Positions 1-64,000 of a DNA stretch of 64,000 nt are shown here, one piece after another. How positions within the stretch are numbered: position 1 is the stretch's first letter; each line of letters begins with the position of its first letter. The translations under genes were made by a program, and so were the position numbers. The stretch spans positions 32,736,001 through 32,800,000 of the forward strand of contig NC_073384.1 of NCBI RefSeq assembly GCF_028641065.1, in the 5' to 3' direction. The stretch is from Leucoraja erinacea. Lineage: Eukaryota. The notes under the pieces were generated by a model. It had not been told where the DNA came from. It did no database searches and saw only the letters and a program-made list of their open reading frames with translations.

Positions 1-70
1 CTGACCCCGGATGCCGAGGATTCGATGGACGGACTCCCGGAGACTTCAGCGTGTAATTAAACTTCTTTGC
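1..70 (-). CDS. SOS1: SOS1 exon 20, 5' part only (runs off window); start of proline-rich C-terminal region
   Basis: Minus strand tgtgttttag|GCA AAG AAG TTT... translates AKKFNYTLKSPGVRPSNPRHPGS, matching the SOS1 exon 20 start (PKKYSYPLKSPGVRPSNPR); phase 0 fits exon 19. Confidence 0.88.
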
Positions 71-949
71 CTAAAACACAGTTCAATGGAAAGATGGTAA
101 AATTAAGTCTCATCCCGAATGGAGAATTGCAATAAGCTAAAGGGTCTAACAATCAGCAATTCTGGATGGACTAGGAACCTTAAACGGAAAAAGTAAAATA
201 TAAATATAGAACATAGAGTACAGTACAGCACACGAGCAGGCCCTTCAGCCCACAATATCTTTGCCGAACACCATACCAAGTTAAACTAATCTGCTCTGCC
301 TGCACACAATCCATATCCCTGAATATCCATGTGCTGATCTAAAAGCCTCTCAAACACCACCACCACCACACCTGGCAGCAGCTGCAAACACCCACCACCT
401 TCTGTGAGCTCTATAAACAGACCTTGCAGCTGACAGCTCTATAAATCCATTAAAAAAATCCCAATGAATGATCTCCCACTTTCTGAGAAGTTTGTAGCTC
501 AAGTCAGAATGGACACTTGAATCCGATGCCTCACTGTCTACCGTCATGAATTACAGAAAATTTAGTGAGTCCCGACCGGAAACATCACCTATCCACATTC
601 ACCAGAAATGCTGCCTGACCTGCGAAGCTACTCCAGCACTTTGTATATTTGTGGTATTATCTGAAATTCACGCATCAGCGAGTTCTTCATGATCCCAGGA
701 AAACCAAAGATAAAATTAAAATACAAACTATTTTGTAAATTTAAGAGGCCAGAACTCTACATGTTTGTTGATTAATGATTACCCACGTGATGGATAACGG
801 ATATAAGATTTGTTACAAATACTTTACGAGATGGGCAAAAGGAATTGTCGAGTTATTAACTCGCAGTACCATGAGGCGGTGTGTGCATCCAAACGCTTGT
901 TATCCAGTTAACTTCGATAAAAAAGTTGTTGCAAATACCCTTTTTACAG

Positions 950-1380
950 AACATAGAACAGTACAGTAGAAGAACAACCTCTTCGGCCCACAATGTCTGT
1001 GCCAAACATGATGTTAAGACAATCACTTTGTTACCTGCACATAATCCATATCCCAACATTCACTGTATATTTATTCCAACCAAAAGTCTTTTAAAATGTC
1101 ACTATCGCATCTGCCTCCACCACCACCCCCGATAGCATGTTCCCGACACTCACAAACTTCTGTGTGAAAAACTTGTCCCGCACAACTCCTTTAAATGTTT
1201 CCCCTCTCACTTTAAAGCTCTGCCCTCGAGTATTTGAATTTTCCATCCTGGGAAAAAGGTTCTGTCCGTCCACCCTTTCTATGCCTCTCATAATTTTTTA
1301 TATTTCGATCATTCTCCCCACAACCTCCGGCACTGCAGAATAAAACAATCTAAATCTGTCTAACCTCTCCTTGTAGCCAA
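950..1380 (-). mobile_element. CR1-clade LINE 3' fragment, degenerate
   Basis: Minus-strand ORF MRGIERVDGQNLFPRMENSNTRGQSFKVRGETFKGVVRDKFFTQ resembles the CR1 ORF2 C-terminus (TRGH..K...F..RV); same 3' tail recurs through the window. Boundaries approximate. Confidence 0.7.
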
Positions 1381-1829
1381 TACCTCTAATACTTATCTTT
1401 CTGACAATTCTAGACTATTATGTCTGCTTTCTAATGTTTCACCAGTACTTTAAAATATATTAAGTAAGATACCCCTTTTCCATAAAGGCCTTAAAGTGAA
1501 GTCGCGTAATGCCACATGTGACAATAATAAACCAATACCAATCAACTTGAAACTTGAACACCACCTGTGAAGCTGACAATTGTTGCTCTTGCACTTAAAT
1601 TGAGTGTCACAATTCTCGTATTGTTTTAATGCCAAAACATTCAGCATGGGAGAATCTCTAGGCTTCATCCTCCGAATTATTGCCCCTTATCAAATCCAAT
1701 TTCTCCACTGTTCTCCTTAACTTTAATGTTGGTAATATTCAGTAAAGACAAAAGATTCATAAGGTGCCTGAGCCACACTTTTTCTCCATAAGAAAATCTT
1801 TCTCCATTCTTAATCAGTTTCATCCACTA

Positions 1830-3062
1830 GAATCATACGACGCGGAAATATCCTTTCGGCCCAACTGGACCTTCAGTCAACCAAGATGTCCCATCTACAC
1901 TAATTCCACCTGCTCACATTTGACCCATATTCCTCTAAACCTTTCCTACCCATGTCCCTGTCCAAATGCCTTTTAAATATAGATATATAGTACCTGCCTC
2001 AAATACCCCCTCTGGCAGCTTGTTCCATATACCCACTCTGTGTGAAAAAGCTGCCCCTCATGTTCCTATTAAATGTTTTATCTCTCACCTTAAACCTATT
2101 CCTTCTAGTTGTTGATTTCTCTACCCGTGGGGGAAAAAAGACTGTGCAGTCACCCTATCAATTCTCCCTATGATTTCATACACCTGTATAAGATCACCCC
2201 TCAGCCTCCTACAACCCAAGGGCCTGCCTGTCCAACCGCTCCTTATTGTCCCTGGCAACATCCTTGTAAATCCTCTCTGTACTCTTTTCACTTTAATGGC
2301 ATTTTTCCTTTAGCAGGGTGGCCAAAACTGAATATGATAGAGTGATATAGCATGGAACCAGGCCCTTTGGCCCAACTCATTCATGCCGATCAAGATGCTC
2401 CATCTACACATCCCATTTGCTCACAGCTGGCCCATATATATACCTCTAAACCTTTCCTATCCAGGTACCTGTGCCACGTCTTTAAATGTTGTTATAGTAC
2501 CTGCCTCAACTACCTCCACTGGCAGCTCGCTCCATATACCCAGCATCCCGAATGAAAAAGTTGCCCCTCATGTTCCTATTAAATATTTGTAACTGAACTG
2601 CAGTGTGCTGATGGAGCCGTGATTACAGGTGAATAGCCCTTGCATTTAACTTATGAATGTCAAAGTCTGTCTACCAACATCGCCCTGTTGCACCAAATTG
2701 GCCTGGCCGCTGGGCATTATAGATGCGCCCTAGACATGTGGACCACTTCCCAGATATTCATAATTTACAGGAGCAGAATTAGGCCATTTGGCCCATCAAG
2801 TCTACTCCGCCATTCAATCATGGCTGATCTACCTTTCCCTCTCAACCCCATTCTCCTGTTTTCTCCCCATATCCTTTGACACTTTTGCTAATCAAGAATC
2901 TGTCAATCTCCACTTTCAAAATAGCCAATGACTTGGTCTCCAGAGCCATCTGTGGCAATGAATTACACCTTCAGAATAAAGAAATTCCTCCTCTTCTCGT
3001 TTCTAAAGGTATTTTCTTTTATTTTGAGGCTGTGCCCTCTGGTCCTAGACTCCTCCACTAGT
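1830..3062 (-). mobile_element. Cluster of CR1-clade LINE 3' fragments
   Basis: Several tandem degenerate copies of the same 3' UTR/ORF2-end sequence (e.g. ggagcagaattaggccatttggccc...tctggtcctagactc). Boundaries approximate. Confidence 0.65.
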
Positions 3063-3156
3063 GTAAACATCCCCACAAGATATTAGGGGAATATCCTCCT
3101 GTGTATCCTAATGCACAAATCGCTGTTAACGTATACAAAAGATGAAAACTACTTAC

Positions 3157-3273
3157 AAATCTGGGTAAAGACTTGGCGTTCCTAGGCTCTATTTCCAAAG
3201 ACTTATTGAACAAGTAATCTGTAAATTCTTTCTCCAACGCGTTTCCCATTGGATTTAGATTTTCAAAAAACTT
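3157..3273 (-). CDS. SOS1: SOS1 exon 19 (117 nt), CDC25 domain C-terminus
   Basis: [39 protein letters not shown]; acceptor ttttgcag, donor gtaagt. Confidence 0.95.
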
Positions 3274-4182
3274 CTGCAAAACAAAAGTACGAATTAAAAA
3301 AAATAGAAATATAGAAACCTATCAATTATTGTAGCTCTTGTGTTCATTTGCCATAAGGAACGGAAACAGGCCCTTTGGCCGCTGAGTTGTGATCACCGTT
3401 AGGCACTTATTTACAGTAATCTAAGTTTCAATCCCTTCACATTCCCAACTACTCGTTCCAGATTCTTTCACTGTACGACTGTCTCTCTTATCAAAAGGGA
3501 ATTGACCGATTTGTTGCAATGAGCGAAAAAAATTATATTTGTAAGGAAACAATGCAAATAATCCTCATTTAAATGTTACACAATCCTTTTGTTGGACTGA
3601 AAATGTGAGTTAGAAATATCTAAAGAGCTAGCACATCAGCTGGCACATGTGCTGAGATTGGATAACTGTTGTTGGGAAAAAAATTCTCACTTCTAATCAA
3701 AATGTGTGAAAAAAAATAGCATGTTTCAAGCAAGAAACTACAAAAATGACCCTGGATGAGGGAACCTGGGCAAGATGGTCAGATAAAAATATATAGGTTA
3801 ATCTTATCAGGACAAGGAAGTTCTACCTGGTGGTGTTAATTATTTCACTTTTACAAAACAAAACTGGATGAGAGTACCTATTATTCCTGGTGCACATTTG
3901 TTTGGTCTCTGTAAATAGCCCCTAGTGTGGAGGGAGTGAATGCAATTCTGGGATTGTGGGATAAGATAGAATTAATGTAAAAGGTGATCAATGGTCGGTG
4001 TGGACTCTGTGGGTCAAAGGGCCTGTTTCCATGCTGTATCTCTAAACTGAACTGAAATACCCACACCGTCCCCTCCTTCAATGAAATATGTTCTACAGTA
4101 GACAAAAGGAAACATTAAAAAACATATCCCCACTGAGCGAATTAATTAGTTATTTCCACAAAAAGAGATTCATGCGTTTCTA

Positions 4183-4422
<240 letters not shown>

Positions 4423-6107
4423 TTACAAAAATAAAAGTGCCAGAGTAACTCAGCGGGCCAGGCAGCAACTCGAGAGAACATAGACAGGAGATGTTTTGGG
4501 TTTGGGTCAGTCTGAAGGGTCCTGATTCGAAATGACACCTATCCACATTCTCTAGAGATGTGCTTGACCCACTGAGTTACTCAGTCACTTTGTATCGTGC
4601 TATGTTAATAAATTAATTTTAACTATTGAACTTTCTGCCCAACTAAGATTTAAAACGATTATTATTGAACTACAATGTTATATTTAAAAGCACAGCGAAC
4701 CCAAGGACAAAGACACAGCCTGGTCCCGCAGAATGGGCTTCCCACAGCACGTCTGAATATGAATCCTGCTGATCCCACTTCCCGATCCATAGCTCTGTTG
4801 GTTATAGGTTTTAAAGAGCTCACGGTGGACTTTTAAAAAAACGTGAGAGCATTTCTGGCTCCAGTGCCCTTCACACACTGTTTTGGACTCCCAACTTTTG
4901 TAGTGTGAAATAATGTTCGCATGGATCAATACAGCACAGGAACAGCCAAAGGGCCTACACTGCCCGTGCCGAATATGTTGCCAAGATAAACTAAACTCCT
5001 AAGCCTGTGTGTGATCCATATCCCTCCGTTCCTTGCATATCCACGTGTCTATCAAAAACCCCAAATCACCATCCATCACCACAACTGGCAGCGCGTTCCA
5101 ATCACCCACCATCTCTGTGTAAAAAAAAAAAACTTGCCCCGCATGTCTTTGACATGGACAAGTTGGGCTGAAGGGCCTGTTTCTGTGCTGTACGATATGA
5201 CATCTCATTTAAACTTTGCCCCTCACACCCTAAAGCTATGCCCTCTAGTCTTTAACATTTCCACCTGGGTAAAAAAGGTTCTGACTGTTTTCTCAATTCT
5301 TCCCTTACCCTTCTGACAATAATATTACATTTATACTTCCCAGTTATTGAACACCCAACCATGGGAAAATAGGTCAAGAGGGAATCTGGGGTAATTTAGA
5401 AGATCATTGAAATGAATGCACTCTCTTAGCAACAACTTATTTTGGAATTCCAGGGTGCAGGCCATCAGGATAAGGCTTTCTCCTCTGGTAATAACTTCTG
5501 TATTTACTTAAGACATAGGAGGAGGCCATTCAGCTCATCAAGTGTATGCCAGCTCACAGAGCAATCCCATTCCCCCGCACTATATTCCCTATAGCTGGCT
5601 CTGCTTCTTAGATCAGGGGCAGAAACACGTGAAAATATGCAACTGTTTCACAAGATGGCTAGTTCAATTGAAATCTTCAAGATGGAGATTCTTGTTCGGT
5701 AAGAATTGTTATAAAGAGCAGAACAAATGGACTTGAGGTACAGATTAACCACAAGCTACATTAATCTTGAAACAAATGTGGATTAGAATGCCTTGCACGC
5801 AGTCTGAAGGGGGCTCCAAAGACCCAAAACGTTGCATGTTCATTCCCTCAACAGATGCTGCCTGACCTGCCGAGTTCCTCCAACACTTTTGCTCAAGATT
5901 CCAGCATCTGCAGTCTGGAGTCTCCACCTTGGTTCTGTGATTATGTCTCAAGGTGACCACACTTCACAATTTCTCATTAGATACTCCAATGTACATATAA
6001 ATCTTGGATAACTAGGTAAACTGTGTAATATCCAGTCCCAAATTTTTCTATCCACAGACAGCTCTCTGATTCAAAAGCAGTCAACAAGCCCCCATCATGC
6101 TATTTTA

Positions 6108-6377
<270 letters not shown>

Positions 6378-7333
6378 CTATGAATGCAAACATTACAAGG
6401 AGAAAGTACTATGAGAAAAAATAATTTGAGCGAACCAATGTCCACATTTCTTTATTCAAATCTACAAAATGTAGTCACTGTTGAATTTGGACTTAGTTTA
6501 GCTGTCTCTTGAACACAATAACTGATTATTTGCTGTACTGCAACACAATACCTGAACAGTGTGAATGATCTACTCTGAGTCATTGTTAACTTGTGGCTTC
6601 TTGATTGCACAAAGTACATTCCAAATGCTATTGTAATTTTAAGGCTTTAAGTAATTTCTTCCCTTTCTTATATCTATTTTGTGGGACATGGGCTTGAGTT
6701 TGCATCTTCTATCTTAGAGTGCATTAAAAAGCAAACCAGAGTACAAAATTATCATGACTAAAAGGAGTTTTGATGTTTGTTTGACATATATTTTAATTTG
6801 AATTAAAACAAATTCATCATTTAATATTTAAACATAGAATATTTATTGCATTTTCCAAAGTGAAGAATTGCCATAAATTTTTCATCTATGTGAATAGGAT
6901 TCATATCACTAATTGCATCGCATAGATCTATTAAAATATTCATGTCCAGGAAGTGTATTTTGTTGAAACCTATCCCATGACAAGGAGTTTGTCAATACCT
7001 GTATTTCACTATTTGAATCTGTATAAGAATATCTTTCCTCCATATAAGAAAGGATATGCAAGCAATGGAGGGTTATGGATCACATGCAGGCAGATGAGAT
7101 TAGTTTATTTATGCATCGTGTACAAACAAAAACATTGCGGGCCAAAGGGCCTGTTCCTGTGCTGTACTGTTCTTTGATCAAAAGCAAGATAAGTGTAGTT
7201 TCTATACGTGAGCTGTGTCCAGTGATAATCAAAATGAAAATGGTCATTCACTTTTTTCTTGTATTTAATGCAGTGCAGCCTTCTGCTTTCACATAATTCT
7301 ACATATTTCATTGGAACATATTTGGTTGCATCA

Positions 7334-7573
<240 letters not shown>

Positions 7574-8820
7574 TTACTCACTGCATTGAAAGACAGGAAT
7601 CTTTAACTATCATAAAATGTAATAATGCCAAGGAAGTCAGAATGGCAAGAATTCTTTTCACCATGCCACTGACAATTAATTGTTGGACAACACTAAAGTT
7701 AACGTTTTCAGAATTAGATTCAGAATTAGCAACCTTCACCGAAGCTCCTTCAGAGAAACATTTGCCCCAATATAGGTCAGATCTAGGTGCTCAATCCCCA
7801 ACAGCCCACCACATCGGTTGTACATATGTGCTCGTTCTCCTCACCCAAGATGGTGACTGGACCTTAAGCAATGCAGTGTGACTTCACCCCAAAAGCAACT
7901 GACCAAGCTACGTCAACGTTGCCTACTGTGAAAGTAAACACTGGCTTATAATTTGAAGTACAATGAAAGTAAATCATAAATTAACAAAACATACATTAAA
8001 GACTTGTAAATAATTAAAAACATTAAGCTAAAGCAAAGTATTTTTTTTAATTACCTCCCCTAACCTTCTAAATCTTTACCACATAATCCCCACGGAAAGA
8101 AACTGAATCTCAGATCACGTATCAAGTCTGAGGAGATGCAGAAGTTAAGAGGTGCTTCTCCAAGACCAGATTCTAATCCACCTGCAGAATGAGCTGACAG
8201 ACTTAGCCCTCCAAATTTATCCAAATACTCTGTCTTGCAATGTCTGAGATTTACTTTAGTTTGAATAACTAAGTTTGAATAAATAACAAGATTTAAAAGA
8301 CACTTGGACAAGTACATGGATATGAACAATTGAGAGGGATGTGGGCCAAACGCAATCAAATGGGACCATCTTAAATGGGGCATCTTGGTCTGCACGGACA
8401 AGTTGGGTTGAAGGTCCTATTTCCGTGCTGTATGACTATAACTGAACATCAATGGTTCTGATCAAGTTTAATTACATTTTATTTGGTGAAAGCAAAATGC
8501 TAACTACTTTGTTTCACAAATTTAACCACATTAAAAACAGAAATTAAAATAGCTTGAGGATTTTATGAAGTATGACTACATAAGAAACAGAATAAGATTA
8601 AAATTGAAATGTTTTACACAGCACTAGGATTTTCATTTATACCTAATGTATGAGGTAACAGCACATTTTTTAGGATACCATGCACTAAATCCATGCTTTT
8701 GCCCTCCTAAAATGTCTGCATTGGTTGTCTAGTAAACAAAATCTGCCTGCTTCTATTTCAGCACAGAACTGTTGTATACATTGGCACTTTATCAAACCCT
8801 AATCAAACACAGATTGCTTA

Positions 8821-9003
<183 letters not shown>

Positions 9004-9639
9004 TTAGCCTGATATTTTGAAAGATATGATCAGCAGTTCAAACTTCATCAATTCATTTCACGACAAATGTTCTAATTATACATTTACAAATTTACATCAT
9101 TATTACAGTCAACAGCAAGATGAATTTCTAGAACTGCCTTGTCCAAAGCAGTTGGCTAAATGCTGCATTAAACCTAAAACAGCCATAAATAAAGCAAAAA
9201 ACAAAAACAGCAATGTATTTTGTCCTTTAATTCATCTCACATATATAATCTGAAAGACATTTTTGAATTAATTTTAAGCATTTACAGTACCATTAGTTTC
9301 TTTGAGACTGACGAGAATTATCAATATTTAATTGAGCGTCATGAGATACATCTTGTAATTATAAAAATGAGCTTTTCAGAGACAGAATTATTCCAATGAT
9401 TATTTTGATATTACAACCATTATGGGACAATAGCCACATTATTGATTGAAATATACAGCATGGACACAGTGCCATTGTCCCACCAAGTTCATGCTGATCA
9501 CTCATCAAGAACATTTTGTATTAAAACTTGTAAAACCGTACTCAGTAAAATCTAAATCTTGTTGCTTATTTGCCCACAGTAAAGTGCTTCTAATTCTGAG
9601 TTCAGGTATATTCAACATCAACACGAGAAAAATCTTTAC

Positions 9640-9862
9640 CTGTAAAGATCAGATTCTAATAATGTTAACTGTCTTGCAATTTCTATTGGATGCAAAGTTA
9701 GCAAGTCAAATGCTTCAATTTGACCAATTTTACTTATGTGCCATTCAATAGATGGGGGTGAACTTTGAAATGTAATAGCGTGCGACGGTCCATTTGCTTG
9801 TGCCTGTTTTTTCCGCAGAATTATTTTACTGATAGATTCAACCCATTTTTTCATGGCTTTAC
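9640..9862 (-). CDS. SOS1: SOS1 exon 14 (223 nt), REM/CDC25 junction
   Basis: [75 protein letters not shown]; acceptor atgcag, donor gtaaag. Confidence 0.96.
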
Positions 9863-9974
9863 CTGCATCACAAACATGAGGGGATTACCACAATTAAACG
9901 TTGTTAATAAAACAAACTTGTCTTTGTAGATAAATTATTGTTGCAGAATTGTTGATCATTTTAGGACATCTCAC

Positions 9975-10078
9975 CTCTAACTGTCCCAATGAATTCTTCT
10001 AGACGATATAACAACTCTGCATCTCTTTCAAAGTCATAGAAGTGATGTTCCACCCAGTGTCGACAAACATTCAAAACT
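9975..10078 (-). CDS. SOS1: SOS1 exon 13 (104 nt), REM domain
   Basis: [34 protein letters not shown]; poly-T tract then ag acceptor, donor gtgaga. Confidence 0.95.
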
Positions 10079-11179
10079 CTTAAAAAAAAAAAATGCAATT
10101 AATAAAATGTTTTAATACATTTTGGAATTTTACCCATTCTCCTTATTATCGCTACTTGTTCAGCTTCTGTGAGTACAATTATTATCCCAAAATATTCCAT
10201 TTAATTATACAAAAACTGGCACAATTTATAGATTATCTGATTTGACTGTAGAGCGTGTAAACATAAGCTTTTCACAGTATCTTGGTGCAGGTGATATTAA
10301 TAAACCAGTAGCATTAATTTGTAAAACATGACAGGTTTATGAAGGAAGAAAAAAGCTTACTTCTACTGACTTTGACTTTAATATATTTTAAAACTTTTAT
10401 ATGTAACTTGAAACGGTGGAAGGTAGTCATACTTTGTAAATAAAGCACATTCTCTGAGGCTACTTAAGTGCAAATCTATTGGAGTATGGCATCATCAGAT
10501 GCATCATTCAAAAGCTTTTCACTGGACCTCAGTGCACATGACAATAGTAAACCTAAACCACAGCATCTGAATAATTTCAAGGCATTATATCAAGTGTGGA
10601 ATGTTTATGGTATTCACTGTTTCTGCACTAATACAACACTTTCATTTCACTGCACATCTCGTATGTGTATGTGACAAATAAACTTGACTTCACAATTACA
10701 GCAAATAGGCTGTCACATAATCTATGATGAACCAATATAATTGATGAGAAATGACTGGAATTCTGCTATTTTAACAAATGTATAATGTGTAGTGACTTAA
10801 TAAGCATAGCATACAAGGAAATCAGTTACATATTAGGATAATAGGTTTTTTTGTTGAATCTTTAGACATCTATTCAAGATCACACTGCTATATGTTTTGT
10901 GCACTAAACAGCCAAACAATTGACCATTATGGATATATTTGACTAATCCCAATGTCTCTCCTTTTTATCTTTTAGGAAGAGAGCCTTCTTGTTTATGAGG
11001 AAGTTGTAAGTAATAATCCCGGTTCTAATGTCCCAAAAGCAAATTTGAAAAGATAAGCACATTGAACATGGTGAATTCAATGATTCCACGTCAAGGACAC
11101 TGAGGACAGATCTCCAGTGTGCTAGAAACACTAACCTTTGGTTACTAGTGCCATGATCAAAGAAGAAAAATAAAAGGTC

Positions 11180-11520
11180 AAGATAGAGTGGATGTGGAGA
11201 GGGTGTTTCCAATAGTGGGATAGTCTAGGACTAGAGGGCACAGTCTCAGAACAAAAGGATGTACCTTTAGAATGGAGATGAGGAGGAATTTCTTTAGCCA
11301 GAGGGTGGTGAATTTGTGGAATTCATTGCGACAGATGGCGGTGGAGGCTAATTCATTGGGTATTTTTAAAGCAGAGATTGATAGATTTTTGATTAGTAAG
11401 TGTGTCAAAGAGAAGGCAGGAGAATGGAGTTGAGAGGGAAAAATAGATCAGCCATGATCAAATGGCAGAGCAAGCTCGATGGTTTGCGTGGCTTAATTCT
11501 GCTCATATGTCTTATGAACT
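11180..11520 (+). mobile_element. CR1-clade LINE 3' fragment
   Basis: gtctaggactagagggcacagtctcaga...aggaggaatttctttagccagagggtggtgaatttgtggaattcattg encodes a TRGHSL...RRNFFSQRVVNLWNSL-like ORF2 end; close copies at about 33255-33490 and 43180-43500. Confidence 0.75.
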
Positions 11521-12408
11521 TATGAAGAAATACATAAATTCTGATAGGTTAAGGCTTGATTTTAGGTCTCAGCAAGTCATAATCTGTATCAACAATGTGG
11601 TGAAGGATCTAAATATAATATTTCTGAGTCTGCTGATTACAACAAACTAGATGGGATTGTGAGTACAGAGGATGAAAACAGGCTTCAAGAGGGTGTGGAC
11701 CAGCTGAGTGAGAACAAAGCACCTGGTGGTCTGACACCTCCTTTAATCTGGACAAAATTGAAATCCCCCTCAGAAGTGCCCTAAAAAATGTGGTCCCTAG
11801 GCCGGGTGAGAGGGCCGATCCCAGCCTCATTGGGACTTCCACGCCGATCGATGGGTCAAATTTGCCCCATGACAGGGGCTCTGGAACTCCGGCCCAGCCG
11901 GAACCGACAGATCTGTTCCCATTGCCAACTTCTGAGGTCAACATTGCGGGCTTTGGCCCCTCAGCGGACCGTTCAACTCCTCTCGGAGGCCGTGACCTCT
12001 GTTGGTCTGGCAAAATTAATAATCCGGCAAGTTTCTGGAACTATGGCTGCCGGAAAATCAGTGGTGGACCTGTTTAAATTTTAAATGAGGTTATCCACTT
12101 TGCTGCACGTCACAGAAGAGCCAAAGTACTTGTGAAATGGTAAGAGATTGGATAATGTGTTTGATCCAAGGAACCTACAAATGTTTGCACGTGACTAATT
12201 AAAGGTCAACATTCAGGTACACCTGGCAATCAGGAAGTTATATAGTAATTTAGCTTTTTGATTTCCAAGAGTAGCTGAATATAGAAATAAGGACATTTTA
12301 TAGGAACTTACATTGGATTTAGCGCCCTGTTGCTAAATCACTTTAAAAGTCATTTTGAATCCCAATGCATCTTGTTTTCTCCATGTAGCACAACGAAAAG
12401 CTACTTAC

Positions 12409-12531
12409 CTAAGCTGCACAGGTTGAACGTATTCTTTCCTAAATCTTTTTAATTCTGCACTAAGAGGTTGGTCACCATGTTCCAAAGCTTTCCGATCAGC
12501 TTCAGTAGGCTCGGGTTCTGGAATTTCAAAT
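12409..12531 (-). CDS. SOS1: SOS1 exon 12 (123 nt), REM domain
   Basis: [41 protein letters not shown]; acceptor gtgttag, donor gtaagt. Confidence 0.95.
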
Positions 12532-13675
12532 CTAACACACAACATGAAATTAAAATGTGCACATCCAAAATATTTTACAATTCATTCAGTAACTTACCTA
12601 AATGGCAGACTCAGCAAAATAATAATAAGGTAAATATTCACCACTACAAACATTATGTGCATCATTACTGTATTCACAATCATTAGCTTTCTTTCTTATC
12701 ACTGATTGTGTTGTCTCCCATTGCACATGAGAATCAAAGAATACAAACATTTTATTTATTGATTGATACTGCGTGGAAACAAGCCCTTTTGCCCACTGAG
12801 CACGTCAACCACCCATTTATTCTAGTTCTACATTATCCCACTTTTTAAAAATTGTACTGTACCTTTACAGCAGAGAAAAGGGGTCAACTGCTTTTCCTCT
12901 GTACAAGCCTTCTTCCATCTTACTACACCTCATCTTATCCTTCGCTCCATAGATGCTGCCTCACCCGCTGAGTTTCTCGAGCATTTTTATCTACTTTCTC
13001 CTTATCAACATATCTTTCTATCCCTTTCTCGCTATATTCTGCTATTGTTCATCTTTTATTTTGTTTGTGCTATTTGTTGCAGCCACTCAGCTATTCCATA
13101 TTATCAACATACGATTTTCTAACTCCACAAAATTCTGCCAAGTTCAAACCACTATGACTATTCCTCGCCCACCATCCATGTAGCCAGAAAGTCACAGAAA
13201 TGCTGAATTACGAGAAAATATACAAATAGCTCAAAAATTATTTTAATTCCCATTATGAAAATTCTCCATCTATTACAACAATTCTCCCTCCTGCCAAAGG
13301 CAGAATGCCTGACACATTTTCCTCACACCAACTATGTTACTCTATTGCACAACCTAGCCCAACACAATTCAGACAAGAATGATTCACCATCAGCTCCCTC
13401 CCATACATTCCCACTCCTAGTTTGCTCTGGATTCCTTTGTCAGTCTCCCATTTACCACCCTCTAAGATGCTTATGGTAAAAAGCTGCAGAATACTATTAT
13501 ATGAAACAGATGGAGAGTGATAGATTGATTGAAAATGAATAAAAGGGTTAAATTCAACTGGTAAAAGTGTGGTAGAAGAAATAAGGGAAGGGAGTAATCC
13601 AGTTCACAAGGTTCAGAATAAAAGAAATGAAATGAGATGGACTAAGACACCAAGAGTGACAATAGTTTCACATCA

Positions 13676-14402
13676 CTGGGTGGCGCCAGCAATGGCTGCC
13701 TCGCCAACAGTTTGTCTGTACCTTTCTTCTTTTGTTGTTTGCTTGTATGTGTTAAATGTATGTTTTAGTGTTCTTTAGCTTGTTTTATGTGCGAGGAATG
13801 GGGGGGGGGGGGGGGGGGTTGGGGGGATGGAGATGCATTTTTTTCCCGTATCTTATATCCGTCCGCAATGCGGCCTAACATCGAGGAGGCCGACTTCGGG
13901 AGCTCCGACGCGGGAGCCTGCGGACTTACCATTGTGGAGCCCGCGATCCCTTTGCCAGGGATCAACCTCTGAGCTCCACCTGTGGGAGCCTGTGAACTTT
14001 AACATCGTGGAGCTCGTGGTCTCTGGTCAGAGGCAAACTTCGGGAGCTGCAAGCCACAGGAGCTTCGATTGCCCCGACACGGGAGCTTCGACCGCCCCGA
14101 CACGGGAGCTACGATTGCCCCGACACGGGAGATTCGATCGCTCCGACAAGGGAGCTTCGATCGCTCTGACTGAGGATGGTTCGATTGCCCCGACTACGGG
14201 AGAATAAAGAGGAAGAAGATTCAACTTTATTGCCTTCCATCACTGTGAGGAATGTGGGGAACCCGCTGTGGTGGATGTTTATGTTAATTTTTATGTAGTT
14301 GTGTGTCTTGCTGCTTTTTTTTTAGTATGACTGTATGGTAATTCGAATTTCACTGTACCTTAATTGGTACATGTGACAATAAACAGACCGTGAAACCTTG
14401 AA
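13676..14402 (+). mobile_element. GC-rich non-autonomous SINE-like retroelement with internal 23-bp tandem repeat and Rex1-type 3' tail
   Basis: Abrupt GC rise, about 6 units of gggagcttcgatcgccccgacac (14059-14202), and a 3' end ttcactgtaccttaattggtacatgtgacaataaa resembling Rex1-type tails elsewhere in the window (48825-48860, 52455-52500). Confidence 0.5.
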
Positions 14403-14899
14403 TCCCTACATGACTATACAACTGACTACCTCCAAGATGGACCAAAGGTCACTGTCATAGAGGGGTTTTCCTGATCCATAACTACCAGCAACACATCAGT
14501 ACAATGCACTCCAGATGCACTGAAAGTGGAATGTCTAAACTTTGGCCTAAAGCTTTTCTCTAACCATTATCTGTGATTAGATAATGAAATAAAGAAAGTA
14601 CCTTGGAGACAGCTTATGGAAAATAAACCACAGCCAAATACAAGTAAATATGTACAGAAATATTTTGCAATCTAAAATAATTGTGAGCAAAGATATATTA
14701 GCAAGTGTTCTCTTTCCCTAACTTCAGAGTCATCAGTTTTCTTCATAGCATACACGACTTGAAGCTTTCACATGTTATGGACCACTGTGTAATTTAGTGA
14801 TTCAATTTAATGAAAGTTCCTGGCTTAAGGCAGCTACGTTTCTCCCTTTCCCCCCTACATTAAGATAATAATGAACTGCAGCACAAAATATTAACATAC

Positions 14900-14981
14900 C
14901 TTTCAATTAAAAGGCTAAGCAACTCCTGAGGTTTGCAGAAGGAACGATACGTTGTGAGAAATGTCCTAACAAAGTTTGGAT
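14900..14981 (-). CDS. SOS1: SOS1 exon 11 (82 nt), REM domain
   Basis: [28 protein letters not shown]; acceptor tttttccag, donor gtatgt. Confidence 0.96.
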
Positions 14982-15711
14982 CTGGAAAAATAGAAAACAT
15001 TTTGAACACGGCTCCCTTAACACGACTCATGCAAATATACATTTCCCCCTGAAAATAAAATATGTAATTGAGATGTCAAAAAAGCCTACTTCATAATATA
15101 TTGGTTTATTATTTCCATTGCATGATGCATCAAAAAAAAATCATCAATTATAAATAGTAAAACATTGATCATGTGCCAGTGCATTCATATATAATGTTTG
15201 GGACAAAGACCCATCATTTATTTATTTGCCTCCGTACTCCACAATTTGAGATTTGGAATAGATAAAATCACATGTGGTTAAAGTGCATATTGTCAGATTT
15301 TATTAAAGGGTATGGTTACACATTTTGGTTTTACCATGTAGAAATTACAGCTATGTTTATACATAGCCCCCCCCATTTCAGGGAACCATAATGTTTGGGA
15401 CACATGGCTTCACAGGTGTTTGTAATTGCTCAGGTGTATTTAATTGCCTCCATAAAGCAGGTATAAGAGAGCTCTCAGCACCTAGTCTTTCCTCCAGTCT
15501 ATCCATCACCGTTGGAAACTTTTATTGCTGTTTATCAACATGAGGAGCAAAGTTGTGCCAATGAAAGGCAAAGAAGCCATTATGAGAATGAGAAACAAGA
15601 ATAAAACTGTTAGAGACATCAGCCAAACATTAGGCCTTCCAAAAGCAACTGTTTGGAACGTCATTAAGAAGAAAGAAAGCACGGGTGAGCTTACTAATCG
15701 CAAAGGGACTG

Positions 15712-17808
15712 TGTTGAATGATGAGATCCAAACACAGGGGTAATAAGTCATAGTCTTTACTGCAGTACAAGTGGAGGGAACATTACAATGCTTTCATCTC
15801 TGTGGTCAGCATCAAGTCTGTCGGGAGACATTGACGAGCTATCTTAACAGCATTACCTGTCCAGGGTAGGGATGAAGATCTGGATGCATAATCTGTGTGG
15901 TGATAGATATAGTAAAGACAGACTAATCAACATCCTTCCTCTTAAGGAATTAACTCATAATAAAATAGATCTGATAATTACATACAAAATATATGTACCA
16001 CTGATTACATGTGTTAAATATAAGTAAGCTGAAGGGAATAACACCAGAGACAGTTCAAACGTAATCCTGGTACTTTAGGTTAGACTTGCAGGTGTGACCT
16101 GCACATGCACGGTACAGTCCCGCATTTACTCCCTTCACCAGAGAGGAGATCGGTGGTAAATCAGGTGCACGCATTTGTGACCAATGCTCGGCTAATGGAA
16201 AGGTTTGCCATTACTGTAAACGCAGAAATCACTTCATCCACTGCTGTTGCTCGCGTGGGAACAGTGCAGAGACAAAGCAATCTGTGCACCTGCTACAGCC
16301 AGAAGGTTTACAGACAGAGCCTTCCCACGTGACTCCCACATCAACCACTCTGACTAACGAGGAGATGCTGCCTACTATCGAGGGACTGAGTATAAACACA
16401 CATTTCTTGTCGGACTTGTCTTGTAAACACCGAGATCTCATGGTCACTCTCCTCATTAACGGGACGAGTGTTGTTGCTAAGCTCGACATTGGAGCTCGTT
16501 GCAACGTTCTGTTCTTATCTGAGCTCCACAAGATTCGGAAAGCTGAGGTCATCAAACAAATTGTTGCCACGTTACTTCCCTTCAGAGGGGGTGCAGTGCA
16601 CCCTGTTGGAGGAATCGAGTTACAGTGCCATCTAGCATCACGTGTCTACAATCTGAGCTTCTTTATTGTCCGAGAGAAAGTGACTTCTCTGCTAGGCATT
16701 GATGCCTGTAACAACCTAGGTTTGGTCACCTTCGGTACTGCGGTTCATCAACTGCCTGCAACACGTGGCTCTACAGTTCCTGGCACAATACAGAAATCTC
16801 TTTGACAGCAAGGTTGACAAGCTTCCCATCAAGTACACAATCACGACCGACCCTGAGGTCCTGCCAGTTTTCAATAGGCAATAGACAATAGGTGCAGGAG
16901 TAGGCCATTTGGCCCTTCGAGCCAGCACCGCCATTCAATGTGATCATGGCTGATCATCCCAAATCAGTACCCTGTTCCTGCCTTCTTCCCATATCCTCTA
17001 ACTACGATACTTTTTAAGAGCCCTATCTAGCTGGCAAAACAGGCACTAGTATCACAAGTTCGCACACCATCCAGTCCAAGCTATAACGAGATGTTCAAAA
17101 AAGATGGTATGACAAGACGAGTAGACCACTTCCACCACTAGCCAAGGGACAAGTGGTCCATCTACAAACTGCTCCCAAATCACGTTCATATCTGGTCAAT
17201 GTCGACAGCGGCACCTAGACGTAATAGACAGCACATCCTGCCTGTGAATGAACCGTGCCAAAGAGATTTCCATATTGTTGCAGGAACTATTGAGTAGAGC
17301 CACGTGTTGTAGACAGTTGATGAACCGCCGTACCGAAGGTGACCAAACCTAGGTTGTTACATGCATCAATAGCTAGCGGAGAAGCCACTTTCTCTCGGAC
17401 AATAAAGAAGCTCAGATTGTAGACATGTGCGCTAGATGGCACTGCACCCCCTCCGAAGGGAAGTAACGTGACAAGTTTGTTTCATGACCTCAGCTTTCCG
17501 AATCTTGTGGAGCTCAGATAAGGACAGAACGTTGCAACGAGCTCCATTGTCGAGCTTAGCAATAACACTCGTCCCGTTAATGAGGAGAGTGACCATGGAT
17601 CTCGGTGTTTACAAAACAAGTCCAACCAGGAACATTACAATGCTTTCATCTCCGTGGTCAGCATCAAGTTTGTCTGGAGACAGTGACGTGCAATCTTAAC
17701 AGCATTAACAGTCTAGGGTAGGGATGAAGATCTGGACTGGAATACAGAAGGAATGTGCAGCATGCATAATCTGTGTGGTGAGATATAGTAAAGACAGACT
17801 AATCTATA
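15712..17808 (-). mobile_element. Rearranged, internally deleted Gypsy/Ty3 LTR retrotransposon inserted in Tc1
   Basis: LTR 15712-15932 (TGTTGA...TCAACA) with a polypurine tract (minus-strand aagaggaagga) adjacent; partial second LTR about 17629-17808; 5-bp TSD GACTG (15707-15711, 17809-17813); aspartic protease motif KLDIGARCNV in ORF 16284-16805; integrase-tail remnants. Confidence 0.8.
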
Positions 17809-18216
17809 GACTGACAGGCCAAGGAAGACCTCCACAGCTGATGACAGAAGAATTCTATCTATATAATAAAGAAAAATCCCCAAACACTGTCAAACAGATC
17901 AGATCTACAGGAGTCAGGTGTGGATTTGTCAATGACCACTGTCCGTAGAAGACTTCATGAACAGAAATACAGAGGCTACACTGCAAGATGCAAACCACTA
18001 GTTAGCCTCAAAATTAGGATGGTCAGGTTACAGTTTGCCAAGAAGTACTTAATAGAGCAACTACAGTTGTGGAAAAAGGTCTTGTGGGCAGATGAGACGA
18101 AGATTAACTTGTGATGGCAAGAGCAAAGTATGGAGGAGAGAAAGAACTGCCCAAGATCCAAAGCATACCACCTCATTTATGAAACAAGGTGGTGGGGTTG
18201 TTATGGCCTGGGCATG

Positions 18217-19590
18217 TCAAGTCAAGTCAAGTTTATTTGTCACATACACATACGAGATGTGCAGTGAAATGAAAAGTGGCAATGCTCGCGGACTTTGTGC
18301 AAAAAGACAAACAAACAAACAGCCAAACAAACTATAAACACAATCATAAACACACACATATTCTTTTACATATTAAATATTGGAAGGAAAAACGTTCAGT
18401 AAAGTTAGTCCCTGGTGAGATGGGAGTTTACAGTCCGAATGGCCTCTGGGAAGAAACTCCTCCTCAACCTCTCCGTTCTCACAGCATGGCAACGCAGGCG
18501 TTTGCCTTACCGTAGCAGCTGGAACAGTCCGTTGCATGGGTGGAAGGGGTCTCCCATGATTTTATTGGCTCTGGAGTTGCACCTCCTGATGTATTGTTCC
18601 TGCAGGGGGGCGAGTGAAGTTCCCATAGTGCGTTCGGCCGAATGCACTACTCTCTGCAGAGCCTTCTTGTCCTGGGCAGAGCAATTCCCAAACCAGATGG
18701 TAATATTTCCGGACAAGATGCTTTCCACAGCCGCTGCGTTGAAGCACTGGAGGATCCTCGGAGACACTCTGAATTTCCTCAATTGCCAAGGCACTGCCTT
18801 GCCTTACTCACGAATGCTGCGGCGTGTGATGTCCATGTCATATCCTCAGAGACGTGGACTCCCAGTATTTAACACAGCTCACCCTATCCACAGTATCCCC
18901 ATTTATCCTCAATGGAGTGTACGTCCTCGGATGATGTGCCCTCCTAAAGTCCACGATCAGCTCCTTCGTTTTTTTGATGTTCAAGAGGAGGCTGTTATCC
19001 TGGCACCAGAGTGCTAGATCAGCCACCTCCTCCCGGTAGGTCTTCTCATCGTTGTCTGAGATCAGGCCCACCACCACAGTGTCATCAGCAAACTTAATTA
19101 TTGAGTTGGAGCTGAACCTAGCCACACAGTCATGTGTGTACAGGGAGTACAATAGGGGGCTGAGGACGCAACCCTGGGGCGATCCTGTGCTCAGGGTGAG
19201 GGACTTTGATCCTCCCATCTTGACTACCTGGGGCCTGGCGGTGAGAAAGTCCAGGACCCAGGCATACAGGGAGGTGTTGAGCCCCAATTCCATTAGCTTC
19301 CCGGCCAGTCTGGTGGGGACTATCGTGTTGAAGGCTGAACTGAAGTCTATGAACAGCATCCTCACGTAGCCCCCCTTCTGGCTGTCAAGATGAGAGAGAG
19401 CAGTGTGCAAAACCTGGGAGACCGCATCGTCCGTGGATCTGTTCGGACGGTATGCGAACTGCAACAGGTCCATGTTGCGAGGGAGGAAGGCGCAGATGTG
19501 TTTCTTCACCAGCCTCTCAAAGCATTTCATGACTACTGAGGTAAGGGCCACCGGACGGTAGTTATTCAGACAGGCTGGGGAGGCATTTTG
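18217..19590 (-). mobile_element. Rex1/Babar non-LTR retrotransposon, 5'-truncated, inserted in Tc1 transposase
   Basis: RT motifs [58 protein letters not shown]; 3' tail aataaa(cttga)n. Tc1 sequence resumes at about 19601. Confidence 0.9.
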
Positions 19591-22528
19591 GTTTCTGAAG
19601 GTATGGCTGCTGAAGGTACTGGCTCACTTATCCTTATTGATGATACAATTGCTGATGGTAATAGCATAATGAATTCTGAAGGGTATAGACACATCCTATC
19701 TGCTCAAGTGCAAACAAATGCCTCAAATCTCATTGGCTGGCAGTACATTCTACAACAAGACAATGCCCCCAAACATACTGCTAAAGCTACAAAGGAGTTT
19801 TTCCAAAGCTAAGAAATGGTAAATTCTTGAGTGGCCAAGTCAATCAACCGATTTGAACCCAATTGAGCATGCCTTTTATATGCTGAAGAGAAAACTGAAG
19901 GGGACTAGCCCCCAAAACAAGCATAAGCTAAAGATGGCTGCAATACAGGCCTGGCAGAACATCACCAGAAAAGATACCCAGCAACTGGTGATGCCAAGTC
20001 AAGTCAAGTTTTATTTGTCACATACACACACAAAATATGCAGTGAAATGAAAGTGGCAATGCCTGCGGATTGTGCAAAAAACTACAGAACAGAATAATGT
20101 CCTTGATCGTGATGTCCATGAATCGTAGACTCATTGCATGCAAAGGATATGCAACAAAATACTTTACATGACATTGCTGTGTCCCAAACATTATGGTGCC
20201 ATGAAATGGGGGGGGGAATATGTATAAATACAGCTGTAATTTGTGCATGGCGAAACCAAAATGTATAAAAATGGCCTATATTAAAATCTGACAATGTGCA
20301 CTTTAACCCACGTGTGATTTGTTCTCTTACAAATCTCAAATTGTGGAGTACAGAGGCAAATAAATAAATGATGGGTCTTTGTCCAAAACATTATGGAGGG
20401 CACTATATACAGTATATTATGCACTTTATTCCTTATACCATTTAAGTTCTGCAATACAATATCAGTGCAGACATTGAATACCAAAGCAGTACACATTACC
20501 TCATTTTCCAAGCATGTAAGTCACAAATTTTGTTTATAATATTCACTTAATACTTTGAGGGTGGGAAAGCATGATGAAAAATAGAAAATGTAGATATAAG
20601 CAAGCATTTCACACTTCTTCAAAGGAAAGTCATGTACAAATATATATATTTATTACTATCAATTTATTAATCAGAGCCAGCACCACAATTGAAGATTAAC
20701 AATAGCAACAAAATAGAATATAACTTTTTGAGGTCCAGAAACTAGAATATATTTTGCAAAACTATCTTTAAGTAAGTAATATTAAAGTCCAACACTTCTG
20801 AAGTTTTTATTTGTTCTGCTCTATATGCCAATTCACAAAAATCAGCAAAGCCATCGGGGAAAGTCTTTCCCTATTTGGCACATTCAAGATATTCTCATTC
20901 CAACACCTCTCTTCAACAAAGTTTATTTTTTGCTTCCAGCATTACATTTAATATCTGTGTTTCTACTTGCCTGCCTCTGATGAAGATAATGCAACCAATA
21001 AACAAGTCATTAAACCTGGAGACAAAGAATTACAAATGCTGGTTTACAAAAAAAAGGCACAAAATGCTGGAGTAACTCAACAGGTCAGGCTTCTCCTCTG
21101 GAGAACATGGATAGGTGATGTTTCTGGACTGATACTTCTTCAGACTGCTCTCTAAGTCATTAAAGCAGCCTTCTCTGAGCAGACTATCATCAACATGTAT
21201 TGCATTTGCCTCTCTACTTGGATAGTTGAGTGGCTAATTATCCAACTGAAGATCGTATTATCCAAAAATGAAAATCAAATATAGAAAATGTCCACTTCTA
21301 CTGCGCAGTTTGCTGATGTGTACATGAGTAAAGATGCTGAGGAATGCCACACAGCATCTTTTGATTCCTCAAGTCCTTTGCCAGTTCTTTTTCTTCCTAG
21401 TTTAAGTGCCTTTGCCTCACAAGATGCCACTGCTGCTGAACGCCTACCTTCAAGGTTTCAGGGCTGCCGGCCTGCCTGACTTCCTGCAGCAACAACAAAA
21501 AGTGGACGTCTGATTTGTAAAATGACAGCGCAGTGGACATCTTGGGTTCAGGTCTCGTGTCTATGGTAGTTTGACCAGAGCGGCAGCAGAAACTACCGAA
21601 CCGCCCAGCGAGCTCTGCAAATCAAAACAGCAGATATATGTTTTCATAAGCACGTCAGTTTATCTTTTAAACTGTTTCAATGCCACCTGCAGAACTCCAA
21701 ACATTGTGGTGCCAATGGTCAGCTTTGATGTGCACATGCCAGATATGGCATTACATGCACTCTGTATCCCCAACAGGTCTCCACAGGATTGGTTCAAAAT
21801 CAACCAGGCGCAGGGTCCCATTCAAACATCCAGAATAGTGCATTTGGTAGAACTTTCAGTCATTGAGTGTTAAATGCGCGCTGCCAGTCAGGCAGGATAA
21901 AGAAATGAAATAGGGTTGGGCGCAGGATGAGCAAAAATAAGCTCTGCTAAACAAACTGCTTATTTATAATATATAGTACCGTAGTTGTCCCTGTCTACAA
22001 ATAATCTAGTATTAACTAATCTGTTTGGCTAACATGCAAAACAAACTTGTCAATGTACACACGACAATAATAAATGTAAACCTAAATAAGTAATGTTTTA
22101 TTTGCTGTGTAAACTCTAAACGTTGGGTCACTTGTCAGTCACAAAGGTTACACAGATCACCTATCATGGACTCTGCCACATCTACTTAAAATCTTATTAT
22201 AAAATAAATCATTCCAGATATTTAGTTAATGAGATAATTGCAGTATCTACAAAATTGATTCAAAGGCACAACCTTCCATATGTTCTCACACACTCACAAT
22301 TGGCCCTGAAAACAGGTTTTCATCATCTTAGAATGTGTTAAATCCCATAACCCTGTGCGCTTTTCCATATATTTAATTTAGCTTATCTGAATATTATTCA
22401 TTTTGACAAAATGATTGTTCTTCTTATCTGCTACCTACAGGAAAATGTTTCTCCCATGCTTTAGCTCTCTTTGGTCAGCTTCAAACCTAATTATATATTC
22501 ATAGTTCATGTCAAATAGTTTGCTTATA

Positions 22529-25500
22529 CAGGTGCACAACCTTTTATCCGACAGCCTTGGGACCAGACACTTTTCGTAATTCAGAATTTGTCGGTCTTCG
22601 GAATGGAAATGTTTTAGCGTAGATTTTAATGGCTGGCTCAGTGGTAGAGTGCTCGGCTCATATCCGCAAGGTCGCGAGTTTGCGCCTTGATCCCGGCAGT
22701 TACTCGGTCGCGAGTTTGAGTCTTCAATGTAGGTTTTTTTTTGCAGAATAAATGTTTGTATGAAATGCAGTGTGTTGAATGAATTCCTCAATTTGTAAAT
22801 GTGCCCGCAGCGTTGAATCACCTCCCGCACTCATGTCACCCTAGTGGGGCTACATGCCCTTAGGCGATCTAAGGTCGCGAGTTTGCGCCTTGATCCCGGC
22901 AGTTACTCGTCGCGAGTTTGAGTCTTCAATGTAGTTTTTTCTTGCAGAATAAATGTTTGTATGAAATGCAGTGTAGGAGAGGTGTACTGACTGTGTGGGC
23001 AGAACTTTGGAAGTGATTGCCCACCAGTCTAAAAAGCCGCTGTGTCTCCCTGTCCCTGGGATAGCAGGGGGCGATCAAACAGCACAATACCCCCCTCCCC
23101 CTCCAACTCCAGAGGAATCCGCTCCCCGATGGGCCGCTACGGCGCCAAGTGGCAGTTTACCCACAGCCCGAGCTGCGCCTCCTCATCCGCCACCCCAAGA
23201 CTTACCTTGCACACCATCAGGTTCTGCCCCTACGTGTTCCTCTGGAGTTGGAGCGGGGCTGGGCTGGAGTTGCTGCTGGCTGTGGGTCTCTGGGATCTCC
23301 GTCCTTGCAGTGGGCCTGGGGGTTCCTGTTGGTCCTGACGTCACCGGCCACCCCCATGGACAGGAGCTGAGACTGGGAACTGTACCGCCCTAGCCCCCTC
23401 CCTCTGCAACTGCAAACAACCCCACTCTCCTGCAAGGGCGGTACAGTTCCCGGAGGATAGCAGGTGGCCGGAGACGTCAGGACCAACAGGAACCCGCTCC
23501 CCGATGGGCCCCTACGACGCCCCGAGCTGCGCCCCGTCATCCGCAACCCAGGTTCCTCTGTAGTTGGAGCGGGGCTGGGCTGCTGTTGGCTGTGGGTCTC
23601 TGGGTTCTCCGTGCTTGCGGTGGGCCTGGTGCTCGACGTCCAATTGGTCCTGACGTCTCCGGTGACTCGCACCGATCTGCTGCCATCGCCGACGTGAAGA
23701 CAGTACAAAGCCCCCGCGCCGGTGCAATGAGCGGGGAGCTGGAGAGGGGAGGGAAGGGGTCACACACATGGCCGGGAAGCAGAGGGGTGTAGATGGGGGT
23801 GGTGACAGATGGGGCCAACAATGAGTGGAGAAAGACAGAAACACCGACGTGCAAAGGAGACCTACAACAGCGCATGATCTCTCTCCCGTGGCAGGTGACT
23901 GTCGCTGGGAAACTGAAGGGAGCGACAATCTGCTGCTGCCTCCCCAAGTTAAAGAGTTCCCACGGTAGACTCACGATACATAGGCGGCCTAGCTCGGGGA
24001 TTCTTGAATCCCCCGAATAAATAATAAAGACGAGATAAACGTTAAGTAAAACTTTAAACATAAACTGGTGAGCTTTGGTGTGCAGACGACATCCTGGAAA
24101 AAATGTCCGGTTTCTTCCAGGTAGGCGATATACCCTCCCTGGCAATATACCCTCCACTTCTCTTTTATGAAGGGGATTTAGTTCCCCTTTCTTCGAGGAC
24201 CGACCGGAGGTTCCGCTGTCACCTCTGCGGGCCGCCCTCGGTGAACGTCCTGTCTCCCCGTCCCTGGGATAGCAGGGGGCCATCAAACAGCACAATACCC
24301 CACTCCCCCTCCAACTCCAGAGGAATCCGCTCCCCGATGGGCCGCTACGGCGACAAGTGGCAGTTCGCCCATAGCCCGAGCTGCGCCCCCTCATCCGCAA
24401 CCCGGGTTCCTCTGGAGTTGGAGCGGGGCTGGGCTAGAGTTGTTGCTGGCTGTGAGTCTCTGGGATCTCCGTGCTTGCAGTGGGCCTGGGGGTCGGTGTC
24501 CCGATGTGGGGGCGCAGCTCGGGTTGTGGGCGAACTGCCACTTGTCGCTGTAGCGGTGCATCGGGGAGAGGCTTCTGGTGGTCCTGACGTCTCTCAGCTC
24601 CTGTCCAGGGGGATGGCCGGAGACGTCAGGACCAACAGGAACCCGCTCCCCGATGCGCCGCTACAGCGACAAGTGGCAGTTCGCCCACAGCCCGAGCTGC
24701 GCCCCCTCATCCGCGACCCGGGTTCCTCTGTAGTTGGAGCGGGGCTGGGCTAGAGTTGCTGCTGGCTGTGAGTCTCTGGGATCTCCGTGCTTGCAGTCAG
24801 TGTCCCGTTGGTCCTGACGTCCCCGGCCACCCCCCTGTACAGGAGCTGAGACTGGGAACTGTACCGCCCTTGCCCCCTCCCTCTGCAACTGCAAACAACT
24901 CCAGCTTTTTTGTGTAACCACAGTTCCCAGTCTCAGCTCCTGTACAGGGGGGTGGCCGGAGACGTCACAGCCCGAGCCATCACCTGCTGCCCCTACGGGG
25001 ACAGCGGAGAGCGTGTTCCTCTGGAATTGGAACGGGGCTGGGCTGCTGCTGGCTGTGGGTCTCTGGGATCTCTGTGCTTGCAGTGGGCCTGGGGGTCGGT
25101 GTCCCGTTGGTCCTGACGTCTCTGGTGACTGGCACTGGCTCCGGCGTGAAGACAGTGCAAACCCCCCGCGCCGGTGCAATGCGCGGGGAGCTGGAGAGGG
25201 GAGGGAAGGGGTCACACACATGGCCGGGAAGCAGAGGGGTGGGTGTAGGTGGGGTGAAACTGAAGGGAGCGACAATCTACTGCTGCCTGCACGCCGAGTT
25301 AAAAAAGTTCCCACGCAAGACTCACGATACACTGTGTATCGTGAGTCTACCGTGGGAACTTTATAACTCAGCGGGCAGGCAGCAGCATATTGTCAATTAT
25401 TAACCCTCCCGCGCAATATACCCTCACCTTCTCTTTTATGAATGGGGATTTAGTTCCCCTTTCTTCGAGGACCGACCGGAGGTTCCGCTGTCACCTCTGC

Positions 25501-25609
25501 GGGCCGCCCTCCGTGAACGTTTTCAAGGACCTTTATTCAAGGACTGAAAAAATGTCGCTATTCGGAGGTTTTCGTTATTTGGATCGTCGGATAAAAGGTT
25601 GTGCACCTG
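22529..25609 (+). mobile_element. Non-autonomous Tc1/mariner-superfamily (pogo/Tigger-like) element, copy 1, with GC-rich internal repeats
   Basis: 23-bp TIRs CAGGTGCACAACCTTTTATCCGA / TCGGATAAAAGGTTGTGCACCTG flanked by TA on both sides; no transposase motifs; internal tandem duplication of about 1.2 kb. Confidence 0.85.
22631..22698 (+). pseudogene. tRNA-like segment (CAT at the anticodon position) inside the MITE; not a functional tRNA
   Basis: ggctggctcagtggtagagt (A-box/D-arm), tcggctcatatccg (anticodon arm), aggtc, cgagtttgcgccttg (degenerate T-arm). Acceptor stem incomplete. Second copy on minus strand at about 29672-29740. Confidence 0.5.
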
Positions 25610-26997
25610 TATTTATAACTCTTAATAGCTTAAATTACCCCAAAACAAATCTAGACTGGCAATCTTGTACTGAAACATTGCAAGCTGATTTAAAAATAAT
25701 TCTGGTATTGCCTGTCCAAGCTCTTTCAATGTAATGTTTGGAAGATGGATCACAATCAATGTCCCTCTGGTGGTTCTTCCTCCAGATTTACAGATGTCCT
25801 ACCACGGCTGGTATTTTTTTGACAGACTTCAATGTTACAAATGGTAGATGCAGTGGGAATCATAACTAGACAATTGATTTTTGGAAACATTATAAAGAGT
25901 ATATTTATAGGAGCAGAAATATTTAAATAAAGAACACAATCTGCTAGAGTAACTTAAATGGGTCAGGCAGCATTTCTGGAGAAAACGGATAGGTGGTATA
26001 TATATATGGGACGAGATCCATCTTCAGACAGAGATAATCTTCATCCAGTCAGGTTTGTGCTAATGATGATCACTGTATCCCACATAGATGATTAATCTTG
26101 TCCATGTCAAATTATTTGAAAGGTTACATGTTCAAATACTTCAGGAAAAATTTGGAGCTTTGCATCACGTGAAGAAAATATCTTAAAGACTTACTCCCTT
26201 AAAATAAACCCATTTTCTGGATACAGGACCAGTCCTGAAAAAAAAAACAGAGTGCTGGAGTAACTCAGCGGGACAGGCAGCATCTCTGGAGAGGCATGAT
26301 TAGGTGACGTTTTGGATTGGGACCCTTCCTCAGATTAATTGTAGTAGGGGTGTGGGGGAAGAAAGCTGGAAGAGCTTGTCTTTTGAATGTCCATTGGCTT
26401 CAGTCGATATAGGCTGTGGGCCGAGGAGCTTTTTTGTGCAGTTTCATGACCCAACTCATGGAACTACATGAAATGTTCACATTGTGTAAAAATATTATAT
26501 AAATCATCCTGAAACTCGTCAAGAACAAAACTTGTACATCTTTTATTAAATTAGAGAAAAAACTGAAATTTTTTGGGTATTTTTAGTCCAATCAAAGCAC
26601 GTTTAACATTGAGACGGACGCCAGTTGGCCAATCACGCGCTTTGTTTCAGGCTAGCTAGGCAGGGAGCACACATCATGGCTGAGAGTGCTTCTACTGATG
26701 CCTGTTTTACTGGAGATTCTGATGAAGGTTCTTTGTTGTTCTGTGGAATACATGTTGTGGAAACTTGCAGCAGGGTAATTGAATTTAGTGAGAAAAGCAT
26801 TAAGAAGTCTGAAGAATATGCAGCTAAGTGGATGGACGAGGAAGAAAGTCTTGAAAGCAAAGTCGCTGCTAAGGTGCTGCAACACAAAGAGGACAGCCAA
26901 TTTGTGAAACCAGTCAAACTTTGTGAATCAACTGGAACTGAAAGGTAAGATCTAAAGTCTGAATTTAAGAAAATTAATCTGTATAATTGTGCCCTTT

Positions 26998-27032
26998 TAT
27001 TCATTCATTCATTCATTCACTCATTCATTCAT
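26998..27032. repeat. (ATTC)n microsatellite
   Basis: attcattcattcattcattcactcattcattcat seen directly. Confidence 0.9.
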
Positions 27033-28197
27033 GAAGTTCAGGGCTTAAATTATGTGTATCCATAACAAAGTAAATTAAACATTTTCACTAATGCCAGCTT
27101 GTTGTAGTCTAATAAATCTTTAACATCTAATCTCGGAGCTGCCTGCGATCACTTACCGAGTAAAAGTGCTCCGACCACGCGGCTTTAACATAGTGATGCC
27201 ACGGTCTCTGTTAAGAAGCGGCCGATTCACGAATGTGGAGCCGCGGAGTATGTTTGGATCATCTCCGCGGAGGGGAGGGAGGCTGTACATTGTGCCGTCC
27301 ATAGTGACCGTTTCCAGGCAACGACCATGGAGGAAAACGGAGGAATATTGATTGAACATTATAGGCTTCCATCAGAGTGATAAATGGTCAGAATTGGTTG
27401 ATGTTTATGTAGAAATGAATTGGTGTATGTGAACTTGAACTAATTATCTATGGTAGAAAATTCTATTATTAGGAGGCAGCAGTGTATCTCGCGTTATCAT
27501 GCAGAGCGCTATCGTCACTTCTGCGTCACATAACAACGATAAATCGAGCTATAGCAAGGTCTAGAAGGAAGAACGGTAATGATAGGACTCAAACAACAAT
27601 TATTTGTATTTATATGATGTTACTTTGATAAATGAAAAGATGAGGATGTTGATTTATTTTACTTTTCATTCTTTTTATGCTTTCTTTTTCCTCTTTCAAT
27701 TGAGTTCAAGATGCTGAAAACCCTGAAGCAGGTGAATCACCTCAAGAGGCAGTTCCTGATGGTAAAGCAGATGAGCTGGCCCCAAAGAGACTGCTTCGAT
27801 CCATCGTCTTTTCCTTCATCATCAGTATGCTGCTAGTCATCAACCATCAACTCCAACAGACACAGCTAGATACCCAACCCTACCCAGACCTGACACAGAT
27901 GTGTTTGTGATTGGAGTCGCTGTGTCACAACGTATTGGAGCAGAATTATTATTGCACACTCGAAAAGGCAACAGGAGAAGGAGTACGAGTCTATGAAAGA
28001 TTAGCTCTTATCTGGGACCAGCTGTCATCTAAACTTTGACATCCTTGCACTGTTTCACAGCTCATTTCATGGAAAATCCAAATCCAATGTTGCTTGTAAG
28101 TGACACAGCTACCCAGGTCACTTTTCATGAAATGGGAAGCTCATTCACAGTCACTGATGAATTGCTGAAAGGTAGATACATTTGTTTGCAAGTTATA

Positions 28198-29841
28198 CAG
28201 GTGCACAACCTTTTATCCGAAGTTCCAAATAACGAAAACCTCCGAATAGCGACATTTTTTCAGTCCTTGAAGAAAGGTCCTTGAAAACGTTCACCGAGGG
28301 CGGCCCGCAGAGGTGACAGCGGAACCTCCGGTCGGTCCTCGAAGAAAGGTGAACTAAATCCCCATTCATAAAAGAGAAGGTGAGGGTATATTGCGCGGGA
28401 GGGTTAATAATTGACAGTCTTCTGCTGCCTGCCCGCTGAGTTACTCAGGGGGCAGGCAGCAGCAAATTGTCGCTCCCTTCAGTTTCACCCCACCTACACC
28501 CCTCTGCTTCCCGGCCATGTATGTGACCCCTTCCCTCCCCTCTCCAGCTCCCCACCCATTGCACCGGCGCGGGGGTTTTGCACTGTCTTCACGTCGGAGC
28601 TAGTGCCAGTCACCGGAGACGTCAGGACCAACGGGACACCGACCCCCAGGCCCACTGCAAGCACGGAGATCCCAGAGACCCACAGCCAGCAGCAGCCCAG
28701 CCCCGTTCCAATTCCAGAGGAACACGCTCCCCGTTATGACCGAAGCTGATGGTGTGCAAGGTGCGTCTTGGTCTTGAGGTTGCGGATGAGGGGGCGCAGC
28801 TCGGGCTGTGGGCGAAGTTGTTCAGAGCTTTCCCACTTCTCAACGGATTCACCTCAAGACCGGCTGTACAGGAGCTGAGACTGGGAACTGTGGGGTTGTT
28901 TGCAGTTGCAGAGGGAGGGGGCAAGGGCGGTACAGTTCCCAGTCTCAGCTCCAGTCCGGGGGGGTGACTGGAGACGTCAGGACCAACGGGACACCGACTG
29001 CAAGCACGGAGATCCCAGAGACTCACAGCCAGCAGCAACTCTAGCCCAGCCCCGCTCCAACTCCAGAGGAACCCGGGTTGCGGATGAGGGGGCGCAGCTC
29101 GGGCTGTGGGCGAACTGCCACTTGTCGCTGTAGCGGCGCATCGGGGAGCGGGTTCCTGGTGGTCCTGACGTCTCCGGCCATCCCCCTGGACAGGAGCTGA
29201 GAGACGTCAGGACCACCAGAAGCCGCTCCCCGATTACAGCGACAAGTGAGTTCGCCCACAGCCCGATGCGCCCCCTCATCGGGACAACCCCCCACCCACT
29301 GCAAGCACGGAGATCCCAGAGACTCACAGCCAGCAAACAACTCTAGCCCAGCCCCGCTCCAACTGCAGAGGAACCCGGGTTGCGGATGAGGGGGCGCAGC
29401 TCGGGCTGTGGGCGAACTGCCACTTGTCGCCGTAGCGGCCCATCGGGCAGCAGCTTCCTCTGGAGTTGGAGGGACAGGGAGACACAGCGGCTTTTGAGAA
29501 TGGTGGGCAATCACTTCCAAAGTTCTGCCCACACAGTCAGTACACCTCTCCTACACTTGTCTCCCGCACTAAGATTATTTCGCAGAGAATGATCCCAGCC
29601 TAACCCTCCCTATTCTCTCCTATTCTGCAAGAAAAAACTACATTGAAGACTCAAACTCGCGATCGAGTAACTGCCGGGATCGAGGCGCAAACTCGCGACC
29701 TTGCGGATATGAACCGAGCACTCTACCACTGAGCCAGCCGTTTAAATCTACGCTAAAAATCTTCCATTCCGAAAGCCGAAAAATTCTGAATTACGAAAAG
29801 TGTCTGGTCCCAAGGCTTTCGGATAAAAGGTTGTGCACCTG
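28198..29841 (-). mobile_element. Pogo/Tigger-like non-autonomous element, copy 2 (inverted relative to copy 1), inserted into the Academ transposase
   Basis: Same 23-bp TIRs and TA TSD. Removing it restores TGC AAG TTA TAT GGG CAG (CKLYGQ) of the Academ ORF. Confidence 0.87.
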
Positions 29842-29966
29842 TATGGGCAGGGCTGTGAGAAAGTAGATGAAGCTAGATACAACCTGTTCCTTATGTTAAC
29901 AAAATCAGAGCCTCGTCTTCCACCCACTGCAGACTCGCTCAGAAAGCAAATTACCAGGCTGCTATA

Positions 29967-30703
29967 GGGTGATTTCACTAAAGGTCACTGGAGCGTAGAT
30001 CCGCACCCACGTGACCAAAATTCTCAAGTGGAGGACACTCGAGGGTTCGGTACATGTTAGTGGATGGGAAAAAACGCATTTTCCCACCCGTTAAAAACAT
30101 AGAAAACGGCGAGGTTGTGAGCTGCAATTTACTGTGCCAGTCGGGGTGACCGTGAGGCACAGCTACCTAGATTTACAGGGAAAAAAAAAGATAGCAAGTA
30201 AGGTAAATTCAAGAGGGAACTGAAGGTGCCAAACCGGCGGAAATGAACAGCCGACATTTGCCGTGGATATTTACAGGTCCAAAATATCGGGAATTATCGC
30301 GTTTGCTCGCTGAATTTCATCAAAAGTAAGGCATTATTAACTTACTTTTGATAAATTCAGCGAGCAAACGCGATAATTCCCGATATTTTGGACCTGTAAA
30401 TATCCACGGCAAATGTCGGCTGTTCATTTCCGCCGGTTTGGCACCTTCAGTTCCCTCTTGAATTTACCTTACTTGCTATCTTTTTTTTCCCCTGTAAATC
30501 TAGGTAGCTGTGCCTCACGGTCACCCCGACTGGCACAGTAAATTGCAGCTCACAACCTCGCCGTTTTCTATGTTTTTAACGGGTGGGAAAATACGTTTTT
30601 TCCCATCCACTAACATGTACCGAACCCTCGAGTGTCCTCCACTTGAGAATTTTGGTCACGTGGGTGCGGATCTACGCTCCAGTGACCTTTAGTGAAATCA
30701 CCC
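29967..30703. mobile_element. Foldback/palindromic MITE, 737 bp, about 364-bp arms, 10-nt loop, TATA TSD
   Basis: GGGTGATTTCACTAAAGGTCACTGG...CCAGTGACCTTTAGTGAAATCACCC; loop gcattattaa at 30331-30340; mirror 60-aa ORFs 29978-30160(-) and 30510-30692(+) differ by one residue. Confidence 0.9.
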
Positions 30704-31054
30704 TATACATTCAAAATGTCTGGAACAGTTTCCACAAATTCCCAGTCCAAAGGGACATGGGTGGAAAATTGTCGGTAGTGAATTCGACATTGACTGCGGT
30801 GATCTGCCTCCAGCCCCAAGCACCTTGCTAGAATTAACATAGTTCATGCAAGAAAACAAACTGTGAGAAATGAAGTGCAGTGAAAGGAAGATGCTCATGT
30901 CAACAACATGGTGTGCCATGTACAGATTTATGTAAGTGTGTTGACTGCAGAAACTCTATTACTCCAAAAGACTTAGAATCTGATGAAGAATATTCAGATG
31001 AAGATCAGATGTAATGTAAACAAATAAATTGGGGAAATAAATGATTAGCACACT

Positions 31055-31280
31055 TCCATGCATGCACATACATGCACACATACACCACACACACATACAT
31101 CCATCCGCACGCAGACATACATGTACACATCCATGCACATATATACATCCACACATACATGCACACATACATCCATTCACACTTACGTCCATCCACACAT
31201 ACACACACACTTACATCCACACATCCACAGATACACGTTTGACAGGTATACACAGACACACACACATACAGATACTCAAA
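31055..31280. repeat. CA-rich low-complexity / degenerate (CACATA)n tract
   Basis: Runs such as catacatgcacacatacaccacacacacatacatccatcc. Confidence 0.85.
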
Positions 31281-31419
31281 CAATGCAACATTTTTAGGGT
31301 TCTTTTAGGTTAAAGGTAATACCCCTCATTTGCAAAGGCACCATCGCAGGATCTCTAACATCAATATAGGCTCATTTTTTGCTTGAAAAGAATACTCATC
31401 GAGTAAACATCAGAACATT

Positions 31420-32171
31420 CGATTTCCCCCCCCATCTCCCTCTACCACCCCACTCCCCACCCCATCTCTCTCCTCCTCATTTCTCTCATCCTCCTCCCCT
31501 CACTCCCATTCCATGCTGCAGGACCTACCCAGGTCGAAGAGCAGCGCCAGGGCCTGGAACTCAGCCTGGTTCTCACACTCAGCCCAGCCCTGGCTGTAGA
31601 CTCCAGCCGTCAGCTCGGCCGCCACCTGGGCTTCAGTGCAGGCTCCGACTTCATCTCCGGGCTCATCCCTGACCCCGGCTCGTCCGTGGTTCCAGCGGCA
31701 GCTTCTTTCTCGGCACCGGTCACGGCCCCATCCCAAGCCCCGGGCTCGGCCCTCACTCCAGCTCGAGCTCCAGCCAGGGCCCGCGGCACCACCCTCGCCA
31801 CTAGTTGTCGGGCGCCGGCAGCCGCTGCCACTCCTCATTCACCGCGAGCGCTGGAGTGCCCCTCCCTCCCGGACTGTCCCATCCTGTCTTGCGAGTACAT
31901 TGTGACGTCACTCGGATTTCTTAACCCCGAAATCGCTGCGTTTTTGTGGCTGTTTTTAAAATTTAAAGGATTAATATAATCGGAAATATAGGTGGGACTG
32001 CGACAGGAAGATGTTTATCGCTACGACGGGAAAAATGTGAGAAGGATATGTGAAAATGGGAAGGCTGTGGCCTAGCGTCTGGAAGAATATAGGAAAAACA
32101 GATTGACACATCGTCAGCACAAACACAAACAATAGGAAGAGTTTTAGTATTATAGAGATAGAGATATAGAT
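31420..32171 (-). mobile_element. GC-rich repeat fragment, possibly the 5' end of a non-autonomous Helitron
   Basis: Minus strand begins ...TCTATAATACTAAAACTC..., resembling the TC-start AT-rich 5' ends of fish Helitrons, followed by a GC-rich body. No matching CTAG/hairpin 3' end found. Confidence 0.3.
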
Positions 32172-32357
32172 AAATCTGCCTTCAACACCATAATTCCAAC
32201 TCCAAACTCCTGGACCTAGGAATCAGCAGTCTACTTGGCCACTGGACCCTTGACGTTCTGACCCCCAGATATGCAACAAAACATCCTCACCAAAACTCCC
32301 TATACACTCACGATTGTATGATTAAATTTGTCTCTAACTCAACTTACAAGTTTACCT

Positions 32358-32820
32358 TAGGTACACAAAAATGCTGGAGAAACTCAGCGGGTGCAGCAGC
32401 ATCTATGGAGCAAAGGAAATAGGCAACGTTTCGGGACAAAACCCTTCTTCAGACTGATGGGGGGTGGGGGGCGGGAGAAGAAAGGAAAAAGGAGGAGGAG
32501 GAGCCCAAGGGCTGAGGGAGAGATAGGAAGGGGAGGAGACAGCAAGGGCTAACAAAATTGGGAGAATTCAATGTTCATGCCCCCAGGATGCAGACTCCCC
32601 AAGCGGAATATGAGGTGCTGTTCCTCCAATTTCCGGTGGTGCTCGCTCTGGCCATGGAGGAGACCCAGGACAGAGAGGTCGGATATGGAATGGGAGGGGG
32701 AGTTGAAGTGCTGAGCCACCGGGAGGTCAGGTTGGTTAATGTGGACCGAGTGTTCGGCGAAACGATTGCCAAGCCTCCGCTTGGTCTCACCGATGTAGAT
32801 CAGCTGACATCTAGAGCAGC
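32358..32820 (-). mobile_element. Penelope-like retroelement 3' fragment: GIY-YIG endonuclease C-half plus 3' pLTR with hammerhead motif
   Basis: Minus strand translates CSRCQLIYIGETKRRLGNRFAEH...PVAQHFN...KLEEQHLIFRLGSLHPGGMNIEF (CxxC-YIG-R-EH pattern), followed by CTGAAGA-AGGG..CCC-GAAACGTT and the conserved tail shared with the short repeats. Confidence 0.88.
32421..32455 (-). ncRNA. Minimal type I hammerhead ribozyme motif (Penelope pLTR)
   Basis: agu-CUGAAGA-a-GGG(uuuugu)CCC-GAAA-CGUU-gccu: intact core boxes, palindromic AACGUU in place of helix III, weak stem I. Confidence 0.55.
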
Positions 32821-33789
32821 TAATGGTCTGAACTCAAATAATGACGAGATGGAGTACAGGAAGGACACAGAGGACTCAGTGACATTAAATCAAAATAACA
32901 ACCTTTCCCTCAATGTCAGAAAAAAAAAACAAGGAGCTAGTTATCGACTTCAGGAAACAGGGTGGTGTGCACCCTACAGTTAACATCAATGATACTGAAG
33001 TGCAGATGAGTCAAAAGCTTCAGGTTCTTAGGTGCAAATATCACCAACAATTTGTCCTGGGCAATCACATTGACCCAACTCTTACCAATTTCTGGAGAAG
33101 TACTATGGAAAGCATCCAAACATTGTGCATCACAACTAGGTCTGGCAACTGCTCTGTCCAAGACCGCAAGAAATAGAAGAGAGTTGAGGGTGTAGCCCAG
33201 TCCATCACACAAACCAACTTCTCCTCACCCCAACTATACTTCACAATGCCTCAGGATGGAATTTCTATAATCAGAGGGTGGCGAATGTGCAGAATTCATT
33301 GCCAGAGGCGGCTGTGGAGGCCAAATCAATAGATATTTTTAAGGCAGAGATTGACATATTCTTGATTAGTAAGGAAATCAGGGGTTACGGGGCAAAGGCG
33401 GGAAAATGGGGTTGAGAGGGTAAGATAGATCAGCCATGTTTGAATGGCGGAGTAGACTTGATTGGTCAAAGGCCTAATTCTATTCCTAGAACTTAGCAGC
33501 GAACACATTCATGGACTACTTACTCCCTCATTCCCTCTCCTGTCGGGCAGAAGATACAATAGCTTGCCCTCAAGATTCACATGTATTGTCAAGGATGGAA
33601 TCAGTAGAAAGGAAGGCAAATGTAATGTTAACATTCATTTCAAGAAGTCTAGAATATAAAAGCAGGGATGTAATGCTGAGGTTCTAAAAGGCACTGGTCA
33701 AACCGCATTTGGAGCATTGTGAGCAGTATTGGGCACCATATCCGAGGAGGGATGTGCTGGCGTTGGAGAGGGTCCAGAGGAGGTCCAGA

Positions 33790-36700
33790 GGAGGTTTGGC
33801 CTCTTGAAGAAAGAGGCTGAGGAACGAAAAAGGCATTGAGGAAGGAGAAAGAACGGCTGGAAATAGCCACAAAGTTGGCAGCTGCCAAGGCAAAGAAGGA
33901 GATACTGGAAGGTCAAGGTACAAGATGCGGCTCGAGAATATTTCAGAAGGAGAGTTCCTTAGTCCAAGAAGGAGATGCTAAGCTGGAAATAGCAGCAAAA
34001 TCAAATCTACAGCCAGAGAATATCTGGCATATCTCAGAACTATCACCGGGTGGGTGGATGGGCGACAAAACTTCATTTTAGCAACAAGGAGCTAGACCGA
34101 AGCAAACAACATTTGGGCTGTCTGTTGAGGCTCGTAATTAGCCAGCGACCCAGCAGTCTTCTCAGAGCCCCAATACACAGGCTTGTACAAGCCAAGATTT
34201 TCAGAGGCCTGTTTTTTATCCATTTGCCCCCAGCCAGGGACAAACAACTGATGGGGATTGTGACAAAACTTACCCAGACCAGTACTCTTTTCAGAGGCCT
34301 GTTCATCATCATCCATCTGCTCCCAGCCAGGGATCTCAAAGTGAATTCTATGAATTGGTGAGGAATCAAATGAGAATCGGCAAGCTCCTAGCTCAACAAA
34401 AGCTCTCTTCCACCTTACCGCCAATGGAAATTCCTAAGTATGATGGTGATCCTTTGCAATATGTACCTTTCATAATAGCGTTTCATGAAGGAGTGGAAAT
34501 GAAAACCACTTATGAAAGAGATCGCTTACGATTTCTGGAGCAAAATACAAGCGGACATGCAAAGCAGCTTATAATAAGTTGTCGAAATTTGTCTGCAGAG
34601 GAGGGCTATCAAATGGCAAGAAAATTGCTTAAATAACAATTTGGTAATGAACAGAAGATTGCTAATGCATACATGAAGAAGGCCTCTGCTTGGACAGCTA
34701 TCAAGGCAGAAGATGTGAAGGCATTGCATGAGTTTGCGATATTTCTTAGAGGTTGTTGTAGCTTGATGAGAAATCTCGACCACATGGAAGAAATTAATGT
34801 TATTAGTAATATGAGAACTATCATTCTAAAACTGCCCTATAGGTAGGTATGTTACAAAACTCTGCAGTTCTGCCACTGGCCATGCGCCCGACTTTGGCGC
34901 CTTTGAGAGGGGGGCGGGATTAAAATGCCATTTCTCCTGCCTGTCGGAGTCGATCTTTCTCAAGCTGCTGAAGAATAATCGATCCGACTTGCGTTTTTTC
35001 TGAAGTTTTTTTATAAACATCGCTGGACAATTTAATAGCAGGAGTAAAATAATAATAGACTTATAACGCCGACAACGGGATGGATCTCCGGTACGGGACA
35101 AATAAAGGTAAGCCGTTTATTTTACATATAAACTTGCTTTTTAGGATTACTTTAATCCAAATTTTACATTGCGAAAAGGTGATTTAGGCCCCATACAAAC
35201 CGGCAGTGCTTTTCCTGCCAATATGGGAAACCGCAACGTTCCAAACGATAGCGTTCCACAAAATCTCACTCGCAAGATGATTTAAATGGCCATTAATTTA
35301 CGGGAATTCTTGTGTGTATGTTATTTGAACACTTAGGCTATTTAAAAATGTTAACCTTTTCTTAAGAAATGGATAGATGTTTAGATCTAGTCATTGAATT
35401 TTGTAATTAGCTACAATTAGGTAACTAACTAATTATATGCTTTAATTTAAGGTCATCCAAGTAAAATGGTTTCAAATATGTTTCAGAATGCTTCAATCTA
35501 TAATAACTGAAAATTTCATTCAGTTCTCTTAATTGTTAAGAAAGTTATGGGTTTTGACTGTCCTCAATCACAGCTTTTGAGTTAAGTCAATGGAAAAGCA
35601 ATAGGGAACAATATGCTAATTTCAGAGTATGAAAATGGCCATAACTTTTTTAATACTGAAGATATGAAAGTGAATTGGGTGTCAAATTAAACTTATTTTT
35701 ATGCTTTATCTGATGGGATAAATTGCAGACTTGATTTTTAAAATCTCAAAATTTTGTAACATTGCTACTATCGGCTTGGAGAAAGGTGGAGAGATAGAGC
35801 AGGTCAGATCAGGAAGACCACAGTCAGCCAGCCATGCTTCCTGACCTGGTGAATTTCATGGAAAAGGGAGTAAGGTTAATGTCAGATCCACGCCATGGGA
35901 GTATTCACGATTCTAAACCAGCAACTGTTAAAGGTTCTACCTGTACTAAAACAAAAGGAAGATCAGGACCAAAGGAAAGCAATTTTGCTACTGCTATAAT
36001 ACCTGTAGAAACGACAGGAGGAACAAAAGGAGATGTATCCACTATTAAGCAAAAAGGGTTCTGTTTGTCATGTGATGAGGTTGGTCACACCATAAGGTGG
36101 TGTTGAAAATTCAAGAAGGAATATATAGAAAAGATGGATTTCCTAAAGGAGAAGGGAATCTGTTTTGGATGTTTGAAGAAAGGACACATGGCTCGAGACT
36201 GCAAGAGTCGTATAACTTGTAATAAGTGCAGACAAGATCATCCTCAATTACTTCATACTGAACAGAAGAATACGGAAAAGAAGCCGGAGCAAATAGAACA
36301 GGAGGAGAAGCCAGCTACAAGTGATGCTGTTACCTCACCTCAGATAAATGCACATACTGGGGCCGGGTTAGAAACCTGTATTTTCTCCGTCTTACCAGTA
36401 AAGGTAAGGAGCAGCCATGGGAATACAATGTTGCAAACATATGCATTTTTCGATCATGGAAGTTCGGCTACCTTTTGCACAGAAAGCTTGATGAGAAGGC
36501 TGGACATCACAGGAGAAAAGACTAAGATTCTATTGCGTACAATAAATAAAGAGAAATGCTGCGATAGTCATCATATTACAGGTATGGAAATATCTAGTCT
36601 GGATGAAGACAATTTTAAACAACTATCTGATGTGTTTACACATGAGACCATGCCTGTTTCTCATCTAAATATACCCAAGCAAGAAGACTTGAAACAATGG

Positions 36701-39525
36701 CCTTACTTGAGGGATGTCAAGATACCTAAACTAAATTCTGGTATCAACCTACAAATGCTTTGAAGGCATTGGAACCTAAAGAGTTTGTCAGCAGCCAAGG
36801 GGACGGACTATTTGCTGTGAGAACCCAACTCGGATGGGTTGTCTATGGCTCCTTGAGAAGGAACACCAGAAGCAGGAACCAGAATAACCACCCTGGTGCT
36901 GCTGCTGTCAACCAAATATCTACTGTTAAATTAGAAGAGCTATTGATCAAGCAATACAATCACGACTTCAATGAAAAAACCCGCATGGAATCAGAAGAAA
37001 TGGCCAGAGAGGAGTTAAAGTTCTTGGATGTTATGAACCACTCAGTAAAGACGACAGAAGGACATTATTGTCTAGACTTACCTTTCAAACAGGAAAGTGT
37101 TAAGTCTGCCAAATAATCGTCACATTGCAGAGCAGCACACCCAGAATCTGATACGGGTATTTGGCAAGAATACGAAATTTCATGATGAATATACATCTTT
37201 CCTAAAGGACATGATTGACAATGATTATGCTGAAATGGTACTTACAGATCAGCTAAATCGAAGTGACAGGGAGCTTGGGTATATTCCACACCATGGGATG
37301 TATTACTCAAAGAAAGGGACCTTGAGGGTGGTCTTTGACTGTGCTGCAGTCTTCAGAGGAACATCACTTAACTGTCAACTACTGCAAGGTCCAGACCTTA
37401 CCAACTCACATAGTTCTCATTAAATTCAGACAAGAACCGATTGCTTTGATGGCTGACGTTAAAGTAATGTTTCAAATCAAAGTATCAGAAAAGCATATTT
37501 GCGATTCCTATGGTGGAGTGATGGTGATGCACAACAAGATCTAGTTGAATTCCGGATGAAGGTACATCTCTGTGGAGCAGTGTCATCACCAAGTTGTCCA
37601 AACTTTGCATTAAGGAAGACCGCCGAGGACAATAAAGCTCACTTTCCAGAAGAAGTGATAAATACAGTAAAGAATAATTTCTATGTGGATGATTGTTTAC
37701 GTAATCCATGTCTACGTAAGAGGAAGCAATTCAAATGGTGAAACATCTGACTTCTCTTTGTAATAAGGGAGGATTCATGCTATCCAAGTGGATCAGCAAC
37801 AGCTGTGTTGTATTGGAGGGCATTCCACTAGATGACAGAGCCCAGGAGGCCAGGGAGTTGGATTTGGACAAAGACAATCTGCCAATGGAAAGGACACTGG
37901 AACTACACTGGTGTGCCGAAACAGATGTGTTCCAGTTCAGAATCTCGATTCAAGAGCGATCATGTACTAGAAGGGGTATCCTATCCGTGATTGGTTCTGT
38001 TTACGACCTTTTGGAATTTCTTGCACCATTTACACTGCCAGACAAGTTGATTTTGCAGGATCTTTGTAAGGAAAAACTTGGATGGGTTGAGAGTATAAGG
38101 CAAAATTCAGAATGGTTAGCTGATCTCAACAAGATCTCAGAATTCAAAGTGGACCGGTGCATGAAGCCTACAAACTTTGGTCAAATCAGATATGCACAGC
38201 TGCATCACTTTTCAGATGCAAGTGAAAGTGGCTACGGTACTGTTTCATATCTAAGATTGGAAAATGATAACAAAGAAGTACATGTTGCATTCTTAATAGG
38301 AAAAGCCAGAGTGACACCATTGAAGCATATGACGATTCCCAGAATGGAACTTACTGCCGCAGTCCTAGCTGTTAAAGTTGACATAATGCTGCATAAGGAA
38401 CTGCAGCTTCAGCTGGAGAAATCTATCTTCTGGACTGATAGTACTCCAGTGCTTAAATACTTTAAAAATGAGAACAAGCATTTTCTAACATTTGTAGCAA
38501 ACAGAATCTCTTATGTAAGGAGAGCTACTAATGTATCACAGTGGAAATATGTTAATACTAAGGAAAATCCTGCGGATGAAGCTTCTAGACTAGAGGATTA
38601 ACAGCAGATCGCTTCTTAAGCAATAAGAGATGGATCAATGGACCAGAGTTTCTCCGTGAGCCAGACAGAGAATGGCCAAAGCTTCAGCTGGGATTGGAAA
38701 TCTCAGCTAATGATCCAGAAATTAAACAAAACGTCACAGTGAATGTTATTGCTAAGGATTCATCGAACATAACAAATTACTTAACTACCCATTTTTCATC
38801 ATGGAATAAGTTGGTGACTGTGGTAGTTTGGGTTCTTAAAGCTAAATCAAAGTTATTGGTATTTGCTCGAAAAAGGAAAGAGATTGCTGAAAGTATTTCT
38901 GAAGAAGATCCTGAAAAACTAAAGGAGAAGGTTGAAAAGAAGATGCAAGTTTTTAAGGCATCGTATTGTGGACAGGGTTTACGTCTTGATGATCTTCACA
39001 AGGCAGAAAATGTGATTATTTCTTTCTGTCCAAGACAAAGATACAAAGAAGAAATATCGATGTTAGAAGCTGGAGTACATGGTGTCAAAAGAGACAGTCA
39101 ATTGTATAAGCTTGATCCGGCCTTGGAGGAAGGACTTCTGAGAGTAGGGGGTCGCATGAATAGACTAGCAATGCCTGAAGAGGCTAAGCATCCTATTATT
39201 CTCTCGAAGGACTTTCATATTTCAACATTATTGTTATGACATATTCATGAACGGATTGGACATGGAGGAAGGAACCACATGCTGTCGCAACTTCGTAAGA
39301 AATATTGGATTATCAAAGCTAATTCTGCTGCAAGAAAGATACTGGAGATCATGACAGACGTTAAGGGTTTGGTGCGTACAGTACGACTTCAGACTAAGAA
39401 CGTCTTGGTAAAACCGATAACCAAGATATGTCTGGTTTTAGAAGGCAAAGGTGAAGATAGAAGAATCGCTAAAGAAGTCTGAATGCTAATGTATAATGCT
39501 TATTACTTTTGATTTTTGAGATATG
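33790..39525 (+). mobile_element. BEL/Pao LTR retrotransposon gag-pol remnant (frameshifted, integrase core deleted, no LTRs seen)
   Basis: EIPKYDGDPLQY (Pao gag), CFGCLKKGHMARDCKSRITCNKCRQDHPQLLH (Zn knuckles), YAFFDHGSSATF (protease), YIPHH/LRVVFDC/ADVKVMF/FYVDD (RT), HFSDASESGYG, WTDS, NPADEASR (Pao RNase H), GLLRVGGR and HGGRNH (integrase Zn finger) fused to the C-terminal GLVRTVRL segment. Confidence 0.92.
34844..35767. mobile_element. Non-autonomous TIR DNA transposon (hAT-like) inserted in BEL gag
   Basis: Termini TAGGTATGTTACAAAA / TTTTGTAACATTGCTA; 7-bp TSD ctatagg (34837-34843) / ctatcgg (35768-35774). Excision restores KLPYRLGERWR. Confidence 0.8.
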
Positions 39526-39529
39526 TTAA

Positions 39530-39944
39530 GCTTTTATAAATATTGCCATTTTAAAAATCGGTAATTTTTTAGTTGAAGCCAGTTGCGATGCTAGTTGAAG
39601 GTGGTTGCCGGAGGTTGCAGGTAGTTGAAGGTAAGACCTCCCTAGTGGAATAAAACTGGGTGAAAAAAAGATCTTACCTTCCACTACCTGCAACCTCCGG
39701 CAACCACCTTCAACTAGCATCGCAACTGGCTTAACTAAAAAATCACCAATTTTTAAAACGGCAACCTATTTTTAGTCACGGCCGGTTTTGAATTTTTTTA
39801 AATAATCGGCGGAACATAAAAGAAGTGGAGACGACTTTTGACCATTAAGGAGACTGACAAAAACCTCCGGGAACCGCACGGAAACCTTGGGTGGGCGCAA
39901 AGTCTCCAGAGGTTTCCGTTCAGGTTTCCTAAGTGGGACGGGCA
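39530..39944. mobile_element. Truncated PIF/Harbinger-type palindromic MITE
   Basis: Right end aagtgggacgggca followed by TTA, similar to the 40343-41037 termini; internal inverted repeat about 39543-39767. Left end missing. Confidence 0.65.
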
Positions 39945-40342
39945 TTAGATACAAGGAAGCGGAGATGAAATTTCTACTGTTGAACCACCCGGTTCTCTGC
40001 CATATCTATTCATTTTTTCACCTCTTAGACATAAGGAGGCAAAGAATAAATATCTACCTTAGAACCATCCAAATGAGATTAATCAGTTCCAGGATTTCAA
40101 ATGGTACAGTTGTCTTTACTTACTAGGCTTGCAAGGACATAGAAAGGCATTGGGAAGAATTTCAATTTCAATCAGAGGTGATTCACTGGAAACATCATCT
40201 ACATCACCAGTCTACAGATATTTCTGACATTACCATCATGTTTCTAAACTCAAGACAGTATAGGATCAGGCTGCTTAATCTCTCCTCATACAACAAATTC
40301 ACTGACTCAAGAGTCAATCTATTTGACCTTCTATTGCACTAA

Positions 40343-41037
40343 AGGGCCTGTCCCACTTGCATGTCCTTGGCACGCTAATTACGCGACCTCGTGGTCGCGT
40401 TCAGGTGCGACGGTCCCGCGAAGGTCGCGCGCGATTTTATTCGACCGCACAGCTGTCTGGAGCGCGTGACATCATTTGAAGATGGACACAAAATGCTGGA
40501 GTGACTCAGCGGGACCGGCAGCATCTCTGGAGAGAACGAATGGGTGATGTTTCGTGTCGAGACTCTTCTTCAGTCTGAAAGAAGGGTCTTGACCCAAAAC
40601 ATCACCCATTGCTTCTCTCCAGAGATGCTGCCGGTCCCGCTGAGTTACTCCTGCATTTTGTGTCCATCTTCAATTTTCTTGGCCCCTCTCTGGGATTAGA
40701 AGTGGGGGCGGATCCGGACCGCAACGGCCGTGAGCCCCAGGCCGAGTTTGGCGATCGTTTGCCTGCTTCTGCTGCTGTTGAAGGTGAGGCGTTGCGTCAC
40801 GCCAGGGTCTTGGGACTGTCCCATTTTGGCCGTCAGTTCCGCGACAGGCCGTTGGCGCGCGAAGATTTTGTTTGCTACAAAAATTTAAGAGCCCCGCGCG
40901 ATGTCGCGCACATCTCCATACCGCTCGGCGCTTCTCAGTGGGACCGGCCCGCGCGGCCATACGATGCCCATGCGCCTCAATGTAACCACGAGGTCGCGTA
41001 ATTTGCGTGCCAAGGACACGTAAGTGGGACAGGCCCT
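40343..41037. mobile_element. PIF/Harbinger MITE containing a Penelope-derived palindrome
   Basis: TIR AGGGCCTGTCCCACTT...AAGTGGGACAGGCCCT with TAA TSD on both sides and extended subterminal inverted similarity. Confidence 0.88.
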
Positions 41038-44000
41038 TAACTCTACTGTACAAATATCCTTCTTTAGATGGGGAGATCACATCAGTACATAATATTGCAG
41101 AAGCAGTCTCAACAGGAGTTAGAAATATATATTTCCTCTTGTTCTTAAATTCTCTTGCAGTTCAAGCCCAAGTACTCTTTGCCTTCCAGTACACTTTTTG
41201 TATTAACTAATATTGTGATTTATGTACAAGAATATCCAGATCCCTCTGAACAGTAACCCCTTTCAATCTCTCAGCACTGACAAAATCCAGTGCAGGGTTG
41301 GGGCAGCTTGAAGGAATGGAGATTGATGTCTTGAAGAAGATTTAGGAAACTTTAAATAGGTTTGGAATTTATCTTGAAAATTCAACAATGTGATTTTTTT
41401 AGATATCAGTGTATTTGAATCTTGATTTCTCAAGTCAGTGCATCTCCAGTAAATTACTACTGTACTAAATATATGACTTTATTAAATAACTTACCTTCCT
41501 CATTGTATAACAAACTAGAAGGGCAGGACATTATACTACCCAAATCATTTTGCCCAAAAAGATAGCGATGGTTACAAAATGGCATATTCTGATTCACAAC
41601 CATTAAGCAAGATTAAAGATTTTACATGCAGGATTTATGTTTACTGTATTCATTTAGCATAATTTTGTAGTCTTCGTCAATTAGCCGAAAGAACAAGTTA
41701 TATCTTTAAACATGTAAGAGTGGTTTCAAAACTTTATCCAGGAAGTTCAATACTTTATAACACTCCAAATCCTCCAATTGCCCAGCCCTGCTACAAACAG
41801 TTCTGAATCAAGACTGAACAATAAGCTTCTTTGAAAACAATCATCCTTGCATTCCACAAGAAAGGAAACGGACACACTGTTGACGCACACAAGAGTGCAC
41901 TTAAACACCAGTAGACTATAAATAGAACACATTTTAGCGAAATATATGCTGGGCATAGGTCAACTGCCTCAAAACCTTGGCAATTCTGTCCCTATTTGCA
42001 CAGCATTTAAAAAAAAAAATGTAAAAACTGAAAAAGGAGAACAACAAGTACATTTTCTGACAGGAAAGAAACAGGAGGTAGTGAATTCAAATTAACTTTC
42101 ACAAACGGTAGAAACATCTTTTATGAACACCTCATTGGGTGTGTGAGAGGATCGAACAGGAAGCACCTTTCCACCACTAATACAAATTAATGCACTATTT
42201 ACTTCCTAACACCTAACATTTCTCTGACTTGCATATAAAATTAAGGATACTTGACAGAGTTGAATTGGAAAAAATTGTATTCATGTCAAAATGAAATAAA
42301 ATGCATTCATACTATACCTTTGATGTAATGAAATAAAGTAAATAATTTAATTTACACTGTTTTACACTGAGTCATGGAATGAGGTATTAGATCCAATGAC
42401 ATAGGACATAGATTTTAAGATTGAACTTAAAACGAGAAAGGAGCAGACAGGGGTTAAGGGAAGATATCAATCTTAGTTACAAGTGGAATAAAGATCACAT
42501 GAAGTAGACTGGCCAAAAGCATGACCATGAATATAGCTGAGTATATTTATATCTGCAGTGATACTTTGAAGAAAAATCAGAGAAAAGTGAGAAGAATTGA
42601 AGTGGAGTTTGAATCACATGACAGGAAGTTGCTATGGAGTGGGCATTTCGGGAAATAAATTAAAAATAAATTTTACTGAGAAACGTGAAGATTGTTTTGA
42701 AACTAATATGTCAGTGACCAAACATGGAGTTTACTAAATAATTATTAGAGTACCATAAAACAGCAGAACAGAATACTTATATCTCTGCTAATACAGACAT
42801 GAATCTAAAACAGAAAAAAAACTCATTGATCGTAATGTCCAGCATCATGCAAGCTGTGGAAGAAATCATGTTCTGAGGATTTGCATTACAACAATGTTAG
42901 AGAAAGTAAATTACATCACTTTCCAGGAGTGTTTTTTACTGAACGTATAAAGGAGAAAGTTGTACTTTTCCCAGAAATGTATCCTTCATATTCAGAAGTT
43001 CACAATTTATCAAAAATCACACTATCTTTATCTCACTAAAGAAGTGCATCAATTGTTCTAGTGCCTTATGATTCTCTTTTGGTAAAACAAAAGGGAACCA
43101 AGGGAAAAGGGCCCCCAAAAATCTTCAATGAACAACTGTTGAATCATTCAGCATCCATTCAGAAATCGGAGGTGCAAAGGGACTTGTTTACACAAGTGGG
43201 AGAGTCTAGGACTAGAGGCCATAGTCTCAGAATAAAAGGACGTACCTTTAGAAAGGAGGTGAAGAGGAATTTATTTTGTCAGAGTGGCGAATCTGTGGAA
43301 TTCATTGTTACAGACGGCTGTGAGGGCGCCAATGGATATTTTTAAGGCGGAGATTGACAGATTCTTGATTAGTACGAGTGTCAGGGGTTATGGGGCAAAG
43401 GCAAGAGAGCGGGATTGAGAGGGAAAGATAGATCAGCCATGATTGAATGGCGGAGTAGACTTTATGGGCCGAATGGCCTTAATCTGCTCCGAGAACTTAT
43501 GAAGGCAAGTAGTGCACCAATACGCAGCCTTGCTCTCATAAAAAAAATGTTCATGTAGATTTAACTTAAAATATGACACATTGACAATCAACTACAGATA
43601 TTCACACATATATTTCCTCCAGAAAATAGATCTTGCAAATTAAATATTCTGTCTGAAATCTTCAAAGCCCCCGGCTGGCGATGGCGATTGTCCCAGGGCC
43701 ATTAAATTAGACGCCGGGTGGTGCGAGGTCGCACACCGGGTCTTGGTGTTAAAGCCCCCGGCGTACGCTCGCAGAGTCCCGCGGCCATTCCAAGCCGCGC
43801 GGGGCAGTGATGTAGGCCCCGCTCCAGGAGCTATTAAATATTCTGTCTGAAATCTTAACTTCCCTGCTGTACACAGATGATAACAGGGAAAGTTCCAAGA
43901 TTAGAAATGTCTTATGCTCTCTCACAGACATCTGTTATAAATATTCTAGATAAACAAACCACTGGAACAAAAAAGAACCAGAGAATATTTCAGATACAGA

Positions 44001-44070
44001 GCTGTCAAACGTTATTTAATGCAAGAAAGTCATGAATTAGAGGAGCAAATCATGATCAATTCATACATGT

Positions 44071-44258
44071 TTAAACAAGAACTGCAGATGCTGGGAAAAT
44101 CGAAGGTAGACAAAAATGCTGGAGAAACTCAGCGGATGAGGCAGCATCTATGGAGTGAAGGAGGGTCTGAAGAAAGGTCTCGACCCGAAACGTCACCTAT
44201 TCCTTCACTCCGCAGATGCTGCCTCACCCGCTGAGCTTCTCCAGCATTTTTGTCTACC
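44071..44258 (+). mobile_element. Short palindromic Penelope-derived insert with 16-bp TSD
   Basis: Inverted arms (ggtagacaaaaatgctggagaaactcagcgg... / ...ccgctgagcttctccagcatttttgtctacc) flanked by a perfect repeat atcaattcatacatgt (44055-44070, 44259-44274). Confidence 0.85.
44163..44198 (+). ncRNA. Minimal type I hammerhead ribozyme motif
   Basis: GGGU-CUGAAGA-aa-GGU(CUCG)ACC-c-GAAA-C-GUC-ACCU: stem I GGGU/ACCU, both core boxes intact, GUC triplet at 44192-44194; base of stem II mismatched. Confidence 0.6.
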
Positions 44259-44467
44259 ATCAATTCATACATGTGCCTCAGGCATGCACTATCTATAGTG
44301 AAGCCTAAATAAGATTGCCAAGATCTCCATTAAGAGCCCTTGGAAAAGTTGAGTAACTTGTGAAACAAAAGATAAATTACTTTCTAGCGTTAATATGATT
44401 TAAATGAATGATAAGAAATACTTCTGAGTTTTTAACCCTGACTTCCTTCTTTATTTGTAATTCATTA

Positions 44468-44707
44468 CAGGTCATCCCCAGCTTACAGACACTCAAAGTA
44501 TGTATAGGCCCAACAAACAACTACGCATTTGGGAAACACGCGGGATGAATTTGCCAGCTGCTGCATGCATCTTCTGCTGTGTGCAAACAACACAGTAGAA
44601 GATGCATGCAGCAGCTGCCAAATGTGGCCAAATTTCCAACTGGCGAACTGTCAGGGTTACAAACAGTTCACAGGAATGTAATGCTGCTGTAACCAAGGGC
44701 GGTCCTG
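44468..44707. mobile_element. Small degenerate Tigger-like palindromic MITE
   Basis: TA-CAGGTCATCCCC ... GGGCGGTCCTG-TA termini and central hairpin gctgctgcatgcatcttctgctgtgt / acacagtagaagatgcatgcagcagc. Confidence 0.5.
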
Positions 44708-45319
44708 TACTATTATTCATGTTGTACACACAAACAGCATTAAAGGAGCTTACTGCTATTGAAATGCTTGCTTTATCTCCTTTTGTTAATATTTGAGCAC
44801 AATAAAAAAAAATGCAAAAGATTTGTTTACATGCTAAAAATATTCAGGCAGAATCCATGAGGGGGAAACAGAGAAAACTTTTCAGAAATTACCTTTAACT
44901 AGCAAACGGAAAAGTACGAAATTGAACAAGTGTTAAATTATGGGGGAAACGTGGTGACTGAGTAGTGATGCACTCAGAGGTGCTGTTGGCTGAGAGAGCG
45001 TGGGGAGAGCCTGTGATTAGGTGATTAACCTACGATTTGTCTGGAGAATTAAAAGGAGATAAATGAGAACAGCTGAGAGAGAAAAAAAAATAGAAAATAA
45101 AACACTGCAATTGCCAGAAATCTGAAAAATACTGGAGATTCCCAGCAGATCATGCAGCATCTGCGGAAAGACAAAAGCTGAATTAACGTTATACATTGAT
45201 TTTCCATCAGAACTCACTGGATCCGATACACCTACTAAAAGTGCTGATTAGTTAAATTAATGAATTGTTAAGTTACACGCCCAGTGGGAAGATGAAATGT
45301 TCTACCTTAAGTTTTGGTT

Positions 45320-45610
45320 GGGCTTTGTTGAAGAAACTAAATGTAGATTGGGTGACGACTTTGCAGACCACGGCCATTCAGTCCATAATGGTGACCAGGG
45401 ACTCCAGTCACTTTGTTCATCTCATCACTACTCTGACCCCTCTGACTTTAGACCCTGCTGTCACAATGCCCAATATAAACTTGAGGAACACATCCCATCT
45501 TCCCACCAAGCCACTGACTTGAAACATTGACTGTTACTCTTTCCACAGATGTTGCTCGACTTGCTGAACATTTCTGGCATTTTCGTTGTTGTATTTCCAA
45601 CATCCTGAGG
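45320..45610 (+). mobile_element. Old Penelope GIY-YIG fragment
   Basis: ORF 45297-45530 contains FVEETKCRLGDDFADH and YKLEEH, degenerate versions of YIGETKRRLGNRFAEH and RKLEEQH seen in 32560-32818. Confidence 0.55.
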
Positions 45611-45982
45611 TTTTCCTTTCATTTTCAATGGATGTAAGAGTTCGACTGGTGCAACTGCCATTTATAGACAGCTGAGTGAGTGTGTAAATACAAGGAACTG
45701 CAGATGCTGGAATCTTGAGCAAAACACAGAGTGCTGGAGTAACTCAGCGGATCAGGCAGCATCTGCAGGGGGAATGGACATGCGCTGTTTCGGGTTGGGT
45801 TCCCTCTTCAGGGTGTGAAGAAGGTTCCTGACCTGAAATGTCATCTGTCTATTCTCTCCATAGATGCTGCCTAACCCACTGAAATCCTCCAGAACTTTAT
45901 GTTTTGAACAAGAGTGTACACTCCATTCAACATTTACAAAACTATTTACAAGCCATTAACTCTAAAGTCATAAAACACCTCA

Positions 45983-46696
<714 letters not shown>

Positions 46697-47695
46697 CTAT
46701 CAAAGTTCAATATCTTAGCACTGAAGTTTTACCTCAGTTGTCTGTACAATGATATACTTCTGAAGTAAAAGTTTACACTTTTAATAATATTCCTTTTAAT
46801 GTAGAAAAGCGGAGATATAACCACTAAATCTTCCAGTGTATTGGATATGAACTGTTTAGCAGTTTAAAAATTATACAGTGGATCACTTCTGACATTTTTT
46901 TCTCACTTTTGTCCTTAGTTCAGAATTCAGGTCACGGACTTTTCTTGGGATGTTGCCAAAAGTCACGATTGTCAACATGCAGCAGGCTTTTGCAAGGTGG
47001 GTCAGCCTTGCTGTTTTTTTCCTTTCTTCCTGGCAAGTCGCAACACACTACAGACTGCACTGCTTCCAGCAGCCCAAATGAGAAAGCACATTCACCTACT
47101 GCGAGTCACTTTACAATCTCTCTCAGCTCAGAAGGCCATCGATTAGAGAATGGCCATTGTCTTACTTGTTACAGTTAAAATGGTGCTGATTTCATCAACT
47201 TACATAGTAAGTGGAACAAATCTATCAAGTTTGGACTCTTTAGAGAAAAAACAACAAAATCACAACTGAAACATAATGTAAACATTCACCCATTTCTTAG
47301 CAAAGACAGTACCACAGCAGAGATCCTTCTATTGAATATTTTAATGGAATGTCTTTAATCTTTAAAGCAAAATATTGTAGCCTGTTGCTTAAACAAACAA
47401 GCTTTAATGTATTACGTTCAGTGTTTCACTGCTTACCTACTCATGCGCAACAAAGCTGTCATGTTCATTATTAGGATGTTGCCTGAATTTAGCTTCAGCT
47501 GTAAAAGCCTTATGCACATAAAACAATTTGAATAAAAACAAGCTTTTTACACCTGACGTTACTTCCTGTGTAAAAAAAATCAGGCTTGCCACTAAAGCGG
47601 TTTATTGTTGAGAATAGTTAAGAGGAAATGGGAACAACGGAACTTACACTTGTGGCCAATCAGGAAAATTTCAGGGATGAATGGAAATTGCTTAC

Positions 47696-47823
47696 CTCAG
47701 CCTTCTCTTTGCAAGACTTTTTGAACAAATCCTTTCCATACTGCTCTGCAAGTTAAGCAATGCAGTTATGGCTTGCTTTAAGCATTCTTTGTCTTCTTCA
47801 TTGTCACTTTTCTCTTCTAATTG
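47696..47823 (-). CDS. SOS1: SOS1 exon 9 (128 nt), DH domain C-terminus
   Basis: [42 protein letters not shown](S); acceptor tcaacag, donor gtaagc. Confidence 0.95.
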
Positions 47824-50410
47824 CTGTTGAGATGAGAAAAGAATAAAGTTTGGGCAGTTTACAAAGATTGTTTAAATGAGGAATAAAATGATATGATGCA
47901 TTGAGAAACACGACTGCGAGAATTTGAAGAATATAAAAATGTTTGAATTTTTATTTGTAGCAACTATCAACAGATTCAGACTGAATTGAAATCTGCTTTT
48001 TAATAGACTTTACAAAAAACAGTAAAAGAATGTTCAAACGTTATCCTACTTTAATGATAATGGATGCCCGCTGCATTACGCAAACTGAAGTTAAGTGAAC
48101 AGAGATGGCAAAGAAAAACAATAGAAGGTTAGCAATAGTGAGATAAAAACATTTTGATACTTTTTTTTCAGGTAAGTCAGCTTTACTTTTCATATTAACA
48201 ACATTAGGCATTTCAGATGTCAGGTATTTATTTGCTAGGACATCATGACCATGGGAGTAAAAATATAGAAGTAAAACCAGAACTGCAAGTATCCCTCCTG
48301 ATTATGGAATAGCAGCTAAGAAGCATCTCGCAAACCCTGTAAACATACATAAACAAGCAGTCTATTATTTTAGGGACATATTTTCCACTGTCATTCTGAT
48401 TTTTCGTGCACTTTTATTTTCATGTAATTGGTCTGAGAGGTTTTGCCTTTCTGGGCTTCACATGCTATTCTACAACTTTGTGCACTGTTCCACCCCGGTC
48501 ACTCCTCCTTTTCCCGGCTTCCATCAGGCAGAAGGTATAGAAGCTTGAAAACACACACCACTAGACACCAGAGCAGTCAGTATCTTCCAATTTCGGTTAA
48601 CAGGCTTCAAAATGGTCCGTCCATAAGTTAGGGGATTGTCTGATCCTCAGCTACCCCATTGCAAACATTGGACTTTGTCTCCGGAACGGTTGCCCTAGAA
48701 AATCAGAGAACTATATTCTGCACTCTGTATTTTCCCCTTTGCTCAACCTATTGTTGAGTTTGGCTTGATTGTAGTTATGTACAGTGTTATCTGATTTGAT
48801 TGGATAGCATGCAAAACAACGCTTTTCACTGTACCTCGGTACACCTGACAATAATAAACGTAAACTTAAAAAATCAGCTCTGGGGCTTCTGGGGCTGTTT
48901 ACATTCTATGTTAAGAGTTAGATGAAATGGTTAGCAGTATACTTTGAGGAAGCCTAGCTCTGAGAAGAGCACCAAGACCCTGTGAACTGACATAAAAGGT
49001 TAAAAGGTCAAGTATGATGTGAAGAAATTTGAGGTTAATCAATTTGGTTGGAAATTTTTTTAAATGGAGTACAGTTTAAAATATAACATTTAAATATTGG
49101 TACGAAGAAGGATTTTCAGTGTCCTTGCAAATGGAGAAACTGAAACTTAAGATGCATATATTTTGATCAATTGGGAAAGCAAATGGAATGCTGACTTTTA
49201 CTGTAAAGAAATTGGCAAGATTCGGAAGCCTTGCTGCAATCACAAAGAGCTTTGACAAGATTACACTTGGAAGTGACATCTGCTTTAGTTCACTCCAAGG
49301 GAAAAAAGAGGTGCAGTCAACAAAAGCTCACTCAATTAACTCCTGACATGAAGGCTTTGTCTAATGATAACAGTTTGTGGAAGATGGGCCATTGCTCTTG
49401 CAGTTAAATACTGGAAGTTGATCTCATTGAATCAGATAAACCTATGAAAAGGTTAACATAAAATTCTGGAGTAACTCAGCGAGATAGGCAGCATCTCTGG
49501 AGAGAAGGAATAGGTGACGTTTCAGATCTTGACACGACCCGAAACATCACCCATTCCTTCTCGCCAAAGATGCTGCCTGTCCCGCTGAGTTACTCCAGCA
49601 TTTTGTGTCTATCTTCGATTTAAACCAGCATCTACAGTTCTTTCCTACACAACCAATGAAAAGCTTAAACAGTTGGATTCTGAAGGGCCTGCTTCCCTAA
49701 CTGGAAATCTTAAAATCGATCAGAATAAAGCCCAGGTGATTTAGAGCTGAGGGGAAAATAAATTTCTTAGCTCAGAAGATTGAGAGTTTGTGGAATTCTC
49801 TACCCATCAGTACATTAGATATTCATATGTTGAATGCTGCTGAAGTAGATACTTGGGCTCAAAGGAAATTAAGAGATAAAGATGTTGGGTGGAAAAATAG
49901 AGGCTGAAGATCTGTCATGATCTTACTTAAAAGATAAAAATGCTCAAGATGTTGTTGCTGTTGTTACTCCTGCTCTTACTTCTTTGGAATCAGCAATTAA
50001 ATTACAATAATTTTTAAAATGTTTTAAGCGATTAAATTACAATAATTAAAAAAATGTTTTTCCTTGATGAATCATGATCAACAAACTCACTAAGAGTCCT
50101 TTAGAAGATGCAACATGTTATGGTGCTGGATAGAGTGTACGTGGTCATTCAAAAGGCATTGAAGGGGTACTTATACAAGCACGATTAGGGTTGTGAAATC
50201 AGAGGAAATGTTAGACGGGTAAAATCAGTTTAAGTGGATGGATATTCTTCATGAGGTTTGGCTCAGCTATCTCCTCTGGATTGATTTCTACCAAATCATG
50301 CTAAATAATATATAGAAATACATGCATTTCACATTCTGGAACATTAGCACTCCATGCATTAAGTCATTGACAGTCAGAGTAGTACAGTGCAAAATAATTC
50401 CTGTACATAC

Positions 50411-50509
50411 CTTTAGAAGTTCAAAATAATGCAAACAATGGTAAACTGGTGCCAGTAACAGTCTAGGAAGAACATACTGCACGGCTTCTTTGAAACCTTC
50501 ACCAATTGA
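50411..50509 (-). CDS. SOS1: SOS1 exon 8 (99 nt), DH domain
   Basis: [33 protein letters not shown]; acceptor tttcag, donor gtatgt. Confidence 0.96.
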
Positions 50510-50613
50510 CTGAAATGAAACATACCAATTAGTCTTGTCAGATCTAGATTAAAATCGTCATTGCTTGTTTAGGAGGCAGATTCTTAGATAGCCACAAACA
50601 TGCAAGTGCTCAC

Positions 50614-50724
50614 CTGCAAATAGAATGCAGCACCAGGCTTTGACAGAAGGCTGAGGAAATGGTCATGAAAACCAGGTCGCAGTATGTCCTGCGCATAGTT
50701 TTCATACGGATCAAATGCTAACTC
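50614..50724 (-). CDS. SOS1: SOS1 exon 7 (111 nt), DH domain
   Basis: [37 protein letters not shown]; acceptor cttacag, donor gtgagc. Confidence 0.95.
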
Positions 50725-51460
50725 CTGTAAGATCAAATATATATTAAAATATGTCATTTTGTGTTAGTAAATATATGCACTTTTCCCACTACTCACTGAA
50801 AAGACATCAAGATTTTGTAAGTTTATGGCAAGGAGAAACATTCATAAATACAACTAACACTGCAGACAGATTTGGCAATAATAAAAGTCATGGCACCAAA
50901 AATGATGGTAACTATGTGTAAAACATGCAATCCCAATTAATACCAAATTATCCAGACAATTTTTGCCAATTCCATTTCCTAAACGTGATATGCTTAAAAT
51001 AATCTCAAAACTGACTGAAGTGGACTTAAAGGAAATGAATCAACTACTAAATTAAATACAATGAACAAGTCAAAATATTTTCCTGCTTTGAGCAACACAA
51101 ATGGAGGCCTCTGAAAAGGCTGCTCTATATAACATATGGCCAGAAAAGGTCAATGGTGGTTTAGAATCTCTTTAAAGAAAAATAATCTTGTATATGTTTT
51201 CACTGTGGCACATCAGTACTCTTCTTAATTCTATGCATTTCTCACAAGTTTGAGACCATACACTGCTGAGATAGAGCTTGTGTTTTTTTCCCCTCTCATT
51301 TTGTTTTATTGCCGCAGTTGCAGCAAATTCAACATGATCATAGCCCGAACCAGATAGCTTAATCTCCCACTTTTGGAAGAAATATCATGTTCTTTGCTGA
51401 AAAAGATCTCGTGATACAGTAAGTTTATCTATTAGTATGGGAAATTTGGTCTATTTGCTA

Positions 51461-51658
<198 letters not shown>

Positions 51659-52084
51659 CTATGAAAAGACAATGATAAAACCTTACGATCTACCTAAGAA
51701 ACTGAATATTTACAACAGTGCAAATTTAGGAATTATTCTCAAATGTTTAAATAGCAAATGCTAATTGTATAAAGGGCCGAATAGCCTACTCCTGCACCAA
51801 TTTTCTATGTTTCTATGTATCTGAGTGTGCAAGGCAATGAACAACATTTATGAGGTGGATAGACAGGGTAGACAGTAAGAATATTTTTCCAATGTTCGGG
51901 GTGTCTAAGACAAGTGGGCATAAGTGTAAAGTGATGAATAGGAAGTATTAAAAGGATCGGAGGGATATATATTTTTTTAAGATCATGTTCAAGATCACGA
52001 GAAAGAGTGAACGCAGAGTCTTTTACCCAGAGCAGAGTAATCAAGAACAAGACAGCATAGGTTAAGGTAAGACAAGAAGGCTCT

Positions 52085-52513
52085 GCAGGGAGTAGTGCGT
52101 TCGGCCGAACGTACCATGGGAACTTCACTCGCCCCCCCTGCAGGAACTATACAACAGGAGGTGCAACTCCAGAGCCAATAAAATCATGGGAGACCCCTTC
52201 CACCCATGCAACGGACTGTTCCAGCTGCTACGGTAAGGCAAACGCCTGCGTTGCCATGCTGTGAGAACGGAGAGGTTGAGAAGGAGTTTCTTCCCAGAGG
52301 CCATTCGGACTGTAAACTCCCATCTCACCAGGGACTAACTTTACTGAACGTTTTTCCTTCCAATATTTAATATGTAAAAGAATATGTGTGTGTTTATAGT
52401 TTGTTTGGTTGTTTGTTTGTTTGTCTTTTTGCACAAAGTCCGCGAGCATTGCCACTTTTCATTTGACTGCACATCTCGTATGTGTATGTGACGAATAAAC
52501 TTGACTTGACTTG
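52085..52513 (+). mobile_element. Rex1/Babar LINE 3' end (same subfamily as 18217-19590) inside a CR1 fragment
   Basis: Near-identical reverse complement of 18217-18655 (ORFs 52125-52328 and 18415+ share the same antisense peptide); tail aataaacttgacttgacttga. Confidence 0.88.
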
Positions 52514-52667
52514 AGAGGGGAAAGATTTAACAAGAACCTGAGGGGCAACTTTCCCCACACAGTGTTGGGTGTTGGGTATATGGAAAGAGGAGGTAGTTGA
52601 GTTGGTTACCATGACAACATTTAAAATAAATTCGGACAGGTACATACGTAGCAAAGGTTGAGGAATA

Positions 52668-54270
52668 CAGTGCATTCAGAAACTATTCAGACCCCTTCAC
52701 TTTTTCCACATTTTGTTACATTACAGCCTTATTCTAAAATGGATTAAATTCTTTCTTTTTTTTTATCATCAATTTACACACAATACCCCATAATAAAACA
52801 GCAAAAACAGATTAAACTTTTTGCAGTAATTAAAACGAAATAACTGAAATATCATATTTACATAAGTATTCAGACCCTTTTTGCATTTCGTTGTCTCTGT
52901 ACTGTACACTGACAATGACAATTAAAATTGAATCTGAATCTTTACTCAGTACTTTCTTGAGGCACCTTTGGCAGCGATTACAGCTTCAAGTCTTCTTGGA
53001 TATGACGCTACAAGCTTGGCACACCTGTATTTGGGTAATTTCTCTCATTCTTCTGTGCAGATCCTCTCAAGCTCTGTCAGGTTGGATGGGGAGTGTTGAT
53101 GCACAGCTATTTTCAGGTCCCTCCAGAGATGTTCGATCGGGTTCAAGTCCGGGCTCTGGCTGGGCCACTCAAGGACATTCACAGACTTATCACAAAGCCA
53201 CTCCAGTCTGAGGTACAGAACGCTCGGGAACAGGTTTTCATCAAGGATCTCTCTGTACTTTGCTCTGTTCATCTTTCCCTCGATCTTGACTAGTCACCCC
53301 TATGTCACCCACCCATGATGCTGCCACCATGCTTCATCATAGGTATGGTATTGGCCAGGTGATGAGCGGTGCCTGGTTTCCTTCAGACATGACGATTGGC
53401 ATTCAGGTTAAAGAATTCTATCTTGGTCTCATCAGATCAAAGAATCTTGTTTCTCATGCCATTTGGCAAACTCCAAGCAGGTTGTTATGTGCCTTTTACT
53501 GAGGAGTGGCTTCCGTCTGGCCACTCTACCATAAAGACCTGATTGGTAGAGTGCTGCAGATATAGTTGTCCTTCTGGAAGGTTCTCCCATCTTCACAGAG
53601 GAACTCTGGAGCTCTGTCAGAGTGACCGCCAGGTTCTTGGTCAGCTCCCTGACCAAGGCCCTTCTACCCCGATTGCTCAGTTTGAACAGGCGGCCAGCTC
53701 TATGAAGAGTCCTGTTGGTTCCAAAGTTCTTCTATTTAAGAATGATGGAGGCCACTGTGCTCTTTGGGACCTGCAATGCTGCGGAAATTGTTTTATACCC
53801 TTCCCCAGATCTGTGTCTCGACACAATCCTGTCTCAGAGGTCTCCGGACAATTTCTTCGTCTTCATGGCATGGTTTTTGCTCTGACATGCACTGTCAACT
53901 GTGGGACCTTATATAGACAGGTGTGTGCCTTTCCAAATCATGTCCAATCAATTTAATTTATCACGTGGACTCCAATCAAGTTGTAGAAACATCTCAAGGA
54001 TAATCAATGGAAACAGGATGAACCAAAGCTCAATTTTGAGTGTCATAGCAAAGGGTCCGAATACTTATGTAAATGTGCCATTTCAGTTATTTATTTTTAA
54101 TTACTTTGCAAAAAATTTGTGACACCTGTTTTCGAGACTTCATTCTGGGGTATTGTGTGTAGATTGATGATTAAGAAATAAAGAATTCAATCCATTGTTA
54201 AATAAGACTGTAACGTAACAAAATGTGGAAAATGTGTCTGGAGGGGTCTGAATACTTTCTGAATGCACTG
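52668..54270 (-). mobile_element. Tc1 DNA transposon (second family, IR/DR type), internally deleted, inactive
   Basis: TA-CAGTGCATTCAGAAACTATTCAGACCCC ... GGGGTCTGAATACTTTCTGAATGCACTG-TA; long TIRs; transposase pieces VRELTKN...GLYGRVARRKPLL and [15 protein letters not shown]. Confidence 0.92.
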
Positions 54271-55135
54271 TATGGGCCAAACTAGGGCAGGTGAGACTAG
54301 TGTAGTTGGGGCATCTTGGTTAGCATGTGCAGGTTGGGTTGAAGGGCCTATTTCTGTGCTGCAAGACTCTATAAATGGTTTACTTCAAAAAGGGAAACAA
54401 ATTTTGATAGCAAATTTCTGTTAATCAATCCAAGTTCTCCAAATGGGAACAAGGAGCAGCAACACAATTGTCAGCAATAAAAAAAAGAACAGTTCTGTCA
54501 ATCTTACAGCTTCCTTTATGTTTCCTTGGTTCGAAGGGCCGAATGGCCTCCTCCTGCACCTATTTTCTATGTTTTCTATAAAGGAAAAGTCACGTTGACA
54601 AGATCCTGTTGTCCATTTCTTGTTATTCACGCTGTTGATGGCATAATCTTAAATCTGTAGAATTTAACTGTAGCACCTCGAGATGTAATATTTTGTAACC
54701 CAATTTTAGATACAAAAAAATAAGAGTCTTGCATTACAGGAAAAACATTTCTAGATTTTTAAAAAAAATTGTATTTACAAACTTTTGGAAATATATCACC
54801 ATCTGGTGTTAAAAAGCAGCAATGCAGTTGTTAGCATTCCAATGCAAAATAACGGAAGAGGTATATACACCATCATATGAGACTTTCAAAAGTGAACATA
54901 ATAAATATTAAAATAACTATATATATATGTGGAAGATAGACACATAGACTTCAGGTATCGGCAGTATTTTGCATCGCGTGTAACATACATCCTGGCAATT
55001 GGCCAAGAACCTATTATGCCTATGTAGATGTCTTTTGGGCACATTATAAAGGGAAGGAATATTGAAGATTTAAACAGGGAACAATCGTAACAATCCATAT
55101 ATCTGAAAAACATGTTCATAAAATTTACAACATAC

Positions 55136-55336
55136 GTTTGAAGAAAACAGCTTTGCATCTGATACAAAGGGTTCCCTGAAGACTTTGATGATGAGATTCA
55201 ATTCTCTTAGATATTGCCGAATCTCGGACATGTACATCTTCACTAAATCATAATACGCTTGTTCACCAGTGTTAATGGGCTCTTCTTCTATCACACCTAA
55301 GTCTTCCTCATCCTGATGGAACATATCCATTAGTAC
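55136..55336 (-). CDS. SOS1: SOS1 exon 5 (201 nt), histone-fold/DH linker and DH start
   Basis: [67 protein letters not shown]; acceptor tttgcag, donor gtatgt. Confidence 0.95.
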
Positions 55337-55838
55337 CTGCAAACAAACATTTTTGATTTACTTCATGTACTCTGAAGTGAAATAAATTGATTGCACTCAT
55401 GTGAGTGTATCTTCCAATCATCAGACTCATGCTTTGCCCATATGTCCTGGAAGAATTTATAGAAAAATAACCAATTAGGTTTCTTTGAGGATGACTTTGT
55501 TGCTCTAACTTCCCCTTCAACATGTTAAAAGATTATCCATTTTGAAATATATTTGCTCTTCTGCGAAATTAAAAAAAAGTTGTACATTAACTGTATTCTC
55601 ATTATGTATTAGATACTTATGTACTACATTATTGTACTTACTTCTAATAAAAAAAAAAAAATAAACAAAAAGAAACATATTTGCTCTTTGCTGAGGAGAA
55701 GCAAAACAATGATCAGCAAAATAAATCCCATCCCAAAGACTACAAAATAGACAACTTTCCAAGTAGGTGCACATCTGTCTTTATTCAAAAGTTACACTCA
55801 TATGTTCACACCTTACCAGGATTGATGCAAAGTGATTA

Positions 55839-57361
55839 GAGTGCACATTGTCAGATTTTATTAAAGGCCATTGTTATACATTTTGGTTTCACCATGTAGA
55901 AATTACAACAGTGTTTATACATAGTCCCCCCATTTCAGGGCACTATAATGTTTGGAACACAGCAATGTCATGTAAATGAAAGTAGTCATGTTTAATATTT
56001 TGTTGCATATCCTTTGCATGCAATGACTGCTTGATGTCTGCAATTCATGGACATCACCAGTTGCTGGGTGTCTTCTCTGGTGATGCTCTGCCAGGCCTGT
56101 ATTGCAATCATCTTTAGCTTATGCATGTTTTGGGGACTAGTCCCCTTCAGTTTTCTCTTCAGCATATAAAAGGCATGCTCAATTGGGTTCAGATCGGGTG
56201 ATTGACTTGGCCACTCAAGAATTGACCATTTTTTAAGCTTTGAAAAACTCCTTTGTTGCTTTTGCAGTATGTTTGGGATCATTGTCTTGTTGTAGAATGA
56301 ACTGCCGGCCAATGAGTTTTGAGGCATTTGTTGAACTTGAGCAGATAGGATGTGTCTATACACTTCGGAATTCATTGTGCTACTACCATCAGCAGTTGCA
56401 TCATCAATAAGGACCTTCAGCAACCATACATGGCCAGGCCATAACACCCCCACCACCTTATTTCACAGATGAGGTGGTATGCTTTGGATCTTGGGCAGTT
56501 CCTTCTCTCCTACATACTTTGCCCTTGCCATCACTATGATATAAGTTCATCTTCATTTCATCTGTCCACAAGACCTTTTTCCAGAACTGTGGTTGCTCTA
56601 TTAAGTACTTCTTGGCAAACTGTAACCCGGCCATCCTATTTTTGCGGCTAACCAGTGGTTTGCACCTTGCAGTGTAGCCTCTGTATTTCTGTTCATGAAG
56701 TCTTCTGCGGACAGTGGTCATTGACAAATCCACACCTGACTCCTGAAGAGTGTTTCTGATCTGTCGGACGGGTATTTGGGGATTTTTCTTTATTATGGAG
56801 AGAGTTCTTCTGTCATCAGCTGTGGAGGTCTTCCATGGGTCACCAGTCCCTTTGCGATTAGTAAGCTCACCAGTGATCTCTTTTTTCTTAATGATGTTCC
56901 TAACAGTTGATTTTGGTAAGCCTAAGATTGGCTGATGTTTCTAACAGTTTTATTCTTATTTCTCAGTCTCATAATGACTTATTTGACACTCATTGGCACA
57001 ACTTTGGTCCTCATGTTGATAAACAGCGATAAAAGTTTCCAAAGGTGATGAAAAGACTGGAGGTAAGACTAGGCGCTGAGAGCTCTCTTATACCTGCATT
57101 AAGGAAGCATTTAAATGCGCCTGAGCAATTACAATCACCTGTGAAGCCATGTGTCCCAAACATTATGGTGTCCTGAAATGGGGGGGGGGGGGGGGGGGCT
57201 GTGTATAAACACAGCTGTAATTTCCACATGGTGAAATCAAAATGTATAAAAATGGCACTTTAACCACATGTGATTTTATCTATTACAAATCACAGATCAT
57301 GGAGTACAAAGGCAAATAAATAAATGATGGGTCTTTGTCCCAAACATTATGGAGGGCACTG
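55839..57361 (-). mobile_element. Tc1 DNA transposon, same family as 15177-20405, frameshifted, one TIR partly missing
   Basis: Right end ...aaacattatggagggcactg-TA; ORFs TTVRRRLHEQKYRGYTARCKP..VLWTDE and [15 protein letters not shown]. Confidence 0.9.
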
Positions 57362-57924
57362 TAGCAATGCAAGCCATTCTCATATAAAACTCAACGAAAA
57401 GCATTTCCATCACTCCCATATTCAAAGGTAGACAAAAATGCTGGAGAAACTCAGCGGGTAAGGCAGCATCTATGGAACGAAGCAACAGGTGATGTTTCAG
57501 GTCGAGTCTTCAGGTCTGAAGAAGGGTCTCAACCCAAAATGTCACCTATTCCTTCGTTCCATAGATGCTGCCTCACCCGCTGAGTTTCTCCAGCATTTTT
57601 GACTACCTTCTATTTTTCCCAGCATCTGCAGTTCTTTCTTAAACTCTTCCATATTTAACATCTTCCTATCATAATAATCCAGAAAGTAAAAACAAAAATC
57701 ACAAATACCAATTCCTTTGATGTTTGGCAAAATTGAATTTAGATTTCTAAATAAAGAGTATAAAGGACAATAAAGTTAATTTCAAAATAGTCGTTCAGAA
57801 TATTTCTCAGCATCTAAGCTGGAAAAATGTTTGTTGCTTATTAAATAACTCAGCTTTCCAGAAGTGTGTAGTATTTCAATGAAGCTAAAGTCTTTTAGGT
57901 CCAAAAGCAAATAAAAATATTGAT

Positions 57925-58375
57925 GATGCAGTGGTGTACTAGAATGACGCCTGGATTAGGGGGTATTAGCTATGGGGAGAGGATGGACAGACTTAGATTG
58001 TTTTCTCTAGAACGCCGTAGTTTGCAGGGAGCATATACAGAAGCATATAAAATTATGAGGGGCATGGAGAGGGTACAGTCTGACCCTCTTCCCCAGGGTG
58101 GAAATATCAAACACTAGAGGCCATATCTGTAAGGTGAGAGGGGCAAAGTTTAAAGAAGATGCGAGGGCAAGTTTTTTTTTTGCACACAGAAGGTGGTGGG
58201 TACCTGGAAAATGCTGCCAGGGTCGGTGGTTGAGACAGATATAAAAGTGGCATTTAAGAGACTTTTGAATAGGCACAGGATATGGAGGGAATGGATTATG
58301 CACAGGTAGATAAGAGTTGGTCTTGGCATCATGTTCAGCATAGACATTGTCGGCTGAAGGGCCTGTTCTTGGACT
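57925..58375 (+). mobile_element. CR1-clade LINE 3' fragment
   Basis: TRMTPGLGGISYGERMDRLRLFSLERRSLQGAYTEAYKIMRG is the typical CR1 ORF2 C-terminus. Similar fragment at about 61950-62425. Confidence 0.8.
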
Positions 58376-58378
58376 TTA

Positions 58379-58597
<219 letters not shown>

Positions 58598-60059
58598 TCA
58601 TCAATCACCCGTCTTGTAAGAATAAACAAATTGCCACGAAACTTTCCTGAAATCAGAACAAAAAGTTGAAATGGATCAGAGATTCAGATTTGATGAGAAA
58701 CAAGATCAAGGAGCACTGGGCTTGCTCAAAACACAAGATGCTGGTGAAACTCAGCAGGTCAGGCAGCAACTGTGGAGGGAATGGATAGGTGATCGGTCAG
58801 GAACGTTCTTCAGCCTCTATACCATGCCCAACCAGGCCCACCAGCCCACCAGATAAAATTTGTCCTACAGATTCATTTACAGCTCTGCTGTTCAACCTGT
58901 GCCAGAGCCATCCTGTGGAGCAAAATTAACCACATGCAGTGATGAGGTTTCAGCCAGCTGATCCTAAAGTCCCACCCCAATGGCATTTTAATGGTCACTG
59001 CCTTCAAACCCCTTTGAACTGTTGTTAAATATATGTGCTAGTCAGAGATTTTTAAATGTTACATGTACTGATAATTAATATATCAGCCAAAATAGTTTAA
59101 AAAATGAATTTGCTTAAATCAAATGAGGGAAAACATTTTCACACAGAGGCTGGTGAACGTATATAAAACGAGCTGTCAGAAGAAGCTGTGGATGCGGGCA
59201 CAGTAAAAGACATTTAGACTGGTACATGGAAAGGAAATGTTTAGAGAGATATGGGGTAAGTGCAGGAAAATGGGATTAGCTTAGATGGATCATAGACAAG
59301 TTGGGCTGAAGGGCTTGCATCCTGGCTGTATTACTATGGTAGTAGTAACAAAGATATTAAAAAAAGTGAACTAAGCATGAACTAATATTAGTGGCTCCAT
59401 TCAGATTAATGGGGCTGCAGTTCCTATGGTACCCACCCTTACGCATCTGATGCCTTAACTGAGTAGGTCTGTGCTCCTGGACACGTTTGTACTATGTGAG
59501 TTTAGATGCACTGACAACTAACTTCAGTGGTACAGTGTGCAGGGGTGGAATCAGGGACAAGCTGACCTAAGAGGAAGACAGTGCTGGTGCGCATTTTGAC
59601 CCATTATTCTGTGAGACGTTGTTTCTTTTGGAATATAATAACACACTAACACAGAACTACAAATAACCAAACCGTCAATGTAATATATTGAGATATTAAA
59701 TAATGCAATTCACTGAAGATCTTGAATTAGAATAATATTATTTTTTGACATAATCATAATAAAGAAAGTAAACATATAAAACACTTTAATCTCACATGCA
59801 AAGTGTACAGATATACACTTTTAACACAATGGGGCATGCACCAATCAACAGAACAATGCATCTACAAATTAACAGAACAGACAGATACAAATTAATAAAA
59901 TCAAACTGCAACAAGCATGCCAATGAAGAAATAAAATTGAGAAAATGAACAAATGAGTACAGAAGGAGGGACTGTGCAATTAAATGAAAAAACAGCAACC
60001 ACCATTACAAACACTAATTAATCATCTGGACATTCAATTCTTAGAGATGGAACATTCGC

Positions 60060-60280
60060 TTCAGTGTTGAAGGTCTATGGGCTTGAATTCCTCTCGATAG
60101 TCCTGAGCACAAAATTAGGCTGACACTGGTGCAGTACTGAAGGAATGCACTACTGGCATTTAGATATGATTAATTCTAAGTCCCATTACCCCTCTGTGGC
60201 ATATGGTAAACAGTCCGACAATATTATTTTAAAGAGCAGAAAGCTCTCCTTAGTGTCCTGGTCACTTTTCCTTAACCAAT
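60060..60280 (+). mobile_element. Ancient degenerate DeuSINE-like (SacSINE1/AmnSINE-related) copy
   Basis: tgagcacaaaattaggctgacactggtgcagtactgaaggaatgc...aagagcagaaagctctccttagtgtcctggtca resembles the Deu-domain SINE consensus as recalled; not aligned. Confidence 0.45.
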
Positions 60281-61519
60281 TCCAGAAACGAATTGGAGAC
60301 TCAAACAGCTGTAGATGCTGGAATCTGGAGTAAAAAACAAACTGTTGGAGGAAATTAGGTCGCATCTTAGACAGGTGACGTTTCGGGTCTAGACCCTTCC
60401 TCTGGACTTAAGAGTGGAGGGGAGTTAGTATGAAGAGGTGAAGGGGTTGGGACGAGATCTGGCATATGGCTGAATCCAGCAGAGGAATTGGTTGGATTGG
60501 TGGATGGAGATAATTGCCCTTAGAATTTAATATCACTTTTGTTAGCCCCATGATTACATTTAGTTTATAAGTGATAGGAGCAGAATTAGGCCATTTGACC
60601 CATCAAGTCTACGCCACCTTTCAATCGCGGCTCATTTATTTTTCCCTCTTAACCCCATTCTCCTGCCTTCTCCCCATAACCCCTGGCAGCCATACTAATC
60701 AAGAATCTATCAAATTCTGCCGTTAAAATATCCATTGAAGTCCTCCACAGTCTTCTGTGGAGGCCAAGAATATCACTGGAAAGCAATCTAATCCTGTATC
60801 TAATCCAGACAAATATATAAAAGACCTGCAATTCTTGTGCCAGAATAATGCATGCACTTTGGCAAGTGGTGCCAGACCTTTACATGGGCTATGTTTTTGA
60901 AAGAAATACAAATTTGAACTAGAATCATTTAATAGTTTGAGTACATTTAAACATAGGGCTAAGAATATCAACCAAAAGCAATTTATAGTCATAAAGGTAA
61001 ACATTTAAAAACCTAAAGAAAGATTGGACTCCAAATAATGATCCAACAAGTTTATTAGCATATAATAAAGTTACACTGCATGTTAAGTATGTATGTGAGT
61101 ATGTAAGTAAGTAAGTAAGTTTATTGGCCAAGTATTCACATACAAGGAATTTGCCTTGGTGCCATTGTGTTGACACCACTGTGACTACATCTCGACTAAC
61201 AGCTAGTGTCTGGAAGCGTTAGTAATAAATGGTGACTGTATGGTAAAAACCAGACTAGATTATAGATCCAAGTGGGGTGTAACATATGTGTGTTAGTATT
61301 AGGTCGAGCAGATCTACACCAACCTCTTACCAAGGAATAAATTTAGAATTAGAATAGTTTCAGGACCGTTGAATTATTCTTCAACACAATGGCAAATTTT
61401 CAATATATCCTGTTGCTCAATCAATATTATAGCCACATACAGTATACCTAGATAGTTTCTTAATTTGTTAATAAAACCTGACCTCCATGAAAATGGCAGC
61501 ATGAACCTAAATTTAATTA

Positions 61520-61663
<144 letters not shown>

Positions 61664-62510
61664 CTAAGGGATACATTTTAGAAAAAAATTGTAATCTATG
61701 AATCCAGTTGCACAACACAGACATTTATTAACAGATTCTAATGTTACTAGCATTTTACTCAAAATCCCAAATTTAGAATGTTAACACCCATCACAATCAA
61801 GCTACACACTTTCTAAACCAGGAAATCTGATTATAGAAACAAGGAACTGCAGATGCTGGTTTACAAAAAATGGGGCATGGCATGCTGGAGTAACTCAGGA
61901 GGTCGTGCTGGAGTAACACGGGAGGTAAGCAACAGCACACATTACATATGCCCAGATTTGAAATATTGTGTTCAGTTTTGGTCACTCTGCTGGAGAAAGG
62001 ATGTCATTGTTAGAAGGAGTGCAGAGAGAATTTATGGGGAGGTTGCCAGAACTCAAGGCCTGAGCTATAAAAAATAAGTTGGACAGGTGGCTGTGGGGTG
62101 TATAAAATCATGAGGGGAATGGATATGGTGAATGCACAGATTCTTTTACCCAGAATAAGGGAATCAAGAAGCGGAGGGCATGGGTTTAAGGCAAGAGGAA
62201 AATGATTTAATAGGAACCTGAGGGGCGACACAAAGGTAGTTGGTAAATGGAATGCGGTGCTAGAGGAGGTATTATAACAGCATTTAAAAGACATTTGGAA
62301 AGTTACATGGATAGGGAAGGTTGAGATATATGGACGAAGTGTGGGCAAATGGAATTAGCTCTGATGGGGCATCTTGGTCAGCATGGATGAGTTGGGCAAA
62401 AGAGCCTGTTTCTGTGCTGTGTGCCTCTATGACCACTTCTGAGATATTCTGAAAGGGATAGCTATTGGAGATTCATCACCACAGTTAGGACGCGTCCATG
62501 ATAACCTTAC

Positions 62511-62636
62511 CTCTACATCTGCAACACTGCGAGGCTGTACTAGACAGAGCATGCTTAGTAACTGTAGGATTAGCTCTTCAATATACTGCAAGGCATCCTC
62601 AGTCGATTTAAGTTTGGGATGTACTTGTTGTTGAAC
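62511..62636 (-). CDS. SOS1: SOS1 exon 2 (126 nt), histone-fold domain
   Basis: VQQQVHPKLKSTEDALQYIEELILQLLSMLCLVQPRSVADVE; acceptor tcaacag, donor gtaagg. Exon 1 lies beyond the right end of the window. Confidence 0.95.
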
Positions 62637-63284
62637 CTGTTGACAGCAAATAGAAAGGTAGTTGACAATTAACCTGTAAATATACCCAACAATGAATAAA
62701 CGCACAATATAACAATTAAGTAATACTTCAAACAACATTTTGTTAATAAATTATCCAATCTTTTCTGGTATTCCAAGCTGTATATTTTTGATTGGAAGTA
62801 CATTTAATTCCAACAAAATAAATCCCTTAGATACATCATTACAGATGTGGTAAGCCACTTGTCTCGTCCAAGTTTACCCATGCAGAAAGATCACATTCTC
62901 CCCATTGCAAATTTAGTTTGAAGCACAAAGTGTTGGAGAAACTCAGTGGGTCAAGCAGCATCTGTGGAAAGAATGGACAAATAACATTTCGAATCGGGAC
63001 TCTTCTTCAGACTTGAAGGGCCCCGCTCCAAAATATCAGTTGTCCATTCCCTCCCCAAACACTGCCTGACCCTCCGAGTTCTTCCACCACTTTGCGTTTT
63101 TCTCAGATTCTAGCATCTGCAATCTTTTGCATCAGCAAATCTGGCTCTGCTATAGATATGTTACATGTTACATGCAAGTGCAATGCTTCAGTTCAAATAA
63201 ATGCTGTCCGAATGCATAATTTCAGCAGGAGTTAATTCAACTGACATTATTAATCTGAGATGTCATAGTACCCTTACAGGACTT

Positions 63285-64000
63285 GAATATTATTATTTTG
63301 ATTTTAGATTTGACTGCTGCTTTTGACACAGTGGATCATGAAATATTGATCTCACGTTTGAAGCAGTGGGTGGGTATCAGGGGCATAGCACTGGAGTGGT
63401 TCAGGTCGTACCTGGCTGATCGAACTTTGTGTGTCAGCCTTGGGGACTCTGTATCCTCCTCTGCTCCTCTCTCGTGTGGGGTTCCACAGGGCTCAGTTCT
63501 TGGCCCTCTCCTCTTCTCTCTCTATTTTCTGCCACTTGGTTCCATACTAAGGAAGCACGGAATTTCATTCCACTTTTATGCAGACGACAGTCAGATTTAT
63601 GTGCCCCTTAAAAAGGATGAACGCTCTGTCGGACTGTTACTTGAGTGTCTCAACGACATAAAGGCCTGGATGGCTCTGAACTTTTAAAGTTTTAATGATA
63701 AAAAAACGGAAGTAATGGTTTTTGGTGGCACCACTGGGGCCCCCCCTTGTAGATCTGGGCTCCCTGGCCCAGTATAGCAGACCAAGCATCACAAACCTAG
63801 GGGTTAAAGTGGACCATGAGCTTAAATTTGACAGTCAGATCAAGGCTGTTGTTAAATCAAGCTTTTTCCATTTGAGGCAGCTGGCCAAAATAAAGCCAAT
63901 TCTGTCAAGGCAGCACTTTGAGACGGTAATCCACGCCTTTGTTACCACTCGGCTGGATTACTGCAATGCACTGTATGTGGGGGTTAGTGGGTCCTCCATC
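63285..64000 (+). mobile_element. L2-clade LINE ORF2 reverse transcriptase fragment (runs off window)
   Basis: [37 protein letters not shown], and downstream IHAFVTTRLDYCNALY; in-frame stop at 63685-63687. Confidence 0.88.

Follow-up and report, generated by a model that had tools for sequence, protein, structure and literature searches.

Penelope hammerheads are said to cleave as dimers, a result credited to Lunse in 2017. Cervera and De la Pena (2014, PMC4209133) describe, for pLTRs of metazoan Penelope-like elements, a minimal type I hammerhead with the same core boxes, the same extra base between positions 9 and 10.1, G10.1-C11.1 and a palindromic 15.2-16.2 segment as in the repeat family of the skate Leucoraja erinacea studied here, and likewise report thousands of solo motifs and opposite-strand pairs 100-700 bp apart. 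The skate family differs in a stem II of only 4 bp, a helix I of only 2 bp and a size of about one million arms by extrapolation; cartilaginous fish are not among the animals named in the sections of that paper covered here. Inverted-pLTR insertions (Arkhipova 2013, PMC3846280; Craig 2021, PMC8557442) resemble the skate inserts in their head-to-head inverted 5'-truncated copy, target duplication, partial tandems and 30-40 bp tail at one end only. In the skate, however, both arms are usually pLTR alone, and the pairing of two end types (A and B) and a stop at the hammerhead edge were counted.

The closest biochemical parallel is PAc, the Poseidon element of green anole (Frangieh 2024, PMC11167929). 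Its protein nicks each of the two target strands and extends both, starting in vitro at two internal sites that bracket the tail, with no strand difference in start site; hammerhead cleavage is not needed, and the ribozyme cleaves with help of the protein. The skate family shares with PAc the two internal start sites bracketing the tail, in the 5' part of the next unit, the GAAA-CG-UC end of the hammerhead, a cleavage likely dispensable for insertion and the absence of RNA ends at the cut. It departs from it in that the start codon of PAc lies inside stem II, whereas the skate element has its first ATG ~36 nt past the tail and a Neptune/Nematis linker. Non-LTR retrozymes, which are head-to-tail tandems with a complete hammerhead in each unit (PMC7229834; bioRxiv 10.64898/2026.07.22.740005), are also pLTR-derived, carry a type I hammerhead and are mobilised, by inference, by Penelope proteins; the inserts of the window are solos or inverted pairs, not tandems.

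The skate family is thus a known class of element with a known ribozyme motif. We consider it probable that its inserts are the Penelope terminal repeat, each likely a one-off product of the element's own insertion, made on RNA that was likely not cut by the hammerhead. Among the papers listed in searches of the open-access literature, none was found to describe the A/B pairing, the edge stop or the 66-nt array treated below. The formation of Penelope inverted repeats and pLTRs and the role of the hammerhead are presented as open questions in PMC11167929 and PMC8557442, and a young, near-identical family offers a test bed for them.

Copies of the repeat in SOS1

The window, a 64-kb stretch of L. 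erinacea DNA analysed at its full length, carries a SOS1-like gene on its minus strand, as the sequence-only reading had supposed (E 1e-136 to human SOS1; PH, RasGEF_N and RasGEF domains). The reading frame with the SOS1 PH-domain exon is at 45983..46696 (minus strand), and the focal insert, with its flanks at 44055-44274, is situated in the 31-kb intron behind it. Its tailed arm (44069..44162, minus strand) is of the end type termed A and runs from pLTR position 37 to the end of the tail, without the hammerhead core. The untailed arm (44165..44258, plus strand), of end type B, begins at the first base of the hammerhead, and two G residues at 44163..44164, which are not element sequence, form the inversion junction. 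Within the insert proper (44071-44258) the arms are 91% complementary across 65 nt. The exact 16-bp repeat reported earlier at 44055/44259 is present (44055..44070 on the left, 44259..44274 on the right), but the 2-3 bases that close the left repeat fit the element end as well, which leaves a target duplication of 13-14 bp plus this overlap. The minimal type I hammerhead motif of the plus arm (44165..44198) is antisense to SOS1 and has its predicted cut after 44194; A replaces G at 44175, by which pair 10.1-11.1 is broken and G10.1-C11.1 is gone.

The junction of the focal insert recurs in three other loci among the best 30 of 3,728 candidate genome matches, these 30 being chosen by similarity. 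An empty site was sought in contigs from DNA runs of other organism labels and not found. Contigs under labels C and D enter the insert by 35-52 nt, those under E by only 22-24 nt; since the insert is common to at least two other labels, it is not recent. At a distance of 200 bp, at 43639-43855, the window contains a GC-rich 194-bp insertion with a 22-bp duplication, which has no counterpart in the contigs of the four DNA runs compared and is young or lineage-specific.

All 13 repeat loci named in the sequence-only reading were recovered by a profile search. The profile, built from arms of the window itself, gave 26 arms at 19 loci (7 inverted pairs and 12 solos) and no match in the reversed window used as control; the six loci not listed before start at 12927, 32351, 45125, 45515, 58729 and 61843. 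Besides the focal insert, head-to-head pairs with one tail are found at 4405..4601 and 45693..45904 (both older), at 49447..49650 (core truncated) and at 57422..57635, where a reading of the cores showed both to be broken. The duplications that had been proposed around the 49.5-kb and 21.1-kb copies were located at 49439/49651, where it is imperfect, and at 21004/21154 (11 bp). An untailed head-to-head pair at 40470..40674, the 40478 palindrome, is a passenger within a larger repeat. This repeat of 450-720 bp, at 40340-41050, has four more copies with 85-87% identity in 1.6 Mb of sampled genome. The seventh pair, at 62922..63123, has a minus arm that passes the hammerhead descriptor (loop UG) and folds with its mirror arm.

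Solo arms on the plus strand are present at 567..659, 5802..5914 (tailed), 12927..12998 (without core) and 45515..45584 (short and decayed). Those on the minus strand include a tailed arm starting from the hammerhead edge (21026..21145), a pLTR arm behind a GIY-YIG fragment that is in SOS1 sense and passes the hammerhead descriptor (32351..32454), a short decayed arm (45125..45170) and a tailed arm without core (61843..61936). In four others the profile match was combined with a reading of the core, which is disrupted at 25925..26029, has a decayed GAAA box at 26228..26334, a deletion at 58729..58814 and a mutated CUGA box in the tailed arm at 60307..60404.

The earlier suggestion that intact copies lie in the sense of SOS1 pre-mRNA holds in so far as two copies pass the descriptor, at 32452 and 63010, both on the minus strand; they are 30 kb apart, however, and the 63010 copy is locked in its own hairpin with the mirror arm. 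A strand bias was not apparent either: 14 window arms are sense and 9 antisense to SOS1, small numbers with no depletion of sense copies. The case for an effect of hammerhead copies on SOS1 pre-mRNA is weak, and the motifs are likely inert after landing. As the parts were already known, the locus itself is ordinary and probably inert.

Several other repeats were seen in the window. A near-perfect inverted repeat at 29963-30707 has 355-nt arms that are 99% complementary around a 35-nt spacer, like a young MITE, and smaller inverted repeats lie at 39543-39764 and 44549-44623. In the long SOS1 intron, 23200-25400 and 28400-29550 form a GC-rich patchwork of short direct and inverted repeats. Frames at 33900-36100 and 17200-17630 resemble what we take to be pieces of retrotransposon gag and protease.

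The parent element and its hammerhead

The repeats are the terminal 95-131 nt, counted from the hammerhead edge, of a 3.95-kb Penelope-like element. A Penelope origin had been proposed from the letters of the window alone, and full-length Penelope carrying this pLTR was indeed found in the genome. Two loci with full-length units were fetched (L241 and L242), both of a subfamily other than the focal one. In L241 a 3,955-bp unit with RT and GIY-YIG frames stands in tandem, the neighbours being 99.6% identical over 2,256 bp, and in both loci a 3.95-kb unit lies behind a truncated copy, in partial tandems that form pLTRs. The order of the unit is endonuclease, stop, pyrimidine-rich stretch, hammerhead, 64 nt, end B, tail, end A, short leader and next ORF. 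An arm thus follows on from the endonuclease end on its upstream side and runs into the 5' leader and ORF of the next unit downstream, where the first ATG of the full-length unit is found ~36 nt past the tail. The focal subfamily is slightly unlike the fetched copies; its arms were also seen joined to an ORF or endonuclease end.

A frame of 755 aa gave Pfam matches to RVT_1 (E 1e-6, 29.1 bits with a cut-off of 29.6) and to GIY-YIG (E 0.006, below cut-off), and its translation contains DKG and YIDD motifs; the fetched copy carries one stop upstream. Copies with the long frame number at least 150 and are 89-100% identical in the N-terminal part of the RT. Between RT and endonuclease a C-X4-C-X2-C linker was read in translations of L061-L070 and L241. 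A CX2-5CXXC linker is a mark of the Neptune and Nematis clades (PMC8557442), and by its predicted linker motif the element is of Neptune/Nematis type. The window itself contains the C-terminal GIY-YIG-like frame of a 5'-truncated Penelope copy at 32549..32833 (minus strand; Pfam E 0.037, below cut-off), for which at least 150 relatives with at least 90% identity were present among 96,503 candidates; longer copies continue into an RT. The hammerhead motif had been placed directly 3' of this fragment; the fragment is there, but the motif lies 95 nt behind the stop.

Two further features of the units deserve mention. At L241:3960-4030 and in all subfamily consensus lines, AGAUGCUG could pair with a CAGCA copy, of which there are two, placed ahead of end B and of end A respectively. 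Both copies are kept in 7 of 7 clusters and could set the two start sites. In two of the 128 short solos (r43 in L095 and r247 in L176) the hammerhead is immediately preceded, in sense, by the 5' leader and ORF start; this permuted order points to a template jump or to a unit with an internal deletion.

At the level of the family the motif is a minimal type I hammerhead, in agreement with the sequence-only reading, with CUGANGA and GAAA boxes, a U-H site and G10.1-C11.1, the latter present in 204 of 285 arms. It has an extra base after A9, a 4-bp stem II, a palindromic ACGU and a 2-bp helix I. Helix III had been described as reduced to nothing, whereas A15.1-U16.1 pairs in 258 of 285 arms, around the palindromic ACGU. 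Nor does ggU precede the CUGA box: the element has U-C-A-G-U, with A at -1 (87 of 103 long copies) and C at -2 (86 of 103), and the G residues at 44163-44164 are junction bases of the focal insert. Base pairs of the stems change one-sidedly within the genome, from U-A to U-G at two pairs (53 and 56 of 285 arms), and two-sided changes did not rise above noise; relative to the anole PAc ribozyme as printed in PMC11167929, a comparison made by eye, stems I and II show two-sided changes.

The hammerhead descriptor gave 58 matches in the genome sample, all within arms, and none in the reversed control. An Rfam scan of the window returned no hammerhead at E<=10 and only hairpin-driven microRNA matches below cut-off. 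Of the 339 sampled arms spanning the core, some 13-17% (45 or 58 matches) still satisfy the descriptor. Decay at CpG, which had been proposed as the route of inactivation, was borne out by 18-35% mismatch at CpG positions and 5-10% elsewhere. Selection on the core after insertion was considered and dropped; non-CpG mismatch is 5-6% there and 8-10% downstream, a difference confounded by subfamily mixing and alignment.

Ends of the copies and routes of insertion

Abundance was estimated from 160 stretches of 10 kb over the larger contigs (1.6 Mb in total), in which 739 arms cover 67 kb or 4.2% of the bases. Besides the million arms, extrapolation gives ~160,000 hairpins genome-wide, and at ~4% of the genome the family is a likely source of false microRNA and ribozyme annotations. 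The sampled arms comprise 440 solos, 240 arms in 120 pairs and 51 in tandem, mostly partial units. A pair was defined by a gap of <40 nt between its arms, and long inverted arms therefore fall among the solos. The palindromes recognised earlier are real but not tail-to-tail: the arms meet at their 5' ends, in 120 pairs against 6 of the 3'-3' kind, an arrangement termed head-to-head (PMC3846280). Duplications of 9-18 bp flank 32 of the 120 pairs, the two arms sharing one target duplication, and 17 of 127 tailed solos also have a duplication (controls 0-1 in both cases). There are 96 different junction combinations in the 120 pairs, which means that most palindromes were made separately; some were re-amplified as passengers in larger repeats, such as the 40478 copy.

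The 3' ends of the arms are bimodal, with the tailed site A and the untailed site B ~35 nt apart. Among the 86 of 120 pairs that could be classified (34 being unclassified), 69 are AB, 13 BB and 4 AA. Under independence 42.5 AB pairs are expected (p ~4e-9), and in the youngest group 23 of 26 are AB. The mirror arm might be made by fold-back or self-priming, in which one cDNA, or an antisense RNA (PMC3846280), turns back at short inverted matches and copies itself. Such a route was argued from junction palindromes in PMC3846280, and in the skate many junctions are on the self-complementary stem II or ACGU, while a subfamily marker is common to both arms in 32 of 35 pairs (53% expected). We nevertheless regard self-priming as unlikely. 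End B stands by itself in 199 of 440 solos, so it serves as an independent start site. Partner arms show no special closeness within their family (median percentile 0.28, with 25 of 79 exceeding the median), and the anole protein extends both strands (PMC11167929).

If RNA cut by the hammerhead were the template, 5' ends would be expected at position 31, the predicted cut. Only 4 of 406 young arms end there and 12 within 2 nt, with no pile-up; the observed ends gather 30 nt upstream instead. This bears on the earlier proposal of non-autonomous, retrozyme-like units, whose transcripts would be cut as dimers by their hammerhead, form circles and return to the genome by means of the Penelope protein. 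A hammerhead with palindromic helix III that a part of the core-covering arms retain would suit such a cycle, as would the origin of animal retrozymes from pLTRs (bioRxiv 2026.07.22.740005) and the existence of a tandem derivative, the 66-nt array, elsewhere in the genome. However, the units span the cut site and neither begin nor end at it, the diversity of junctions already contradicts the proposal, and the window holds no tandems of complete motifs. In palindromes the mirror arm pairs with the motif, and only 8 of 58 descriptor matches are inside them. We hold this proposal to be very improbable indeed.

The position where 5' ends gather is the edge of the hammerhead. In the youngest family, 42 young solos extend as far as the edge, and 24 of these terminate no more than 6 nt from it; in the two youngest families none of 28 paired arms passes it by more than 3 nt. 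Upstream extension was judged with an anchored test; a test against a large library had a null of up to ~24 nt. Exact genome-wide counts, which cover one young subfamily, show that at the first G of the hammerhead 3,869 of 18,893 copies lack the next base (20.5% depart from the element). One base before it 1,788 of 20,681 depart (8.6%), and one step after it 2,393 of 15,024 (15.9%). With an assumed mutation rate the modelled stop at this G is 22-25%, and with the 7% rate measured nearby (8 of 108) a hand calculation gives ~19%. About a fifth to a quarter of young copies thus go no further than the hammerhead's first base, which lies 30 nt upstream of the cut. The ends as a whole spread over ~12 nt, and at least 43% of paired arms stop inside the motif.

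The edge sequence UCAGUC resembles what we take to be the initiator consensus, and it resembles a splice acceptor too. A G that could stem from a copied cap is slightly in excess (G to pyrimidine 0.66 against 0.43 from base composition; G to A/T 0.47 against 0.38), a slight and ambiguous signal with other possible sources. With the same origin of the inserts, the edge stop could be a polymerase stall or a protein-bound boundary on a long RNA rather than a transcription start. The spread of the ends with many in stem II, the C-rich tract just upstream in the youngest subfamily and the small size of the cap-like G excess point in this direction. Against it, the edge is identical in subfamilies with different upstream sequence, and the sharpest stop is past stem II, not at its entry; on balance a stall is somewhat unlikely. 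It is very improbable that short copies derive from spliced RNA, with the edge acting as a 3' splice site in the manner of Drosophila virilis Penelope. A pyrimidine tract and CAG do precede the motif in all subfamilies, and in D. virilis the intron extends up to helix I (PMC4209133, PMC2377424). Yet two join patterns with the nearest donor gave 2 and 0 genome matches, none being the exact spliced form, the ORF end is upstream in sense in 0 of 128 short solos, and the principal stop, at G, falls one base short of the acceptor.

In RNA reads of four runs from two studies, of related or identical species, no place was seen where many molecules begin or end. This test of RNA ends is weak since 70-94% of the reads, from oligo-dT and single-cell libraries, derive from passenger copies. 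Strand bias in the single-cell reads was set aside as evidence, as internal priming on A-runs can explain it.

In view of the above, the reading that we favour is insertion by the Penelope machinery itself. By analogy with anole Poseidon, both target strands would be nicked 9-18 bp apart and each would prime reverse transcription internally. The counts suggest that the two strands use the different start sites A and B in a coordinated way, and that cDNAs as a rule extend no further than the first base of the hammerhead; the likely reason is that the most frequent form of the template RNA starts at this point, with the initiator-like UCAGUC. The two cDNAs would then be joined by short matches to give a palindrome, or one would be lost to leave a solo; read-through RNA would yield long copies and tandems. 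After landing the motifs would decay at CpG. Two-strand extension from two internal sites (PMC11167929) accounts for ends A and B, for head-to-head pairs in one duplication and for the missing cut-site signal. The preference of A for B and the edge stop are additions that we infer from the counts; the A/B pairing is not predicted by PAc, which showed no strand difference in start site (PMC11167929). More tentatively, the stubs may be a read-out of the Penelope cycle, in which RNA starts at the hammerhead, a dimer primes A on one strand and B on the other, and run-off cDNAs fail to jump onward, like retroviral strong-stop DNA. For a reconstituted reaction three counted predictions follow: the start sites should be used in pairs, synthesis should stop at the hammerhead edge, and no product should end at the cut.

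A 66-nt tandem array outside the window

Elsewhere in the genome, and absent from the 64-kb window, a 66-nt unit occurs in tandem, the closest approach to a retrozyme that was seen. The unit starts at the GAAA box and finishes at end B; its junction is constant, and the heads that precede it belong to different subfamilies. The unit includes the cut triplet and start site B, the 3' half of the ribozyme, but lacks the CUGA box and stem II; it therefore differs from retrozymes (PMC7229834; bioRxiv 2026.07.22.740005) in having no complete motif per unit. Arrays of 2-8 units were mapped at L090:3560-3830, L166:7230-7500, L214:5560-5850 and 9690-10050, and L216:6740-7080, and further ones are in L007, L008, L017, L045, L064 and L065.

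A role of the array as a cis ribozyme was considered and is not favoured by predicted folding. In one copy helix III had a pair probability of 0.0 and the constrained fold was 5.3 kcal/mol above the minimum; the constraint failed to take in a second copy, and a third copy has no second site. By default the array counts as an ordinary minisatellite that the element or recombination has spread. That it is instead a parasite made of the substrate half and start site B, carried by the Penelope machinery and cut by a complete motif in cis or trans, appears quite improbable. The array junction has 18,764 exact matches in the genome, which are clustered among the first 100 listed: one contig holds 74 of them inside a span of 2.3 Mb, and another holds 16 in its final 7 Mb.
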